Source of the DNA: an uncultured virus (IMG/VR IMGVR_UViG_2049941000_000011)
Lineage: Duplodnaviria > Heunggongvirae > Uroviricota > Caudoviricetes
Length of the DNA stretch: 64,000 nt
Direction: 5' to 3' (one strand)
IMG/VR virus record: IMGVR_UViG_2049941000_000011
The translations under genes were made by a program, and so were the position numbers. The notes below the pieces were generated by a model. It did not search any database. It was not told the DNA's origin and worked only from the letters and a program-made list of their open reading frames with translations. Every line of letters begins with the position of its first letter. The first letter of the stretch is position 1. Of this stretch, positions 1-64,000 are shown one piece after another.

Positions 1-220
1 TTTTAGGAGCTGGTTTTGGTTCCTCAGTAAGTTCCACGTCACTAATATTTAAAAATTTTTCCTTTTCACCATCTGTATTTTCTAATTTATCTTCATCAAG
101 AATAATTTTATGAGGAGTTTCTTCAACGACTTCATCAACTGTAGCTAGTTTTCTGCGCATTCCCANNNNNNNNNNTAAAGCATTCTTTCTGAGTAAATCT
201 TGAAGTGTCATTTTCTTCAT
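1..220 (-). CDS. hypothetical protein (partial, runs off window; N gap inside)
   Basis: ATG at 220 preceded by GGAGGA RBS; MKKMTLQDLLRKNAL... Confidence 0.6.
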   Translation of the reverse strand, partial: MKKMTLQDLLRKNALXXXXGMRRKLATVDEVVEETPHKIILDEDKLENTDGEKEKFLNISDVELTEEPKPAPK

Positions 221-232
221 AAAATTTCCTCC

Positions 233-586
233 TTACTTACTATTAACAGTTTTAGACCATGAGCATAAATCTTTAATAGTAGCGATAATCTTATTAATTA
301 ATTCATCATCCAACTTAACACCTAATCTTGCACAAGCAGCTTTTACGCCTTCAAGACACATATTAAGTTTGTCTTCACTTGTCATTTCTGGATGTTGCTT
401 AGCATAGTTTTCAACAGCTGTCATACTTTCTTTAACAACACCGACAATTGTATTCCATTCCTTGTTCTTGATAACTTCTTTGATTTTACCAAATAAAACA
501 ATAGCGGTTGGAATTAAACCAGCAAGCAAGCCAATCAATGTGCAAATAGAAATAATTAATTGAATAACGTTTTGTACTTCTTCCAT
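233..586 (-). CDS. putative holin (LL-H-like)
   Basis: RBS-supported start MEEVQ; N-terminal hydrophobic helix followed by AVENYAK...SEDKL pattern typical of LL-H-type holins. Confidence 0.6.
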   Translation of the reverse strand: MEEVQNVIQLIISICTLIGLLAGLIPTAIVLFGKIKEVIKNKEWNTIVGVVKESMTAVENYAKQHPEMTSEDKLNMCLEGVKAACARLGVKLDDELINKIIATIKDLCSWSKTVNSK

Positions 587-684
587 AAAATCTCCTTTAC
601 GGTCTAAACCGTCACAATAAAAACACAATTTTATTTCTTTGTAAAAATACCTAATTATTTAAGTATCTTTAAAAAGGAATAACA

Positions 685-705
685 GGGCCTAGAAAAACTA
701 GGCCC
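685..705 (-). terminator. intrinsic terminator
   Basis: perfect 8-bp stem gggcctag/ctaggccc with T-rich tail on minus strand. Confidence 0.7.
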
Positions 706-710
706 ATTTA

Positions 711-860
711 TTATTTCTTTTCTTTATAAGCCGGACACTTGTTACAACGATCCGTTTTAAACTTGTGCGTTACATTACAATAATCTTGATGTGTGCAATT
801 TTTATGAGTTAATTTACACTTATAAAGCTTGCTACCATCGCCATTCAAATATTTGCACAT
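711..860 (-). CDS. small Cys-rich protein (49 aa, not in ORF track)
   Basis: MCKYLNGDGSKLYKCKLTHKNCTHQDYCNVTHKFKTDRCNKCPAYKEKK*, directly after tail tube gene and before terminator. Confidence 0.65.
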   Translation of the reverse strand: MCKYLNGDGSKLYKCKLTHKNCTHQDYCNVTHKFKTDRCNKCPAYKEKK

Positions 861-869
861 GTCTAGTTA

Positions 870-1925
870 CTAAGCAACAACAACGCTTTCGTCAATAACT
901 TCTGGTTTTGCTTTGATACGAATATCATAAGTACCAGCTTCTAATTCACCATCAGCTGGGAAATCAGAATAATCTGTACCAGAATGTGCCTTATATTCTA
1001 AGTCAGAATAGAAAGCTTTTGTTAAAGTGCCGTCTGGTGTAGAACCATAGATGTCAATTGGTGTACCAGCAACTAATGTTTCAGCATCAACGATTAATTC
1101 TGTAACATCAGTATACCATTTACGGTCATAAATGATTTCTCTAATGTTGAGTAATAAACCGCTGCTTGCATCACAAGCATCATTAGTAGCAGCCATTGCA
1201 CTACCAGCTAATGACATGTTTTGGTTAGAGGACATATTCATAGAGAATTCTTGTCCACCGTTAAGACTGAATCTTGGAACTTCAAATTGAATTTCGCCAG
1301 CAGGTCTGCCACGAGAAGCAGCACAAGCGTCACCAGCAAAGATTGGAGCAGTAATAACTAAGAACAATTCTTGTGGGATGATTGTAGAACTGATAGAAGC
1401 GACTTTAGCACCACTAACTTCACCTAAATAACGAACACAATATTTGTCGCTTAGAGAATGACCAGCAGGAAGTTTATACTTACCATTGTCTTCATCAAGC
1501 ATAAAATATTCGTCAGTTCCGACTTTGCAAGCCCAAGCAAGTTTTTCGCTGCCGCCACAGTTTAAGCCACCGATTGCTTTAATGTCGCTGATAGTAATAC
1601 CTTCAGCAGTGAAAGTAACTTGTTCACCGTTGTTGTAATACTTATATGCTTCATTTTCGTTTTCGAATTCAGCGCCTAATTGTGCTGTAACATATTCAGG
1701 TTTCCATAAAATATCTGTTAAAGTAATTTCAACAGTAGAATCATGACAGAAAACGAATTGAACAGGAGCACCTTGTCCACCACGGATTTCGTCTTTACTT
1801 GTAGAGATATTTAATCCAGAGTCTGTTAAAGTTTTAGCGACAAAAGCAACTTCATATTTGTTAGTTGCAGGATTATATCTTAAAGCTTCAGCTTTACCGA
1901 CACTACCTAAAAATAATTTTGCCAT
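870..1925 (-). CDS. major tail tube protein (SPbeta YomU-like)
   Basis: start MAKLFLGSVG with RBS; AKTLTDSG...EIRGGQG...QFEVPRF pattern; position in structural module. Confidence 0.7.
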   Translation of the reverse strand: MAKLFLGSVGKAEALRYNPATNKYEVAFVAKTLTDSGLNISTSKDEIRGGQGAPVQFVFCHDSTVEITLTDILWKPEYVTAQLGAEFENENEAYKYYNNGEQVTFTAEGITISDIKAIGGLNCGGSEKLAWACKVGTDEYFMLDEDNGKYKLPAGHSLSDKYCVRYLGEVSGAKVASISSTIIPQELFLVITAPIFAGDACAASRGRPAGEIQFEVPRFSLNGGQEFSMNMSSNQNMSLAGSAMAATNDACDASSGLLLNIREIIYDRKWYTDVTELIVDAETLVAGTPIDIYGSTPDGTLTKAFYSDLEYKAHSGTDYSDFPADGELEAGTYDIRIKAKPEVIDESVVVA

Positions 1926-1948
1926 ATCTTTTCTCCTTCTAAATTTCA

Positions 1949-2953
1949 TTATAAATTATTAACGCGGCTCTTAACGTCGTCAACATCTTGAAGATAACCA
2001 TATTCATCCTTCTCTTTTTTATAGATCCAGTGTTCAATGGTTTGACCTTTTTCGAGTTTGACAAATCCGCTCATAGTTGCCGTTTTCATAATTTTATAAT
2101 TAATCAAGTCATCTGCGGTCCCTAAAGCCATAGTAAACTTACGCATCGTCATACCATAAATGTATTCCAATGGATAAGATGTTGCAACCGATAAACACAC
2201 TACCTTCTTTTCGAGAGTAGCACGTAAATCGCCTTGATTTTGTTGCAAAATTTGTAGTCTCTTGTCGTGATCTTCCCTAAGGGCTCGATCAACCGAAGAA
2301 TCGTCACTATATTCAGGGAAATTTTGATATAAAACAATTTGTCTTAATAAATCAAAATCTTGTGACGAAATTACATGACCATCGATAACCAATTCCATTT
2401 TTTTAGATGTATCTTGGCGTATCTTAATCATTTCACTAAAATCCTCTCCTTCACAATGCGGACATTTTAAAGTTGGACGTTTAGTGTCAGGAGATATCTC
2501 CCTATTTTCTATTTTTTGCACAAATTCTTGCGTTTGACGGATATAATCCCCGATTTCGGGACCATCGTAACGCAGGATTTTGTTACAATCTGGATTTTTG
2601 CATTTGAGTCCATTTTCAATATGAAAAATTATTTCACAAAGCTTTTGGAATCTATATGACCACATAGCTCCTTCATTGTTCTCTTTAATACTCATTTTAT
2701 GATGAAGATATCCTAAGTTGGATGTTTTTAATCCAACTGGATCATCTTTTCTATTTAATGTAAAACAAGTTGAACACGAAAGAAAAGCTTCATAATCTTT
2801 TAATACAACTGGATATATAAATAAACCACAAAATGGAACAGGTTTATCCCATCTAAAGTATTCATTTTCATATACCTTAAGTTTATTTACAATGTCTTCT
2901 TTTAAACCCCCATATCTGTCGGGTTTTTTTGCCGCGTTGTTTTCTTCTGCCAT
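1949..2953 (-). CDS. tail morphogenesis/assembly protein (YomV-like) with inserted Zn-ribbon CxxxC..CxxC
   Basis: 334 aa ORF, synteny; SQDFDLLRQIVLYQN and MTMRKF motifs. Confidence 0.5.
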   Translation of the reverse strand: MAEENNAAKKPDRYGGLKEDIVNKLKVYENEYFRWDKPVPFCGLFIYPVVLKDYEAFLSCSTCFTLNRKDDPVGLKTSNLGYLHHKMSIKENNEGAMWSYRFQKLCEIIFHIENGLKCKNPDCNKILRYDGPEIGDYIRQTQEFVQKIENREISPDTKRPTLKCPHCEGEDFSEMIKIRQDTSKKMELVIDGHVISSQDFDLLRQIVLYQNFPEYSDDSSVDRALREDHDKRLQILQQNQGDLRATLEKKVVCLSVATSYPLEYIYGMTMRKFTMALGTADDLINYKIMKTATMSGFVKLEKGQTIEHWIYKKEKDEYGYLQDVDDVKSRVNNL

Positions 2954-2964
2954 CGTAATACCTC

Positions 2965-3690
2965 CTAGTATCCAATATTAGGATTATCAGAAATTCCGGA
3001 AAACTCTACATTAAAATGTATAGTGTGTCCATAGTAAGAATCTCTTGCAGAAATATTATCGATTGTTGGAGAATTGCGGCCGCCTACGTTCCCCATATTC
3101 ATAGGGGTATTAATTTGTAGATACCCTATGCCATCAATAAAAAGACCGTTTAATTCAGCGATAACACTTTTCACTAATACCGTTTCGCGATTTTTAAAGG
3201 GCACAACAATAGAGCCCTCGCTGTTCGAGTCATTAGGATTTACTCGTTCAGGATGTTCACTGGATTCTTTATCCCCATCCCCGTTAATATAAGTAAGTTT
3301 TGTATGAGTGATTGTTTCGACAACAACTTCTATAACAGATGTCATATGATTTACTGGAGTTATTCTATCCACATAAACATATAAAGAGCTGCATTGTTGT
3401 GTCCACGCGTTATTAGTCCAAGGGCCTACAAAAACACGCTTGGAAGTCGGTTCGCCGTCATTACGAAAAATTAGCGATTCTCTGTCTTCGTGGCTAACGG
3501 TTGGTTCACTGAGAGCAGTGGCGGTATCATGCTTTAATAATTTCCATATAATATCAGCATGTTTAGTTTGTGAACATACTAAATGACCAATAATTTTTGC
3601 TTCTATTCCATCTAAATTTTCGAACCTGTTGAATTCATTATAGTTACTATATACGCCCTTATAAGCATTGTTTTCATCAAATAACGACAT
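2965..3690 (-). CDS. head-tail/tail completion protein (YomW-like)
   Basis: 241 aa ORF, synteny. Confidence 0.45.
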   Translation of the reverse strand: MSLFDENNAYKGVYSNYNEFNRFENLDGIEAKIIGHLVCSQTKHADIIWKLLKHDTATALSEPTVSHEDRESLIFRNDGEPTSKRVFVGPWTNNAWTQQCSSLYVYVDRITPVNHMTSVIEVVVETITHTKLTYINGDGDKESSEHPERVNPNDSNSEGSIVVPFKNRETVLVKSVIAELNGLFIDGIGYLQINTPMNMGNVGGRNSPTIDNISARDSYYGHTIHFNVEFSGISDNPNIGY

Positions 3691-3701
3691 AATATACTCC
3701 T

Positions 3702-4895
3702 TTAGTTCATTCCAATATCAATTGATATACCAAAACCTTGTTTGTTTGGATCATCATTAGAATTCACTGTGCATTCAACATGTAATGGACCATTAAGATA
3801 AAGTTTCTTGCGGGATAGTGAAAACCACATAGCATTATCTTCTGTTCCTGTTTCATAATCAACATAAATATCCTTCTTATTTGGGTCAGGTAATCTTGTT
3901 AGAGACCACTCAACAGATATTGGGATATTTGGATATTCCGTTCCGTCTTTATCTACAACCATAGGTTTAAAAACTACAGTTGTTGATGGGAGAACATCTG
4001 GAATATGTTGAGGTTCTTTAAAAATAATACGATATTCTTTATCACCGATAATTTCTGGAACAACTTGAGCATCATTTTCTTGGAATGCGATACGTTTTTC
4101 CAAATCATCATATGGTGAGATTTCGACCAATTCCATATATATGTGAATTAATCCAACATCATAAGGATTATTAGTGGAATTAGAATAGAATTTATTTAAA
4201 GCCTTAATTCGATATACACGGTCATATCCAATAACAAATCTTTGATTAATGTAATATTGTCGTGTAAAATCATTGTGTTGAGCAACAATTAATAATTCAG
4301 ACTGAGGTAGTACAGCTGTATCATTATAAAACATACTAGTAGATGATAAATTCATCCCCTGTATCACAGGTTCGCTGTGATAATGCGTAATATTTTGCTC
4401 GTCTATATAAGCACTAATTAAAGTGCCATTACAGCGTTCGATAACCACGCTAGAAGTCATATTAATTTGATTAAGATTTGTAACCAACCAAACATTCTTC
4501 AACGCATCATTATCTTCTTTATTTACAAATCTTGGATAAAATCTAAATTTACTACCTAAATTAAATCTATCTTCCAAGATGTTTCTAAAAACAACCCTTC
4601 TACAATCATTTGAAATCGCTGTACCTTTCTCTGATCGTACGGATTGCACTACAACTTGAATAGGCTTCCAAATTGAAGCATCATCTCCATAATGGATATG
4701 TGTTGCCTGTTCCATTGTAGCTTTAACTGCTTCGTATTCAATATCAACACGGTTTGGACGGAATCTCCAATCCGCATCAACTTTATCTTGAAGCTCTTTT
4801 AAAAAGTAATTATCTTTATCAAAATTCTTAGGGGTCTGTGATAGTTCATCGTAGTGATCCCTGTAACGCGTGACATCGATTACTTTGTGAGCCAT
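3702..4895 (-). CDS. head closure / head-tail connector (YomX-like)
   Basis: 397 aa; WLVT...IERCN and INQRFVIG motifs; synteny. Confidence 0.5.
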   Translation of the reverse strand: MAHKVIDVTRYRDHYDELSQTPKNFDKDNYFLKELQDKVDADWRFRPNRVDIEYEAVKATMEQATHIHYGDDASIWKPIQVVVQSVRSEKGTAISNDCRRVVFRNILEDRFNLGSKFRFYPRFVNKEDNDALKNVWLVTNLNQINMTSSVVIERCNGTLISAYIDEQNITHYHSEPVIQGMNLSSTSMFYNDTAVLPQSELLIVAQHNDFTRQYYINQRFVIGYDRVYRIKALNKFYSNSTNNPYDVGLIHIYMELVEISPYDDLEKRIAFQENDAQVVPEIIGDKEYRIIFKEPQHIPDVLPSTTVVFKPMVVDKDGTEYPNIPISVEWSLTRLPDPNKKDIYVDYETGTEDNAMWFSLSRKKLYLNGPLHVECTVNSNDDPNKQGFGISIDIGMN

Positions 4896-4918
4896 ACTAA
4901 CCCTCCTTAAACCTTGTA

Positions 4919-5293
4919 TTATTTATCACTTTTTTCGGGGTTATCAACCTCTTTAATTAAATGATCTAATATACCTTTTGATTCCATAATCTGGCGCTTA
5001 ATTTGCGCATGTGTCATAGTTTTATATTGAAAATCTTCAAATAAGCCATGAATTTTTACAACAACTTGTGTTAATCTTTCATGACACAAGCTATTTGCTG
5101 ATGCCAATTCGTACATAAACCCATAAAACCATAGATCAGCAGTGGTTTTACCTGCTTGTTCGTCTTCGATTAAGCAGAGTAATTTTATAAGTTTACTGCG
5201 CAATTTAATATAACAGTCCTTTTCCTCTTCAGGAGAAAAACGAATTTTAATCGAGGTTTGAGAATCTAAAGGTTTTAATTCTTTATCTTCCAA
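4919..5293 (-). CDS. structural-module hypothetical protein (YomY-like position)
   Basis: 124 aa ORF coupled to upstream gene. Confidence 0.5.
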   Translation of the reverse strand: MEDKELKPLDSQTSIKIRFSPEEEKDCYIKLRSKLIKLLCLIEDEQAGKTTADLWFYGFMYELASANSLCHERLTQVVVKIHGLFEDFQYKTMTHAQIKRQIMESKGILDHLIKEVDNPEKSDK

Positions 5294-5975
5294 AGCGAGA
5301 TCCTCCTCTAGGGGTGGACATTATCATCCAGGTTAATTCTGAAATCAAAGTATCCATATCTCTATTCATTTGGTTACGCCATTCAACTTTTGCTCTTGCC
5401 GAATTCGCTGGAGAATACATTTGAAAATCTGTATCTGTTAGAATATTTCTAACATCTAAAACTCTTCCGACTTCTTTATCTCCCCATGCCGATAATAAAC
5501 CATATGCTAAAATATTAACCACTTTATCCATAATAGCATTCATATCGAATTCAGATCTAAAGCAGCCGTCAAAGTCAGCTGTAAAAGCTCCAGCATAGTA
5601 CCATGTCACAGAACATTGCTCTGTAGTTTCAATTGCACGAGGAAAAGTAACACTATTTGTTTCAGCATTATATACTGCTGGAACTTTTTGGTTACCAATT
5701 CTAAATGTAAAACCAGAAGCAACGTGTGGTGTAGATACTAGAGTATAAGTGTCTGTGCCGTCACCGTCGAATATTTCCATCTGCCCTTCCGGGCTATCAC
5801 ATTTAACCAAACGATTAGTGATAGCCGTAGGAGATGTAAATTTGTTTTTACCAATAATTAAATAATCTAACATATCTGCTTGAAAACCAGCTTGATCGTT
5901 AAAATACTTTTTACTGATATCCGGGTCATCAAAAAGATTGAAAGCACGATCAAAAATATCACGGAAATAAATCAT
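5283..5975 (-). CDS. head-tail adaptor (YomZ-like)
   Basis: 230 aa; DFQMYSPAN motif near C-terminus; synteny. Confidence 0.55.
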   Translation of the reverse strand: MIYFRDIFDRAFNLFDDPDISKKYFNDQAGFQADMLDYLIIGKNKFTSPTAITNRLVKCDSPEGQMEIFDGDGTDTYTLVSTPHVASGFTFRIGNQKVPAVYNAETNSVTFPRAIETTEQCSVTWYYAGAFTADFDGCFRSEFDMNAIMDKVVNILAYGLLSAWGDKEVGRVLDVRNILTDTDFQMYSPANSARAKVEWRNQMNRDMDTLISELTWMIMSTPRGGSRFGR

Positions 5976-6010
5976 TTTGACGCCTCCTTAAAAAAATATA
6001 TTATAAAACT

Positions 6011-6716
6011 TTAAGAGTATCTTTGAAGTTTCCCANNNNNNNNNNNNNNNNNNNNNNNNNNNNNNNNNNNNNNNNNNNNNNNNGTTTTTTCCGCGAGCTT
6101 GACTTCTAATAGCTTCCATACCACCGCCTGATAAACGGTCAAGAGTATCAATTCTTGCCATATCATCAAAGCCTGGCGCGCCTTCTTCATATTTGCGCTT
6201 GAAGAAACTAACAATAGAAATTTTTAATCCTTCTCTAGAAACACTATTCCATAAAGCTTCAATTTCAGTAGGCGACATTTCACCCATCTTATCTAATTTA
6301 GCGTAAGTTAAACCGCCATTTTCTAAAACTGTAGGGACACCCTTTGCTCTTGCAACTTCGATATCTTTATCTGAAACAGCTAAAATACCTTTGTCAAACC
6401 AGTTTCTATATTTACCAACGATTTCATCAAAACTATATCTAGGAAGAACGAATTCTTCACCATATCTAGTACATGAAAGACTGCCGTTAGTATAATTAAC
6501 AACACCTAAACTATCAGATGTATAAACTAAAGTTACATCTGTATTAACAGGTGCAGCATAAACCACTTGTGGTTGTACTACTGTTTGAACAGCAGGTGCA
6601 GGTGCTTCCACCTTTTCTGCTTCTGCTGCTTTATTCATTTGATTTTTTAAATTTTCTAATTCAGTCTTTGCTGCTTCGAGTTCAGCTTCTAATTGCTTTT
6701 TTGTTTTATCTGCCAT
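6011..6716 (-). CDS. capsid-adjacent protein (YonA-like position); 3' end obscured by N gap
   Basis: ORF with RBS directly downstream of major capsid gene. Confidence 0.55.
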
Positions 6717-6750
6717 AAAAATTTTTTTCTCCTTTTACTTTCTAAATTAT

Positions 6751-6782
6751 ATGGGGGGCGCCCATCTCAAGCGCCCGCCCAT
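6751..6782 (-). terminator. GC-rich hairpin after major capsid gene
   Basis: atggggggcgc...gcgcccgcccat imperfect inverted repeat. Confidence 0.5.
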
Positions 6783-6801
6783 TTATCCTTACTCTTTATA
6801 A

Positions 6802-7899
6802 TTAAGCAAGATTGATTGTACCGTACTTAGCACCACAGATTGCTGCAACACCAACTCTCATTTCGATAGAGATACCGTATCTTCTGTCGGAAGTTTCATC
6901 AGGATTGTAGTCAACAGTGACTTGATTACCTTCAAAGTAAATCTTAACAGGTCTGTTGCCTGCAACAGGAACCATATAGATAACATTGTTAGGTAATGCT
7001 AAAGTAGCACTTGTATTAGTTGTACCAGGAACAAGAACGTTAGAGATAGCAACTAATGGTGTAGATAAGTATTGACTTAAGTAGCCAACCTTATTCATTT
7101 CTTCACCGATTTGAACTTGGAAGTTTCCACCTAAAGAAACATTTGATAAAGCAATTTCTGTACCAATAGCGATAACTTTCATACCGCCGTTAGCAGCTTC
7201 GACTCTTTGCTTTAAAGTACCCCATAATTGTGGAGTAATACCATTAGTGGAATATGCAGCACCGAAATCAGTAGAAGCTTGTGTCATACCCTTGACAGCC
7301 TTTAAGAAAATATATGCTGCGAAAGAACGTGCGATTTTAACGCCAAAGCCACCCATATCGAATACGCCAGCAGCGAATGGATACCAGTCAATTGCAGTGT
7401 CAATAGTAATTGCACGAGCATTGACAGTGACTTCGTCATCGAACATTGGTTGATCAACGCCTTTTCTTACGCCTTCTGCTTTAGCATTGACTTTGAAAAG
7501 GTCATTTGATTCGATTTGGAATACTGCAGTTTCGCCCCAACCGCCTTGGTGAACTTCTGCGATGTAATCAGCAAATTGTTCATTAACAACTTCAGGGATA
7601 ATAGCAGTGATAACTTGTGCTAAAATAGCGTTGAAGTTATCTCTAAGAATTGCACTCTTAGTAACTTGAGGGTTTTTGAAAATGCTAAGACCACTACCTT
7701 CAAAATTTGCTTCGTAAGGAGTGTGCTCAACGATCTTTTTACCAATACCATTTAAAAGTGTAGCATTCTTTTCATCATAATCAGATCCTTTCTTACCTGA
7801 ATATGTTTGTCTTGAAAGGTCAAGAGAGCAATCGACTAAATCGTTGAAGACTGAATCTTCTGAACGGACATAATTAAACATTTTTCTCATATTCGTCAT
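6802..7899 (-). CDS. major capsid protein (YonB-like)
   Basis: 365 aa, strongly biased codon usage, position after scaffold and decoration genes; AEVHQGGWGETAVFQIESNDLF. Confidence 0.8.
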   Translation of the reverse strand: MTNMRKMFNYVRSEDSVFNDLVDCSLDLSRQTYSGKKGSDYDEKNATLLNGIGKKIVEHTPYEANFEGSGLSIFKNPQVTKSAILRDNFNAILAQVITAIIPEVVNEQFADYIAEVHQGGWGETAVFQIESNDLFKVNAKAEGVRKGVDQPMFDDEVTVNARAITIDTAIDWYPFAAGVFDMGGFGVKIARSFAAYIFLKAVKGMTQASTDFGAAYSTNGITPQLWGTLKQRVEAANGGMKVIAIGTEIALSNVSLGGNFQVQIGEEMNKVGYLSQYLSTPLVAISNVLVPGTTNTSATLALPNNVIYMVPVAGNRPVKIYFEGNQVTVDYNPDETSDRRYGISIEMRVGVAAICGAKYGTINLA

Positions 7900-7908
7900 A
7901 CCCTCCTA

Positions 7909-8445
7909 TTAAAGTTGAACAACTTCACAAAGATACATTTTACCTTTAGAAGTGTTACCTGCTGTTAAATCTTTTTCGACTAAAACTTTAACTGTATAGC
8001 CAGCTTCTGGTTTTGTATTAGCTGGTGTGTGTGTCATTGCACTTGCAGTTGCAGTTGCGAATTTACCAACAGTTGGTGCAGAAACAAAGTTACTTGCACC
8101 TAACCAGAATTTATCATGTAAATGGAGTCTACGAACTCTCATTGGTTCGCCTGCAGGGCATTCCAAATCATAGAGTTTCTTTCCAATTTTATAGTTATTA
8201 CCCATGATTGTACCACTAGAAATACCAGCGTAATCAACGATAACAACTTCGTCAGTAGCTGCTGCAGGAGCAGCTGCTGCGTATGTATCATATTCACTGC
8301 CATGTGCTTCATAAGTATCGTCTTCGATTAAATCACCTAAAACGACTAAAGAGCCATCTTTAACTCCAGTTTGAGCAATAGCATTAGCTAAATCGACATC
8401 TAATTGGTTTGATGCCATTTTGCCTTCTTTAAAAACATATGCCAT
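7909..8445 (-). CDS. capsid decoration/stabilising protein (YonC-like)
   Basis: 178 aa between scaffold and capsid genes. Confidence 0.55.
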   Translation of the reverse strand: MAYVFKEGKMASNQLDVDLANAIAQTGVKDGSLVVLGDLIEDDTYEAHGSEYDTYAAAAPAAATDEVVIVDYAGISSGTIMGNNYKIGKKLYDLECPAGEPMRVRRLHLHDKFWLGASNFVSAPTVGKFATATASAMTHTPANTKPEAGYTVKVLVEKDLTAGNTSKGKMYLCEVVQL

Positions 8446-8481
8446 ATTTTTAACTCTCCTTTAAAATATTTATTTCCAAAA

Positions 8482-10233
8482 CTACTTGTTTGTATACTCT
8501 TCCACATTTGCCCAAGGACTGTTACTTCTAGTAGATTTTTCGGCTTTACCACTAAAAGCTGCCTTTGGATCAACTGGGATAATTGGAGTATCAAGTGTTG
8601 CAGTTTCTTCAACCTTGATTGTTGAGTCGAACATATTAAGTGCGACTTTTGTTTTAAGATCTTCGACAGAATTAATTTCACCCTTTTCGCATTCTGCGTA
8701 GAATTTACTATATAATTCTCCCTCAATCTTTGCAGATTTTAATAATTTATCTGCTTTCTTTAAGAATTCTTCGTGAGCATAAGCACTAAGTTTTTCAGCA
8801 TTTTCTTTATTAGTAGCTTCTAAAGTAGTATTTGTAGCTTCTAATTGTTCACACTTAGCGTGTAACTCACAATTTTCTTTATATAATTCTTTACAATCAC
8901 AATGTTCTGCTAATTTTTCTTCATATGCGACTTCTTCTGCTGTATAACCTTCAGCTAATTTTGCTAATAGGCCAGCTAATTCAGCCTCATTAGCTCTTTC
9001 TTGAGCTTGGAGTCTACGAAGAACTGGTAAAATATAATCTTTACCATTAACATCATGTGATTCGTAATAGTCAATAGCATTTTGATAGCGTTCAATATTC
9101 CAGCTAGCATCGCCGATTAACCAACTGATATCACAAATAGGATCTCTGTTTTCGTCTCCACACATTTGTGCTACTGGATTATCGCCTTCACCTTCAGCTG
9201 GAGGATTATCGTTATCAGCACTGGCATTTTCATTACCTTCGCCATTTTCACCATTACCTTCAGAATTAGTAGAACTATTATCACTAAAAGATTCATTTGT
9301 AGATTCACCATTTGAATTATCATTTGATTCTGATGTATTTTCAGTGGTTGATTCAAAATGTTCTTCGTGATTTTCTGCATGTTGTTCAGCTAATGTAGTA
9401 CCATCAACATTTTCTGCATTTTCTGTGTTTGAATCTGCATTTAAAGTGTTTTCGATATTTTCATTAGCGATATTTTCAACAGCGTTTTCGTTTTGAACTT
9501 CATCGAGTATCACGTTTGAAAATTCCTCCTTATTTATATCAGAACCATCTAGCCTTTCATATGCCAATCTTAATCCTTGCATTTGTCTTTCGTACAAGTC
9601 TTTGCCCATAATGTCAACTACGGATAATTCTGCGTCTTCTATGCCTGGTTCAACTTTAACCCCATTACGAGATCCTAAAATAGTTATTCCAATTAAATTA
9701 AACTTATTAATTTTTATAACTCCGTTTTCCAGACTTTCATAATCAGTGATTTCAACCTCTACCGAAATATTTTTAGCTGATTCACCTGTTTTTTTAGCAC
9801 GTTTTGCATCTTGTAACAAACGCTTAACTTGCTTATATGAATATTGAGTCCACAATGCACAAGAACAACAAAGCCAAGATAATCCTTTATTATCGTCAAC
9901 GATTTCAACATCGTCTTCGCTACGGATAACACCTAAGATTCTTTCTCCCTTTTGTCCTAATGTGTCCCAATAATCCATTCCTGTATCTGGGTCTTTCTTC
10001 CATTCACCATTATGACTGACGAAATCCCCGTTTTCGAAATAACCTAAAATAGGTTTATTCTTAAAAGTGTCTTTAGAGTCTACCATTGATTGTTTGGTAA
10101 ACCAAGAATTGTTACGATTAGGATTAGCAGTGCTAATGGCTTTAATTTTTAATTCTAGGAAATCTTTCTTTAATATTGGCTTAATATCAATTTGATCAGC
10201 GCCGATATCAAAAGATAGCTTTTTTCTGTCCAT
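8482..10233 (-). CDS. prohead protease/scaffold (YonD-like)
   Basis: N-terminal NRNNSWF...KNKPILG...ISVEVE...GITILG domain, N/E/S-rich linker, C-terminal coiled coil. Confidence 0.7.
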   Translation of the reverse strand: MDRKKLSFDIGADQIDIKPILKKDFLELKIKAISTANPNRNNSWFTKQSMVDSKDTFKNKPILGYFENGDFVSHNGEWKKDPDTGMDYWDTLGQKGERILGVIRSEDDVEIVDDNKGLSWLCCSCALWTQYSYKQVKRLLQDAKRAKKTGESAKNISVEVEITDYESLENGVIKINKFNLIGITILGSRNGVKVEPGIEDAELSVVDIMGKDLYERQMQGLRLAYERLDGSDINKEEFSNVILDEVQNENAVENIANENIENTLNADSNTENAENVDGTTLAEQHAENHEEHFESTTENTSESNDNSNGESTNESFSDNSSTNSEGNGENGEGNENASADNDNPPAEGEGDNPVAQMCGDENRDPICDISWLIGDASWNIERYQNAIDYYESHDVNGKDYILPVLRRLQAQERANEAELAGLLAKLAEGYTAEEVAYEEKLAEHCDCKELYKENCELHAKCEQLEATNTTLEATNKENAEKLSAYAHEEFLKKADKLLKSAKIEGELYSKFYAECEKGEINSVEDLKTKVALNMFDSTIKVEETATLDTPIIPVDPKAAFSGKAEKSTRSNSPWANVEEYTNK

Positions 10234-10235
10234 TA

Positions 10236-10752
10236 TTATGCCTCCTTATTATTTGATTCTTGTGCTGGTTCACCTGGTAAAGAATTCATCTCTACACTCC
10301 ATTGATTAACATAATTTTTCCAATGGTTTCCCCCCAAGTCACGGTATTCACTACATACATCATTCCAACTAGCTTTTTCAGAAGAAGAAGCATATCCTTT
10401 ATCTTTGCATCTATCTAAAGAACTTTTCATAGTGCAACGTAAAGATGTAACAGTTGCTGATGTATTTAATTTTATATCTCGAGACAGCCCGTTAATTTCT
10501 TTGCGGATGTCAGTTAGTTGTTTACTAACAGAATCGATCAGAGGTTTAGATACTTCTAATACTAGTGCCNNNNNNNNNNCTCTCTTCGATATCTTTTTGT
10601 CTTAAAGCGTCTTCTGTCTCGTCATCTTTTTTATTTTTCTTGTTCGCTTTTCTTTGCATACGCACTTGCATATATGCTGAAAATCCGAACGCCCCACAGA
10701 GGGTACCCATCCCTCCAATAATGCCTAATAATATGGCTAACCAAGTAGGCAT
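10236..10752 (-). CDS. holin-like membrane protein (single gene split by N gap)
   Basis: N-terminal TM helix (10546-10752 ORF) continues after gap into EYRDLGGNH-containing ORF 10236-10430. Confidence 0.55.
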
Positions 10753-10753
10753 A

Positions 10754-11248
10754 TTACAATGTTATACTGTGAGTATATTCCCTAATGTGGATATTAAAGT
10801 CTTGTGGGGATAAAACTTTAACAGCATTTAACCACTCTTCGGATTGTTTTACATATACACTCACAATGCTCAAGAATTCTTCAGCAAAAATACGAACTTC
10901 ATCGTTTCCATTCACATCTGCTGTTGAAATTAAATCTCTTGTTTGTTCTAAAATTTCATTAAGAGACTCATTTAATTTAGTAAAAATTGGCTCTAATTCC
11001 GAATATTCTTCTGAATAGCCCTTAATATCTGTACGCTTTGGACGAGCAGATAATTCTAACATTTTGTCTGTGATCATATCTGCCCATTGAGGCATAATGT
11101 GAGCCACATTTAAATGTACAATCTTGCCAATTTCATTAAAGTAATGGAAATCTAGATTATAAGCCAAATTATCAATTACTGCATTTGTGTCGAAACACTT
11201 ACCAGCAAGTAGATTCATCTTATCATATGATTCCTCTGACATTCTCAT
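10754..11248 (-). CDS. ferritin/Dps-like four-helix protein
   Basis: 164 aa helical protein with HxxxAH...AD pattern. Confidence 0.5.
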   Translation of the reverse strand: MRMSEESYDKMNLLAGKCFDTNAVIDNLAYNLDFHYFNEIGKIVHLNVAHIMPQWADMITDKMLELSARPKRTDIKGYSEEYSELEPIFTKLNESLNEILEQTRDLISTADVNGNDEVRIFAEEFLSIVSVYVKQSEEWLNAVKVLSPQDFNIHIREYTHSITL

Positions 11249-11270
11249 GCGTGCACCCTCCTATTTAATA

Positions 11271-13130
11271 CTATTGTTGTTGTCTATTGTCCGCAATGTT
11301 ATCACCGCGGTCTTTAGAAGCTGCTGTAGCTTCCGACGTGACTTCCCCGTCATCTATTGTTGGTCTACCTGGACCGTTACCTGAACCTGTGTTAGTCTTA
11401 CCTTCTGTATTTGCTTTTTGAGTTTGAAGCATTTTAGCTTGTTTCTCTGCAAGTTCAGCTTGCTTTAATTGAGTGTAAGTAACAAAATCTTCATAGAATC
11501 CTAAAGATTTAATATACTTAGCAAAAGCTTCTGTGTCTCTCAAAGACATACCTTCAGCAGACATTAGCTTAGGCAATAAAGCTACATTTCCGCCAGCTAC
11601 AATTTCTTTTAACATTTTTTCATTTGTATCATGATTAAAAATATCATCCCAGATTCTAATCTTCCAATGGAAGCTTAATCCCAACTTATGTTGTAGAATG
11701 AAATTTATCACTTGCTCAAATTGTAATGTTACATAGTGTTGTTGTGAGGCTGCTAATTGTTTAGCAACAACAACTTGTGCTACGTTTGGTTTGTCTGTAG
11801 TAATTGTTAAACCGCCTTCACCAGCAGTGGTGACGAAATTTTCTGTGGCGGTGGACAAAATCTCAGATGAATTAACATCTGTAGATAATTGTTGTAATTT
11901 AATATTTTTAGCAGGCCATAACCATGCTTCAATATTAGTCGATGTAACGGTATTAAATTGATCCATAATACCTCTTAAAACTTCAGGAGTATATACAGAT
12001 TCATTCTTACCTGCTCTAGCATTAGCAATAGTTTCGATTTCACCAGTTAAAACTGCAGTTAATGGTGTACTAGCAATCAAACCAGCTAATTGACCATAAT
12101 CAGTTAATTCTTGAAGTTTTAACATTAAACCCATTGTATCTGGAGCAACCCATGGATGTGAATTATCACTACCAAAAGTATAACAAACATCGTATGGCAT
12201 CTTTAACCAGAACATATAATTAATTTTACGTCCAGTTTTTAAACTTTCATATGCAACGCCATATTTTTTATTTTCGTATTCAAATGAATATCCTGGAATT
12301 TTTGATGCATTAAGTTGATATCCTATTTTAGCTGAAGTATTTTTATCTCTTACTTCGTCAACAACACCCTTGTCAATCATGTCTTTCCAGGCCGTTTCCA
12401 TATATTCGCCATAATCACTAGGAGAATTAGCAATATTCATAAAATACATCATATTAAAAGAAATTGTAAACCCAAGTTGAGATTTACCTGTAATTTTTAT
12501 CCATTCTGTAGGCATTTTTTGTAGAGTACAGAAAACAGGTTCTTTGTCTTTACCTTCGGTTGTAAATTTATTTCTTAGTAAATAACTAGATTTACCCTCT
12601 CTTTTAACTTCTAAAGCAATTGTTTTAAAAGTTGCTGGAATATTAAATAATTCCAACCAGCGGTCTGTTAATTTATCTTCCGCTTTNNNNNNNNNNTATC
12701 ATCATTATATTTATCTAATAAATCTGGTATTTTATAATAATGATATAAAGGTATATCACACGAACGTCTTAAAATATTGTAATAAATTTGTTGAGAACTT
12801 GAATTGGTCCAACCAACACTACGAAGTTCACCTTCATGATTTCCAGGATCTGAAACAAATTCACTAATATTTGCTTTGCTATAAGTTCTAGCTTGAGTAT
12901 ATAAATTTTTAATACGTTGGTNNNNNNNNNNCGGTACCTTCTAAACCTTTTAATTTGTCAAACGTTTGTGTCCAACGCTTCGTAATTTCATCAACAGAGA
13001 TATTTTTACCCTTTTTTGATTTATCACTCATATCTAAACGTTCTTGAGTTTGTTCATCTACGATTGTATCTTCTGGTTTAACAACCTTTTTTGGACGACC
13101 AAGCTTTTTAGGTTCTTTTTTTTCTGCCAT
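11271..13130 (-). CDS. portal protein (YonE-like), interrupted by two N gaps
   Basis: ORF pieces 12909-13133, 12690-12900 and 11271-12656 join across gaps; REGKSSY motif; downstream of terminase. Confidence 0.75.
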
Positions 13131-13134
13131 CAAC

Positions 13135-13665
13135 TTAATCCTCCTTAGCTTTGTTTAAGTCTTCTTTTTCTTTTTGTTTATATAATTGATCAATTTCTGC
13201 ATCTATTATATCTAAAGCTGCTGATACCCCTCTAAATTGTTTTTGACAAGTATCTTCGCATTGTTTGTATAGTATTTTTATAATTTTATCCATTAACCAA
13301 CCGTTTATATAATCGATGTATCATANNNNNNNNNNNNNNNNNNNNNNNNNNNNNNNNNNNNNNNNNNNNNNNNNNNNNNNNNNNNNNNNNNNNNNNNNNN
13401 NNNNNNNNNNNNNNNNNNNNNNNNNNNNNNNNNNNNNNNNNNNNNNNNNNNNNNNNNNNNNNNNNNNNNNNNNNNNNNNNNNTGTATATCCTGCTTTCTT
13501 CACAATGCTAGCAAGTTTTTTTTCGGTGACATTTCCAACAGTGTCTGCGAAAAATAAACTATTATTCTCCCACAAAAACTCTCCGATTTGAGCGAGTGAG
13601 TCGAATAATTTTTGAAAACTAGCATTACTATTTGAGAAATCGGATATGATTTTACAACAAATCAT
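13135..13665 (-). CDS. hypothetical protein (large N gap inside)
   Basis: MICCKIISDF... resumes after gap as ...IDYINGWLMDK...KAKED*. Confidence 0.55.
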
Positions 13666-13758
13666 ACAAATCTTCTCCTTTTTAACCTTTTACATCTGAA
13701 CTTTAAATAGTTCAATAAACTACTGGTTAAAACCCACCAGTACTTTATTCAAATATTT

Positions 13759-13792
13759 AAATAAAAGCCCCGTTTTATTTATTCAACGAGGC
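13759..13792 (-). terminator. intrinsic terminator-like hairpin after terminase
   Basis: gcctcgtt/aacggggc stem plus ttttattt on minus strand. Confidence 0.5.
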
Positions 13793-15715
13793 TTATTTTC
13801 TTGAAAATGGTGAGCTTCCAGTAAAAGGACTTACCTTTTTACCACCAACTCTACCTCTGGAATTAATAGATAACCAAGATCCGCCTTCTTGACTTTCAGC
13901 AACCTTTGGCTTTGGGGCAGTAAAGGAACTATAATCCATTTCTTTACCATCTCCAAATACATCTTTATCTCTTAAATTCCTAATTTCCCAACAGCATAAT
14001 ACTAAAACGTAAGCACGGTCATCGTGCATTTTACCTTTTTTCTCAACAGGAAGTTGATAAGTAATATTACCCGCAGGGGTTTTAGTTCTTACCATAGAAA
14101 CAATTTCTTCTTTCATTAAATCCATTTGGATTAAAGAAGATAACTCTTTCTTGCTTAATTTATGTTCTGTCCCGTCATCCAAAACTAAAGTATCAAATTT
14201 TGGACAAGGAGGAGAGAATCTAATTAATTTTTGTGGAACTAATAATTTGGCAGATTCAAACATAGTATTCCTATATTTACGAGGTTCAACAATTTTTAAA
14301 CACCCTTTAACAGCACGAGGATAACTTTCGGCCCATCTTACAGAGTCTTCATTATCTTCATCTTTTATACCAGGATGTGTTTTACCTTCAGAATCTACCC
14401 AATCTTTACACAACTCTTGAACAATAGCAGGTGCTTGACCACCAACACCAGCATCAATTAGTAAAGTAACATTTTCATAATATGGAACTTTATCACGCCC
14501 ATTATATTCATATATTAATTCTCTAATACGCTGAGTTTGTTCATCTAATCTCATTGGTCGTTTAGAACCATCTCCATATGTAACAATTAAGTTTTCCATA
14601 TGTATAGTTCTTCCTGAAATTTCTTTATCATCATTTGTAAATGCTTCCATAACTAAAACAGGAGCATTATCGTTCTTAGAAGCAGGGTCATACGCAATAA
14701 TATATTTATGCTTTTTACCGCCCCAACTTAATTGTGGTACAGAAATATCTGTACTAGAAAGAATATCAGATCTAGAAACGACACAGTCTTCAAGATCAAA
14801 ATGATCGAAAATATTATAATATTCTCTATTTGCTGCTATTTCATTTTCCCTCATTTTACGATCAACTTCAGCTTGTGATAGTAAAGGAGGAACAGGCTTA
14901 CCACATACAGTAGGGTGCATAGGAACTTCACAAGTAATATCAGCAACAAAGTATTTGTCACTTCCTGCTAACATTTGCTTAGTACCTTCTTTATATTTTG
15001 CATAAAAGTTTGAATTTGTATCAGAAGCTGAACCTACATATAATCTAATATTAGGAATATCTTTTGGATATACTTCTGGATCAAAATCAGAACCAAGCTT
15101 AAATTCAGCTGTTTGAGCCATATAAGGTTCAGTGACATCGAATGTATCTTGAGAAATAAAACCAGCTTCGTCATAAATGTTCACGTTAGAACGTCTACCA
15201 CGAGCACCCCTTGAAGATCCAGCAATAGCATTAATTTTAGAACCGTTATTAAGTTCACACTTATTACCAGCTTTAAAATCGTGTGTAAAGCCATCGCTAT
15301 CACTTTTAGTCTTATACAATTCATCTATAAAAACAGTATTAGTATTGATAATTGTTCTAATATTATTAGTCGCAATATCTTCCATTTTTTTAAATGTATC
15401 GTTCGCAGTAACCCAGTTTTCAGAAATAATCTGAGTTTGTAATTTTGGGAATAACAATGAACGAGCTTGTACGAATAAACCAACTAAAAAAGATTTACCA
15501 GCATTTCTCGTACACGCCCATATAACATATTCCCTTGTCCAAGAGCTACCTACTAACCATTTTTGATAATCCATCAAAGTGACACCAAAAACAAGTTCGA
15601 TAAACTGGACAGGATTTTTTCTTCCCCACTGAATTAGACGAATATACTTTTTCATAGCCAAATAATCGCGTAATGTAATTTGATTATTTGTTTTTTGTTT
15701 ATAGACACTAATCAT
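13793..15715 (-). CDS. terL: terminase large subunit (YonF-like)
   Basis: Walker A TRNAGKS, RGRRSNVNIYDEAG Walker B, nuclease YDPA and HDDRAY motifs. Confidence 0.9.
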   Translation of the reverse strand: MISVYKQKTNNQITLRDYLAMKKYIRLIQWGRKNPVQFIELVFGVTLMDYQKWLVGSSWTREYVIWACTRNAGKSFLVGLFVQARSLLFPKLQTQIISENWVTANDTFKKMEDIATNNIRTIINTNTVFIDELYKTKSDSDGFTHDFKAGNKCELNNGSKINAIAGSSRGARGRRSNVNIYDEAGFISQDTFDVTEPYMAQTAEFKLGSDFDPEVYPKDIPNIRLYVGSASDTNSNFYAKYKEGTKQMLAGSDKYFVADITCEVPMHPTVCGKPVPPLLSQAEVDRKMRENEIAANREYYNIFDHFDLEDCVVSRSDILSSTDISVPQLSWGGKKHKYIIAYDPASKNDNAPVLVMEAFTNDDKEISGRTIHMENLIVTYGDGSKRPMRLDEQTQRIRELIYEYNGRDKVPYYENVTLLIDAGVGGQAPAIVQELCKDWVDSEGKTHPGIKDEDNEDSVRWAESYPRAVKGCLKIVEPRKYRNTMFESAKLLVPQKLIRFSPPCPKFDTLVLDDGTEHKLSKKELSSLIQMDLMKEEIVSMVRTKTPAGNITYQLPVEKKGKMHDDRAYVLVLCCWEIRNLRDKDVFGDGKEMDYSSFTAPKPKVAESQEGGSWLSINSRGRVGGKKVSPFTGSSPFSRK

Positions 15716-15717
15716 AC

Positions 15718-16806
15718 TTACTTACCGTCGTATAATTTGTACTCTCTTTCTAAAAGTTCTTTAATATCTTCTTCAGAGATATTTTTTCTTCTATAATCAT
15801 ATTCTAATTCGTCTAATAATTCTTGCTTTTTAATTTTTTCTTTGGCCAATCTTAATGCTTCCATAGAATCCTTAGCTATACGTTGATACTCTCGGACCAT
15901 TTGACATTGATTAGTTAAAATGTCAGCATAATCAGTTTTTGATAAATTAACTTGATTTAATTGAGCCTTAAAACTGATATTTGCAATTTCTTCAATTGAT
16001 TTAGAAGTAGCTATATCATAGAAATTAGTTATACCTTCGTCTACGCCTTTTTCTTCAATAGTATTCATAACATCAGAAATAGTTCCTTTACCAGAGCTAC
16101 CGACACCCTTGACGGTAAAGTTATTCTTTTCTGCAGTTTTATTAATAGAGTCTTGAATTTTTGCGATAATATTCATATAAGAGTCTAATTTCTTTTGAGA
16201 TTCATCGTCAACTTGACCGCTACTCATTAATTCAGTAATTTTACGTTGATATGATTCAATATTTTGATACGATCTGACAATATTAAGAGCTGCTTTTTGC
16301 TTTGCAATGTCTTTTCTCATGCTTTCGTTAGCCATACCAGCTAAATCTCTATATAATTGAGGTCTATCTTCAATTGAGTCATTCTTAAATGGGTCATAAG
16401 CAAAAATATCTAAAACAGCGATTCTATTAGTTTTAGTATCTTCATCTAATCCTAATAAATCTTTTTGTTCAGAATATACTTGCTCAAAATTATCCATTTG
16501 TAATTGACTAAAGAAATCTTGGTCTTTAAATCTAATATCTTCAGTAATTGTATCTACATAAATTTCTGGAAATCTGGTAAAGATGGCATCATCTCTACCT
16601 TTGACGAGTAAATCATATGTAGCTCCATCAAAAAAGATATTATTTTTAAAACAATATTCAAACAATGCTTGTTTATAATCGCCTTTATAATGTTTTACTA
16701 AAGACTCAAAGTATTGCTTTTTTTCTTGAACAATCGGATTAACGATTTCTTCATGTTCAGGAATTTCTTCGATTTCTTCTTCGATTAATTCTTTTTGTTC
16801 ATCCAT
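15718..16806 (-). CDS. terminase-adjacent protein (YonG-like; possible small subunit)
   Basis: 362 aa immediately upstream of TerL; YDPF and SKGKGT-like motifs. Confidence 0.5.
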   Translation of the reverse strand: MDEQKELIEEEIEEIPEHEEIVNPIVQEKKQYFESLVKHYKGDYKQALFEYCFKNNIFFDGATYDLLVKGRDDAIFTRFPEIYVDTITEDIRFKDQDFFSQLQMDNFEQVYSEQKDLLGLDEDTKTNRIAVLDIFAYDPFKNDSIEDRPQLYRDLAGMANESMRKDIAKQKAALNIVRSYQNIESYQRKITELMSSGQVDDESQKKLDSYMNIIAKIQDSINKTAEKNNFTVKGVGSSGKGTISDVMNTIEEKGVDEGITNFYDIATSKSIEEIANISFKAQLNQVNLSKTDYADILTNQCQMVREYQRIAKDSMEALRLAKEKIKKQELLDELEYDYRRKNISEEDIKELLEREYKLYDGK

Positions 16807-16841
16807 ATTGTTCTCCTTGTGCCTTCCATATATAAGTTTAT

Positions 16842-16866
16842 AAGAAAAGCCCCTCAGTGAAGGGCC
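16842..16866 (-). terminator. intrinsic terminator
   Basis: gcccttc-act-gaggggc followed by ttttctt on minus strand. Confidence 0.65.
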
Positions 16867-16882
16867 TTGATTTATAAATTTA

Positions 16883-18136
16883 TTATGCTTTTTGTAAATT
16901 GATAGTCATATTAATGACATTGTCCGAGTCATCGAATAAGACCAATGTTTGTGTAGCTGGTCCATATGCTCTAATAGAAGATGCATAAGAATCAACACCC
17001 ATAACACTACCATTATTAATAACCATCGTACCTTGATTAGTTTTTAAGCCGGCGCTATGGAAGTGTCCAATAGCGAAGTAATCTAATCTACGGTCTAATA
17101 TACTAGATAGAGCTAATAATGATTGTTGGTCGTTTCTATCTTGATGTCCATGAGCGAATGCAAATAGTTTACCATTTTCTAACTCAAATAATCCAATAGA
17201 CTCATCGAGATTATCATCGGCAAAGATAACTTTACTATCTTTTAATCTTGCTTCAAGATACCAATCAATAATTCTAATGAAATTTTCTTTTTCGATTGCT
17301 TCGTGTAAATTAGGTGTCATTCTGTCATGATTACCAATAGTGCTACGATAAACAACCTCAGGAATGCTGCTGCTTAATTTAACCAATGCGTTAGCAATAA
17401 TTTCTGATGCAGTCATAATTTCATCGACACGGTCTTCATTATTTTCAACTCTTGCTGATAAATGAATTCCTCCGTGAACAATATCACCAAGATTACAAAC
17501 ATTTAATCTTTGGACTTTATTGTCTTTACATGCAGTAATAACTTCATCGATTAATTTGTTAACTCTTCTTACAGCTACATCTACATTGTATTTATTATAG
17601 AAATTATCTACAACTGCTCCAATGTGCAAATCTGATAGAAGTAATACAGCTTCTTTGTGTGCGTCTTCTGGATAAATATAATCAGTAAATTTGAGGTCTG
17701 GAAGAGTCTTAATAGAATCTTTCACTAAATCCTTCATATCTTGGATTCTAGCTTCATCTCTTAAACTTCTTCTTAACGAATTTCTTTGGTCTCTAGTCTT
17801 TGTTTGTTGAATATAGAGATCGTTTTTAATTTGATTGAGTTTTTCTTCTGCTTCTGGGAAGCTTAAGTCATCAATAGTTTGTCCAGACAATAATTGAACG
17901 TTCTTTTTAATCGAACCATCCTTATATTGTCTACCTTTAAGCCAAACTCTGAATCGTTCTCCTGGTTTATCAACATGTAGAACTGATACTAATTCATCCC
18001 AGCTTTTCTCGCAAGTGGGGAGTTCCTTATATGTCTTACCAATTTCAACCAAATCTTCATCGGTAAGATCATCCACACTTTTGTTGTTTTTCTTAAGATA
18101 GTTTTCTAAATATTCATTAAATTCTTGTTTAGTCAT
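16883..18136 (-). CDS. calcineurin-like metallophosphoesterase (YonJ-like)
   Basis: SDLHIG, LGDIVHG, GNHDR, HGH, GHFH motifs. Confidence 0.85.
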   Translation of the reverse strand: MTKQEFNEYLENYLKKNNKSVDDLTDEDLVEIGKTYKELPTCEKSWDELVSVLHVDKPGERFRVWLKGRQYKDGSIKKNVQLLSGQTIDDLSFPEAEEKLNQIKNDLYIQQTKTRDQRNSLRRSLRDEARIQDMKDLVKDSIKTLPDLKFTDYIYPEDAHKEAVLLLSDLHIGAVVDNFYNKYNVDVAVRRVNKLIDEVITACKDNKVQRLNVCNLGDIVHGGIHLSARVENNEDRVDEIMTASEIIANALVKLSSSIPEVVYRSTIGNHDRMTPNLHEAIEKENFIRIIDWYLEARLKDSKVIFADDNLDESIGLFELENGKLFAFAHGHQDRNDQQSLLALSSILDRRLDYFAIGHFHSAGLKTNQGTMVINNGSVMGVDSYASSIRAYGPATQTLVLFDDSDNVINMTINLQKA

Positions 18137-18213
18137 TTAAACTCTCCTTTCGCTTGCATTGAGTGTTCCAATCAAGGAACGATAACTAATAAAACTAGTC
18201 TTTTATTCGTTTT

Positions 18214-19215
18214 TTATTGTCTCTTCTCACTATATATAACTCCGAATTTCCGGAGAACTCCTGCGTAATTATCAGGATTTTTCCATTTTTTCACGTTCTT
18301 TAACCCTTTTTGCCTTTTGATATGCGTTTACTCTATTAGATTCTTTCTTTCGTCTATAGATTTTATAGCACTCAGGACATAAATCAGTTTTACTATTTCC
18401 AGTAACTAAGAATACTTTACCACATTTACTACAAGAAACGTAAGCACGGTCATNNNNNNNNNNNNNNNNNNNNNNNNNNNNNTTTCACTATACGTGCGTT
18501 TAGTATTATGAGCGTTGATATGTCCTTTTAACAAGTGTAACGTATCTGCAACGCAATTAATATCGTTGCAAGTATAAACTACTTCACCAGACTTCTGTAA
18601 AAAATTTAAAGTGTAAGTCTTTTTCTTTTTGCCAAAGTAATCATACTTGTAAGTGATAATATTTTCACCAACTTTATTAAGCCATTTACGAATTTGTTCT
18701 TCATAATCACTGAACACCTTACGTTTCCCTTCAGCGATATAAGAGCATTGTTTAAATGCCCAGTTAGCAACAGGAGTAGTTAGACTGACATCTTTTCCGT
18801 ATTGCTTCTTAAACTTGTAATAAACAGCAAGAGCTAACAGATAACTTTTTGTCCATAAAGGCATATCTAGCCCATTTAAATAGTCAACTTCTTGTCTATA
18901 AACATTAATTGGTTCAAGAGCTTTACTCAACCTTACGTCAGGATAATGACTCTTCAACGCCTTTTTAAACAAGAAATAAAATTGAGAGACGACTTGTTCA
19001 ACGTCTCCTTCAAAAGTCTTCGCAACACCATTTTGAATCTTCTTCCATTCGTTATAACATTTTTTAGGGTCATAATGCAAAATAGAAGTAAGGTATTGTA
19101 AATATATAATTTCTTGCTTATACTTACTTTTGATTTCTGTAGAGTCAGATTCTTTCAATCTTTTACTCTCATGAATTTCTTTACAAGTTTTTAACCAATC
19201 AATAATCATGTGCAA
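18214..19215 (-). CDS. hypothetical protein with C-terminal Zn ribbon (frame restored across N gap)
   Basis: after gap the frame reads ...CSKCGKVFLVTGNSKTDLCPECYKIYRRKK... to TAA at 18214. Confidence 0.6.
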
Positions 19216-19232
19216 TATCTCGTTACGACACT

Positions 19233-19261
19233 ATTATATACGGATGGTATTTAGCTGTCAA
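19233..19261 (-). promoter_or_regulatory. sigmaA-type promoter
   Basis: TTGACA-17nt-TATAAT, perfect consensus on minus strand. Confidence 0.85.
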
Positions 19262-19509
19262 TATTTTTTATCACTAATTTTTGCCATATTACCCTTGTTT
19301 GTTTTCTTTATTTTTAATTTCTTTATTTACTTAGGTGCTACGCAGTAACTGTAGTATAAATAAAAATACAAGAAATATATAAGTATTCTAAAAAGATTTA
19401 TGAAATAAAGATTTTTAGATAAATTTTTATTTTTGTTACTTTTTGNNNNNNNNNNATTTTATAATACATTACACATATACACATATATATAAAAAAATTT
19501 ATTTTTTAT

Positions 19510-19538
19510 TTGACTATTTTTAACATACCAGTTATAAT
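19510..19538 (+). promoter_or_regulatory. sigmaA-type promoter for RNAP operon
   Basis: TTGACT-17nt-TATAAT. Confidence 0.8.
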
Positions 19539-19593
19539 ATAGACAGTGATGAAGGCATATAGAGTGTTATGTGTCTAAAGGAGATTAAAAAAT

Positions 19594-19924
19594 ATGACAG
19601 ATCCTAATAATGTTTCAGATTTCTTAAAATACATTACTAAGATTTCAAAGAAACTAAAACACTCTAAGTTATCTATTACAGTATATAATTGTAGTAACAA
19701 GTTAGAGTATGATCTGCTATTTCATTTTCNNNNNNNNNNAGTATTATTGCAATACAGTTCAGGAACTAGAAGATATGCTTACATTTATCTGTAAGAATCA
19801 CAAAATTTATGAAACAAAACTTTCTAAGTATGATGCATTTGAAAATGTTTATACTGATTCACTTGATTATTATGTGGATAATGAATTAGATGATGCATCA
19901 GCTTACGATACATATAATTTATAA
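19594..19924 (+). CDS. hypothetical protein (split by N gap)
   Basis: RBS aaggag; two ORF halves join across gap. Confidence 0.55.
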
Positions 19925-20033
19925 TTATAAAACTGTTTACACTTCTATTATAATAAACATCGCTATAGGATAATCACTGAATACATATCTATCCAAGTAT
20001 AGCACCACAACAAGACGAAAAGGGAGAAGTTTA

Positions 20034-23000
20034 ATGTCAGTCATTCAAAACTTATATCAAATTTTTAAAATTCCATCCACAGATTTAGTAGCACACAATT
20101 GTTCTATGGAATATAGTAGACTTCAAGGAATTAAAGATGGCAATATAGTTTCTATTGGAGATAACTTAGTATTTCAACAATTAAGATATTTTCACGGAGA
20201 TTACAGAGATCATCATGAACNNNNNNNNNNNNNNNNNNNNNNNTCAACTATGTTTCTAATTTTAGAAAACGTGCTCATGAATATAAAAAAGCTGGGGATT
20301 ATAAAAAAGCTCATGTTTTAGAAAACAGAATTAATGAAGTATTATTTGTCAAAGACATTGTTAATGTTGTTATTAATGGCAAAAAGAGCGATTTTAATAA
20401 ATTTCGCACAAAAGGATTTGATTTTAATGGAGCACACTACGTTTACTTATGTAGTGGTTCAGGTCAAATTAGAAGAAATACAGCAACATTTGTTAATGAA
20501 GAATATCATGATAGATTAGTTAAAATCTTAAATTGTGGATTAGACGAGAAAACATCAGAATTTGTCTTAGCAAAGTATAGTGCATATTTCGCACTTTCCT
20601 TCTCATCTATTCTCTGGGTAAGAACACCAAGAGTTTGCGTAGTTAAAGACTTCTATAGAACTCTCGCTCAAGAACCAGTAGACTTTATCTACCACGATAA
20701 AAACGACAATGACAAAGCTAAAATAGAAGAACGCAAAATGGATCTTGAACTTAATTGTGCCGATGGCCAAGGTATCATCGATCCATACTTTGCAGAACTT
20801 TGGAGTCAAGATATGGACTTATCTTATACACCATGTTCTTTCGTTGCCAGATCTTGCTTCATTAAAGGTAATCTAGTAGCATTTGATTTTAAAGAATATG
20901 CCCACAAAAACGGTATTAACACCATCCGCGACAAATGGGGTAAAGAATATAATGTTGATGATATTGACGTACTTATTTCCGAGTCTCAATTTAAAACTCA
21001 CAAATATTATTCTAGCTGGCAAGAATACTGCGACTATGCTAAACGCGGAAATATCCACTGGGGTGTTGCCCGTTATACCAAACGTAGAGACGCAGAAAAT
21101 GTCTTAGCTAACTATCAATACATTCAATCACTTGATTTATCAACAGAAGATATTCAACAACTTATTACTCCAACCGTAGATTGGATTCAAAAAGTATGTA
21201 GTGGTGATCTTGCATATGCACTTCTCTACTCATTCGGTTCTAAGAGTGATTCTGTTGAATATAAAGAAATCTATGGCAGTGCACAAACAACTGCAACCAA
21301 AGCTCTTGTTAAAAACGCCGCATTCTTACAAGATTCCTACGTCCAACGTAAAATCTACAAGAATATTATAGAATCCATCGATCACGCCAAAATTGGCAAA
21401 ATCTGGATTCGTGGAAATTATCAATTTATGATTGCCGACCCAATGGCCCAAGTTCAAGCCGCTCTCGGTCTCGAACCAACAGGTATTGTCGGGAAAAATC
21501 AAGTCTATAGCAATTTCTGGCGCAAGAGATTTAAACCTTGTCAATCCCCAATCGTAGACGCATGTCGTTCTCCAATGATTGATCTCCATGAACACAATCC
21601 AGTTACTGTCGTCACAGACAATCCAGAAGCAGATTATTGGTTTAGATTCATCTACAGTGGAATCATTTATAACACCTATGACACAAGCTGCTATAGACAT
21701 TCAGATTCCGATTATGATGGTGATATCTGTTTAACAACTGATAATCCATACTTCATTAAAGGTTCTCATAAAGACCACAACATCATTACCTACGAAAAAG
21801 GCCTTGCAGTTCCAGCTAAAATGACCACTTCAAAAATCACTTCAACTGTTATGAAAGGTTTCGGCACAGGTGTTGGTGGTTTCTCCAATACAGCCACTAT
21901 TCTCTACGCAATGGCCGCCATGTTCAATAAACCTGGTCAAGAAGAGCAATATAATGAAATCATGACTCGTATTAAGCTTCTTCGTGAAATTGTTGGTCAA
22001 GAAATCGACCGTATTAAAGGTGCCGACAAACCTTCTCTTCCATCCGAATGGAAAAAGTTCGAATCCATCACCGAAGATGATACCCCAGAAGAACGCCTCG
22101 CTAAAATGCGCCGCAATGCCATGGTGGTAAGTAAGAAGCCATATTTCTTCCGTTATCTCTATCCAGAACTCAATAAAAAATTCAAACAATTTGAAGCATC
22201 ATATAATCAAATTAGTCGTGATATGTTTGGTATCAAATTTAAAAAGCTCTTCCTCAAACCACAAAAAACAGAAGAAGAACAAATGCTCATCCGCAGATAC
22301 CAAAAATATTCCCCTCTCATTACATCCGCTTGCACAATGAACAAGCTCTGTAAAGCCATCGAGAATGTCGAATTTGATATTAAGTTTAATAAATCATCTT
22401 CCGACCACGACCACGGCACTTCCAAGAAGAATCCCGTTGTATCTTGTCTTCCAACATTTGAAGACATCTACTCCGCCTCCTTCTCTCAAGACAAGCTTCT
22501 CATAGTTAAAAAACTTTATCAATCCTATTCAGGACGTAAAAAAGTTGTTCACTTAAAAGCTCTTCTTGCTAACGAAACCCCTCTCGAAGAAGATGATGTC
22601 TTAATTCAAACACGCTCCGCCGTGTACGATTCTGTTATTGATTCAATTCAACAAGAACTTTCTCAAAGCGGCATATCCAATGAAGAGTTCCTCTTCTATT
22701 GTTCCCGTCTTTCCGCCCAATATTCTCAATTTAATTGGGCATTTGCGTGGGATATCTTAGATACAGCAATCATCGACCTCATTCCACAAGGACGCTCTGT
22801 AATTCCAGTTCGCGATTCCTTCGGATCCATCGAATATCTCGGCGAGCATTATAAACTCAAAGACATATCCAACGTTGATGAATTAGCCATCCAAAAACTC
22901 TATGATGCAATCTTCGGCGACCCAAATTGCAGTCTAGATGACTCCTATGTTCAAGAAGCTCTTGCTGCTTCCGAATTAGAAACATCCGCCAACGAAGATA

Positions 23001-23065
23001 GCTTAATCAATTCCATATTTAAAAACACCACACACACAAAGGAGGAAGAAGAAACACATGAATAA
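20034..23065 (+). CDS. YonO-like single-subunit double-psi beta-barrel DNA-dependent RNA polymerase (~1010 aa)
   Basis: SGSGQIRRNT, AKYSAYFAL, DGQG, RSP and catalytic DSDYDGD motifs; N-terminal part joins across N gap at 20221-20243. Confidence 0.88.
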
Positions 23066-23702
23066 AGAATTACACCCAAAGGAATGGCAATTTGCTCTCT
23101 CCGTAGTAGAGGATTGCCTTTCTAACGGTTTCTCCTCTGCTCAAATAATTTCCGACCTCGCCTCCTCACTTCAAAAGGCCTTCGGATTTACTCCAGAGCA
23201 CGCCCGTACAATCGCCGACCACCTCACACCTTCTCTTCTAGCATATCTAGAGGATTCCAAGATTTCCCCGCCCGCCGGCGCCCTCATCGTCCGCTCAGAC
23301 TACAACTACCTTCTCGCCAACACGCCTTTCCTCACAGAAACCGACACCAACGTACAGAAATTGCTCCTCGCACTTCTCGTAAGTTATGTTGCCAACTATC
23401 ACCCATCTGGATGGATTCGCTATAACCGCAAAGAGATATTCTATCTCGCAGGCCTCTCAAAACTTCCTGTTTCCACACAAGAAAGCTTGACACAATATCT
23501 CCATTCCACTTATAATTTAAATATGCGAGTAGTTGGTTCTAATCAACCAATTCCATGTTTCAGGTTTAATTGGTCATATTCACCCTTCAATCCCGATGAT
23601 TTCTATTCACTTCCGGAATCCGAATTCGTTGTATTATCATCTTTCTCACCTGAAGCTATCAACACCCTCTTAACACACATTAAAGAAAAGGAGCACAAAT
23701 AA
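23058..23702 (+). CDS. hypothetical protein
   Basis: 214 aa ORF coupled to RNAP gene. Confidence 0.65.
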   Translation: MNKELHPKEWQFALSVVEDCLSNGFSSAQIISDLASSLQKAFGFTPEHARTIADHLTPSLLAYLEDSKISPPAGALIVRSDYNYLLANTPFLTETDTNVQKLLLALLVSYVANYHPSGWIRYNRKEIFYLAGLSKLPVSTQESLTQYLHSTYNLNMRVVGSNQPIPCFRFNWSYSPFNPDDFYSLPESEFVVLSSFSPEAINTLLTHIKEKEHK

Positions 23703-23707
23703 TAATT

Positions 23708-24385
23708 ATGCGTAACCCATTTAGAAGAAAGCAAAAAGACCTCACCAAAATTCCAGATGAGCAAATGGCTTCTCAAACTATGACGCTCTATGTCGTCTTT
23801 GATATAAGCACCGAGAAATCCAAGAAAGCACCGATTTATTACGCCCACACCAAAGACCAAGCAGCCCGTGCAGTTGCGACTTATATATTCGCCGATGCTT
23901 ACGATCACTACAAAGCTTGGTGTCAAGACCGCTTCCAAGGAGGCTTCAATGTCCTCAAACATGGCAAGCCAACTTCTGAAGCTTTCTCCCTCTACGCTAG
24001 AACCACCGGACTCCTAGAAGAAGATAATAATCCATATAGAATTGCTATGGCAACTTATACAGCAGCCGAAATCACTACAATTCTTCGTTCATATTCACGC
24101 TCGGTTCCTCTCGGTCTCGCCGAAGAAAGCCCAACAGAGTTCCTCGAATATATATCTTCACATTATTCCTCTTTCCTCGGGTTATCATCTTCCGGCTCAC
24201 AAGAACCAAAAGTAATGTCCGTCTTAATCGACACCGATCCACATTACGCCGACAATCTTGGCAAAGCCAGTATAAAATTCGCCACTATATTTAACGAAGT
24301 CTTACAAAATGCAGTATCCGAATTGGATACACCAGAACAAAACGTAACCAAGGAGGATACACCAGATGATGAAGTCCAATGCTGA
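23708..24385 (+). CDS. hypothetical protein
   Basis: 225 aa ORF with RBS. Confidence 0.65.
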   Translation: MRNPFRRKQKDLTKIPDEQMASQTMTLYVVFDISTEKSKKAPIYYAHTKDQAARAVATYIFADAYDHYKAWCQDRFQGGFNVLKHGKPTSEAFSLYARTTGLLEEDNNPYRIAMATYTAAEITTILRSYSRSVPLGLAEESPTEFLEYISSHYSSFLGLSSSGSQEPKVMSVLIDTDPHYADNLGKASIKFATIFNEVLQNAVSELDTPEQNVTKEDTPDDEVQC

Positions 24386-24686
24386 TCTCCCACTTAATAA
24401 ACCAAATCCAATTCATTACATCGTTGATTTTCCAGATTGGGGATTGTATCATATTATCGAAGTCTATGTTATAGATGATAATCCAGATATATCTTCCCTT
24501 CCAGAATATCAACGTTCTCAAGGCCCATTCGTTCTCGTACAGAATGTTCAACCGCCTATGATGTATCCGGGGGTAAAGTCTCCGACAAATACTCCATACC
24601 TCTATTCAATGCATTATGTCTTTGACGACAAGCTCCGCGCATTAGAATATGCACAAGATCACACCCCCTCAGCGATAATTTGGTAG
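24366..24686 (+). CDS. hypothetical protein
   Basis: 106 aa ORF with aggagg RBS. Confidence 0.6.
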   Translation: MMKSNADLPLNKPNPIHYIVDFPDWGLYHIIEVYVIDDNPDISSLPEYQRSQGPFVLVQNVQPPMMYPGVKSPTNTPYLYSMHYVFDDKLRALEYAQDHTPSAIIW

Positions 24687-25160
24687 GTATGAATCAGTGT
24701 ATATAAAAAAGTAAATCCCTAATAATAAATAAGAATAAACGCACATATATACGTATGTGTGTTTTTTTATATACGCATGGGTATGTATATACACTTTTTC
24801 CCAACGACTTCTTATTATATCGTGCACTTTTTTAAGGGAGTTTATAAATATCTCTAGATATATCTTTTTCTCTCTTTTTAGGGGTATAGGGGCATATATA
24901 AACACCCCCATAGGCTTTTACCTAGGTCAAGTAATAATTACGGTTCTAGAGAGGGATATACATATGTCGGTAGACGGGGGGACATAGGGAGATATATGTC
25001 GGGAACGGTGGAGAACCATGATAGAGAAATAGGGAAGGGTAGGGTGAATAAAAAAATGTAAATTACACTTTTATAAATAAAAGCTGATTTTATTATGGGT
25101 GAATTCAGCGGTGGATTTAATAAAAAGTGTTAATGGCCCTGTGAAAGGAAGGGTGAATTT

Positions 25161-25319
25161 ATGAAAATGTTTAATGTTTTTATTCCTTATGACAGAACTA
25201 CAAATGCGTTAGTTCCAGATATCGAATATCAAAACGTTACTATGAAAGTTGCCAAAGAACGTAAAAAATATTGGCTCGAAATTAGTGACGTTAAAGCAGT
25301 GATTAAAGTTGCGAAATAA
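25161..25319 (+). CDS. small hypothetical protein (52 aa, not in ORF track)
   Basis: gaaaggaagggtg RBS; MKMFNVFIPYDRTTNALVPDIEYQNVTMKVAKERKKYWLEISDVKAVIKVAK*. Confidence 0.6.
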   Translation: MKMFNVFIPYDRTTNALVPDIEYQNVTMKVAKERKKYWLEISDVKAVIKVAK

Positions 25320-25326
25320 ATCGCAA

Positions 25327-25380
25327 CTGCTGTCTGTCGGTAAAAGTCCGACACCGATGAGCTTTAGAGCGAAACAGCAG
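25327..25380 (+). ncRNA. hammerhead ribozyme, type III, variant core (CCGAUGA)
   Basis: stem III ctgctgt/acagcag, GUC cleavage triplet, stem I tgtcgg/ccgaca, core ccgatga, stem II gct-ttag-agc, GAAA. Confidence 0.8.
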
Positions 25381-25402
25381 AAAAGGCAGGTGAATATTTG
25401 TT

Positions 25403-25804
25403 ATGCTTAAGTTCGTTTATAAAGTATCTGTTCATAATTGGGATTACTTCGATAGTTTTAGTATCAATCCTCATCAAGATGAAGTTCATTACTTCGATTC
25501 TTTATCTGAGGCTTTTGCTTTTTATAAAGAAGAAAAAGAATACGATAAAAAATCTATTCCAGGTGATCATACACATATTACACATCGTCCAGTACGCGTA
25601 GTTAGATTCGTTAAAGAACCGCATATCATGCATGGTTATGTCAGAGGTCATGAATTGAATTGTTTATACGATGTATTGGAAGATAAATATCGTCATTATA
25701 AAAAATATAATGTCGTTGATCCAGATGTCACAGTAAGTGATATTGATGATGGTAACGTGTTTGAAGATATCGAAGACTTCGATGATACAATAATCCTTTT
25801 TTAA
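25403..25804 (+). CDS. hypothetical protein
   Basis: 133 aa ORF with RBS just after ribozyme. Confidence 0.65.
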   Translation: MLKFVYKVSVHNWDYFDSFSINPHQDEVHYFDSLSEAFAFYKEEKEYDKKSIPGDHTHITHRPVRVVRFVKEPHIMHGYVRGHELNCLYDVLEDKYRHYKKYNVVDPDVTVSDIDDGNVFEDIEDFDDTIILF

Positions 25805-25983
25805 TTATGAACAATACTAATATAGAGTTTTTCTGTTCTTAAAACAGAGCTCTATTATAAGAGGATATAACCAATGTATCCTTTTATGATAGAGGTTGTG
25901 AGTATCATACTCTCGATCTCTTAAAAAACTACATACGTGTTTGTTATTCTTATCAGCTATCATGCTGAAGAAAGAGGGACCTT

Positions 25984-26364
25984 ATGGTTTTCGGTTTAAC
26001 ACAAGCACAAGCTAATATTATTAATGCATTGATTCGTAGATGCGATATGCGTATGACTTCTCTAGATAACGCAGAGAAAGCATTGAAGATCATTCTTGAC
26101 AATGGTCAACTTGGTATTCGTTATATCTTGTTAGTGAGATATAAACACGGTGCCGTTAAGGTTGACAAACGTCACGAAACAGTGGTCGACACTAGTAAAA
26201 TCAGTGTTGAAAGCATGTTGTATCATGTTCCTTCATATGATTTAAAGAAGGGTGATACAGCAGATGTTTTCTATCGTGTATCTAAGGGTAGTGATATTGA
26301 CTATTCTGAATCTGATATCGTATATGCATTTAGTAACATTGTCAATGTAAGACATTCCAAATAG
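25984..26364 (+). CDS. hypothetical protein
   Basis: 126 aa ORF with RBS. Confidence 0.65.
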   Translation: MVFGLTQAQANIINALIRRCDMRMTSLDNAEKALKIILDNGQLGIRYILLVRYKHGAVKVDKRHETVVDTSKISVESMLYHVPSYDLKKGDTADVFYRVSKGSDIDYSESDIVYAFSNIVNVRHSK

Positions 26365-26507
26365 CTTGTGATCAGCCATCGTAATGATGGTTGATAAGAG
26401 TAACAAACTCTAGAAAGAGGGTGATTTATGACCTTATGTTAATCTATTAATTTTGTCCTTTTTAGGCGTATTGCTTGCCGTTTGCTCCTGTGAGCATGAA
26501 GGAAGGA

Positions 26508-27170
26508 TGTGCACGTCTCAGTACCGCAGCGTTGGAGCTGTCAACAACCCGAGTTTGGTTGTTGCTAATGAGACACTTGGTTGATGTACAACCATTTTAG
26601 TATATTTTCTTCACTAGGATTAGCGGTCCTAGGTGAGAGGTTGGACCTCGATTAGGAAGACGTTTCGCTATAAACGTAAGTACGGGTGGGAACCCCGACA
26701 TTAGCCGCGTTCAGTTGCATAGACGCGAATGTCTAAGATGAGTGATAACTCAAACTACTTCGGCTGGAGACAAAACCAGTACGTGACACGAAGCAAGGGA
26801 GATAGGGTGCTTAGATGTTGATAGTAATATCAACCACTTGATGACAGTGACGGAAACGGTCAAGTAGATAAATGGATACCTTGCGATTTAGCGGGAAGCA
26901 TGTAAAACATGCAAAACATGTAACAGTGATGGGGTTTATGACGCTCTGCTGAATGAGACCCAGACGAAAGTCAAAGCGTTTTTCAATAAAACACTTGTGA
27001 GTGTCCGAGAGTCAGGAAATCGGACCTAACGATATTCTGAGCATTAAACGTTGTCTAAAAAGCGAGAGCAAAGTGCTTATGCAGAATGGCTGAGATGCAC
27101 AACTGCATGGTGGTAGCGACACCAAACAAAACCGAGTTAATAACTGCCTTGTGAACAGAAGTTATTCTTG
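26508..27170 (+). ncRNA. candidate large, highly structured non-coding RNA (family unassigned)
   Basis: no ORF of 60 aa or more between 26364 and 27457; elevated GC; more than 15 consecutive hairpins with GNRA loops; long-range helix 26508-26522/27089-27101. Confidence 0.65.
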
Positions 27171-27456
27171 TAAATATTATTTATTAAATATGGTTTTAAT
27201 CATATTAGATCACATTAGTGAAATGGTTTGACAAATGTCCATTAGCACACTGTCTGGTTTGTCTGTATCCGTAACAACAGAACATTGATTATATGTTAGT
27301 GAATTCAATAAGACTCTTATAGGTCGCCACGGGGCTGTAAAGCATAGCTTTCCTTGAGTCTATTGAAGAATCTAAGGTGTAGTTAATTGCTCGTGCTTTC
27401 TATTTATGGGATAGAAGGCACTATGGAATTAATTATTCCAGGAAGAAGGTAATCAA

Positions 27457-27684
27457 ATGAAACACACGCAAGAGAAACGTGCACAAAAGGTGTCGAAAAG
27501 ATGGAAAAACACTATCGGATATGGGATAAATGGCCTGTTATGGACATGTGCTAGAACCGATAAGCCTAAACACACTGGCATACACGAACAGATTAGACAA
27601 AATCATTCTGATAGATGCTGTCTAAAAACAGTTGGTGAAATACATTATCAACACAAATGTAAATACGCAATGAAGAACAGATAG
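27457..27684 (+). CDS. small basic hypothetical protein
   Basis: 75 aa with RBS. Confidence 0.5.
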   Translation: MKHTQEKRAQKVSKRWKNTIGYGINGLLWTCARTDKPKHTGIHEQIRQNHSDRCCLKTVGEIHYQHKCKYAMKNR

Positions 27685-27756
27685 TTCTTTCCTGCCCCAT
27701 ACGTGGGGTAGCGAAGAGCCATTTGGCTTTAGGGGCATTAGAAACCCCGGAAAGGA
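27685..27756 (+). promoter_or_regulatory. four-way-junction RNA element sequestering the RBS of the next gene
   Basis: ttctttcc/ggaaagga closes three hairpins, one with a UACG loop. Confidence 0.55.
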
Positions 27757-27762
27757 TAAAAT

Positions 27763-28083
27763 ATGAAGCAAAGATACAACTTACTTCAACAAGATGGTAG
27801 TACAAGAACTACCTTCTACGATGATGGACAAATCATCACAACAATGAATCATCAACAGCAAAGAGTTGACGTTAGTGTAATCTGTCAAAGTCGACATGAA
27901 TACACAAGCGTCAGTAATGAGCAATTCAGATTGATGATCAATGGCGCAAAGACACTCGTTGATTTCTTCAATTTAGTGTTAGCAGATCACTGGGCTGGTG
28001 TTAAAACAGCAGCCGAAATCAAGAGCATGTTGCTCGGCAATGCAGCTATAGCTGTAGTCAAAAAAATGGAAGGGGTTAATTAA
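27763..28083 (+). CDS. hypothetical protein
   Basis: 106 aa ORF. Confidence 0.6.
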   Translation: MKQRYNLLQQDGSTRTTFYDDGQIITTMNHQQQRVDVSVICQSRHEYTSVSNEQFRLMINGAKTLVDFFNLVLADHWAGVKTAAEIKSMLLGNAAIAVVKKMEGVN

Positions 28084-28084
28084 C

Positions 28085-28513
28085 ATGATTAAATCAATCG
28101 TTAAAGATGTCGAAGTTTTAAGCAAGGTTTCTAGACCTTTCGACAAAGAAAAAGATATGCAAGTTGTCTATGATTTATTAGACACAATTAGAGAACACCA
28201 TAAGGAAGCAGCTGGTTTAGCTGCTATCCAAATTGGTTATGATGTTTGTGCTTTCGCAATGAGAGAACAAAAAAGCGGTCAATTCATCGTTGTTATCAAT
28301 CCAAGAATCATGCAAAAGTTTAATCAATATGATTCAGTAGAATTATGTTTATCTTTTGATGAACCACGCAGAGCTAAACGCTATAAAAAGATATTGGTCA
28401 AAGATCAAGTCTATATCCAAGGCGCTTGGAAAAATAGAAGTGTATACATCGATTATTTCGATGCTAAAACTTATCAACATGAGTGCGACCACTTGGTTGG
28501 CAAGCTAATTTAA
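28085..28513 (+). CDS. def: peptide deformylase
   Basis: GLAAIQIG, ELCLS (EGCLS variant), QHECDHLVG motifs. Confidence 0.92.
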   Translation: MIKSIVKDVEVLSKVSRPFDKEKDMQVVYDLLDTIREHHKEAAGLAAIQIGYDVCAFAMREQKSGQFIVVINPRIMQKFNQYDSVELCLSFDEPRRAKRYKKILVKDQVYIQGAWKNRSVYIDYFDAKTYQHECDHLVGKLI

Positions 28514-28525
28514 GGAGGAGTGAAT

Positions 28526-28783
28526 ATGGCTACAAATAAACTTATCGCCGCTCTTGAAAAAGTTGAAGAACTTCAAACTCTTGTTGAAGAACTTCAAAAA
28601 GAAAATGAAGAGTTAAAAGTAGAATTAGAAAAGGAACGTAAAGATTCCAAATTCGCTAGAGAAATGTGGAGCTTTACACTTGGAAGATTCTCTAAGCTTA
28701 AAGATTTTGTTAAAAGTTCAACAGAATCAATGAAGTTGTTCGTTGAAACTCTTGAAGGAGACAAGACAAATGAAGAAAAATAA
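28526..28783 (+). CDS. coiled-coil hypothetical protein
   Basis: RBS aaggaggag. Confidence 0.6.
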   Translation: MATNKLIAALEKVEELQTLVEELQKENEELKVELEKERKDSKFAREMWSFTLGRFSKLKDFVKSSTESMKLFVETLEGDKTNEEK

Positions 28784-29015
28784 ATTACTTTCATCTCTTG
28801 TCTTCGCGAGTATGATTGGTGGGCTTGGTGGTCCATTCGGGTTTGATGAATATACCCCAAAAAGAAGACCAGCGGCTCCAAAAGAGCCTTCTGATCCACA
28901 CCAAGATTCGGGTGTTTGTTCAAAACCTGTTCGTAGAGGAGCAGGTAAAAGAATGTCTAGAGCAGAACGTAAACGTAAATACGGTTCTCAACAAAATAAG
29001 AAAGGAAACAAATAA
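28770..29015 (+). CDS. hypothetical protein
   Basis: RBS aaggag, MKKNKLLSS. Confidence 0.55.
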   Translation: MKKNKLLSSLVFASMIGGLGGPFGFDEYTPKRRPAAPKEPSDPHQDSGVCSKPVRRGAGKRMSRAERKRKYGSQQNKKGNK

Positions 29016-29016
29016 T

Positions 29017-29793
29017 ATGGAAAATTTTGATAGAATGCTAGATGACTATAAAGAGGAGATGACATCAATACTCTATGAAGCTGGCGGCGATGTGAATTTC
29101 GACAAATTAGAAAAAGAAATTAAATCAGCTAAAGCACATATGGTGAGACAATTAAAAGATGTAAAAGCAAAACATACTCCTAAATATAAAACTGTTGATT
29201 TAGAAGATATGACACTCAGTTCTGCAGAAAGAGAAGCTGCAACTAAGTTGGTTATCGCTTTTATTAATGATTGTAGAGAAAAGGTCGCTATTGATATTGC
29301 TAAAAAGACGCCTAAACGCCAACAATATATAAAATATACTGTAGAATGGGTTACATATTCTTCTCCATTCATAATAGAAAAGTCTAGTTTTTATACATTG
29401 GGCGTTGAAGATCTCGAGGCCAAAATAGGCACAAGCAACGATAGCGTACCTATCTATAAAGATGGGACCTGCCGTAATCAATCATATTTTCAGGATGCAA
29501 AATATATTATAGATAGATTGTATACACCTGGCAAAGCGTTCAGTTTTTCTCCTCAAGAACATTATCATTCCATAATTGTTAGAGCTGAAGATGATAAAAT
29601 TGAAGTGCTTAAAGATATCTTACCACGTTTATATCATACGCATTTGGATTATAGCGAACAATGCACAGAACAAACTATTCAAACATACCAAGGATATCTA
29701 AAAAAGATAAAAAGCGCGAGAGCTGCATATCCTAAAAAGCTTACAGAAAAAATCTGTAAAGAATTTATTAAAAAAGTCGTTAAAGAAAAATAA
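29017..29793 (+). CDS. hypothetical protein
   Basis: RBS-supported start MENFDR. Confidence 0.65.
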   Translation: MENFDRMLDDYKEEMTSILYEAGGDVNFDKLEKEIKSAKAHMVRQLKDVKAKHTPKYKTVDLEDMTLSSAEREAATKLVIAFINDCREKVAIDIAKKTPKRQQYIKYTVEWVTYSSPFIIEKSSFYTLGVEDLEAKIGTSNDSVPIYKDGTCRNQSYFQDAKYIIDRLYTPGKAFSFSPQEHYHSIIVRAEDDKIEVLKDILPRLYHTHLDYSEQCTEQTIQTYQGYLKKIKSARAAYPKKLTEKICKEFIKKVVKEK

Positions 29794-29805
29794 GGAGACA
29801 TAAAT

Positions 29806-30054
29806 ATGAAAACAACAATCTTAACACAAGCAGAAAAAGATATCTGCGCAGCTGTCCTTTGGGGCGGTGGAATTACTCAGGCATCTAAAGAATATGATGT
29901 CAGTGAAGATGAGGTTACTCAAACTCTATATAAATTCAATTCTTTATATCAACAAGAGTTGAAGAAAAGAGGAATCAATGACTTCATGTTCGAAGCAAAA
30001 GACCAACTTAAGGAAGAGATGCTTCTTCCTGAGGAGGAAAGAACAAATGCGTAG
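29806..30054 (+). CDS. small HTH-like hypothetical protein
   Basis: GITQASKEYDVSEDEV resembles an HTH. Confidence 0.5.
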   Translation: MKTTILTQAEKDICAAVLWGGGITQASKEYDVSEDEVTQTLYKFNSLYQQELKKRGINDFMFEAKDQLKEEMLLPEEERTNA

Positions 30055-30148
30055 AGACAGAGATAGGGGGATGGCTTTTCTTGCCATCTTCCTCGTTACT
30101 GTTATTTGTTTATGCTTATTTATCTTTGTCATGGTAGCTACAAAATAA
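30047..30148 (+). CDS. small membrane peptide (33 aa)
   Basis: RBS gaggagg; hydrophobic [23 protein letters not shown]. Confidence 0.5.
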
Positions 30149-30158
30149 GGAGAAAAAT

Positions 30159-30719
30159 ATGAATAATACAGAGCTACGAGAGGTTTTAAAAAAACACCAA
30201 AAATGGTTAAACGATGAAAAAGGCGGTTGGTATGCTAATTTAAGAGGTGTTGATTTAAGCGATGCCGATTTGAGTGACGCCAATTTAAGAGGCGCTAATT
30301 TGAGTGACGCTAATTTAAGAGGTGTTGATTTAAGGGGCGCTGATTTAAGATATACTGATTTAAGTGGTGCCAATTTAAGGAATGTTGATTTAGATGAAAA
30401 AGATCAAATTCGTAAAGGCATTTGTTTAACTAAAAAAATGATTGGTTATAAAAAGTGTAGAAATGATTTAATTGTCAAATTAGAGATACCAAAAGGCGCT
30501 ATTGTATTTTCTATCAATAATACAAAATGTAGAACTAATATCGCCAAAGTTTTAGAAATTAGTAATGGTAGAAAAACGGCTATTTCACAACGAGATAAAA
30601 ATTTTAAATATAAAGTTGGCAAAATCGTAAAAGTTGATAATTTTAATTGTCAATATAACATCGAATGTGCCGAAGGTATCCATTTCTTTAGAACAAAAAA
30701 AGAAGCAAAGGAGTATTAA
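30159..30719 (+). CDS. pentapeptide-repeat protein with DUF5758-like C-terminus
   Basis: A(N/D)LRG/ADLSD repeats; KCRT...ECAEGIHFF. Confidence 0.85.
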
Positions 30720-30721
30720 AT

Positions 30722-31258
30722 ATGATTCAAATAAGAAAAAATGTCTTCGAGACAAACAGTTCAAGTGTACACTCATTAGCTGTACCAAATAAATTACCAA
30801 AAGATAAAACATTAAGAAAAGTATTATATTCTCGTGATGAAATTAATTTAAATAATTTTGGTTGGGAAATTCAGATCGCCGATAATTTTAACTATTTATA
30901 CACATTTTTAATGTTGTGCGTAAAATATGGAGATCGTGCAGAGTTGGAAAAATATACCAAATATTTAAATATCTTCAAAGAAGTTTGCATTCATGCAAAA
31001 CGAGATATCGAGTTCGAAACTATGGAACACTTCTGTGCACTTAATGACGACTTTACTCCTTATATCGACCACTCTGATGAATTAGTACCGTTCGTTGATT
31101 GGTTATTTGAAGATACACAAAATCTTATTAACTTTTTAGTTGATGGTCATATATTAACTGGAACAGACAATTGCGGCGAAGATGAAGATTATTTGCGTGA
31201 TTGTTTTGAAAAGCGTTATAAGAGAAAGAAATACAAAGTTTATAGGAAGGGCAATTAG
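30722..31258 (+). CDS. FETNSSS-motif protein 1
   Basis: MIQIRKNVFETNSSSVHSL; C-terminal YIDH and TGTDN. Confidence 0.75.
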   Translation: MIQIRKNVFETNSSSVHSLAVPNKLPKDKTLRKVLYSRDEINLNNFGWEIQIADNFNYLYTFLMLCVKYGDRAELEKYTKYLNIFKEVCIHAKRDIEFETMEHFCALNDDFTPYIDHSDELVPFVDWLFEDTQNLINFLVDGHILTGTDNCGEDEDYLRDCFEKRYKRKKYKVYRKGN

Positions 31259-31270
31259 GAGGTAAAACAT

Positions 31271-32161
31271 ATGAATATTGTTCAATACACAAACGGTAAT
31301 TACAAAGTCTTTTTAGATTTAGATTCAGGAACTAAAATCAGAAAGAATAATTTAGATAATTTAACTCCTGAATATCCAGAATCAATGGATATTAAAATTA
31401 CAAACAGATGTAAACAAGGATGTGAATTCTGTCATGAGAATTCTGTTCCAGATGGTGAAGATGGTGATATCATGAATGCAAAGTTCATCGATACATTACA
31501 TCCATATACAGAATTAGCAATCGGCGGAGGTGATCCACTTGAACATCCAGACTTGCTTAAATTCTTAGAGAAATGTCAAAAGCTCAAATTAGTCCCAAGT
31601 ATGACTATTCATCAATTTGCTTTTGAACGTCATTTCTTATTTGTTAAAGAACTTATTAATAAAAAGTTAATTTATGGATTAGGCGTATCACTTGTCCTTC
31701 CATCAAAACAATTTATTGATAAGATTTCTCAATTCCCGAACGCTGTTATTCATGTAATTAATGGTGTTCATTCAGTTGATATTCTTAAGAAACTTTATGA
31801 CAAAGGTCTTAAGTTATTAATTCTTGGATATAAGACATTTAGAAGAGGTGAAGCATATTCTCAAAAGCATGTTATTAAGAAAGACCAAGATAAGTTGTTT
31901 AAAGAATTACCAAAGTTAGTTAAACACTTTAATGTTGTTAGCTTTGATAATTTGGCTCTTGAACAGTTAGATCCTAGACGTTTATTATCTAAAAAAGAAT
32001 GGGATTCATTCTATATGGGTGATGATGGTGGATATACAATGTATGTTGATATGGTTAAGCAACAATTCGCCACGAATTCAACAACACCTGTGGAAAAAAG
32101 ACATCAAATGCTTGATGATATTAAATCAATGTTTGATGTTGTAAGACAGGAGTCAAGATAA
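31271..32161 (+). CDS. radical SAM enzyme
   Basis: CKQGCEFC (CxxxCxxC), GGGDPL motif. Confidence 0.9.
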   Translation: MNIVQYTNGNYKVFLDLDSGTKIRKNNLDNLTPEYPESMDIKITNRCKQGCEFCHENSVPDGEDGDIMNAKFIDTLHPYTELAIGGGDPLEHPDLLKFLEKCQKLKLVPSMTIHQFAFERHFLFVKELINKKLIYGLGVSLVLPSKQFIDKISQFPNAVIHVINGVHSVDILKKLYDKGLKLLILGYKTFRRGEAYSQKHVIKKDQDKLFKELPKLVKHFNVVSFDNLALEQLDPRRLLSKKEWDSFYMGDDGGYTMYVDMVKQQFATNSTTPVEKRHQMLDDIKSMFDVVRQESR

Positions 32162-32165
32162 CTAT

Positions 32166-32426
32166 ATGAAAGTATATGCACTTATTAAAAAGGATACTGA
32201 TTTAATATATTGTATATATAACGGCCCTTATCCTAAAGTTATACTCTTTCCTATAGATGCAATACCATCAGTAGATAATTTACAAATATATAATTCTGAA
32301 AAAGTTGCTAGAGGAATTCTAACAAAAATCAGGAATGTATATACAAAAAGAAAAGATATTAAAAAGCTTGATTTACTCAAAGATGCAGTAGCTCGAGAAG
32401 TCGAAGTTGATATCAAAGTATTGTAA
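32166..32426 (+). CDS. hypothetical protein
   Basis: 86 aa ORF in operon. Confidence 0.55.
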   Translation: MKVYALIKKDTDLIYCIYNGPYPKVILFPIDAIPSVDNLQIYNSEKVARGILTKIRNVYTKRKDIKKLDLLKDAVAREVEVDIKVL

Positions 32427-32450
32427 GAAAACGAAAGGAAATAAAATATT

Positions 32451-32636
32451 ATGAAATATTACGTAATTTACGTCAGTAAAGATGTCGGCTGGTATCAAAC
32501 AGAAAGATATATTCTTTGTGTTGTCGAGAATGAAGAGATTGCGAAGGATATCACTACCAAGAATACACATCTCTCTTACAAAGAAGTAACAGTCGGTGCG
32601 CCGGACCGTCTCGTTGAAGAATTGAAAGTATCTTAA
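32451..32636 (+). CDS. hypothetical protein
   Basis: 61 aa ORF with RBS. Confidence 0.55.
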   Translation: MKYYVIYVSKDVGWYQTERYILCVVENEEIAKDITTKNTHLSYKEVTVGAPDRLVEELKVS

Positions 32637-32647
32637 GGAGCTATAAT

Positions 32648-33130
32648 ATGGAAAAGCAAAAACCTAAAAAGATTTATTTAGCATGCTCTTTCGCTTTCCA
32701 AGATGTGAAGCTTAGAGAAAAGCGTCAACACATTATTGAGAAGTATGCAAGACATCTTCGCTCAAGAGGGTTCAACGTATTTGTCCCTCACGAGCACAAG
32801 ATAGACCCTGATAATGAAATGCCTAATTATTTGTGGTCTAAAACAGTTCAACAAATGGATGTTAAAAACCTTTGTAATTCTGATTATGTCGTTCTCTTAA
32901 CGTTCGGCAAAACAGGAAATAACGGTGGTGTTTGTTGGGAAGCTGGATATGCTTACGGAATTGGTAAGCCACTTGTCATTGTAAAAGAAAACAAAAAAGT
33001 TGAAAGCTTTATGATGATGTTCAGTTGTTATGCAATTGTAGACGGTTATCAAGGGCTTCGTAAATATGATTTTACAGGACAAACAGAAGCAGAAAAAGAA
33101 GCTTTCTTACAAAATGTTAAAATGTCATAG
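32648..33130 (+). CDS. nucleoside 2-deoxyribosyltransferase family protein
   Basis: IYLACSF, VFVPHE, D..NL..SD, GVCWEAGYAYGIGKP. Confidence 0.85.
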   Translation: MEKQKPKKIYLACSFAFQDVKLREKRQHIIEKYARHLRSRGFNVFVPHEHKIDPDNEMPNYLWSKTVQQMDVKNLCNSDYVVLLTFGKTGNNGGVCWEAGYAYGIGKPLVIVKENKKVESFMMMFSCYAIVDGYQGLRKYDFTGQTEAEKEAFLQNVKMS

Positions 33131-33141
33131 GAGGAAGATAT

Positions 33142-33660
33142 ATGGCAGTCACAGAAAAAGAATTACGCGATGAAGTCGAGAGACTCGCGAAAACTCCAGA
33201 GGTTATTTCCTACCAGAAAGCAAAAGAAGACCTTTATGATTTTTTAGAAAACAAAAAAGAAAACAATATAAACACTTTTCTTGAAGAACTTCTGCCCGTT
33301 GTTCTTAAAACGATTCAATCAATAAAGTTGCCAAATCCAACTAAACATGAACTTTGGTTATCTTCTTATCAAGATTATGATGATGATTTCATAGTCGATA
33401 CAACCGATTTAATCACATTCTTTGATAAATACGCTGCGAAAACTGGTAATAATCGTTTTAGCGAAATTGGTCACAATTGTGTTATTAAAATCTACAAAGG
33501 CTTTACTAAAAATGCCATTGAGCTTTGCGAACAGTGGGACGATGGTCATTATACTTATGATATTGCATCTTGGGCATATGTTGGTGATATTAACACAATC
33601 ACTGTTAAAGATGTCGATGAGCCAGAACTCACAGACTCAGAAGTTAGAAATGCATTATAG
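33142..33660 (+). CDS. hypothetical protein
   Basis: 172 aa with RBS. Confidence 0.65.
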   Translation: MAVTEKELRDEVERLAKTPEVISYQKAKEDLYDFLENKKENNINTFLEELLPVVLKTIQSIKLPNPTKHELWLSSYQDYDDDFIVDTTDLITFFDKYAAKTGNNRFSEIGHNCVIKIYKGFTKNAIELCEQWDDGHYTYDIASWAYVGDINTITVKDVDEPELTDSEVRNAL

Positions 33661-33671
33661 GAGGAACCCTT

Positions 33672-33872
33672 ATGATAAAGAAATTGGGCGACTTTACTGT
33701 AAAAGAATTACTAGAGTTTTGTAACAAACGAAAAACTTGCTGGGATTGCCCGTTTAATTCATATTGTCACAGACACGGAGTAATGACTCGCATAAGTAAA
33801 GCGGATTTAATACTCAAAGCAGATGTAGAGGAGGTCGAATATGGAAAAAGACAAAATTCAAGAAGACGTTGA
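33672..33872 (+). CDS. small Cys-rich hypothetical protein
   Basis: C..CWDCPF..YC. Confidence 0.55.
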   Translation: MIKKLGDFTVKELLEFCNKRKTCWDCPFNSYCHRHGVMTRISKADLILKADVEEVEYGKRQNSRRR

Positions 33873-34890
33873 AGAAATCGTAGAAGAAGAAAAAGAAAAC
33901 GAACCAAGTGAAGCAGACTTAGAGCTTCTAGAAGATGTTGAAGACGTTGAAGAAATCAACAAAGACATTGATGATTTACTCAGAGATGCGAGCTTAGATT
34001 CTAAAGCTAGTATAGATAATAGTCTTCATTTGTATATTGAATCCATTGGTCGTTATAACTTATTAACTAAAGAAGAAGAATATGCACTAGCAAAAAGATA
34101 TCGTGAACAAAACGATGAAGATGCTAGACAAAAACTAATTCTTTATAACACTAGACTGGTTATTCATATGGCTAAAAAATTAGCTGGAAATCAACCAACA
34201 TCCACTTTTAATATTCAAGATTTAATTCAAGAAGGTAATATTGGGTTGATGGTTGCTGTTAGTAAGTTTGATCCAGATAAAGGATTTAAGTTTTCAACAT
34301 ATGCAACTTGGTGGATAATGCAATCTATGACAAGATTCATGGTTGACCAATCAAAAACGATTAGACTACCTAGTCATGTTGTTGAATTTGCACAAAAACT
34401 CAAACGCATACGTGCAGAACTTGTTACAGAATTACATAGAGATCCAACACTCAATGAATTATATGACGCACTCGATCATAAATATCCAATTGAAAAGATC
34501 GGTCAAACATTGGTGTGGATTGGCTCTAAAATGATTTCATTAGATGCACCTGTTGGTGTTGATAGCGATGGAGATAAATCACCATTCATTGATTTCTTTC
34601 CAGACAACTCAACAGTCGTTGATGAAATCAACCGAGAAGATATGAAGAATGTCATTAATAACATCTTAAAGGATTTAAAACCAATCGAAAGAGAAGTTAT
34701 TAATATTCATTATGGATTAAATGGTGAAGAAAGACCTCATATCTTAGAAGAAATAGCTGATATCGTTTATGAAAGAGGCTTGACAAAAACAAGAATTACC
34801 AGAGAAAGGGTAAGACAGATTGAAGCCTGCGGTCTCGGCAAAATTAAAAAGAACCCAGCAAAAATACGTGCATTACAAGAAATTATGTAG
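33841..34890 (+). CDS. RpoD/SigA-like sigma70 factor
   Basis: region 1.2 LLTKEEEYALA, region 2 DLIQEGNIGL...FDPDKGFKFSTYATWWI, region 4 TRERVRQIE. Confidence 0.93.
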   Translation: MEKDKIQEDVEEIVEEEKENEPSEADLELLEDVEDVEEINKDIDDLLRDASLDSKASIDNSLHLYIESIGRYNLLTKEEEYALAKRYREQNDEDARQKLILYNTRLVIHMAKKLAGNQPTSTFNIQDLIQEGNIGLMVAVSKFDPDKGFKFSTYATWWIMQSMTRFMVDQSKTIRLPSHVVEFAQKLKRIRAELVTELHRDPTLNELYDALDHKYPIEKIGQTLVWIGSKMISLDAPVGVDSDGDKSPFIDFFPDNSTVVDEINREDMKNVINNILKDLKPIEREVINIHYGLNGEERPHILEEIADIVYERGLTKTRITRERVRQIEACGLGKIKKNPAKIRALQEIM

Positions 34891-34902
34891 GAGGAAAAAA
34901 AT

Positions 34903-35430
34903 ATGGGAAGAATTATTTTATTAATCGCAGCTGCAGTTATGTGTTTTATTCTAGCAGCCGCAGCATTAACAGCTTTAATAATGTTTATCGTTGATTGTAT
35001 CAAACATAAAAAAGACGCTGATACTGTTGGTGGTTTTATAGGATCATCAATTTGTTTTATAGCGTGTCTCTGCACTGGATTGTTTGCAATCTATGGCGCC
35101 AATAAATGTAAAGCTGAATATCATGCTAGTTATCATACATTGGTTTGTGAAATTAAAACTTTAGATAGAGGCACAAATACAGAAGGACATTTTACTCTTG
35201 GTTGCGGAACTATTAATTCGTATCCTGCCTATTATTATTATCAAGAAGTTAAGCCTAATGTATATCAAATTCAATCCATTAGCACAAAAGAACATAAAAT
35301 TTATATTGTAGAAACTGCAGATTACAATCCCTCAATTTATAAAGTAAAGGATGCAGAAGTTGATGCAGATAATTATTATTACAACATTTATGTTCCTTTC
35401 AATACAGTAATATCTCAATACAACGCATAG
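34903..35430 (+). CDS. membrane protein
   Basis: two TM helices, EGHFTLGCGTI motif. Confidence 0.65.
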   Translation: MGRIILLIAAAVMCFILAAAALTALIMFIVDCIKHKKDADTVGGFIGSSICFIACLCTGLFAIYGANKCKAEYHASYHTLVCEIKTLDRGTNTEGHFTLGCGTINSYPAYYYYQEVKPNVYQIQSISTKEHKIYIVETADYNPSIYKVKDAEVDADNYYYNIYVPFNTVISQYNA

Positions 35431-35440
35431 GAGAAATGAT

Positions 35441-35635
35441 ATGAAGAAACAACAAATATTACACGTCCGTTCAGACACTTTTTGTTTTAATGATTTTCTG
35501 AATCAGATTTTTTGTAAAGAAAGTGTTTTAGAAAAACGCATAGCAGAGGGATGGATTATCGCCTTCGTAGTACCAGTTTTATCAAATGGCTCAACACTTG
35601 GATACACTTATATCCTAGAAAAGGAGGAAGAGTAA
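35441..35635 (+). CDS. hypothetical protein
   Basis: 64 aa, EGWII...YILEK. Confidence 0.6.
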   Translation: MKKQQILHVRSDTFCFNDFLNQIFCKESVLEKRIAEGWIIAFVVPVLSNGSTLGYTYILEKEEE

Positions 35636-35636
35636 T

Positions 35637-36224
35637 ATGTTACATTTTAACGATCTTCTAGCTGCGGGTTATAGCTTACAAAGTCATAGAGAATCTACTT
35701 CTGAACGCAGACCAATTCTACCGAGTGAGCCAATTTATGCAGAACTTTTGCAGTTAGCTAAAGACACCAATGCTACATGTGATAAAGGAGCATGGCAGAA
35801 GATAGGCGAAGCTATCACACAAAAATATGGCAAAGCGTATCATTTATTTACTTATAGTCAGCAGGGCACTGAAGACCAAAAAGATTGTGAAAAAGAAATT
35901 ACAGGTATTTCAGTGTATTATGATGATCCGAAAGCCTCTGGCTCTTTTATTACTAAAGGTAAAAACAGACTTTATGTTGTTTATGCAAATGATTCAGGTT
36001 TTATTTATAGAATCAAAGATTACTCTCCAGGATTCAGTCACAATTTTCCGCCAGAATATGAAGGCGAGAAATGGGATATTGCGTCTTTGTTTGAAGCTAT
36101 GAAAAAAGAGCGTCAAAAGAGACATAAAGAAATAATGGCACATTATAATCAATTGTTGAAACAAACTAAAAAAGATTATAAGGAAGACCTTGATGTAATT
36201 CATGATATGTTATACAACGTATAA
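35637..36224 (+). CDS. hypothetical protein
   Basis: 195 aa with RBS. Confidence 0.65.
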   Translation: MLHFNDLLAAGYSLQSHRESTSERRPILPSEPIYAELLQLAKDTNATCDKGAWQKIGEAITQKYGKAYHLFTYSQQGTEDQKDCEKEITGISVYYDDPKASGSFITKGKNRLYVVYANDSGFIYRIKDYSPGFSHNFPPEYEGEKWDIASLFEAMKKERQKRHKEIMAHYNQLLKQTKKDYKEDLDVIHDMLYNV

Positions 36225-36237
36225 GGAGGTAAACGAT

Positions 36238-37023
36238 ATGATTCAAATAAGAAATAACGTTTTCGAAACGAATAGTTCAAGCTCTCATTGCTTAGTATAT
36301 AAGATACATCCAGGTCGTGAAAAAGACGTAGACGTCGCCATGGATGAACGAGATGAATGGAATGATATACACCAAAATTGGGCCCCTATTCAATTAGATG
36401 ATAACTATGGTGATGATGTTGTCAAGGGTGTATTTAATATTTGGTTTGGTCAATATGGATGGGTTGGCAAGCCTGTTAAAACAAGCAGAGCTAAACTTGC
36501 ATACCTTATGACGCAAATCGTGGGCGGATCTGATTTATGTTTTTATCCGAATAGTCATTCTGAAGAGCCAATTGAAATTAAAACTCAAAAGGATTGGAAT
36601 ATGGTTATTAAAAAATATGTAGAAACTAATCCGAGTGTTCAAAAAGTATTGGCGATTGTTAAAAAGATTTGTCCAAAAATTAAAAAATTTAGATTCAGTT
36701 GGATGAATTGGGATGAAGGATGGTCTATGATTTGGAATCAATATCGCAATTTTTATATCGAGTCAGAATTCAAATCACCCCTAGGCACTCCTATGGATAT
36801 GAAATATACACCAGGAATGTTGTCTTTAGATGATAAATTCTTCACAGAGATATTTGTAGAAGGTAATAATATAAAACTTCCGAATCAAGGATATTATCTT
36901 AGAACAGGACTTGGAGATGTTGATCATAACTCACAAGGTTTCTGGTCTTATGATCCAGATTTTATCGAAAGATATCTTACAGACATAAACATAATGGTTA
37001 CTATCACTAACGACAATGAATAA
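36238..37023 (+). CDS. FETNSSS-motif protein 2
   Basis: RBS aaggagg; MIQIRNNVFETNSSSSHCL; C-terminal DVDH and ITNDN. Confidence 0.75.
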   Translation: MIQIRNNVFETNSSSSHCLVYKIHPGREKDVDVAMDERDEWNDIHQNWAPIQLDDNYGDDVVKGVFNIWFGQYGWVGKPVKTSRAKLAYLMTQIVGGSDLCFYPNSHSEEPIEIKTQKDWNMVIKKYVETNPSVQKVLAIVKKICPKIKKFRFSWMNWDEGWSMIWNQYRNFYIESEFKSPLGTPMDMKYTPGMLSLDDKFFTEIFVEGNNIKLPNQGYYLRTGLGDVDHNSQGFWSYDPDFIERYLTDINIMVTITNDNE

Positions 37024-37046
37024 CATATATAGGAGGAAAGTAACAT

Positions 37047-37469
37047 ATGATACAAATTCGAAGAAATGTATTTGAGACCAATAGTTCAAGTACGCACAGT
37101 GTTTCTATTGTTTCAACTGTTGAAGATGAAGTTAAAGAATACTTAGGTATGGCACCATACGAATATAGTAATAACCACTATAGAGAAGGATTCTATAATC
37201 AAATGGTTGAAAAATTTGGTGCAAAAGCGGTAGAAGAAGAAATTCATAAATACATTCAAACACCGCACAAACGTCAAGAAATCCTTGATAGTATCAAAAA
37301 CTATACATCAGTTTCTGCTCATAATAGTATGGGTTGTAGCGAAGATTGGTATAGCGTTTTCTACGCAATGAAACAAGTCTTTACAGAAGAACAACTTAAT
37401 GCAATGAGCAACAAAGAATTAAATCTCTTAGTTAGATTAGGCGACGCAATCGCAGAAGGGTTATATTAA
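37047..37469 (+). CDS. FETNSSS-motif protein 3
   Basis: MIQIRRNVFETNSSSTHSV. Confidence 0.75.
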   Translation: MIQIRRNVFETNSSSTHSVSIVSTVEDEVKEYLGMAPYEYSNNHYREGFYNQMVEKFGAKAVEEEIHKYIQTPHKRQEILDSIKNYTSVSAHNSMGCSEDWYSVFYAMKQVFTEEQLNAMSNKELNLLVRLGDAIAEGLY

Positions 37470-37470
37470 T

Positions 37471-38085
37471 ATGCAAATTAAAGGACTTTCCCAAGAAGAA
37501 TATGAGGTAGTTATAAAAGCTATTCATGATTTTCATGAAGCAGAAGCATCAAAAAGCGAACCTATCAAATATTTCAAATTGATGTTATATACATCTAATG
37601 TCTGGTTTGACATGGCTCCATATCCAGATTTTAAATCTTTTCTAAAAACAGCACAAGTTGTAATGGCCCCACCAGTACCTAACTTAAAATGGCTATTATT
37701 CCACACTGGAGATAGTTGCCGCTGTAAAATAGAAGCCAAAGATGAAAAAGGTGATTCAGTGTGGATTGATAGAAACGAATCTTGGATCTTTGACCCTTCT
37801 GAAGACGAAGGAGGCCGCGCAGGCAGTAGAATGACAGAAATTTATATTTCCGAAGCAGACTTTACAGACAAAAATTTATTGTATATCTGGAAAACTATTG
37901 TTCAAAGATGTAAAAAAATCATGAAATCTATCTATGAACAAACATATGAAGGTTCTAAACGTCAAATGAAAGAAAGTAAACAACGCTATGTAGCTGTGCG
38001 TAAAGTTAAAGAAACCGCAAACGTTCGTTGTAAAGATTTCTTAGCAGAGCTGACATCTAGCAAAAAGGCCACAAAGGAGGAATAA
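37471..38085 (+). CDS. hypothetical protein
   Basis: 204 aa. Confidence 0.65.
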   Translation: MQIKGLSQEEYEVVIKAIHDFHEAEASKSEPIKYFKLMLYTSNVWFDMAPYPDFKSFLKTAQVVMAPPVPNLKWLLFHTGDSCRCKIEAKDEKGDSVWIDRNESWIFDPSEDEGGRAGSRMTEIYISEADFTDKNLLYIWKTIVQRCKKIMKSIYEQTYEGSKRQMKESKQRYVAVRKVKETANVRCKDFLAELTSSKKATKEE

Positions 38086-38090
38086 CATAT

Positions 38091-38756
38091 ATGGCAATTA
38101 TTTTAGACACAAATTGGTATTTACACACCAAGCATCCGTTCGTCGTGTTTCAAGACGCAATCGCGGTTGCTCCTGAATTCGGAACAGGAGTTTCAACTCA
38201 AAAGAATTTCATTTCTTGGGCGAATAACTTTAATCGTTTATTCGGTGAAACAGGAAAAGTCCTTTATAAGACTCACAAAAAGACAGGAATTAAAATTCTC
38301 TTTGTAAATGAACCATTATCCGTGTTTGCAAAAGCGTCTTTAGGAGTAATCAGGGCTTTAGGTGATTTTCAAGGTTTAGTAGATGGTTCTATTACTAGTA
38401 AACGTAATTTTACTAAAGACGACCTTGCAGAATTTAAACGAATCGGTGCTTATAAACCTTCTAAAGACGAAGACGACGACGATTCAACAGATACATCTGA
38501 AGACGACGATGAAGATCTCGACGAAGATGAGGATGAAGATGAGGACGAGGACGAAGATACCGAAGAAGATGAAGAAGAAACCACTGAAGAAGACGATGAT
38601 GAAGAAGAAACATCTACTATACTCTCTTCCAAAGTAGGTCGTGCAATGATTGATTCATGCAAGGCAAAGATTCCATCTTCAAGTTCAGTAGATGACACTA
38701 TTGAAAAAACCGTTGAAATCGTCATCGATACTTTATGTTCTATGTTTAAAAAGTAG
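38091..38756 (+). CDS. hypothetical protein with long Asp/Glu tract
   Basis: about 50-residue D/E/T tract. Confidence 0.65.
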   Translation: MAIILDTNWYLHTKHPFVVFQDAIAVAPEFGTGVSTQKNFISWANNFNRLFGETGKVLYKTHKKTGIKILFVNEPLSVFAKASLGVIRALGDFQGLVDGSITSKRNFTKDDLAEFKRIGAYKPSKDEDDDDSTDTSEDDDEDLDEDEDEDEDEDEDTEEDEEETTEEDDDEEETSTILSSKVGRAMIDSCKAKIPSSSSVDDTIEKTVEIVIDTLCSMFKK

Positions 38757-38766
38757 AGGATAAAAT

Positions 38767-38988
38767 ATGTATAAACTCACAAAAAAAGATGCAGGAAAAT
38801 TAATTTTTCACACAAAAGGCATGATTCCAATTCCATGTTATCAAGAAGGCACGCCAAGCGATGTAACCGATAGAGAGTTATACCATTTTATCGAACGCTT
38901 TAATAAAAAGTATTCTAAAGACGCAGAAGTACGTACTGAAGGCGGTCTTGAATATATCTTTATTAATAGAGACGCAAGCGATTTATAG
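38767..38988 (+). CDS. hypothetical protein
   Basis: 73 aa. Confidence 0.55.
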   Translation: MYKLTKKDAGKLIFHTKGMIPIPCYQEGTPSDVTDRELYHFIERFNKKYSKDAEVRTEGGLEYIFINRDASDL

Positions 38989-39004
38989 GAAGAGAGGTGA
39001 TACA

Positions 39005-39466
39005 ATGAATCGAGTGCAAGTAGCAAGAGCTCTTAGAGATATTAAAAAAGGAGCATATTTTAATATCGAATATCAAAAAGTTATCAAAAAGGTAGCAGGA
39101 TGCGAAATCGTCCGAACCACTAAGATAGTTGCAAGATATGGTATTTCTTATACTCATATGAAATGTGTAGGAAAATCAGAAGGAACAACAAAACTTCCAG
39201 AGTGGCTCGAATGGGACGATAAAAAATCGTATCTTCTACATTACATTGGCAAAGACAAATCTAAAAAAGATAATCTTTATCTAAGAGTTAGTCTTTCCAA
39301 GAGTCCTAAACATATTCCTAAGAGCGAATATACCGTTGATGGAAAAATCCTAGATGACTCTGTCCATCCTGGATTACTCAAAAAATTAAGCGAGATGGAC
39401 GATAGAAGCCATCCAGACAGTGTTATGCATATCAATATTGACAATATTACAAAAATTGGTAAATAA
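39005..39466 (+). CDS. hypothetical phage protein
   Basis: RBS gaggtg; MNRVQV...LPEWLEW...LYLRV. Confidence 0.65.
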   Translation: MNRVQVARALRDIKKGAYFNIEYQKVIKKVAGCEIVRTTKIVARYGISYTHMKCVGKSEGTTKLPEWLEWDDKKSYLLHYIGKDKSKKDNLYLRVSLSKSPKHIPKSEYTVDGKILDDSVHPGLLKKLSEMDDRSHPDSVMHINIDNITKIGK

Positions 39467-39483
39467 TAAGGAGGAAAAATAAT

Positions 39484-40968
39484 ATGTCAACAACAAATTT
39501 TAACTTAGCAAAAGCTCAAAAATCAGGAGCAATCAATCTTTTTCAACTCGGAGCAGATAAAGAATATCTTTTAGTTATCGTAGGTAAAACTAAAAATTAT
39601 CTTATTCCAATGCTTCCAACAGAAGACGGTCCTACAGCTTTCGTCTCTAACTCATACAGCATGAGCGAATTCCGTCAACTTCAAGATATTATCAATGCTG
39701 TTAACGACAATCATGTATTTGCTGGTGTTGATAAATATATGCCATTAAGAGATGATGCTCCTGCACATTCAAAAACAATCATTAAGAGTGTTAAGCCAGC
39801 ATCTGGTATTCAAGGTAAAAAAGCTCCACAAGTTGCAAAAGACGGTGGATATGCTATTCCAGATAGTGGTTTCGATCTCACTATTAAGAAAAGAGACTGG
39901 AGTGAATTAAAGAAACAAAGCGAAGAAGCTCGAGTCCGTTATGAAGATAATCACGCTGAACTCGCTGCATGTGGAGCATCTTACTTGGGATTAAGTAATG
40001 AAGTTAAAATGGCTCACGAAGGTGTCGCAGCAGGCAGAACTTTAGGTATCATCTTTACAGGTCCAACAGGAACAGGTAAATCATGGGCTGCAAAAATTTT
40101 AGCAGATCACGATGGTTCTCCTCTCTTAAACAAAGAAATCACTTATGGTACCAGCGTTGAAGACTTAGTAGGTCAATTCGTTCCTGCTACATCTGGCGAC
40201 AAAAAATGGGAATTCGTTATTGGTCCACTTCTCAGAGCATACACAGAAGGATGGTCAATCGTTCTCGAAGAAATCAACTATGGCCAACCAGGTATTAACG
40301 CAACACTTAATGAATTCTTAGATGGAACAGACCGTGTTATCGTTCATGGTAAGTCATATAAAAAGCATCCTAACTTTGTCTGTTATATGACAATGAACCC
40401 AGGATATGAAGGTACAGAACCACTTAACATGGCTTTGAAAAACAGATTCTCAATTGTTGATGTTCCTGCATTAACTAAAGCAGAATTTGCAAAAAGAGCT
40501 GGAGCATACAGTGAAAAACTTGGTCATAGATTAAGTCCAAAATTATTTGAACTTGTATATGACTTTGCAAATATAATTGAGGGTATGGGTAACGGTACAG
40601 AATATCATGAAAACATTAAGTTCTCAATTAGAAATGCTCAAAGACTTTGTGATATTATTTTAGCAAAGAGCTGTACAAAAGATGAATTCCACGATGCGTT
40701 ATGCACTCAATATCTTAATGCATTATCCTGTGACAATGATAACTCTAAGAAATTAGCAGAACTCAAAAAGCAAGCTAATATCATTGCTCATATGGACAAA
40801 ATATATGAGGAATATGACTTCGCTGAAGCAAAAGAAACTGAAGACTACAGTGACCTCGGTGAATTATTCGCGGAAGAAAGCGAAGGAACTTCAACAAGTG
40901 GAGCATCTTCAACATCTAAACGTGATAAAGTAGTTGATGAAATCTTCAATACTGGAGATTTTGAATAA
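39484..40968 (+). CDS. MoxR/CbbQ/NirQ-type AAA+ ATPase
   Basis: GPTGTGKS, VLEEIN, HPNF..TMNPGYEGT..LN.AL.NRF. Confidence 0.9.
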   Translation: MSTTNFNLAKAQKSGAINLFQLGADKEYLLVIVGKTKNYLIPMLPTEDGPTAFVSNSYSMSEFRQLQDIINAVNDNHVFAGVDKYMPLRDDAPAHSKTIIKSVKPASGIQGKKAPQVAKDGGYAIPDSGFDLTIKKRDWSELKKQSEEARVRYEDNHAELAACGASYLGLSNEVKMAHEGVAAGRTLGIIFTGPTGTGKSWAAKILADHDGSPLLNKEITYGTSVEDLVGQFVPATSGDKKWEFVIGPLLRAYTEGWSIVLEEINYGQPGINATLNEFLDGTDRVIVHGKSYKKHPNFVCYMTMNPGYEGTEPLNMALKNRFSIVDVPALTKAEFAKRAGAYSEKLGHRLSPKLFELVYDFANIIEGMGNGTEYHENIKFSIRNAQRLCDIILAKSCTKDEFHDALCTQYLNALSCDNDNSKKLAELKKQANIIAHMDKIYEEYDFAEAKETEDYSDLGELFAEESEGTSTSGASSTSKRDKVVDEIFNTGDFE

Positions 40969-40989
40969 GACCATAAAGGAGGAAAAAAT

Positions 40990-41538
40990 ATGGCAACAAA
41001 GACTAAGAAAAGAACTATTGAGATTCCTAAATTAATGAGTCTCTCAGAGGTAGGAGCAATGTTAAAAAATCTAGAAAACGCTTCTCCTATCTCTAAAATC
41101 GTAGCGCAAGTTACTCTTGGACGATTAATCAATGGCTATGATTCTAAAGAAATTGATTCAGCCACAGGTAAACCAAAACATACACCAGGCCTTAAAGATT
41201 TCTTCAGTGAAATTACAGACGAAATCGTCAATACTTCATATGAAGATATCAAAGCAGGCTTAATTGCAGAAGGTAAACTCTGCGCTGGAGAAGAACCTGT
41301 TATTAAAATCGGTGATGACATAGCAGTCTCACTAGGAACACATACAGGAAGTATCTTTGAAATTGATAGTGATATTAAAGATATTTTACCAGATAGGTAT
41401 AAAAAGCAAATCATTGTCATTAACAAAGAACAAATTAAAGAAGACTATGAAAAAGACTTGCTTCCTACAGCGATGAGAAGTTATTGTTCTAGTCATAAAG
41501 TAACTGTTACAAAGATGACCCAGAGAAAATTAAAATAA
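40990..41538 (+). CDS. hypothetical protein between AAA and VWA genes
   Basis: 182 aa with RBS. Confidence 0.65.
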   Translation: MATKTKKRTIEIPKLMSLSEVGAMLKNLENASPISKIVAQVTLGRLINGYDSKEIDSATGKPKHTPGLKDFFSEITDEIVNTSYEDIKAGLIAEGKLCAGEEPVIKIGDDIAVSLGTHTGSIFEIDSDIKDILPDRYKKQIIVINKEQIKEDYEKDLLPTAMRSYCSSHKVTVTKMTQRKLK

Positions 41539-41575
41539 TCTGGGCCATCTGGTCTTTTTTTAGGAGGAAAATAAT

Positions 41576-43423
41576 ATGTCAAAATCAAAAAGTATTAAAA
41601 CATCGTATGCATTATCTGTTTTGTATACCCGTTGTTTACATCGTGATTTAAAAACTACAAATAGCGTTTTAAACATTCAACCATTTGATATCGGATTAAC
41701 ATTCGATATTAATGGAACCACTTCGTATACTTATATTGCAAAATCAGGTCGTCCGCGTGTCGTGTTATCAGGTGAAAACGTTAAGACAATTGCAAAATTA
41801 CCTGAGAGATTTGATGATAAGAAAACATTCTCTCCTTACTACGATGCGATAGTTAAGGCATTCTGGGGCTTAGATTTACACGAAATGGGACACCAACGCT
41901 ATACAGATATGTACGATAAGACAATTTCTGAATATCCTAATAGTAATTATATTGGTTTCTTACATACATTGTTTAATACATTGGAAGATCCAATCATTGA
42001 AAGAGCAATGTGTGATTATTATGATGAAATGTTCCCAACAATTATTAATCCTAGAGAATATTTTAATTTCATGAAAGAACGTATATTCATGCCACAAGCA
42101 GAAGAATATACATACGCTAAAAACGTTAATAACTTTATGACATATTTACTATTATTAGTTAGATGTGGCAAAAAGAATATTAAAGAAGAAAATGAAATTT
42201 TTGAAAAATATAAAGGAGGATTAATTCCTAGAATTAAAGCAATTTTCCTAGAAACTAGTGGCACAAAACGTATCAAATTGTCTGTTGAATTAGGTGAATG
42301 GATTATTGATAATATTAAGGAATTTGACTGGAAGACAGTTGAGAAACCAGAACATAGTTCTACAGGATTAGGTGGCGGAGGCGGTACTGGTAGACCAATA
42401 GCTACCCCTGGATCATCTGGCGCGGAAGTAGAAGACACTCTTAGTGGATCAGGCTCTAGTTCGAGCGAAGAAAGTGAATCCGAAGATGGTTCAAAAAAGC
42501 GTTCTTTAGGAGATGAAAGCGGTGGAGGCAAACCAGAAGCTGAGAATGTCATTGAAGATCTTCTCTGTGCTGACCACGTATGGCTTACTGTTAAAGACGA
42601 GTACGAAGTTATAGATCCAACTATTATCGATGATATTAATAAGAAAATCGAAGATTACGAAGATCCTATTAAAGCCGTCTCAGATTTCTTAAAATTATTC
42701 CATGGGCGTCATAGACCAAGAAGAACTCCTGGCTTTACAAGCGGTAAACTCAATGTTTTTAGAGCAATGCAGGATGATTTACGCGATGGATGTGATACAA
42801 AAATTTTCTGTCGTGATATTCAAAGAGGAAAAGATGTAGATCTCGCAGTTACACTCGTGGTTGACAATTCTGGCTCAATGCATGGTCAAAAGAGCGAGAT
42901 TGCTACACAAGCGGCGTTAGTATTAGCGCAAGCATGTGAATGGTCAAATATTCCATTTGAATGTTTGTCTTTTACTCAAGACTTCCATGATGAACATTTG
43001 CCAGCAACCTTCATCGAAAAATCCTTTGAAGATAAATTTGAAGATGCAAAGCCATTCTTTGGAATCACTGATTCTAGCTTAAGAGGAAAACTTTATAGCG
43101 ATAATGCAATTGCTCATTGGACTTTCTGCGATAATACAGATGAAGTCAACATCTTCCACATTTGGAAGAGATTAGAAAAAGTCGAGCATAAAAATAAATT
43201 ATTATTCGTTATGAGTGATGGAGAGACCGTTGGTTCTCAAGCTGCATTGCGTAGAATTGTTGAAACAGTAGAAAACAGTGGTATTCCTGTTATCGGAATT
43301 GGTATTTTATCCAATGCTGTTGAACACGCATATAAAGAACGCAAAGTCTTTAAGAGTATGAAAGATTTGCAAGCTAATTTAGCTGATTTCTTGATTGAGA
43401 CATTATCAAGATACGCATCATAA
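41576..43423 (+). CDS. CobT-like VWA domain protein with N-terminal HExxH domain
   Basis: HEMGH..YT, FNTLED..IE, MIDAS DNSGSM, VMSDGE, VIGIGI. Confidence 0.88.
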   Translation: MSKSKSIKTSYALSVLYTRCLHRDLKTTNSVLNIQPFDIGLTFDINGTTSYTYIAKSGRPRVVLSGENVKTIAKLPERFDDKKTFSPYYDAIVKAFWGLDLHEMGHQRYTDMYDKTISEYPNSNYIGFLHTLFNTLEDPIIERAMCDYYDEMFPTIINPREYFNFMKERIFMPQAEEYTYAKNVNNFMTYLLLLVRCGKKNIKEENEIFEKYKGGLIPRIKAIFLETSGTKRIKLSVELGEWIIDNIKEFDWKTVEKPEHSSTGLGGGGGTGRPIATPGSSGAEVEDTLSGSGSSSSEESESEDGSKKRSLGDESGGGKPEAENVIEDLLCADHVWLTVKDEYEVIDPTIIDDINKKIEDYEDPIKAVSDFLKLFHGRHRPRRTPGFTSGKLNVFRAMQDDLRDGCDTKIFCRDIQRGKDVDLAVTLVVDNSGSMHGQKSEIATQAALVLAQACEWSNIPFECLSFTQDFHDEHLPATFIEKSFEDKFEDAKPFFGITDSSLRGKLYSDNAIAHWTFCDNTDEVNIFHIWKRLEKVEHKNKLLFVMSDGETVGSQAALRRIVETVENSGIPVIGIGILSNAVEHAYKERKVFKSMKDLQANLADFLIETLSRYAS

Positions 43424-43436
43424 AAGAGGAATGTGT

Positions 43437-43733
43437 ATGGCAAAATGGTTATTATATACGGGTGTTGTGACGCCCACTTACTGGAAAACTTCGTGCTTAA
43501 CGAAGAGACAAATCCATATTATTGAAGCAGATGATTGGAGAGAGATATATCACCAATCAAAGCTCGAAGAGGGTCAGCGAGTACTTAATGTATGGCCATA
43601 CAAAGATAAGCTTCCTGAGGGATGGCGACGTCTCTCGGGAGCGCTGACTCCGCCAGAAGGCTACTACCTCGCAAACAATGGTCTCAGTAGATGGGATCCA
43701 AAATACGATTTCGCAATCATAAAGGAGGAATAA
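43437..43733 (+). CDS. hypothetical protein
   Basis: LPEGWRRLSGALTPPEGY..ANNG.SRW motif. Confidence 0.65.
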   Translation: MAKWLLYTGVVTPTYWKTSCLTKRQIHIIEADDWREIYHQSKLEEGQRVLNVWPYKDKLPEGWRRLSGALTPPEGYYLANNGLSRWDPKYDFAIIKEE

Positions 43734-43735
43734 AT

Positions 43736-44146
43736 ATGATAAGACATGAAACATTTGATATAGATGGTATCATTTGCGAAGTTAACTACCAAGATTCAGT
43801 ATTTTCAAGAAAAGAGATTGAAAATTTTCTAAGACGTGGTTTAAAAAATCAAGATCGTTGGGAGTTTGACGCACAAACAGAAGCATTTGATGTCTTAAAT
43901 TATGACGACATAATTAGTCATCTCAAAAAACCAAAAAAATTATATACAAAAGTCATGGATTGCACTTCATTTATTAAATTTCAAGAATATTTAGAGGATC
44001 GTCCTTTAACACAAGAAGAAATTATAAATGAGTTGAAGCATCATGGTTTTTATGAAGTTGAACATGTGGGTGGCACTCAATATAAATTAACGGGCACAAA
44101 AGGTCCGTTTAATTTCTTTACAAAATTTTACAGAACGGAGGAATAA
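43736..44146 (+). CDS. hypothetical protein
   Basis: RBS-supported start MIRHE. Confidence 0.6.
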   Translation: MIRHETFDIDGIICEVNYQDSVFSRKEIENFLRRGLKNQDRWEFDAQTEAFDVLNYDDIISHLKKPKKLYTKVMDCTSFIKFQEYLEDRPLTQEEIINELKHHGFYEVEHVGGTQYKLTGTKGPFNFFTKFYRTEE

Positions 44147-44148
44147 AT

Positions 44149-44571
44149 ATGACAAACGAAAAAATTAGAGCAGCGATAGAAGCTTGGACAAAAGATCATC
44201 CTGAAGCTAAAGATAGTCTTCTCTTCACCGATCATTCCTATGATAATTCAATCATGGGGGTGACGGCCGATGGTCATTTCGTATATGACTATGACAAAAT
44301 GGTCGAAGAATATGTAGAAGATGAAAAAGACTATCTACTAGACCAAGAAGAAGACGAAAATGATTTACTTCTAGACGCAGAAGAATGGATTCAGTATAAT
44401 ACACTTAGATCCCTTCCATATGCACATGGTAAGGCCCCTGTCGTTATTAACTATGTTGAAGATAGTTTTGATGATGGGCCATCCGGATGGGTAGAGTTCT
44501 GCTCTGGAGAAGTGGCGCCGAAAATCGCAACCACAATAGAAGAAATCCTAAAGAAATACGGAGGTAAATAA
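44149..44571 (+). CDS. hypothetical phage protein
   Basis: YDNSIMGVT..VYDYDKMVE..AEEWIQYNT.RSLPY. Confidence 0.7.
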   Translation: MTNEKIRAAIEAWTKDHPEAKDSLLFTDHSYDNSIMGVTADGHFVYDYDKMVEEYVEDEKDYLLDQEEDENDLLLDAEEWIQYNTLRSLPYAHGKAPVVINYVEDSFDDGPSGWVEFCSGEVAPKIATTIEEILKKYGGK

Positions 44572-44572
44572 G

Positions 44573-44818
44573 ATGAGAGATTTTGTTTCTATCACATGTA
44601 AAATCAAAGTTCCTGTAGAAGGGACACACAGAATCTATCGTGACCCATACGATGAAATCGAAGAAGATGACGATATGGAAACCGAAACTGCTATATATAC
44701 TCCGACAGAAGAAGATTTACTTGACTTCTATGGGTATATTCCAGAAGACAGCGAATACGAAGACGATGAGGCTTTCGCACAATGGCTCGTTGAAGAAGGA
44801 CGAGTAGCAGCAGATTAG
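44573..44818 (+). CDS. small acidic hypothetical protein
   Basis: 81 aa. Confidence 0.6.
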   Translation: MRDFVSITCKIKVPVEGTHRIYRDPYDEIEEDDDMETETAIYTPTEEDLLDFYGYIPEDSEYEDDEAFAQWLVEEGRVAAD

Positions 44819-44827
44819 GAGGTCAAT

Positions 44828-45256
44828 ATGAACGGGTCGCTATATGAGATTAGGTTTCAGCAACAAGATAAAATTAAACATTGGTTGTATGAAACTAGAG
44901 ATTTGTGGTTAAAGTTGGCGAAAAAGGATGTCGCGGCATTGAAAAAATGTCGTGATGTCCACAGCGTCTATCTTCTTAAGAATAATCGTTACATCGGAGC
45001 CATTAAGAAATATTCAATTATATCGATCCGTTTCTACAAAGACGCGGAAAAGAGTTATGAATATTTATTACATGATGAAACTGGTGTAGATATTCACAAG
45101 AATGATATATATTCATTGATTTTACAAGATAATTCAAGTATATATATCGACCACATTGTTTACTTAGGAGAACTTCCTGAGTATATTACGAAAAACTTGA
45201 TTTTAAAACCAAATAATCAAGCAATCATTACTAACATAAGGAGGAGTAATGTATGA
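44828..45256 (+). CDS. hypothetical protein
   Basis: 142 aa. Confidence 0.6.
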   Translation: MNGSLYEIRFQQQDKIKHWLYETRDLWLKLAKKDVAALKKCRDVHSVYLLKNNRYIGAIKKYSIISIRFYKDAEKSYEYLLHDETGVDIHKNDIYSLILQDNSSIYIDHIVYLGELPEYITKNLILKPNNQAIITNIRRSNV

Positions 45257-45573
45257 AACCAGATGATATTAAAAAAGCTACTCAATTAGAGATAGCAAGA
45301 GAACGCAAAAAATCCGAAAGAGAAAGCGTTATTTCTTTCGCTTTATTTGGACTATGCCTCTTAGCTATCATTGGTTTGATTGTAGCCCCAGATTTGGCGT
45401 TAACAAAAATTGTAGCTATCGCAGCTGCAGCTTTATATGGCATTCATCAATTATTAGATATGTGGGTGCTTCACAAAAGACGTCAATATTTTGATCAAGT
45501 CGAACAATCATTATTAGGTCAGTTAGCACCTTTTATTAAAATAGAAAAAAAGAAAAATGATGAGGAGGAATAA
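45253..45573 (+). CDS. membrane protein
   Basis: two hydrophobic segments. Confidence 0.6.
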   Translation: MKPDDIKKATQLEIARERKKSERESVISFALFGLCLLAIIGLIVAPDLALTKIVAIAAAALYGIHQLLDMWVLHKRRQYFDQVEQSLLGQLAPFIKIEKKKNDEEE

Positions 45574-45576
45574 AAT

Positions 45577-45771
45577 ATGGGTAAGTCTAAAGTCGATGAC
45601 ACACTTGTTATTATGACAGGTGATTTACCTGACCTCTTAGCTAAAGATTTAGGAAGGCCTATAAGAACGCTTAGAGACCTTAAAGAATGTAAAACAAAAG
45701 GCTTTATTCAAGATTGTCCAGGATTCTTAGAAGCTTTATCTAAAGCTATAAAAGAAGAACGTGATGATTAG
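45577..45771 (+). CDS. hypothetical protein
   Basis: 64 aa with RBS. Confidence 0.55.
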   Translation: MGKSKVDDTLVIMTGDLPDLLAKDLGRPIRTLRDLKECKTKGFIQDCPGFLEALSKAIKEERDD

Positions 45772-45782
45772 AGGAAATAATT

Positions 45783-46028
45783 ATGGAAGAAGTTAAAAAA
45801 ACAAAAATAAAACCATGTCCGTTTTGCGGAAGCACAAAATTAGGAATAAGCAAGAAAACTGCAACTGGTGCTTTGGTATGCGGAAGAATTCATAGAGTCT
45901 GTGTATATTGTAAAGATTGCAACACATATGGACCTAGAGCAGTTATTAGAGACCCAGAAGATAGCTGGAGATTTAAAACTACTGAGTTAGAACAAGAAGC
46001 TATCAAAAAATGGAACGAAAGGAAGTGA
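45783..46028 (+). CDS. Lar-like restriction alleviation Zn-finger protein
   Basis: KPCPFCG...VYCKDC...AIKKWNER. Confidence 0.75.
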   Translation: MEEVKKTKIKPCPFCGSTKLGISKKTATGALVCGRIHRVCVYCKDCNTYGPRAVIRDPEDSWRFKTTELEQEAIKKWNERK

Positions 46029-46032
46029 TAAC

Positions 46033-46416
46033 ATGTTTGAATTCGATGGAATAAAATATGAAGGAAGAGTTACTTCAAAAAGAGGCGACAATTACGATGT
46101 GCCAACGGGCAAAGAAGACGTTGCTATTCATAAAGCTGGTCTTTTAGAAGATATCGAAGATGAATTGGAAGTTGAATTTTTAACTATACAAAAACTTCGT
46201 AAAGTAAATCATATCTATGTTAACAGTGATGGGAATATAAGAAGATTATCATATTATAATATTAGAATAGATGACGAAAGTGTTTTTATCAATGGTGATT
46301 TAGATAAAGAAGATTATGTAGAAGAAGATTACATTTTTGAAATTAAAGACAAAGAATATGGTAAGTCTTGGGCATTTACTAAAGAAGAATTGGAGGAGAC
46401 AAGAAAATATGAGTGA
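46033..46416 (+). CDS. hypothetical protein (paralog of 46633)
   Basis: LEDIEDEL...YGKSWAFTKEEL. Confidence 0.65.
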   Translation: MFEFDGIKYEGRVTSKRGDNYDVPTGKEDVAIHKAGLLEDIEDELEVEFLTIQKLRKVNHIYVNSDGNIRRLSYYNIRIDDESVFINGDLDKEDYVEEDYIFEIKDKEYGKSWAFTKEELEETRKYE

Positions 46417-46636
46417 AAGAATAATCAATCATAAATGTCCTATTTGTGGTGGTGAAGAACTATATTTTACAAAAGTTGTTGATGGAACTTGCTATTACGA
46501 ACAAAGTGCCATCTTTTGTAATAGGTGCAAAGCAATCATTACAAGTGAAAATATAGATGGAACAACTGAAAAGGATAAAGAAATACTATTACGACTTATA
46601 AGTGGTGAAAAGAAAGTGGAGGTAGAAGAATTATGA
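46409..46636 (+). CDS. small Zn-ribbon protein
   Basis: CPICGG...CNRCK. Confidence 0.6.
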   Translation: MSERIINHKCPICGGEELYFTKVVDGTCYYEQSAIFCNRCKAIITSENIDGTTEKDKEILLRLISGEKKVEVEEL

Positions 46637-47061
46637 CATTTTCAAAAGATACAAATATGCTCAAAGTAGCAAAAAAAGAATTAAAATATGTCATAAATAA
46701 TCGTTATTTAGGTAATTTGCATCAAGATGTTGATTTAGATATTTTTGAAAATCTTATTAAATATACTGAAAAAATAAAAAAGGAATTAGATGAACGCGAA
46801 AATATTGAGAAAGAACTTAGTGTTGACTCGACCACAATATTTAAAGCATTGAAAAATGGTATTTGGTTAGAAAATATTTACGGCGAAATAATCAATCTTA
46901 AATGCTATTTGATTTATCATCCTAAAGGTTGGATATTGCGTATTGCAGATGGATATGTTCCGCCTAAAGACCACTTGAAAAAATGGTGGCTGTTTGAAGA
47001 ACTAAGTGAAGAACAAAAGAGTCGTATGAATGACATGTTTAAAGATTATAAGGAGGAATAG
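46633..47061 (+). CDS. hypothetical protein (paralog of 46033)
   Basis: ENIEKEL...IFKALKNG...KKWWLFEEL. Confidence 0.6.
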   Translation: MTFSKDTNMLKVAKKELKYVINNRYLGNLHQDVDLDIFENLIKYTEKIKKELDERENIEKELSVDSTTIFKALKNGIWLENIYGEIINLKCYLIYHPKGWILRIADGYVPPKDHLKKWWLFEELSEEQKSRMNDMFKDYKEE

Positions 47062-47065
47062 AGTT

Positions 47066-47484
47066 ATGTCATATAGAACTTATATCAATGGCCACGAATG
47101 GCTCGGAAACAATGAAATGTATGATGAGATTTATGAAGAATTGAAAAGACAAGGATGTCCGTTTGACAAAGAAGGCTGCGTTGGTGGATATAGAAAAATC
47201 CATTTGAAGTCAAAGATTTGAATGGATTAGTTCTTGCTTGTGAAAAAGCATTGATAAGGGTTTGTAGCAGAAACGGCAAGGTTGCTGATTTCAATGACTA
47301 TGTTTTAAAACCTAGATGTAACAGCATGACGATAGGTTTACTCGAATTATCTGACTATGCGAGGATTTTTATCGGTGCTAACTTACTAAAATATATAGGT
47401 GAAGAATTCAAAGATTGGGATTGGCATCCTAAAACAGGATTCAAGTTGATTGGCAATGGCAAATGCCTTTTTGAGGCACATTAA
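47066..47484 (+). pseudogene. gene frameshifted at an A5 run (47194-47198)
   Basis: MSYRTYINGHEWLGNNE... joins ...PFEVKDLNGLVLACEK if one A is added. Confidence 0.55.
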
Positions 47485-47497
47485 AAGGAGGATTATC

Positions 47498-47599
47498 ATG
47501 ACCAAGAAAGAAAAAATTATTAACGCAATTTTGTGGTTTGTGTCCACAACGCTAGGATTCTTTGTAGGGAATCTGTTATTTAAACTTATTTGTGAATAG
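47498..47599 (+). CDS. small membrane peptide (33 aa)
   Basis: RBS aaggagg; MTKKEKIINAILWFVSTTLGFFVGNLLFKLICE*. Confidence 0.55.
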   Translation: MTKKEKIINAILWFVSTTLGFFVGNLLFKLICE

Positions 47600-47611
47600 G
47601 AGGAAAAATTT

Positions 47612-47800
47612 ATGGATAACGAAGAGAAAACATTCAAAGTCTGCATCACAGAAACACTAGAAAAAGTGGTGGAAATCGAAGCTTCAGATGCTAAGGAAGC
47701 CATGCGTAATGTTAGGAATTTATATTACCATGAAGATATCATCTTAATGTCTGAAGACCTCACTAATGTAGATTTTTCTATTATGGAAGGGAGTGATTGA
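47612..47800 (+). CDS. DpnD/PcfM-like protein
   Basis: FKVCITETLEKVVEIEA...YYHEDIIL. Confidence 0.75.
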   Translation: MDNEEKTFKVCITETLEKVVEIEASDAKEAMRNVRNLYYHEDIILMSEDLTNVDFSIMEGSD

Positions 47801-47988
47801 TAATGTTTGAGATGTTTGATTGGTATTATCGAGAAGGCAGAAAGCTCCGTGCGACCGACAATCGTGCTGGGCATAGGCATCATTATAGAAATGAATGCGA
47901 AGGCAACGAGATAAGAAAACAGAACAGAAAGGTGAACAACCGAAAGAAAAACAAATCAGCCCGTAAGGCAAGGAGGAAAAACAGATGA
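47797..47988 (+). CDS. small basic hypothetical protein
   Basis: 63 aa, R/K-rich. Confidence 0.5.
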   Translation: MIMFEMFDWYYREGRKLRATDNRAGHRHHYRNECEGNEIRKQNRKVNNRKKNKSARKARRKNR

Positions 47989-48326
47989 TGGCAAATGAAG
48001 AAGTAAAGACAGCAGTGGAAAGTGCAAAGTGGTGTGCAAACACTATTAGATTAAACAAGAAGATTGGCAATAGAGATATCGCTAATAAAGAAAATGATGG
48101 CTGCTGTTATGCAATAGAGAGATGTTTACAAGTTATTGAGCAAGCCCTTGATGACCGTGATAAGCTACACTGCTTGGTTGCTGAGATGTGCGACTACATC
48201 GGTCTAGATGATTTAGCTCCTTATGATGATTACGATAAAATTATCAAGGCGTTTAGAGAATATGCCGATGAGAATGAAATCCTAAGAGTCGATAAGAATA
48301 CCAGGAAAAAGGATGGAGGTGAATAA
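47985..48326 (+). CDS. hypothetical protein
   Basis: 113 aa. Confidence 0.6.
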   Translation: MMANEEVKTAVESAKWCANTIRLNKKIGNRDIANKENDGCCYAIERCLQVIEQALDDRDKLHCLVAEMCDYIGLDDLAPYDDYDKIIKAFREYADENEILRVDKNTRKKDGGE

Positions 48327-48328
48327 CG

Positions 48329-49072
48329 ATGAGTAAGATTGAAATGTGCACGGATCACACGGGTAAGATGGAAGGGATTAACTCCATCTCTACCAGCACG
48401 GACTTGAATCCGAACTGCAGGTCTAATGCAAAGATACGTGGATCCATATGTGCCAAGTGTTATGCCCACAACATGATTCAGATGTATGCTGGGCTAAGGG
48501 ATCGCTTGCAAAGAAATACCGAGGCGTTGACCAAGGAAGTTCTCCCCGATGAGGATTTGCCTGATACGACTGGGATGGAAATTTTCAGATTCGAAAGTTT
48601 TGGTGATTTGCATAATGAGATCCATCTAACTAATTATATGAATATCGTTAAGAAAAATCCTGGAACCAGATTTACCCTCTGGACAAAAGTATACGATGTC
48701 GCTTATAATTATTTTAGGGATCATGATGTTCCTGAAAACTTTACATTGATCTTGTCATCCCTAATGATCAATAAAAGAATTGATTTATCTAAGTTTAAAG
48801 CACTGGGAAAATTCCAACCTGGGCAGTTGAAGAGTTTCACTGTCTGGGACAAGAAGTTCTTGGATGCTAATCCAGGATTGGTCAATGTGAATTGTGGCAG
48901 CAGGATGTGCAATCTATGCCGCCAGTGCTACAACAAGAACAAGGTCGAAGAGATTAATGAGATTCTTAAGAGTGACCAACACGCCGTTGTGGTGAAAGAG
49001 GCGCTGAAGAGTCCAGAGATGCGCGAGAAAGTAGCCGTGGATTTGGGTGACCTTGAACAGTTATTTTCATAA
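48329..49072 (+). CDS. GP88-like protein (radical-SAM-related, Cys-rich)
   Basis: C...ICAKCYA, FRFESFGD, FTLWTK, CGSRMCNLCRQCY. Confidence 0.75.
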   Translation: MSKIEMCTDHTGKMEGINSISTSTDLNPNCRSNAKIRGSICAKCYAHNMIQMYAGLRDRLQRNTEALTKEVLPDEDLPDTTGMEIFRFESFGDLHNEIHLTNYMNIVKKNPGTRFTLWTKVYDVAYNYFRDHDVPENFTLILSSLMINKRIDLSKFKALGKFQPGQLKSFTVWDKKFLDANPGLVNVNCGSRMCNLCRQCYNKNKVEEINEILKSDQHAVVVKEALKSPEMREKVAVDLGDLEQLFS

Positions 49073-49081
49073 AAGGAGGAA

Positions 49082-49912
49082 ATGGTTATGGAAAATAATC
49101 CAATCGGGAGTTTATTATTAAAAGCTCTCTACATCAAACACACTCGTCACTGGAGTGATATTTACAAAGCAATCCTAGATGGGGAATGCTCAGAACTTCC
49201 TGATGAGAAGGAATTAAGAGAACAAGTGGACAAATTCGAGAAGGATAATGATTGCCAATTGATTTCTATCATGGACAATGAATATCCTGAAGGATTAAAG
49301 AAACTTGAGAAACCACTCTTCGTAGTTGAAATGAAAGTAGATTCAAAATTCCAGGGTCTATTCTTCGCTAAGAAGGGTGAAGATGGTGATGTGAAACCTC
49401 GTAGAACCGAACCTATAGACACCCCTGAATCATTCTTAATGTTCTTGTGTAATAAGAACAGACAGCCAATCACGCTAACAGAAACAGTCACTAAGATTTT
49501 CAATAAAGATGGATTGATGACTGCCCACATCGAGGAAGACACAGTGGGTTGTTGGCTCGTGTTCAATGATGGAGTGGTTGAAGACCTTGTTGATGAAATC
49601 ATGGGACAGGTGAGAATGAAATTCGCCAATGAACGTGACGCCATAACAAGGGCATTCCAAATCTGTAATGGAGTGTTATACATCAAATGCGATTCAATGC
49701 TATACAATTTACGCGGCACAATCGCTGGGACAACAGAGGACTTACGTGGGTCAAGAAGTGGATACGAAAAGCCAACCTTCTTTACTCCAGGTAAAAGCGG
49801 AAGTCTAAACAATCTTCATATCAAGAACCACCAAGGTTTCTTGGTTGACCTCAAGGAAGACTTGATGGATTACTCATTATTTGTCGTAGAAAAAGAAAAG
49901 GAGAAAAAGTAA
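49082..49912 (+). CDS. divergent DprA-like protein
   Basis: N-terminus (IKH..WSDIYKAI...SIMDNEYPEGLK.LEKP.FV) and C-terminus (PGKSGSLNN) align by eye with 57669 DprA; central motifs degenerate. Confidence 0.6.
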   Translation: MVMENNPIGSLLLKALYIKHTRHWSDIYKAILDGECSELPDEKELREQVDKFEKDNDCQLISIMDNEYPEGLKKLEKPLFVVEMKVDSKFQGLFFAKKGEDGDVKPRRTEPIDTPESFLMFLCNKNRQPITLTETVTKIFNKDGLMTAHIEEDTVGCWLVFNDGVVEDLVDEIMGQVRMKFANERDAITRAFQICNGVLYIKCDSMLYNLRGTIAGTTEDLRGSRSGYEKPTFFTPGKSGSLNNLHIKNHQGFLVDLKEDLMDYSLFVVEKEKEKK

Positions 49913-49913
49913 T

Positions 49914-50156
49914 ATGCCAGATGAAGTTGCAGTAAAGAAATTTAAAAAGACAATCACTGTCGATGGTATCGAAGTCGATGTTGATGCATGGACTGAAGAG
50001 GAGCTTGAGGCTGAATGCAAAAGAGCCGAAGCTTATATTAAGAAATATGGGAGTGACGAAGATAAGATGTCCAGTGACTACCCAAGACATGAAGGTGAAG
50101 ACGCCGTCATGGATTTAGCTAGAGAGCTACAAATAAATAATTTCAAATTAATGTAG
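49914..50156 (+). CDS. hypothetical protein
   Basis: 80 aa. Confidence 0.55.
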   Translation: MPDEVAVKKFKKTITVDGIEVDVDAWTEEELEAECKRAEAYIKKYGSDEDKMSSDYPRHEGEDAVMDLARELQINNFKLM

Positions 50157-50164
50157 AAAAAAGC

Positions 50165-50193
50165 TTGCATTCCTGGCAATGTTGGCGTATAAT
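50165..50193 (+). promoter_or_regulatory. sigmaA-type promoter heading the MFKIK-tag gene array
   Basis: TTGCAT-17nt-TATAAT. Confidence 0.7.
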
Positions 50194-50315
50194 AAAACCA
50201 GGAAAAAGGCAAGAAAGATTCTATAACTGGTTGCCGTGTTGGCGACATATTCCTCCAAAAGGGCTCGTGGCAAGTGCTGCGAGTCTTTTCTTTTAGAGGG
50301 GAAAGGAGATTGCGT

Positions 50316-50687
50316 ATGGTGAAAATAAAATTATACAGGTATGAATTATATCGATTCAATAAGCAATATTGCTACGAAAAAATTTATCAAAGCTTTAATT
50401 TGCAAAATGCATTAAAAGAATTAGATAAGATTTTAAGAATAAGAGCAAAGAGTGAAGAGTTTCAGCACTATGAAGATTTCATGGCAAGACTAGAAGACCG
50501 TGTCAGGAGTCATCAGGAAGATTGTCAATTAGATGAATCTTTTCTCACAGACAAAAACTGTTTCTGGAACATTCATAGCGGAACAAATTGGCAGAAACCA
50601 AAAGAACGCCATCACGAAATCGAAACAGGTGTAGATGTCGCAGGAAAACTGACAGGAAGATGGATGCTGAATGTCACCAGGCTCTAG
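50316..50687 (+). CDS. hypothetical protein, MVKIK start
   Basis: RBS gaaaggag. Confidence 0.65.
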   Translation: MVKIKLYRYELYRFNKQYCYEKIYQSFNLQNALKELDKILRIRAKSEEFQHYEDFMARLEDRVRSHQEDCQLDESFLTDKNCFWNIHSGTNWQKPKERHHEIETGVDVAGKLTGRWMLNVTRL

Positions 50688-50698
50688 GAGGTAACCGT

Positions 50699-51136
50699 AT
50701 GTTTAAAATTAAATTTGGAAATTATTATGAACTTTTTTGTGCCAATCTAAACGAAACCAAGATATGTAGATTCGGAAACAAAAAACCAGACTTATTAAAT
50801 CTGCCAGTGGGCCAGGGACTATGGGTAGAAAACACTATTGAAGAATGGTGGGACAAATTGAAAGTAGGAAGAATTAAAGCTGACGAATCTAAGTGGTGTA
50901 AATGGGCAATTGACGAAATAATAACATTCATGCTAAAGGTTGAACTTGCAGTGGAGGATGGGGATAAAGTAGCAGATATCAATAAAAAGAAACGTCACAA
51001 TACAACGCCAGAAGGATATTTTGTTAATGCCGCGGCACACACAGAGGATGTTAATTCTCTCATCACTTGTTATTTCTTTATTGGTCGTTATGGCGTAACA
51101 GAAATGTCCCTTGTTTGGGATATCCACAAGAGGTAA
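50699..51136 (+). CDS. hypothetical protein, MFKIK start
   Basis: RBS aggagg. Confidence 0.7.
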   Translation: MFKIKFGNYYELFCANLNETKICRFGNKKPDLLNLPVGQGLWVENTIEEWWDKLKVGRIKADESKWCKWAIDEIITFMLKVELAVEDGDKVADINKKKRHNTTPEGYFVNAAAHTEDVNSLITCYFFIGRYGVTEMSLVWDIHKR

Positions 51137-51141
51137 TGTGT

Positions 51142-51537
51142 ATGTTTAAGATTAAAAAGCTTGCAACATATGAAGTTATTCAATACTTTTGGTCATCTGG
51201 TTCAGGATTCAAACCTGCTAGCACCTTCATGGAACTTTTGAAAGAAGTGGAAGTGGAAATAATCCGCGAATTTCGCGGGAGCGGGATGCGCGTGGATGAA
51301 GATTTAGCTGATATATTAACAGAGTTTTGGGAATATGTCGGTAACACCCAAGGATACGCCACTGAAGACAAAATAAAAAAAGAAATTGAAATGCAATATG
51401 GGGACTATAAGGCCCGCATCAGGACTTTTATGTCTGGCTCTGGTAGAACAACAGAATATGTGATAACCATAGATTCGAAGAATTGTAGAATAACACGAGA
51501 AATTCATGTAGGAAGGAGGATGCCAAACGATGTTTAG
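51142..51537 (+). CDS. hypothetical protein, MFKIK start
   Basis: RBS gaggt. Confidence 0.7.
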   Translation: MFKIKKLATYEVIQYFWSSGSGFKPASTFMELLKEVEVEIIREFRGSGMRVDEDLADILTEFWEYVGNTQGYATEDKIKKEIEMQYGDYKARIRTFMSGSGRTTEYVITIDSKNCRITREIHVGRRMPNDV

Positions 51538-51910
51538 AATTATTTTTAACAAATGTGTAGAAAAGTATTACGTCACTTTTGGAATAGTAAGGTCTGAAAT
51601 GACAGACTTAAAGAAAGTTATCAATTGGCTAAAGATCCGTGTAGATGACATGTTTGGCAGAAGAGGTTGGAAACCTTTATTCGAGAAGTTAGAGAACCAT
51701 ATTAACATAACGCAACACATAAAAAATGATTGTTTGGGAGATATGACATTCGAGAATCGAGAGTATAGTATTAAAATACATCATAATATTTATGGTCAGC
51801 AAAAAAGGCATCTCCAATACAACATCTGTTTTTACATTCGTGGAATATTCCAGGATGGGGGAATAGTTATTGTAGAAAGGAAAAGGAGTCCAAAAAAATG
51901 TTCAAAGTAA
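51530..51910 (+). CDS. hypothetical protein, MFRII start
   Basis: RBS aaggagg. Confidence 0.7.
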   Translation: MFRIIFNKCVEKYYVTFGIVRSEMTDLKKVINWLKIRVDDMFGRRGWKPLFEKLENHINITQHIKNDCLGDMTFENREYSIKIHHNIYGQQKRHLQYNICFYIRGIFQDGGIVIVERKRSPKKCSK

Positions 51911-52215
51911 AAAAATATACTATTATATTGGATGACACCACACATGAGGGGGTTAATATTGACCAGGTCCAAAATAATTTTTTGATCGATTTATTTTTTA
52001 CAGACCAGATATCTGTTGAAAAAGCTATAACAGCCATGGAGTGGATAAGAGATGTAATCAAAAACGGGAACGATACCAAACAACGCCCATCAGGAGTAGG
52101 AATAGCACACTCAAGAGATCCAAATGACCCTGGATATCATGCATTCTGTGTTAGAATACCCCGTGAAAAGGAATCATCAATTTATTTTGATGTATATACA
52201 AATTATTTAAACTGA
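51898..52215 (+). CDS. hypothetical protein, MFKVK start (paralog of 52230)
   Basis: RBS aaggag; shared KY.I..D and VRIP..YF.V. Confidence 0.7.
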   Translation: MFKVKKYTIILDDTTHEGVNIDQVQNNFLIDLFFTDQISVEKAITAMEWIRDVIKNGNDTKQRPSGVGIAHSRDPNDPGYHAFCVRIPREKESSIYFDVYTNYLN

Positions 52216-52229
52216 GAGGAGGAGTAGCT

Positions 52230-52568
52230 ATGTTTAAAATAAAGCTTAGAAAATATATAATGACCATAGATGGTTATTCATACGAGCGTTGGACTTTTAT
52301 AAAAGCTAAGAACGACCTAATGCAACATTTATTAGCGAAAGGTATGAAGAATGCTGGTGCAGTCATCCTTCCAACTATAAGAGCTTTAAACTACATTAAA
52401 AATATATATGATGGCGTCCCAGAATCCGAGAATAAAAAACCAGAAGATATAAACATTAAAATGGGTTTAGACGAACCAGATATATATTACTCTGTTAGAA
52501 TACCTATGAAAAACACTGATGATTATGTTTTCTTCACAGTAGCAGCAAAGGAGATATCTCATGTTTAG
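52230..52568 (+). CDS. hypothetical protein, MFKIK start
   Basis: RBS gaggaggag. Confidence 0.7.
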   Translation: MFKIKLRKYIMTIDGYSYERWTFIKAKNDLMQHLLAKGMKNAGAVILPTIRALNYIKNIYDGVPESENKKPEDINIKMGLDEPDIYYSVRIPMKNTDDYVFFTVAAKEISHV

Positions 52569-52962
52569 AATAATATTTAAAAACGCATTCCACGGATGGA
52601 AACCAAAATATAAACTGCATACGGGGCGAATCTTTGATACAGTCTCAGATCCAATCGTGCAAAGATTGAGCGAATGCTTCTTGAGAATCCCAGATGAGGG
52701 TAGTTGGTTACCAAAAAAAGCTCGTCCAGAATTCTTCATAGCTGTAGCGAACAAATGTGAAAGACCCTACATGGGATTCCCATACTTGATTCCAGCTTCT
52801 ATAGATTGTTCTTTTTTAGGCGATGCTGGGGCCGTGAGAAGCAGTATTAAAAAAGGGGTTAAGAGAAAATACCCTTTTCCAAAAGTATTTGGGCCCAAAT
52901 ATTGCACGGTAGAACAACAGATAGAAGTGCTAAAAAGAATCTATAGACAATGGAGGTTATAA
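52561..52962 (+). CDS. hypothetical protein, MFRII start
   Basis: RBS aaggag. Confidence 0.7.
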   Translation: MFRIIFKNAFHGWKPKYKLHTGRIFDTVSDPIVQRLSECFLRIPDEGSWLPKKARPEFFIAVANKCERPYMGFPYLIPASIDCSFLGDAGAVRSSIKKGVKRKYPFPKVFGPKYCTVEQQIEVLKRIYRQWRL

Positions 52963-53023
52963 GATGTATATTATCTGATTATTGGTAAAAAAATAAAGTC
53001 ATTGAAGAACAGGAGGTATAGTT

Positions 53024-53287
53024 ATGAACTTAGATGGCGAAATTTATGAAGTAGAGATAGCGTATCCTACTAATAGTGGAGAATCTTCAGTTAGAAAATT
53101 CTTCGCATCCAAAGATGAAGCAAAAGAGTTTGCAATGTCATGCGCTGGAGAGGACTATGAATATTTAGACCTCTGTGAATGGGACCCATGCGGGCCCAAC
53201 TGGTCTATCATTGAACAGATTCGCACAGAAGACGGTAGAATTATAACAATCGCACAAATCGACAACACATACAAGGAGGAAAAATAG
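53024..53287 (+). CDS. hypothetical protein
   Basis: RBS aggagg. Confidence 0.6.
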   Translation: MNLDGEIYEVEIAYPTNSGESSVRKFFASKDEAKEFAMSCAGEDYEYLDLCEWDPCGPNWSIIEQIRTEDGRIITIAQIDNTYKEEK

Positions 53288-53288
53288 T

Positions 53289-53654
53289 ATGGAAAAATTT
53301 AAAATTAAAAATTTATTATTGCTCGAATTAATTAATAAAAAGAATGCCATTGAAGATTTATCCAGGGCAATGTCAAAAAACATCCACAACGTCTCAAATG
53401 TAGAATTTAAAGCATTCTATAATAAGGGGCACGGATGGATTGAAGAAAGAATCATAATGACCTACCGCGGAGGGGCTATTGCAGTAAGAAATGTAAATAT
53501 CAATTCACTTATCTGTGACTATGAAGAGGCAATGAAACTTGCCCGTGGCGGGTATTACGATGAGGTTGAAGGATATAGAAAGATGTTAGAGAACGAGAAC
53601 TACATTGATATCCTGGAAAACCTAAATGAATTTTCACCAGAGGAGGTCTATTAA
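53289..53654 (+). CDS. hypothetical protein
   Basis: 121 aa; GGYYDEV motif. Confidence 0.65.
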   Translation: MEKFKIKNLLLLELINKKNAIEDLSRAMSKNIHNVSNVEFKAFYNKGHGWIEERIIMTYRGGAIAVRNVNINSLICDYEEAMKLARGGYYDEVEGYRKMLENENYIDILENLNEFSPEEVY

Positions 53655-53655
53655 G

Positions 53656-53871
53656 ATGAAAGTCAAAACATTAATTGCAAAGTTGCGTAAGATCGCACAA
53701 AAGAATCCTGATGCCCAGGTGTTGGGATTGGGAGATGAAGATGCTGGAGCAATCTATGATGTTAGTTACTATGAGAAGTGCACAGAAGATGAACTTCCAT
53801 ATGATGGAGGTGGATGCACAGACAGATTCTTGGGCAAAGACATTGTTGTCTTGAAAGGAGAATGGAACTAA
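53656..53871 (+). CDS. hypothetical protein
   Basis: MKVKTLIAKL...PDAQV. Confidence 0.6.
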   Translation: MKVKTLIAKLRKIAQKNPDAQVLGLGDEDAGAIYDVSYYEKCTEDELPYDGGGCTDRFLGKDIVVLKGEWN

Positions 53872-54152
53872 TGAACAACGAACGCAAATTAGAATGCATC
53901 GCAGATCTCGTGAAGAATTACCTTAACGATAAGAAGGAATATTCCAGGATCCGTAACAATATGGTTTGGTATAGAGAATCAATGAAGGAGAACCAGGGCG
54001 TGGATGTCACTCCAGAACAAGCATTCATGTTCGTGATGCAAAGCCCAACCAGCATCTATCAAGATTTGACCATCGCTGAACAAAAGGAAGTAGCTGCAAG
54101 TTTATGGGCAGCGCTTGTTAGAAAGAACTATAGTTTAACCAGGATTTGGTAG
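53871..54152 (+). CDS. hypothetical protein
   Basis: RBS-supported start MNNERK. Confidence 0.6.
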   Translation: MNNERKLECIADLVKNYLNDKKEYSRIRNNMVWYRESMKENQGVDVTPEQAFMFVMQSPTSIYQDLTIAEQKEVAASLWAALVRKNYSLTRIW

Positions 54153-54164
54153 AAGGAGAATAAT

Positions 54165-54557
54165 ATGCTTAAAGTAAAAGTAACTCATGAGTATGAACTC
54201 GATCATACATTATTAACAGATATCTTATCAACGGCTCTTACAGGTAACGACCTCTGGACTGTTGATTGGGATCCAAAAGATTCGAAGGCCATGAAGGCGA
54301 ATCATCCTGAAATTACCGATTGGTGCATAGAAGATGTTCTTGCGGGATTGCTTGAAGACGGCAAGACCTTTATCTTGATAGACAACGAAGAAGGTAAAGA
54401 ACACACCGTAACGGCAGAAATGTTTGCAAATGGCATTGCCTTGTATGAAAAAGACCATGGCACTATTCAAAGTATCATGGAAGATGCAGACTTTGATTTA
54501 TGGGATGGCGATGCGGTATTGCAACTAGCAGTATTTGGGGAGGTAATTTATGGATAG
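54165..54557 (+). CDS. hypothetical phage protein
   Basis: C-terminal DAVLQLAVFGEVIYG. Confidence 0.7.
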   Translation: MLKVKVTHEYELDHTLLTDILSTALTGNDLWTVDWDPKDSKAMKANHPEITDWCIEDVLAGLLEDGKTFILIDNEEGKEHTVTAEMFANGIALYEKDHGTIQSIMEDADFDLWDGDAVLQLAVFGEVIYG

Positions 54558-54762
54558 AGAGAAACTTTACGAAGCTATTGACAACAATACACTGTTTGAT
54601 TTCATTGCTAATGAATACGACGACATGACCAAGTATGAATTGAAAGAAGTTCTTTTAGCCGTGCTTGGAGTTGGATATGACGGATGTCACAGCGAAGAAG
54701 ATGAGCGTGCCTGGATGGAACTCATCTACAACGAATTACATGATTACAGGGAGTTTTATTAA
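54550..54762 (+). CDS. hypothetical protein
   Basis: 70 aa. Confidence 0.6.
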   Translation: MDREKLYEAIDNNTLFDFIANEYDDMTKYELKEVLLAVLGVGYDGCHSEEDERAWMELIYNELHDYREFY

Positions 54763-54764
54763 TT

Positions 54765-55091
54765 ATGATGACAGCCAAAGAAAGAAAAGAAATGAGAGAA
54801 AAGTTCTTTAAAGACTTTGATATCAGCGCTGATTCAAGTAAAGATGCAGGAGTGGGCATATTGATTGCCCACCACTACATCAGTTTGGGTGAACGAGTAA
54901 TACAGACAATAACCGAAGAGGATATTGAGAGGGCTTACAAGGATGAAGTGCAGAAGCAAAAAGATGCGGAAGCGAAGGGGCTCGTATATATGGTAGAGCC
55001 CGATTTCACTAAGTTCGTATTAACAGCCTGTGTGGCATTATATAAGTTGCCATCCGAAGTAAAATATGATATAATTAAGAAATTAATATAA
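54765..55091 (+). CDS. hypothetical protein
   Basis: 108 aa. Confidence 0.6.
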   Translation: MMTAKERKEMREKFFKDFDISADSSKDAGVGILIAHHYISLGERVIQTITEEDIERAYKDEVQKQKDAEAKGLVYMVEPDFTKFVLTACVALYKLPSEVKYDIIKKLI

Positions 55092-55124
55092 TGTAGAGAT
55101 GAAGAAGTCTCTGGAGGTAAAATT

Positions 55125-55487
55125 ATGTTCAAGATTCCTAACATTGAATACAAACTTAATAAGGAAATAACAAATGAACAGCTAGTTGCAGCAGAAACCT
55201 ATTATATGACCAACACAATATTTCAAATTCGAGACGGTAGGAAGAGAACTTTCTTTATAACAAATAAGAATCCCGAAAAGAAACCAGACGGCACGATTGA
55301 GTTCCGTGAATGCAGCATGATTGACAAAACTTGTTTTGAAAAGGATGGTAGTTATCACGGCGCCCTACTCGCAGGGTTTAAATATTTTATCTTCAGAGAC
55401 GAACTCGGTGGTGACCCCGAAGGATGGTATTCTTCAGTGTATGACAGTAAAGATATAGTGGAAGCAGGTGATGAATATGAGTTTTAG
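55125..55487 (+). CDS. tandem paralog A, MFKIP start
   Basis: TIEFRECSMIDKTCF...YFIF. Confidence 0.7.
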   Translation: MFKIPNIEYKLNKEITNEQLVAAETYYMTNTIFQIRDGRKRTFFITNKNPEKKPDGTIEFRECSMIDKTCFEKDGSYHGALLAGFKYFIFRDELGGDPEGWYSSVYDSKDIVEAGDEYEF

Positions 55488-55824
55488 AATACCTAAAATC
55501 CACAAAAAACTTACACCTCTGTCCGAGGAACAACTCAAGATATTAGATGCGAGATTCGGTAGCGAAAACGTAATACTAATAGAGAAGCATGGCGTATTTA
55601 TATGTGACAAACAAACTAAACACAGTAGAGCCAAGACAGTTGAATTAAGAGACTGTAGAAAAGTGGATGGCACCTGCTTTACCAGCACGGGGGAATACGC
55701 AGGAACATATGTTGGCAAACAACAATACTTCATTATGAAAGACATGCTTGACGATAGCGAATTGTTTCTACAATACTATTATGATAGAGAAATAATAAAG
55801 GAGGGATATGAACATGAGCTTTAA
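55477..55824 (+). CDS. tandem paralog B, MSFRIP start
   Basis: TVELRDCRKVDGTCF...YFIM. Confidence 0.7.
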   Translation: MSFRIPKIHKKLTPLSEEQLKILDARFGSENVILIEKHGVFICDKQTKHSRAKTVELRDCRKVDGTCFTSTGEYAGTYVGKQQYFIMKDMLDDSELFLQYYYDREIIKEGYEHEL

Positions 55825-56158
55825 GATTCCTAGGATTCAGATTAGAAGACAACACAGGGTCTTTATATCTGAGAGCAATTTTCATAATTTACTAGACGCT
55901 GGGCATATAGTAATAAATGTTATGCTGCGAGGAACTTTTGTGTGCTCAGCTATGACTAAGCATGAAAAAGAAGCTACGATTGAATTTATTAACTGTAGAC
56001 GAGTTGATGATAGCTGTTTTGCAGAAGACGGTTTCAGAGATATGTATTGTCCTGAACCAGCAAAAAGATTTATTTTTCAAGATGCACAAGCAGAAGACCG
56101 CACTGCATACAGTTCAATCTATTATACAGATGAAATAGTAACAGAAAGAGAGGAATAG
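55814..56158 (+). CDS. tandem paralog C, MSFKIP start
   Basis: TIEFINCRRVDDSCF...RFIF. Confidence 0.7.
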   Translation: MSFKIPRIQIRRQHRVFISESNFHNLLDAGHIVINVMLRGTFVCSAMTKHEKEATIEFINCRRVDDSCFAEDGFRDMYCPEPAKRFIFQDAQAEDRTAYSSIYYTDEIVTEREE

Positions 56159-56160
56159 TT

Positions 56161-56532
56161 ATGTCTTTTAAAATTAAACCATTAGAAAAGCCAACGAAAT
56201 TTTTCGTAACAAGCAGAAGAATCAGCAATAAGATATACGAAGTATTGAAGGCTCATGGTCTTCATATATGTTATTCTCGCTACTGGGATACTGGCGACGG
56301 AGAACAACTTGAAAATAAGAATGTCTTCGCAAATTTTGCTAATACTTTCATTTTTGATAAAGAACCTCGCTGGGAAGAATCATGGACAAATCCAAAAACT
56401 GGCTTTGTAGAAAAGTGGATTCCTGATGTAAACAAATATTTGATGGAAGACGAAGTAGTACAGGACCAAGAATTTTATAAATATCTTAGTGATATTTTAG
56501 AGAAAGAAGGTGTAGAAGAATGTTTAGATTAA
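56161..56532 (+). CDS. hypothetical protein, MSFKIK start (LPD28-like motif)
   Basis: R..D.GD..QLE.KNVFANFANTFI pattern. Confidence 0.6.
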   Translation: MSFKIKPLEKPTKFFVTSRRISNKIYEVLKAHGLHICYSRYWDTGDGEQLENKNVFANFANTFIFDKEPRWEESWTNPKTGFVEKWIPDVNKYLMEDEVVQDQEFYKYLSDILEKEGVEECLD

Positions 56533-56783
56533 AGATAGACGCGGTGCATTTATTAACCTGGAGGAGCCCGTCCACTGGGGGAGTTAAATTTGTAGGATGG
56601 GACAGCAAAAGAAAGATTTATTCAACCAATTATTACGAGAACGTGGGTTTTGGAAAAAAGACAACCTGGGTAAAGACCAGAAAAGAAATTAACAATAAAG
56701 TTAAAGAACTTATATCCAAGGAATACCATGAAGTTGAATATCTAAGAGAAATTCACATATTTGGTCATGTGCATAATGAATGA
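56520..56783 (+). CDS. hypothetical protein, MFRLK start
   Basis: 87 aa. Confidence 0.6.
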   Translation: MFRLKIDAVHLLTWRSPSTGGVKFVGWDSKRKIYSTNYYENVGFGKKTTWVKTRKEINNKVKELISKEYHEVEYLREIHIFGHVHNE

Positions 56784-57225
56784 TAGGATTTTAGCTGGAA
56801 TCGTGGTTGTCGGTGCGATTGTCCTGGGGGCGGTTGCACTGATAATCAGTCTATTAATAGCTACACTCATTGATGAGAGAAAGGAGAATATGAGTAATAT
56901 GGATAGACGTTATGTTGAGGGGCACGTATCTGCCCAAGACCCTGAAGGTATTCAAGGAGCTTTGTATAAAGTTGACGCCGATGATGGTGATGTAATTAAA
57001 TATTTATACATTGACAGCATTGAAGACTATAGGGTACAATATTGGAGCTTTAATGAAGATAAAGAGCTCATAGATGGCGGTGAAATTGACACGACATCTA
57101 CAGACCCAGAAGACATCCTGGATGATGTTAAGAGCTGGGTCGGCTTAGACGGAGCCACTCTTGAAAAAGAAGAAGACTGGCTGGACATCAGTGACCTGGA
57201 AGATTGGGGTTTCACTGGAATGTAA
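56776..57225 (+). CDS. acidic protein with N-terminal TM segment (internal RBS/ATG at 56890)
   Basis: TM helix then gaaaggag-ATG in frame. Confidence 0.55.
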   Translation: MNDRILAGIVVVGAIVLGAVALIISLLIATLIDERKENMSNMDRRYVEGHVSAQDPEGIQGALYKVDADDGDVIKYLYIDSIEDYRVQYWSFNEDKELIDGGEIDTTSTDPEDILDDVKSWVGLDGATLEKEEDWLDISDLEDWGFTGM

Positions 57226-57252
57226 AAAAAAGAAGAAAGAAGGAAATAAATT

Positions 57253-57606
57253 ATGTTACAAATTAGAACAGGATGTTTTGAAACAAATAGCTCAAGCACA
57301 CACAGCTTAATCATGTGCTCAGAAAATCAATATAAAGACTGGATAGATGGAAAACTCTATTATTGTCAATGGGAAGAGTGCACAGGAGCTAAGAAAGGGC
57401 ATTTCTATACCAAAGAAGAAGCTTTAAAATTAGCACAAGGGTGCAAATGGTATGATGAAGAAGACGGATTACGTAGCGTGGGTCTATACACATTTGATGA
57501 ATGGGAAGAAGACTCTTGTGTTGAAGAAACAAAAAAATATGTTACCGAAAGTGGGGAAACAATTCTCGGATTATTAGTAGAAGAGGGTTGCTTCTCGGAT
57601 TATTAG
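57253..57606 (+). CDS. FETNSSS-motif protein 4
   Basis: MLQIRTGCFETNSSSTHSL. Confidence 0.75.
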   Translation: MLQIRTGCFETNSSSTHSLIMCSENQYKDWIDGKLYYCQWEECTGAKKGHFYTKEEALKLAQGCKWYDEEDGLRSVGLYTFDEWEEDSCVEETKKYVTESGETILGLLVEEGCFSDY

Positions 57607-57630
57607 TAGAAGAGGGTTGCTAGTAGAAGA
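57563..57630. repeat. 29-bp tandem duplication plus partial third copy
   Basis: ttctcggattattagtagaagagggttgc at 57563 and 57592, then tagtagaaga. Confidence 0.9.
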
Positions 57631-57668
57631 ATAAGCGACTATGGATGTGGAAGAAAGGAGAAATGGAC

Positions 57669-58469
57669 ATGGAAGCTAGAAATTTATTAATAGGTCTATC
57701 CATTAAACACAATGGTGACTGGGAAAAAATCTATAAAGCCGTATCTAGTAAAGATGTTGAGGAACTGGAATCATTCATCGAGCAATTTGAAAAGTCGGGA
57801 TGCAAAGCGCTGACTATGCTGGACAAAGAATATCCAGATAGTTTAAAACATAGTTATCAGCCACCGTTCGTATTATTTTACGAAGGAGATTTATCATTGC
57901 TTGACCACATAGACAGTAATCTAGCAGTAGTTGGGACTCATGAACCTACTGGATATGGTATTGAGATGACCCATAACTTAGTGGGAGAGTTGTCCAGGAG
58001 TTACAACATCGTAACAAGTATCCGTCCTGGAATAGATAGTATAGCCTGTGATGCGGCGCTGTCCAATGAATATGGTCATGTCATTGCAGTGGTGGCAGGA
58101 GGGTTCGGATGTAAAACAAAATACAAGAACTGGGACGAGCTTAAAAAGAATCATCTTGTATTAACAGAATACTTTGGAACCGAAAAACCAGAAGTCCATA
58201 AAGGATGCATGGGTAAAGATAGAATCATTGTTGGTTTATCCAAAGGGCTACTGGTCATTGAAGATACAAAAACTGGACGCTCAGCAGTAACAGCAAACCT
58301 TGCATTAAGCAATGGCAGAGAGATTCTTGCGGTTCCAGGAAGAGCTGGAGAAGATTCATTATCAAATTCTTTAATTAGAACAGGAGCTGTCCTGGTAGAA
58401 ACAGCTGAAGATGTTAAAACAGAATTAGAGGCGTTTGTAATGAGTAGCACGCCAGAGGAGGTAAAATAA
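57669..58469 (+). CDS. dprA: DprA/Smf DNA-processing protein
   Basis: YPDSLK..QPPFVLFYEG, AVVGT, GIDS, RIIVGLS, TA..AL..GREILAVPG, NSLIRTGA. Confidence 0.85.
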   Translation: MEARNLLIGLSIKHNGDWEKIYKAVSSKDVEELESFIEQFEKSGCKALTMLDKEYPDSLKHSYQPPFVLFYEGDLSLLDHIDSNLAVVGTHEPTGYGIEMTHNLVGELSRSYNIVTSIRPGIDSIACDAALSNEYGHVIAVVAGGFGCKTKYKNWDELKKNHLVLTEYFGTEKPEVHKGCMGKDRIIVGLSKGLLVIEDTKTGRSAVTANLALSNGREILAVPGRAGEDSLSNSLIRTGAVLVETAEDVKTELEAFVMSSTPEEVK

Positions 58470-58471
58470 TT

Positions 58472-59050
58472 ATGAAAAAAGATAGAAATGTAATTGCCAA
58501 CGACATTGCTGCTAAACTTAAGGGCGGCAAAAAACTGACCAAGAAAGAAATTGAATTCATTTGTGACGCCATTACAGACCCTGAGGGCGAGTTCTGTAAA
58601 AGAGAAGCTAAATTCAGATTACTAGAAATACACAACTGCAGCACAAAAATGGCAGAAGCACTCGAACCATATGCCGAAGAATCCATTAGAGATACTTTTG
58701 ATTACACCGAGTATTTCTATGATGCATTAGACGATAATTTAAGGAATGATGTTTTGGACAAAACATTTAAAGTCAAGATTCATGTAAAGTCCATCGATTA
58801 TGCAATCGAAGATGAAGACATCGTAGACCTGGTTGATGGTGATGACGAAGCTGCGTTTGAAGCGAAGAGACAAGAAATCTTAGATGGGCTTCCAAAGCAA
58901 TTAGACTTTGTACTTAAGGGAATTCCAGGTGATATTGATGATGAATCATTTGGGGACGAGGTTGCAAATGAAATTTCAGAAAGAACCAACTGGTTGATTT
59001 ATAATTGTGATTTTGATGTTGTTGAAGCTATAGAGGAGGAGGAAGACTAA
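58472..59050 (+). CDS. acidic hypothetical protein
   Basis: 192 aa. Confidence 0.65.
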   Translation: MKKDRNVIANDIAAKLKGGKKLTKKEIEFICDAITDPEGEFCKREAKFRLLEIHNCSTKMAEALEPYAEESIRDTFDYTEYFYDALDDNLRNDVLDKTFKVKIHVKSIDYAIEDEDIVDLVDGDDEAAFEAKRQEILDGLPKQLDFVLKGIPGDIDDESFGDEVANEISERTNWLIYNCDFDVVEAIEEEED

Positions 59051-59280
59051 TGAAAACCGAAAAATTTTATCTTTATTTAGACCAACCTTCTTATATTATA
59101 GCCAGGGATACACCTTATGGCAGGGTCGTGATTTCTGGGACATATAAACATAAGGATAATGCCGTGAAGGAACTTAAGAAAAGAATCGCTTTTGCTAAGA
59201 ACCAGGATGACGGCTTATCTGGATGGAGTGAACCATATCTCTTAGAGTTCACACCAAGTTCCAGGAAGGTAGAGTTATAA
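59050..59280 (+). CDS. hypothetical protein
   Basis: 76 aa. Confidence 0.6.
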   Translation: MKTEKFYLYLDQPSYIIARDTPYGRVVISGTYKHKDNAVKELKKRIAFAKNQDDGLSGWSEPYLLEFTPSSRKVEL

Positions 59281-59297
59281 AAAAAGAAAGAGGAGGA

Positions 59298-59888
59298 GTG
59301 AATATGGCAAATGATTGTACGTTTGATGTAGTGGTTCGTGGATCAAAAGAAGAAATTGATATTTTTTACAACCGCTGTTTAAAAGCTAAAGAAAACGGAA
59401 CCAAATCACACAGCTGGTGGGCTTATGCGATATTACAAGAACATGGATATAGCACATACACCATCGAGCACAAAGTAGGATTCATCGGGGGTCACCTGGA
59501 TAATTTGGGCGAACCAATCGAAGATGGAGACGAATATTTCTTAACAATCAACATGACAACACGATGGTCACCAATGATCACGGCATTTAACAGGATGTTA
59601 GGAAATTACACCACGCTAAGAGCAGTATACTTTGCTGAGGAACCTGGAATGGGCATTTATGTCAATACAGATAAAAGTGGCAGAGACTTCAATGTTGAAT
59701 ATTGCATAGAAGACTACGATGAAGATGGCTGCGGGTCAGAATATTTTGGTTCAGATGAAGAACTCAAAAAATTTATAAAAGATGTTTATGGCAAAGATCT
59801 CAAATCAATTCCGCCAGATGATGATGCAGAAATTAAAATCAACAAAACAAAAACAATTTGTTTTCATAGGTTCGCAAAACAATATTAA
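59298..59888 (+). CDS. YubB/Api92-like ferredoxin-fold protein
   Basis: MANDC.F..., TRWSP, YFAEEPGMG motifs. Confidence 0.65.
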   Translation: MNMANDCTFDVVVRGSKEEIDIFYNRCLKAKENGTKSHSWWAYAILQEHGYSTYTIEHKVGFIGGHLDNLGEPIEDGDEYFLTINMTTRWSPMITAFNRMLGNYTTLRAVYFAEEPGMGIYVNTDKSGRDFNVEYCIEDYDEDGCGSEYFGSDEELKKFIKDVYGKDLKSIPPDDDAEIKINKTKTICFHRFAKQY

Positions 59889-59901
59889 GGAGGTAAATAA
59901 T

Positions 59902-60135
59902 ATGGAAGATGTTGAAGGAAAGAAAATCAAAGAAGGGGACTTGATTCTTATTCCAGTCTTGATAAGAAAAATGTGCTACAGCATATTGGACAGTTTCCGA
60001 ATCGTTAAAGTTACCAGGATGACAGAGAAAAGTATGTGGGTCATAGACCGCAGTGGCAAAGGAAAAGAGTTTTTAATCCGCCCTGATTCTAAAAAGATTT
60101 ACAGAATTTCTAGAAAAAATTACAAAATCACTTGA
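59902..60135 (+). CDS. small SH3/KOW-like hypothetical protein
   Basis: D..GKKIKEGD. Confidence 0.55.
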   Translation: MEDVEGKKIKEGDLILIPVLIRKMCYSILDSFRIVKVTRMTEKSMWVIDRSGKGKEFLIRPDSKKIYRISRKNYKIT

Positions 60136-60160
60136 CGCCCTGGAAAACATGTTATACTAT
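60132..60160 (+). promoter_or_regulatory. possible sigmaA-type promoter for terminal operon (60185-63030)
   Basis: TTGACG plus TG-n-TATACT. Confidence 0.45.
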
Positions 60161-60184
60161 AAAGGTAACAAAAGAGGAAATAGT

Positions 60185-60820
60185 ATGAAAAAAAACAGAA
60201 AGAGTGGTATCAAAATAATGGCAGAATCACTTTCACAATCATTAAGAAACCATGTAAATGCAATGATGGCGAGGGTCATGTATCGCCGCGATGACGAAGA
60301 GTTATTAGAAAGCTGGGTCATGTATGAGATGACGTCGGATGCAATGCTTGATTCCTATGCAGGATGTAACGGATTAATCGAATGGACACAAGAAGCTTTG
60401 AAAACATATGACCATGAAAATTGGATATCGAAAGCTTGTCTTAAAAATTTAATCAGAATCCTAAAGACCCATCAAACAAGTCTCACGAAGACAGATGAAG
60501 ATTGGAAGCTTCTTAAGGAGGACTTCCATAAAGAGGCTCAGCGAAGAGCTGATAAATTTTATCCTGACGCCGCATATGAAAGTATCCTGGAAAGATTGAA
60601 TAAATATGGCAGCACCGTCATGGGTTATCATATGTATGAATCCCTTGGAGAACAAAAAGTAAAAGAAGACCTCGCCGAAAGAGGAATCAAAAACGCCAAG
60701 ATTGAAGTAACCAATTATAATGTAACAAAGGATTGCTTCGAAGACAAAGCGGTGGTGAATGGTCACTCCATGTGGGTGCTCACACCAATATTACCAATTG
60801 TAAAAATCAGCACCTGCTGA
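60185..60820 (+). CDS. hypothetical protein
   Basis: RBS-supported start MKKNRK. Confidence 0.65.
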   Translation: MKKNRKSGIKIMAESLSQSLRNHVNAMMARVMYRRDDEELLESWVMYEMTSDAMLDSYAGCNGLIEWTQEALKTYDHENWISKACLKNLIRILKTHQTSLTKTDEDWKLLKEDFHKEAQRRADKFYPDAAYESILERLNKYGSTVMGYHMYESLGEQKVKEDLAERGIKNAKIEVTNYNVTKDCFEDKAVVNGHSMWVLTPILPIVKISTC

Positions 60821-60833
60821 TGGAGGTGAAAAT

Positions 60834-61160
60834 ATGGGATTTAAGATTCCAAAGTTGAATGGGATGTTAGTCTACGTAAGATGGGTTAAAGACGAAAAAG
60901 CATCCGCAGCAGAATATGCATTCAAGATTAACAAAGATGGAGACATGCCGACAGTCGGAAACCTATATGCAGTTCGTGGCGAAAACAGCGGCACGGTCGT
61001 CGTAACAAGATTGGGAGCCGGACGCCGCGATGAGGATTCGGGGCGCTTACAGGTAACAAGAGAAGATGGAACAAAATTCAATATAACAAAACAAATGATG
61101 TTCAATCAAAAAGAATCAACAGCAACTGCAACAAAATATACTGGAAGATTCACATTATAA
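60834..61160 (+). CDS. hypothetical protein, MGFKIP start
   Basis: RBS ggaggtg. Confidence 0.7.
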   Translation: MGFKIPKLNGMLVYVRWVKDEKASAAEYAFKINKDGDMPTVGNLYAVRGENSGTVVVTRLGAGRRDEDSGRLQVTREDGTKFNITKQMMFNQKESTATATKYTGRFTL

Positions 61161-61185
61161 TAAAGAAAGAAAGGAGCGTGGTCAT

Positions 61186-62616
61186 ATGGCGGTTACCAAG
61201 AAAAAAGATCTTGGCCATAAGATTGTTGACCAATTCTCATCGATGGGAATACAGGTGAAACTAGCTAAGACAGTAGAATCGCCAAGATTCACAACTTACT
61301 ATTACAATATGCAGGATCCGCTGCAGATCCTCAAATTAAAGGATAAGCACGTAGATGTAATCCGTGACTTCAACAAAGTTAACGTCGTATACGGCCATCC
61401 TGAGGGCTATAGCTTTTCCCTGATGATTCAAAAGAAGAAAGTATCAACACTCAAAGTTTCTAAGCTTAAACAGCCTAAAACGCAATCGCCACACATCAAG
61501 GTGAATATCGGTCTAGATCTCTTAAATAAAGATGTAATCCTGGATTTCGATAAAACGAATCACCTGTTGGTAGCTGGAACTACAGGTAGCGGGAAGAGCG
61601 CCTTCATCAATACGATTCTATACACGTTAATTAAGGCTGTAGACCAGGAAGATTATGAACTTAAGCTTATAGATCCGAAGAGAGTTTCCTTCAACGCATT
61701 CAAGTCCCTGAAAAACGTGGAATTGATCACTGAGACGGAGCAAGCATCAGATCTATTCACGCAGCTAATCAAGCTAATGGAGTTCCGTTACGAATATATG
61801 GAAAGCCATGGTGAGACAGATAAGAACATCTTCAAGCCAACATTTGTCGTAGTAGATGAGCTAGCGGAGTTGATGTTGGTAGACAGAGCTAATTGTGAAG
61901 ATAAGCTTATCAGGCTCCTACAGAAGGGACGCCAGGCGAACATCCACATCATCCTGGCAACACAGCGCCCAACAACGGATGTAATCAGCGGCTTGATCAA
62001 AGCCCAGTGCGATACCAGGGTATGCCTAAAGATGGCCAGTGCTAAAGATAGCATTACGGTTATCGATAAAGGTATTGGGCAAACGCTCTTGGGTCGTGGA
62101 GATGGATTCATAAAGTATCCTGATAAACCAGATGAAATCAGGTTCCAAACCGCTTTGGTTACAGATGCTGCGATATCCAAGCAAGTATTGTCCATGAAGC
62201 AGAAGAGTCGATTCGTAGAAGACGCCCTGGAAGAAACAACATGTTCCCGTGCCGCGGGGGCTGCAGCAATGATAGCGATCAGCAACATCCGCGTGAAAGC
62301 CGCAGTGGACAAATGCATCCGCAATATATCTTCTTGGGGATTCAAGCTTCCAAAGAACTTATCCTGGGCAGAACAACAATCAAGTTCCTGGCTGGGATTG
62401 ACAAAATTCCAGGATCCATGTATAATATTAAATACTAAGCTTAATGAGCAAACGGATCCAATGATTGACATCGTCATCTACCATGAACTGGGACACATCA
62501 TTGCGGGGCCCGCAGCTGGTCACAAAGGTAGATGGAGAGAAGTAATGAACGTGATTCATGAACACACAGGGTATGTATTCCATGAATATGTATATGCCCG
62601 CATCACCGAATCATGA
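61186..62616 (+). CDS. FtsK/SpoIIIE ATPase fused to C-terminal SprT-like Zn metalloprotease domain
   Basis: HLLVAGTTGSGKS, IDPK, VVVDELAELM, LATQRP, LLGRGDG; C-terminal YHELGH..GH..W. Confidence 0.85.
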   Translation: MAVTKKKDLGHKIVDQFSSMGIQVKLAKTVESPRFTTYYYNMQDPLQILKLKDKHVDVIRDFNKVNVVYGHPEGYSFSLMIQKKKVSTLKVSKLKQPKTQSPHIKVNIGLDLLNKDVILDFDKTNHLLVAGTTGSGKSAFINTILYTLIKAVDQEDYELKLIDPKRVSFNAFKSLKNVELITETEQASDLFTQLIKLMEFRYEYMESHGETDKNIFKPTFVVVDELAELMLVDRANCEDKLIRLLQKGRQANIHIILATQRPTTDVISGLIKAQCDTRVCLKMASAKDSITVIDKGIGQTLLGRGDGFIKYPDKPDEIRFQTALVTDAAISKQVLSMKQKSRFVEDALEETTCSRAAGAAAMIAISNIRVKAAVDKCIRNISSWGFKLPKNLSWAEQQSSSWLGLTKFQDPCIILNTKLNEQTDPMIDIVIYHELGHIIAGPAAGHKGRWREVMNVIHEHTGYVFHEYVYARITES

Positions 62617-62629
62617 GAAAGGAGAGCCT

Positions 62630-62800
62630 ATGTTAGTAGCATTACTAATGGCGTTAGGATTTATATTCTTGATATTCTTAGCAGGAGCACTTAAGTCCTA
62701 CTCAGAGTTCAAAAAGATCTATGGGCCACGTCCCCCAACCGACGAAGAAGACGAACGTGCAGCTGAAGCGAAGGCTAAGCGCTCATCGGAAAACAAATAA
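62630..62800 (+). CDS. small single-TM membrane protein
   Basis: RBS gaaaggag; MLVALLMALGFIFLIFLAG. Confidence 0.6.
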   Translation: MLVALLMALGFIFLIFLAGALKSYSEFKKIYGPRPPTDEEDERAAEAKAKRSSENK

Positions 62801-62844
62801 CCAACAACCTATTGGTAGTATAGAATTTCTAAGGAAAGGAGGTA

Positions 62845-63030
62845 TTGATTACTAGGATGCTGTTGTTGCTCATCTTAACAATTATAGCAATCATATTTGG
62901 GTACATTATCTATAGCTTCATCGAAGTCAAGAAGACAGAGATGTCAAAAGATGCAAAAATCTTAGCAATCGGACTAATGTCACTACCAATAATTGCTGCG
63001 ATTGTAAGTCTCATAGCCAGCTGCTTCTAA
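62845..63030 (+). CDS. small two-TM membrane protein
   Basis: RBS aaggaggt; hydrophobic. Confidence 0.6.
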   Translation: MITRMLLLLILTIIAIIFGYIIYSFIEVKKTEMSKDAKILAIGLMSLPIIAAIVSLIASCF

Positions 63031-63062
63031 CAGGAGTAGCCCCGGCTGGGACCGAAGGACAC

Positions 63063-63093
63063 AAAGGGGAAGGCTAAAAACCTTCCTCTTTTC
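63063..63093 (+). terminator. intrinsic terminator ending plus-strand operon
   Basis: aaaggggaagg/ccttcctcttt stem. Confidence 0.6.
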
Positions 63094-63554
63094 AGCACCT
63101 GACAAAAAAACAGGATTAATTATCTATACTTTTTTATATATATTTTTTACTTAATAAAGAGTTAATTGCATATTTTTCCAGGAATTTTCCGAGAATTTAT
63201 ACTTTTTCCTACTTTTTACTGAGTTTTTCTATATTTTTATTTTTAGCCATTTTAAGCCACGAAAAAATATATAGGCATTGATCTTTTCACGCCCATATAT
63301 ATAAACGCCGCTACGGGCCTAAAAATAAATAAAAACAGGCATCTACGCGCATTTTACTACTATACGCGCGCAAATAACCCGCTCTAATTTACCAACCGTC
63401 CTAGGGTAAGTCCACGACGTTAAACTGGATAGCGGCCAGCCCCCACTATGCCATCATTTTTTTTATTTTTTTTATTACCCCGCGCGGCGGCCCGCCGGCC
63501 AACTCCGTTTTTGAAAACTCGTATCTAGCTCCGGCCGTATCTAGCTCGCCCCCC

Positions 63555-64000
63555 CTAGAGCTTCAGCGTGGCCTTTGGTGGTTGCCTGTATATGAATCCC
63601 AGTTCGTCCCTGACGCACTCTTCTATCCACTTTTCGACATCTACGTGTCCACGTCTGGTAATTATAGGGTGACTGTGGTCTTTGCCCTCGTGACTAAGCG
63701 AAGCCGATAATGATATCTCGTAATCGCCCGTGATATGTTGATAGATTTCTTCAGGATCAGGATATAAAACTAATTGATAGTCTGGTAAAGGATTAATTGT
63801 TCCGTCTCTCGCAACATCGTGTGTCACCTTATATATAACAAATTGTTGTTGTTCATCATTTTCATCAAGAAACAGAACAGAAGCGCCCGGATGACCAAAA
63901 TTCTCTCTGATCGCATTCATCACGCTATGCGCCCATTCTTTATCTAATGTAATAATATCACCAACCTGATATCGTCCTTTTAACATTTTAATTTTAAACA
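63555..64000 (-). CDS. hypothetical protein; frame extends to window edge as (M)FKIKMLKGRYQ
   Basis: reverse complement of the window end reads tg ttt aaa att aaa atg tta..., in frame with the 143 aa ORF. Confidence 0.65.
   Translation of the reverse strand, partial: FKIKMLKGRYQVGDIITLDKEWAHSVMNAIRENFGHPGASVLFLDENDEQQQFVIYKVTHDVARDGTINPLPDYQLVLYPDPEEIYQHITGDYEISLSASLSHEGKDHSHPIITRRGHVDVEKWIEECVRDELGFIYRQPPKATLKL

Follow-up and report, generated by a model that had tools for sequence, protein, structure and literature searches.

A run of small genes in an uncultured phage encodes proteins whose bodies are mostly unrelated by detectable sequence similarity but which begin with nearly the same few residues, and this start is kept by selection on the peptide. 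The genes were found in a window of 64 kb, the whole stretch of DNA analysed here, which is part of the ~140-kb genome of an uncultured cattle-gut phage that encodes a YonO-like RNA polymerase and has a GC content of 35-40%. The strict motif M-(x)-F-[KR]-[IVL] opens 12 genes that lie at 50.7-61.2 kb and have a supporting RBS, as well as one gene at the window edge, and three further genes are near-matches. We favor, at a probability of about 0.4, the reading that these genes encode tandemly amplified, fast-diverging accessory proteins with one common N-terminal interaction handle.

Distribution of the start peptide

From 50 kb onward, the window holds runs of small, lineage-specific, non-structural genes whose products measure 87-148 aa, where an earlier note on this DNA had given 87-150 aa for the tagged proteins. 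Pfam and PHROG scans place the tagged genes outside the structural module and on the same strand as the RNA polymerase, sigma factor and DprA genes. The starts named in the earlier note were all recovered. A Shine-Dalgarno motif precedes every one of them at a distance of 5-10 nt, and they are listed below by position in the window.

50316..50687, + strand: 123 aa, MVKIK; near-match in which Val replaces Phe
50699..51136, + strand: 145 aa, MFKIK; orthologue P0004 (83% identity) retains MFKIK
51142..51537, + strand: 131 aa, MFKIK; Atlas model with pLDDT 0.71
51530..51910, + strand: 126 aa, MFRIIF
51898..52215, + strand: 105 aa, MFKVK; plausible paralogue of 52230
52230..52568, + strand: 112 aa, MFKIK; AlphaFold2 model available
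52561..52962, + strand: 133 aa, MFRIIF
53289..53654, + strand: 121 aa, MEKFKIK; weak case, motif displaced by two residues but in frame
54165..54557, + strand: 130 aa, MLKVK; weak case, phrog_2355 family member
55125..55487, + strand: 120 aa, MFKIP; paralogue of 55477 and 55814
55477..55824, + strand: 115 aa, MSFRIP; orthologue P0002 (82% identity) begins MSFKIP
55814..56158, + strand: 114 aa, MSFKIP; paralogue of 55125 and 55477
56161..56532, + strand: 123 aa, MSFKIK
56520..56783, + strand: 87 aa, MFRLK
60834..61160, + strand: 108 aa, MGFKIP; directly upstream of the FtsK-SprT fusion gene
63555..64000, - strand: 148 aa, MFKIK; cut by the window end, with only the A of its ATG falling outside

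The gene at 50316 has no match in Pfam or PHROG, and the Atlas model of the 51142 product is without a neighbor at a TM of at least 0.5. The first 23 nt of 51530 and 52561 are 87% identical. The edge gene corresponds to P0155 in the protein collection (148 aa, starting MFKIK), and its relative P0156, at 83% identity to P0155, begins MFKII.

Enrichment of the motif within the window was assessed with the pattern ^M.{0,3}F[KR][IVL] on called genes. Matches were observed in 13 of the 31 genes from 50 kb onward versus none of the 79 earlier ones (Fisher p 7.8e-9), which bears out the earlier observation that the start is absent upstream of 50 kb. The absence of the motif from these 79 other phage genes means that the phage does not use it as a device for expression in general. 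When all 283 RBS-supported start candidates on both strands (ORFs of at least 30 aa) were scanned, 13 matched, comprising 12 tags and one antisense TTG at 49775. The tripeptide F[KR][IVL] occurs internally just 12 times across all called proteins. Two distant relatives are at background frequency (MT835481.1, one of 90 genes; PMBT24, one of 132), and no motif array of comparable kind was found elsewhere.

The member at 54165 gives a full-length match to the phrog_2355 profile (PHROG E 1.8e-11), and its family has 160 representatives at E ≤0.001. A profile built from these phrog_2355-like representatives has 54165 as its sole match in the window. This is a widespread phage family, and none of the listed relatives of 54165 starts with MF[KR][IVL]; in many phages the family start is a generic alternating strand.

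Constraint at the N-terminus and divergence of the bodies

Synonymous codons vary within the motif, as had been claimed. Phe is encoded by TTT in 11 tags and TTC in two, the basic residue by AAA (7), AAG (4) or AGA (4), and the aliphatic residue by ATT (8), ATA (4), GTA (2) or TTA (1). These choices match the generic 5′-end usage of non-tag genes (TTT 18 versus TTC 4; ATC in 7 of 40). The nucleotide motif begins 3 nt from the ATG in nine cases including the edge gene, 6 nt in four and 9 nt in one; it is in frame in every case and is never located upstream of an ATG. Upstream sequences of the tagged genes differ, and the likeness starts exactly at the ATG. The swaps seen are all conservative, with [KR] and [IVL] each present in 15/15 tags and Phe in 13/15.

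Conservation in relatives follows the same pattern. All four orthologue pairs seen, at 82-91% identity, keep the motif core, and the changes between orthologues (R/K and K/I) occur at permitted positions only. The in-frame placement, the ordinary synonymous codons and the orthologue pairs together show that what is constrained in the shared start is the peptide, and that this start is not a product of AT-rich codon bias.

Such bias was among the refutations that the earlier note had proposed for itself, and we give practically no weight to it or to chance. Gene starts in this AT-rich phage do avoid G or C at third positions (GC3 is 0.21 at codons 2-6 versus 0.28 in bodies), but N-terminal residue frequencies predict only ~0.14 matches where 13 were observed. 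Furthermore, the order of residues is fixed, and the scan of RBS-supported starts returned almost nothing except tags.

The description of the bodies as mostly unrelated holds for detectable sequence similarity, but not for a clear trio (55125, 55477 and 55814) or for the pair 51898/52230. Comparison of residues 9 onward by hhalign gave a probability above 95% for three of the 105 pairs and at most 2% for the other 102. Paralogy within the trio is clear (BLAST E 1e-15 to 1e-8; hhalign 96-97%), and 51898 and 52230 can be aligned over their full length with 24% identity. BLAST among the bodies yielded only the trio and a weak link between 50699 and 54165. The 54165 family profile does not support that link (probability 0.2%). 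No out-of-frame relation among the tagged genes was found when one was looked for. Body similarity, measured as Smith-Waterman z, is slightly higher between tagged proteins than between tagged proteins and controls (Mann-Whitney p 0.003). The known paralogues account for part of this excess, which hints at remote common ancestry.

Where relatives can be aligned, the N-terminus is observed to be better conserved than the body. In the 55477 family, five of the first eight columns are invariant versus 15 of the 107 later ones (p 0.004), and in the 51898/52230 pair six of the first nine are identical versus 18 of the 103 later ones (p 0.003). Sub-variants also cluster by neighborhood, with three MFKIK-type starts in a row, two MFRIIF and three M(S)F[KR]IP. 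Such an arrangement points to descent through tandem duplication rather than to independent acquisition of a tag. In five members the likeness extends to about residue 12, where FKIK is followed by 3-5 residues and then Y-E-L/V. A second family in the same phage, MIQIR..FETNSSS (four genes), likewise conserves its N-terminal segment only.

Two of the 16 products were modeled to examine the structural context of the motif. The AlphaFold2 model of 52230 (pLDDT 85.7, pTM 0.78) predicts a compact domain with strands at residues 4-13 and 16-20, helices at 23-36 and 42-60, and strands at 75-81, 84-92 and 99-111; a fold search with this model gave no clear match. Residues 1-3 are coil and the motif continues straight into strand 1. 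Since Ile4 onward lies within this strand, the demands of the fold may account for some of the constraint. The 55477 model has a core of one helix and four strands preceded by an unstructured segment at residues 1-12 (pLDDT <50), although this model is moderate (pLDDT 63, from a four-sequence alignment) and the disorder may be an artefact. The predicted architectures differ, being two strands-two helices-three strands in one case and one helix plus four strands in the other, and the Atlas structural neighbors of tagged proteins differ as well. Given the quality of the 55477 model, the suggestion that two different folds stand behind the motif is tentative. In both models the Phe and the Lys/Arg fall outside regular secondary structure.

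Readings of the shared start

In the reading that we favor, this set of small non-structural genes grew largely by local duplication followed by very fast divergence, with the extreme N-terminus x-Phe-[Lys/Arg]-[Ile/Val/Leu] as the constant element. Methionine aminopeptidase removes Met before Ser or Gly and leaves it in place before Phe. Thus x would be the retained Met in most members and probably Ser or Gly in the MSF and MGF variants, and Phe would come to lie at position 2 of the mature chain. The handle would be a short, exposed aromatic-basic-aliphatic stub at the start of the chain that, in the confident model, enters strand 1. It would mediate one and the same interaction in every tagged protein, and the variable bodies would supply different activities or targets. 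The simplest such interaction is docking on a single partner from phage or host, which is possible, although the very small size of the motif counts against it. Partner binding as the source of the constraint, along with the identity of the partner and an early or host-directed role of the proteins, is what we infer.

It is also possible, and we suggest it tentatively, that the pentapeptide is a transferable N-terminal address, such that one dedicated phage or host reader would bind the free N-terminus and route or dock more than a dozen structurally unrelated effectors. The address could send them into the virion to be co-injected, to a host machine that they have in common, or into processing or degradation at a set time. 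Such an arrangement would represent a minimal system of N-terminal effector tags in a phage of Firmicute type and would differ from the T4 sequence, which is cleavable. Export, another role raised in the earlier note, is excluded for the Sec and Tat routes because the tagged proteins lack a hydrophobic segment: the maximal 15-residue Kyte-Doolittle mean within the first 45 aa is at most 1.33 in 15/15, and GRAVY values range from -0.16 to -0.90.

Rather more doubtful is the view that the tagged genes are simply diverged tandem paralogues of one or two ancestors, whose start comprises strand 1 residues kept for folding. The tandem runs in which adjacent genes have the same sub-variants, the three proven paralogues and one plausible pair, the five members alike to about residue 12 and the slight excess of body similarity would all be expected from such descent. 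So would the predicted strand at residues 4-13 of 52230, the alternating strand that opens the 54165 family and the retention of only an N-terminal segment by the MIQIR..FETNSSS genes. However, the basic position 3 is invariant, and Phe nearly so, despite bodies saturated with change, whereas a solvent-facing strand position would normally drift, and invariant columns are about ten times as frequent at the N-terminus as in the other strands. The failure of hhalign to relate 102 of the 105 pairs, the differing predicted architectures and Atlas neighbors, and the predicted location of Phe and Lys outside regular structure also argue against a family signature.

Alternatively, M-F-K-I could be kept because Lys/Asn plus Ile/Tyr at codons 3-5 maximizes early-elongation processivity and thereby gives high yield, which we consider unlikely. 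In Verma et al. 2019 (PMC6920384), K/N-Y/I at codons 3-4 (AAVAUU, AADUAU) is the top-enriched motif among high expressers in E. coli, not a Firmicute-type host, and the effect is weaker at codons 4-5. Nine tags resemble this motif in having AU-rich codons and Lys-Ile after the second codon (Lys3-Ile4 in six, including the edge gene and MVKIK, and Lys4-Ile5 in three). The motif of that study does not require Phe and depends on codon position (PMC6920384), whereas in the tags Phe is conserved, which this explanation does not account for, and F-K-I shifts as a unit with an inserted residue instead of holding Lys at codon 3. Moreover, six tags have Arg, or Val/Leu, instead, and K/N-Y/I at codons 3-4 is present in only 3 of 95 non-tag genes and is absent from capsid and other structural genes. 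If elongation or family descent were nevertheless the cause, the array would still offer a clear example from nature of proteins whose N-terminus stays the same as their bodies diverge beyond recognition, which would be useful for gene-start annotation and expression design.

A degradation or processing signal, in which Phe at mature position 2 would destine the proteins for proteolysis at a set time or for recognition by a specific N-terminal processing enzyme, strikes us as highly improbable. Phe would occupy that position in 13 of the 14 strict or edge cases if the Met-removal rule holds, and the phage encodes its own peptide deformylase (28085-28513; Pfam E 1.8e-20). This proposal is purely inferential, however, and simple descent yields the same positional regularity.

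Should the common handle be real, these phage proteins of unknown function would be marked as clients of one partner and a four-residue probe could be used to fish for it, which would make a tractable system out of some 14 orphan genes from an uncultured phage of the rumen.

Comparison with known phage systems

In large Firmicute phages, small genes for early functions or host takeover occur in tandem arrays, as in the host-takeover module of SPO1. The array described here resembles these in its dense, small, lineage-specific genes with function unassigned, located beside regulatory and DNA-metabolism genes. We know of no common N-terminal peptide in such arrays, although our literature searching was aimed at T4. 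The repetition of a short sequence at the boundaries of genes in a variable region also recalls PeSLs, mobile promoter/stem-loop cassettes by which genes are shuffled in the hyperplastic regions of T4-type phages (PMC2839356, PMC4122927). PeSLs are non-coding nucleotide elements, whereas in this array upstream sequences differ and it is the peptide that is constrained.

The precedent cited in the earlier note was the internal proteins of T4. According to two accounts (PMC3012670, PMC9026906), IPI, IPII, IPIII and Alt are divergent small proteins of a variable locus with a short N-terminal peptide in common. The same accounts describe the variable cargo as thought to act in host takeover or anti-defence, the internal-protein cargo of T4 and relatives as basic, and the 10-residue targeting peptide as a propeptide cut by the prohead protease after L/I-x-E (PMC3012670, PMC9026906). 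A sequence of this type would route the tagged proteins into the prohead for co-injection. The phage has a full head module (portal, terminase, capsid), and the conservation of an extreme N-terminal peptide on otherwise divergent small phage proteins (13 strict and 3 near) in a variable locus parallels T4 as these sources describe it.

The precedent nevertheless fits poorly. Only 4-5 residues are common here versus 10 in T4, and five of the 15 tagged proteins have [LI]xE within residues 6-30, scattered over positions 13-27, versus 16 of 86 controls, which reveals no common cleavage site, at least for a protease of T4 specificity, though one of different specificity is possible. The tagged proteins have no common charge (pI 4.2-9.9; net charge -20 to +14), unlike the basic cargo described for T4. 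Their genes are located among those for RNA polymerase, sigma factor, DprA and FtsK-like proteins, with the head genes on the opposite strand, and no prohead protease family was matched by PHROGs or Pfam in the minus-strand structural genes within the 64 of ~140 kb covered. In addition, the motif leads into strand 1 in the confident 52230 model, so cleaving it off would be predicted to truncate the sheet. The short motif, the lack of a cleavage site or charge pattern and the non-structural locus make cleavable targeting of the T4 type very unlikely. A common handle in this array would instead stand beside the capsid-targeting paradigm of T4 as a second, mechanistically different example.

Starts, enrichment and genome setting of the tagged genes

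Many small genes at and beyond 50 kb share a start of the form M-(x)-F-[KR]-[IVL], here called the tag, and are named by their start coordinates (50316, 50699, 51142, 51530, 51898, 52230, 52561, 53289, 54165, 55125, 55477, 55814, 56161, 56520 and 60834). Near matches are 50316 (MVKIK), 53289 (MEKFKIK) and 54165 (MLKVK). All of the starts named by the earlier note are present, each with a Shine-Dalgarno sequence 5-10 nt upstream. At 55477 and 55814 the second ATG is the better start by RBS spacing, so that these two proteins open with MSFRIP and MSFKIP. The window ends inside one further gene, the edge gene (63555-64000, minus strand), for which the protein collection has a 148-aa entry starting with MFKIK.

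The earlier note had asked for an enrichment test, and the outcome is clear. When the called genes of the window are searched for M followed by at most three residues and then F, [KR], [IVL], matches are found in 13 of the 31 genes at or beyond 50 kb and in none of the 79 before (Fisher p 7.8e-9); about 0.14 matches are predicted from N-terminal residue frequencies. The two strands together offer 283 RBS-supported start candidates, of which 13 match, comprising 12 tags and one antisense TTG, and inside the called proteins of the window F[KR][IVL] is seen just 12 times. The background in two distant relatives is 1 of 90 called genes (MT835481.1) and 1 of 132 (Enterocloster phage PMBT24). That the shared start arose by chance is scarcely credible.

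Tagged genes form two runs, one of seven consecutive genes (50316-52962) and one of five (55125-56783), with singles at 53289, 54165 and 60834 and one on the opposite strand at the window edge. Neighbouring tagged genes also have start sub-variants in common, and together with the runs this indicates growth by local duplication. Another small protein (53626-53871, plus strand) opens with an alternating basic/aliphatic strand but without Phe; translation probably begins at an internal Met (MKVKT...), as the alignment with phrog_6161 opens at residue 11.

Principal features of the window
1 to 19 kb, minus strand: head and packaging genes (terminase and portal hits, virion structural protein)
20813-23065, plus strand: YonO-like single-chain two-barrel RNA polymerase (phrog_8308, E 6e-64)
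28085-28513, plus strand: peptide deformylase
33841-34890, plus strand: sigma-70-type factor
61186-62616, plus strand: FtsK/SpoIIIE-type ATPase (Pfam E 2e-31), directly after tagged gene 60834

The window is phage DNA. The capsid protein of the 1-19 kb block is ~26% identical to capsid proteins of large Bacillus phages, and the best relatives of the RNA polymerase (24-33% identity) are an unannotated human-faecal phage record, Bacillus phage BUCT082, Enterocloster and Thomasclavelia phages, Clostridium phage c-st and SPbeta-like phages. The C-terminal part of the ATPase at 61186-62616 has a weak SprT-like metalloprotease match (E 9e-4, under the Pfam cutoff), and 61142-64000 is covered by a DNA contig from another gut run with 151 differing letters. 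Further auxiliary genes on the plus strand encode a pentapeptide-repeat protein with DUF5758 (30159-30719), a radical-SAM-like protein (31271-32161) and a nucleoside 2-deoxyribosyltransferase (32648-33130), and 39484-43423 (plus strand) holds a MoxR-type AAA_5 ATPase followed by a CobT-type VWA protein. Two genes on the plus strand are related to DprA: 57669-58469 encodes a full DNA_processg_A protein (E 1.6e-40), and 49088-49912 is without a Pfam hit and resembles the former only over ~70 N-terminal residues (BLAST E 7e-10).

Because the window proteins are on record in the protein collection within a contig of 139,732 bases, the window corresponds to about half of the genome. A sibling phage, roughly 83% identical, is on record in the same collection. 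All N runs in the window lie before 20.3 kb. Between 47 and 64 kb, promoter-like sites (56 versus 53 +/- 8 in shuffles) and terminator-like sites (17 versus 10.6 +/- 3.2) are no guide to timing.

Level of constraint, orthologues and distribution

Several sequence features point to a constraint on the tag that would act at the peptide rather than the nucleotide level. Counted as nucleotides over both strands, the window has 111 copies of the motif. No more than 40 nt separate 18 of them from a called start, and tags make up 14 of those 18. Relative to the ATG the tag is always in frame, at +3 in nine cases (edge gene included), +6 in four and +9 in one, and never upstream. Such in-frame shifts favour a peptide constraint, since neither an RNA operator nor a recombination cassette would have to keep to the frame on moving. 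Tagged genes resemble one another in nucleotides from the ATG on, for 15-27 nt before the similarity fades, and are unlike in their upstream regions.

The synonymous variation previously claimed is borne out (TTT/TTC, AAA/AAG/AGA, ATT/ATA/GTA/TTA). Few tag codons end in C, as at codons 2-6 of non-tag genes (TTT 18 : TTC 4; ATC 7/40), and GC3 in those genes is 0.21 at codons 2-6 compared to 0.28 in the gene bodies. Motif position 3 is Lys or Arg, and position 4 Ile, Val or Leu, in all 15 genes. Under the rule that methionine aminopeptidase takes off Met ahead of Ser or Gly but leaves it ahead of Phe, all strict cases would have Phe as the second residue of the mature chain.

Conservation of the tag among orthologues was also seen, the core being kept in all four relatives found, which is a weak test at 82-91% identity. 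The pairs are MSFRIP and MSFKIP for 55477 (82% identity), MFKIK in both for 50699 (83%), MLKVK in both for 54165 (91%), and MFKIK and MFKII for the edge gene (83%); all changes fall inside the permitted residue classes.

Relatives are otherwise scarce. Word-index protein searches brought up one or two close relatives per query and otherwise just the query, and with 50.2-57.3 kb as a blastn query none of 50,697 phage records matched. No related locus was found in IMG/VR with 54165, 55125, DprA and FtsK-SprT as queries, nor was any match to the 55477-family alignment found in genome contigs and JGI metagenome contigs. A scan of IMG/VR with a two-tag DNA pattern returned 94 loci, only three with two ORF-starting matches, none with an RBS-supported tagged gene and none with a comparable array; the pattern is narrow, and the scan is therefore weak evidence that arrays are absent elsewhere.

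The window DNA is present whole in four bovine-gut metagenome runs from one sample, possibly the source, and small shares of it occur in 13 further runs from nine other studies. Four of these runs were aligned to the window. The tagged block has patchy cover in the two DNA runs, which carries no weight. Two studies each supply a bovine-gut RNA library with contigs that are identical, or almost identical, to parts of 51522-53745, 56295-60943 and 63055-63669. These hint at transcription of the tagged block and fall short of proving it, because DNA can be present in such libraries.

Relatedness and predicted structure of the bodies

The earlier description of the bodies, meaning the proteins beyond the tag, as mostly unrelated holds for most pairs as far as sequence similarity can be detected and fails for one trio. 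With the first eight residues cut off, 102 of 105 hhalign comparisons score at or below 2%, whereas 55125, 55477 and 55814 are related to one another at 96-97%; no tag-control pair among 390 exceeds 50%. All-versus-all BLAST recovers the same trio (E 1e-15 to 1e-8) plus a weak link between 50699 and 54165, and 51898 aligns end to end with 52230 at 24% identity. Smith-Waterman z scores of bodies are slightly higher between tagged proteins than against controls (median 0.15 versus -0.17; Mann-Whitney p 0.003), with 5.7% versus 1.3% of pairs above z 3, an excess to which the known paralogues add. A frameshift origin of the bodies was rejected: when every protein was compared by tblastn with the other genes in all frames, no out-of-frame match emerged.

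No Pfam family was found among the 15 tagged proteins, and only 54165 has a PHROG family. This protein belongs to a widespread family (160 representatives at E <=0.001) whose listed members mostly start with MK and then a generic alternating strand, the MF[KR][IVL] start being present in none of those listed. The family profile matches no window protein besides 54165, and its best hit in a PDB sequence search has an E of 0.03. Pairwise BLAST would make 50699 a member (E 2e-4), yet the family HMM gives E 7.8 and profile comparison a probability of 0.2%.

The model of 52230, aligned with 51898, is confident (pLDDT 85.7, pTM 0.78). It predicts strands at residues 4-13 and 16-20, helices at 23-36 and 42-60, and strands at 75-81, 84-92 and 99-111, with coil at residues 1-3 leading straight into strand 1. 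This fold has no clear match: the best PDB Foldseek E is 0.038, the best BFVD E is 1.8e-3 at TM 0.30, and the best match in the VIA wide search is RsbW (Z 5.3, 75 residues, rmsd 2.7). A model of 55477 from a four-sequence alignment is of moderate quality (pLDDT 63), with a core of one helix and four strands, residues 1-12 below pLDDT 50 and without secondary structure, and no match in a fold search. ESM Atlas returned no feature hits, and structural neighbours there reach TM about 0.5 or less. The two predicted architectures appear to differ, a distinction that is not firm given the moderate 55477 model.

Within each of these two families the N-terminus is the best conserved part. In the 55477 family 5 of 8 N-terminal columns are invariant, versus 15 of 107 elsewhere (p 0.004), and 51898 and 52230 are identical at 6 of 9 N-terminal positions, versus 18 of 103 elsewhere (p 0.003).

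The same phage carries a second set of four plus-strand genes (30722-31258, 36238-37023, 37047-37469 and 57253-57606) with an N-terminal segment in common, MIQIR or MLQIR followed by FETNSSSxH, in which 13 of the first 17 residues are invariant. Their bodies (117-261 aa) align poorly, and they match phrog_28997 (unknown function) and nothing in Pfam or PDB sequence searches. This common segment has the look of a motif for catalysis or metal binding.

Interpretation of the tag and comparison with T4

We tentatively read the tag, with a probability of about 40%, as an N-terminal interaction handle by which the members of a fast-evolving group of accessory proteins would share a putative partner. 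This group would have grown by local duplication, with bodies diverging past detection and the Phe, basic and aliphatic residues being held. A family signature without separate function is possible, if somewhat doubtful. Neutral descent does not explain the held residues, and ordinary strand geometry explains the held solvent-facing basic position poorly.

An optimum for early elongation could also keep an M-F-K-I start, and we consider this unlikely. In excerpts from Verma et al. 2019 (PMC6920384), high expression in E. coli goes most strongly with Lys/Asn then Ile/Tyr at codons 3-4, and less strongly with the same motif at codons 4-5. This description covers nine tags. However, six do not, the invariant Phe is left unexplained, and the motif gives no reason for the whole F-K-I unit to shift on residue insertion; moreover, it is present in only 3 of 95 other genes and in no structural gene. 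Export, also proposed earlier, finds no support, since no tagged protein has a hydrophobic segment fit for a signal peptide, and an N-terminal processing or degradation signal has a very small chance of being correct.

The interaction handle that we favour would differ from the precedent cited by the earlier note, the capsid-targeting sequence of T4 internal proteins. As described in excerpts of PMC9026906 and PMC3012670, this sequence is the first 10 residues, the prohead protease cuts after L/I-x-E, and the cargo is basic. A T4-like capsid address is improbable here. After the tag, just 5 of 15 proteins have [LI]xE, at positions 13-27, versus 16 of 86 controls. Prohead protease families have no hits in the visible structural block, which counts little for or against in a window that covers about half of the genome. 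The tagged proteins range in pI from 4.2 to 9.9, in contrast to the basic T4 cargo. The neighbours of their genes serve regulation and DNA metabolism, and the head genes are on the other strand. Finally, the 52230 model has the motif passing without a break into strand 1, a predicted arrangement unlike the removable propeptide of T4.
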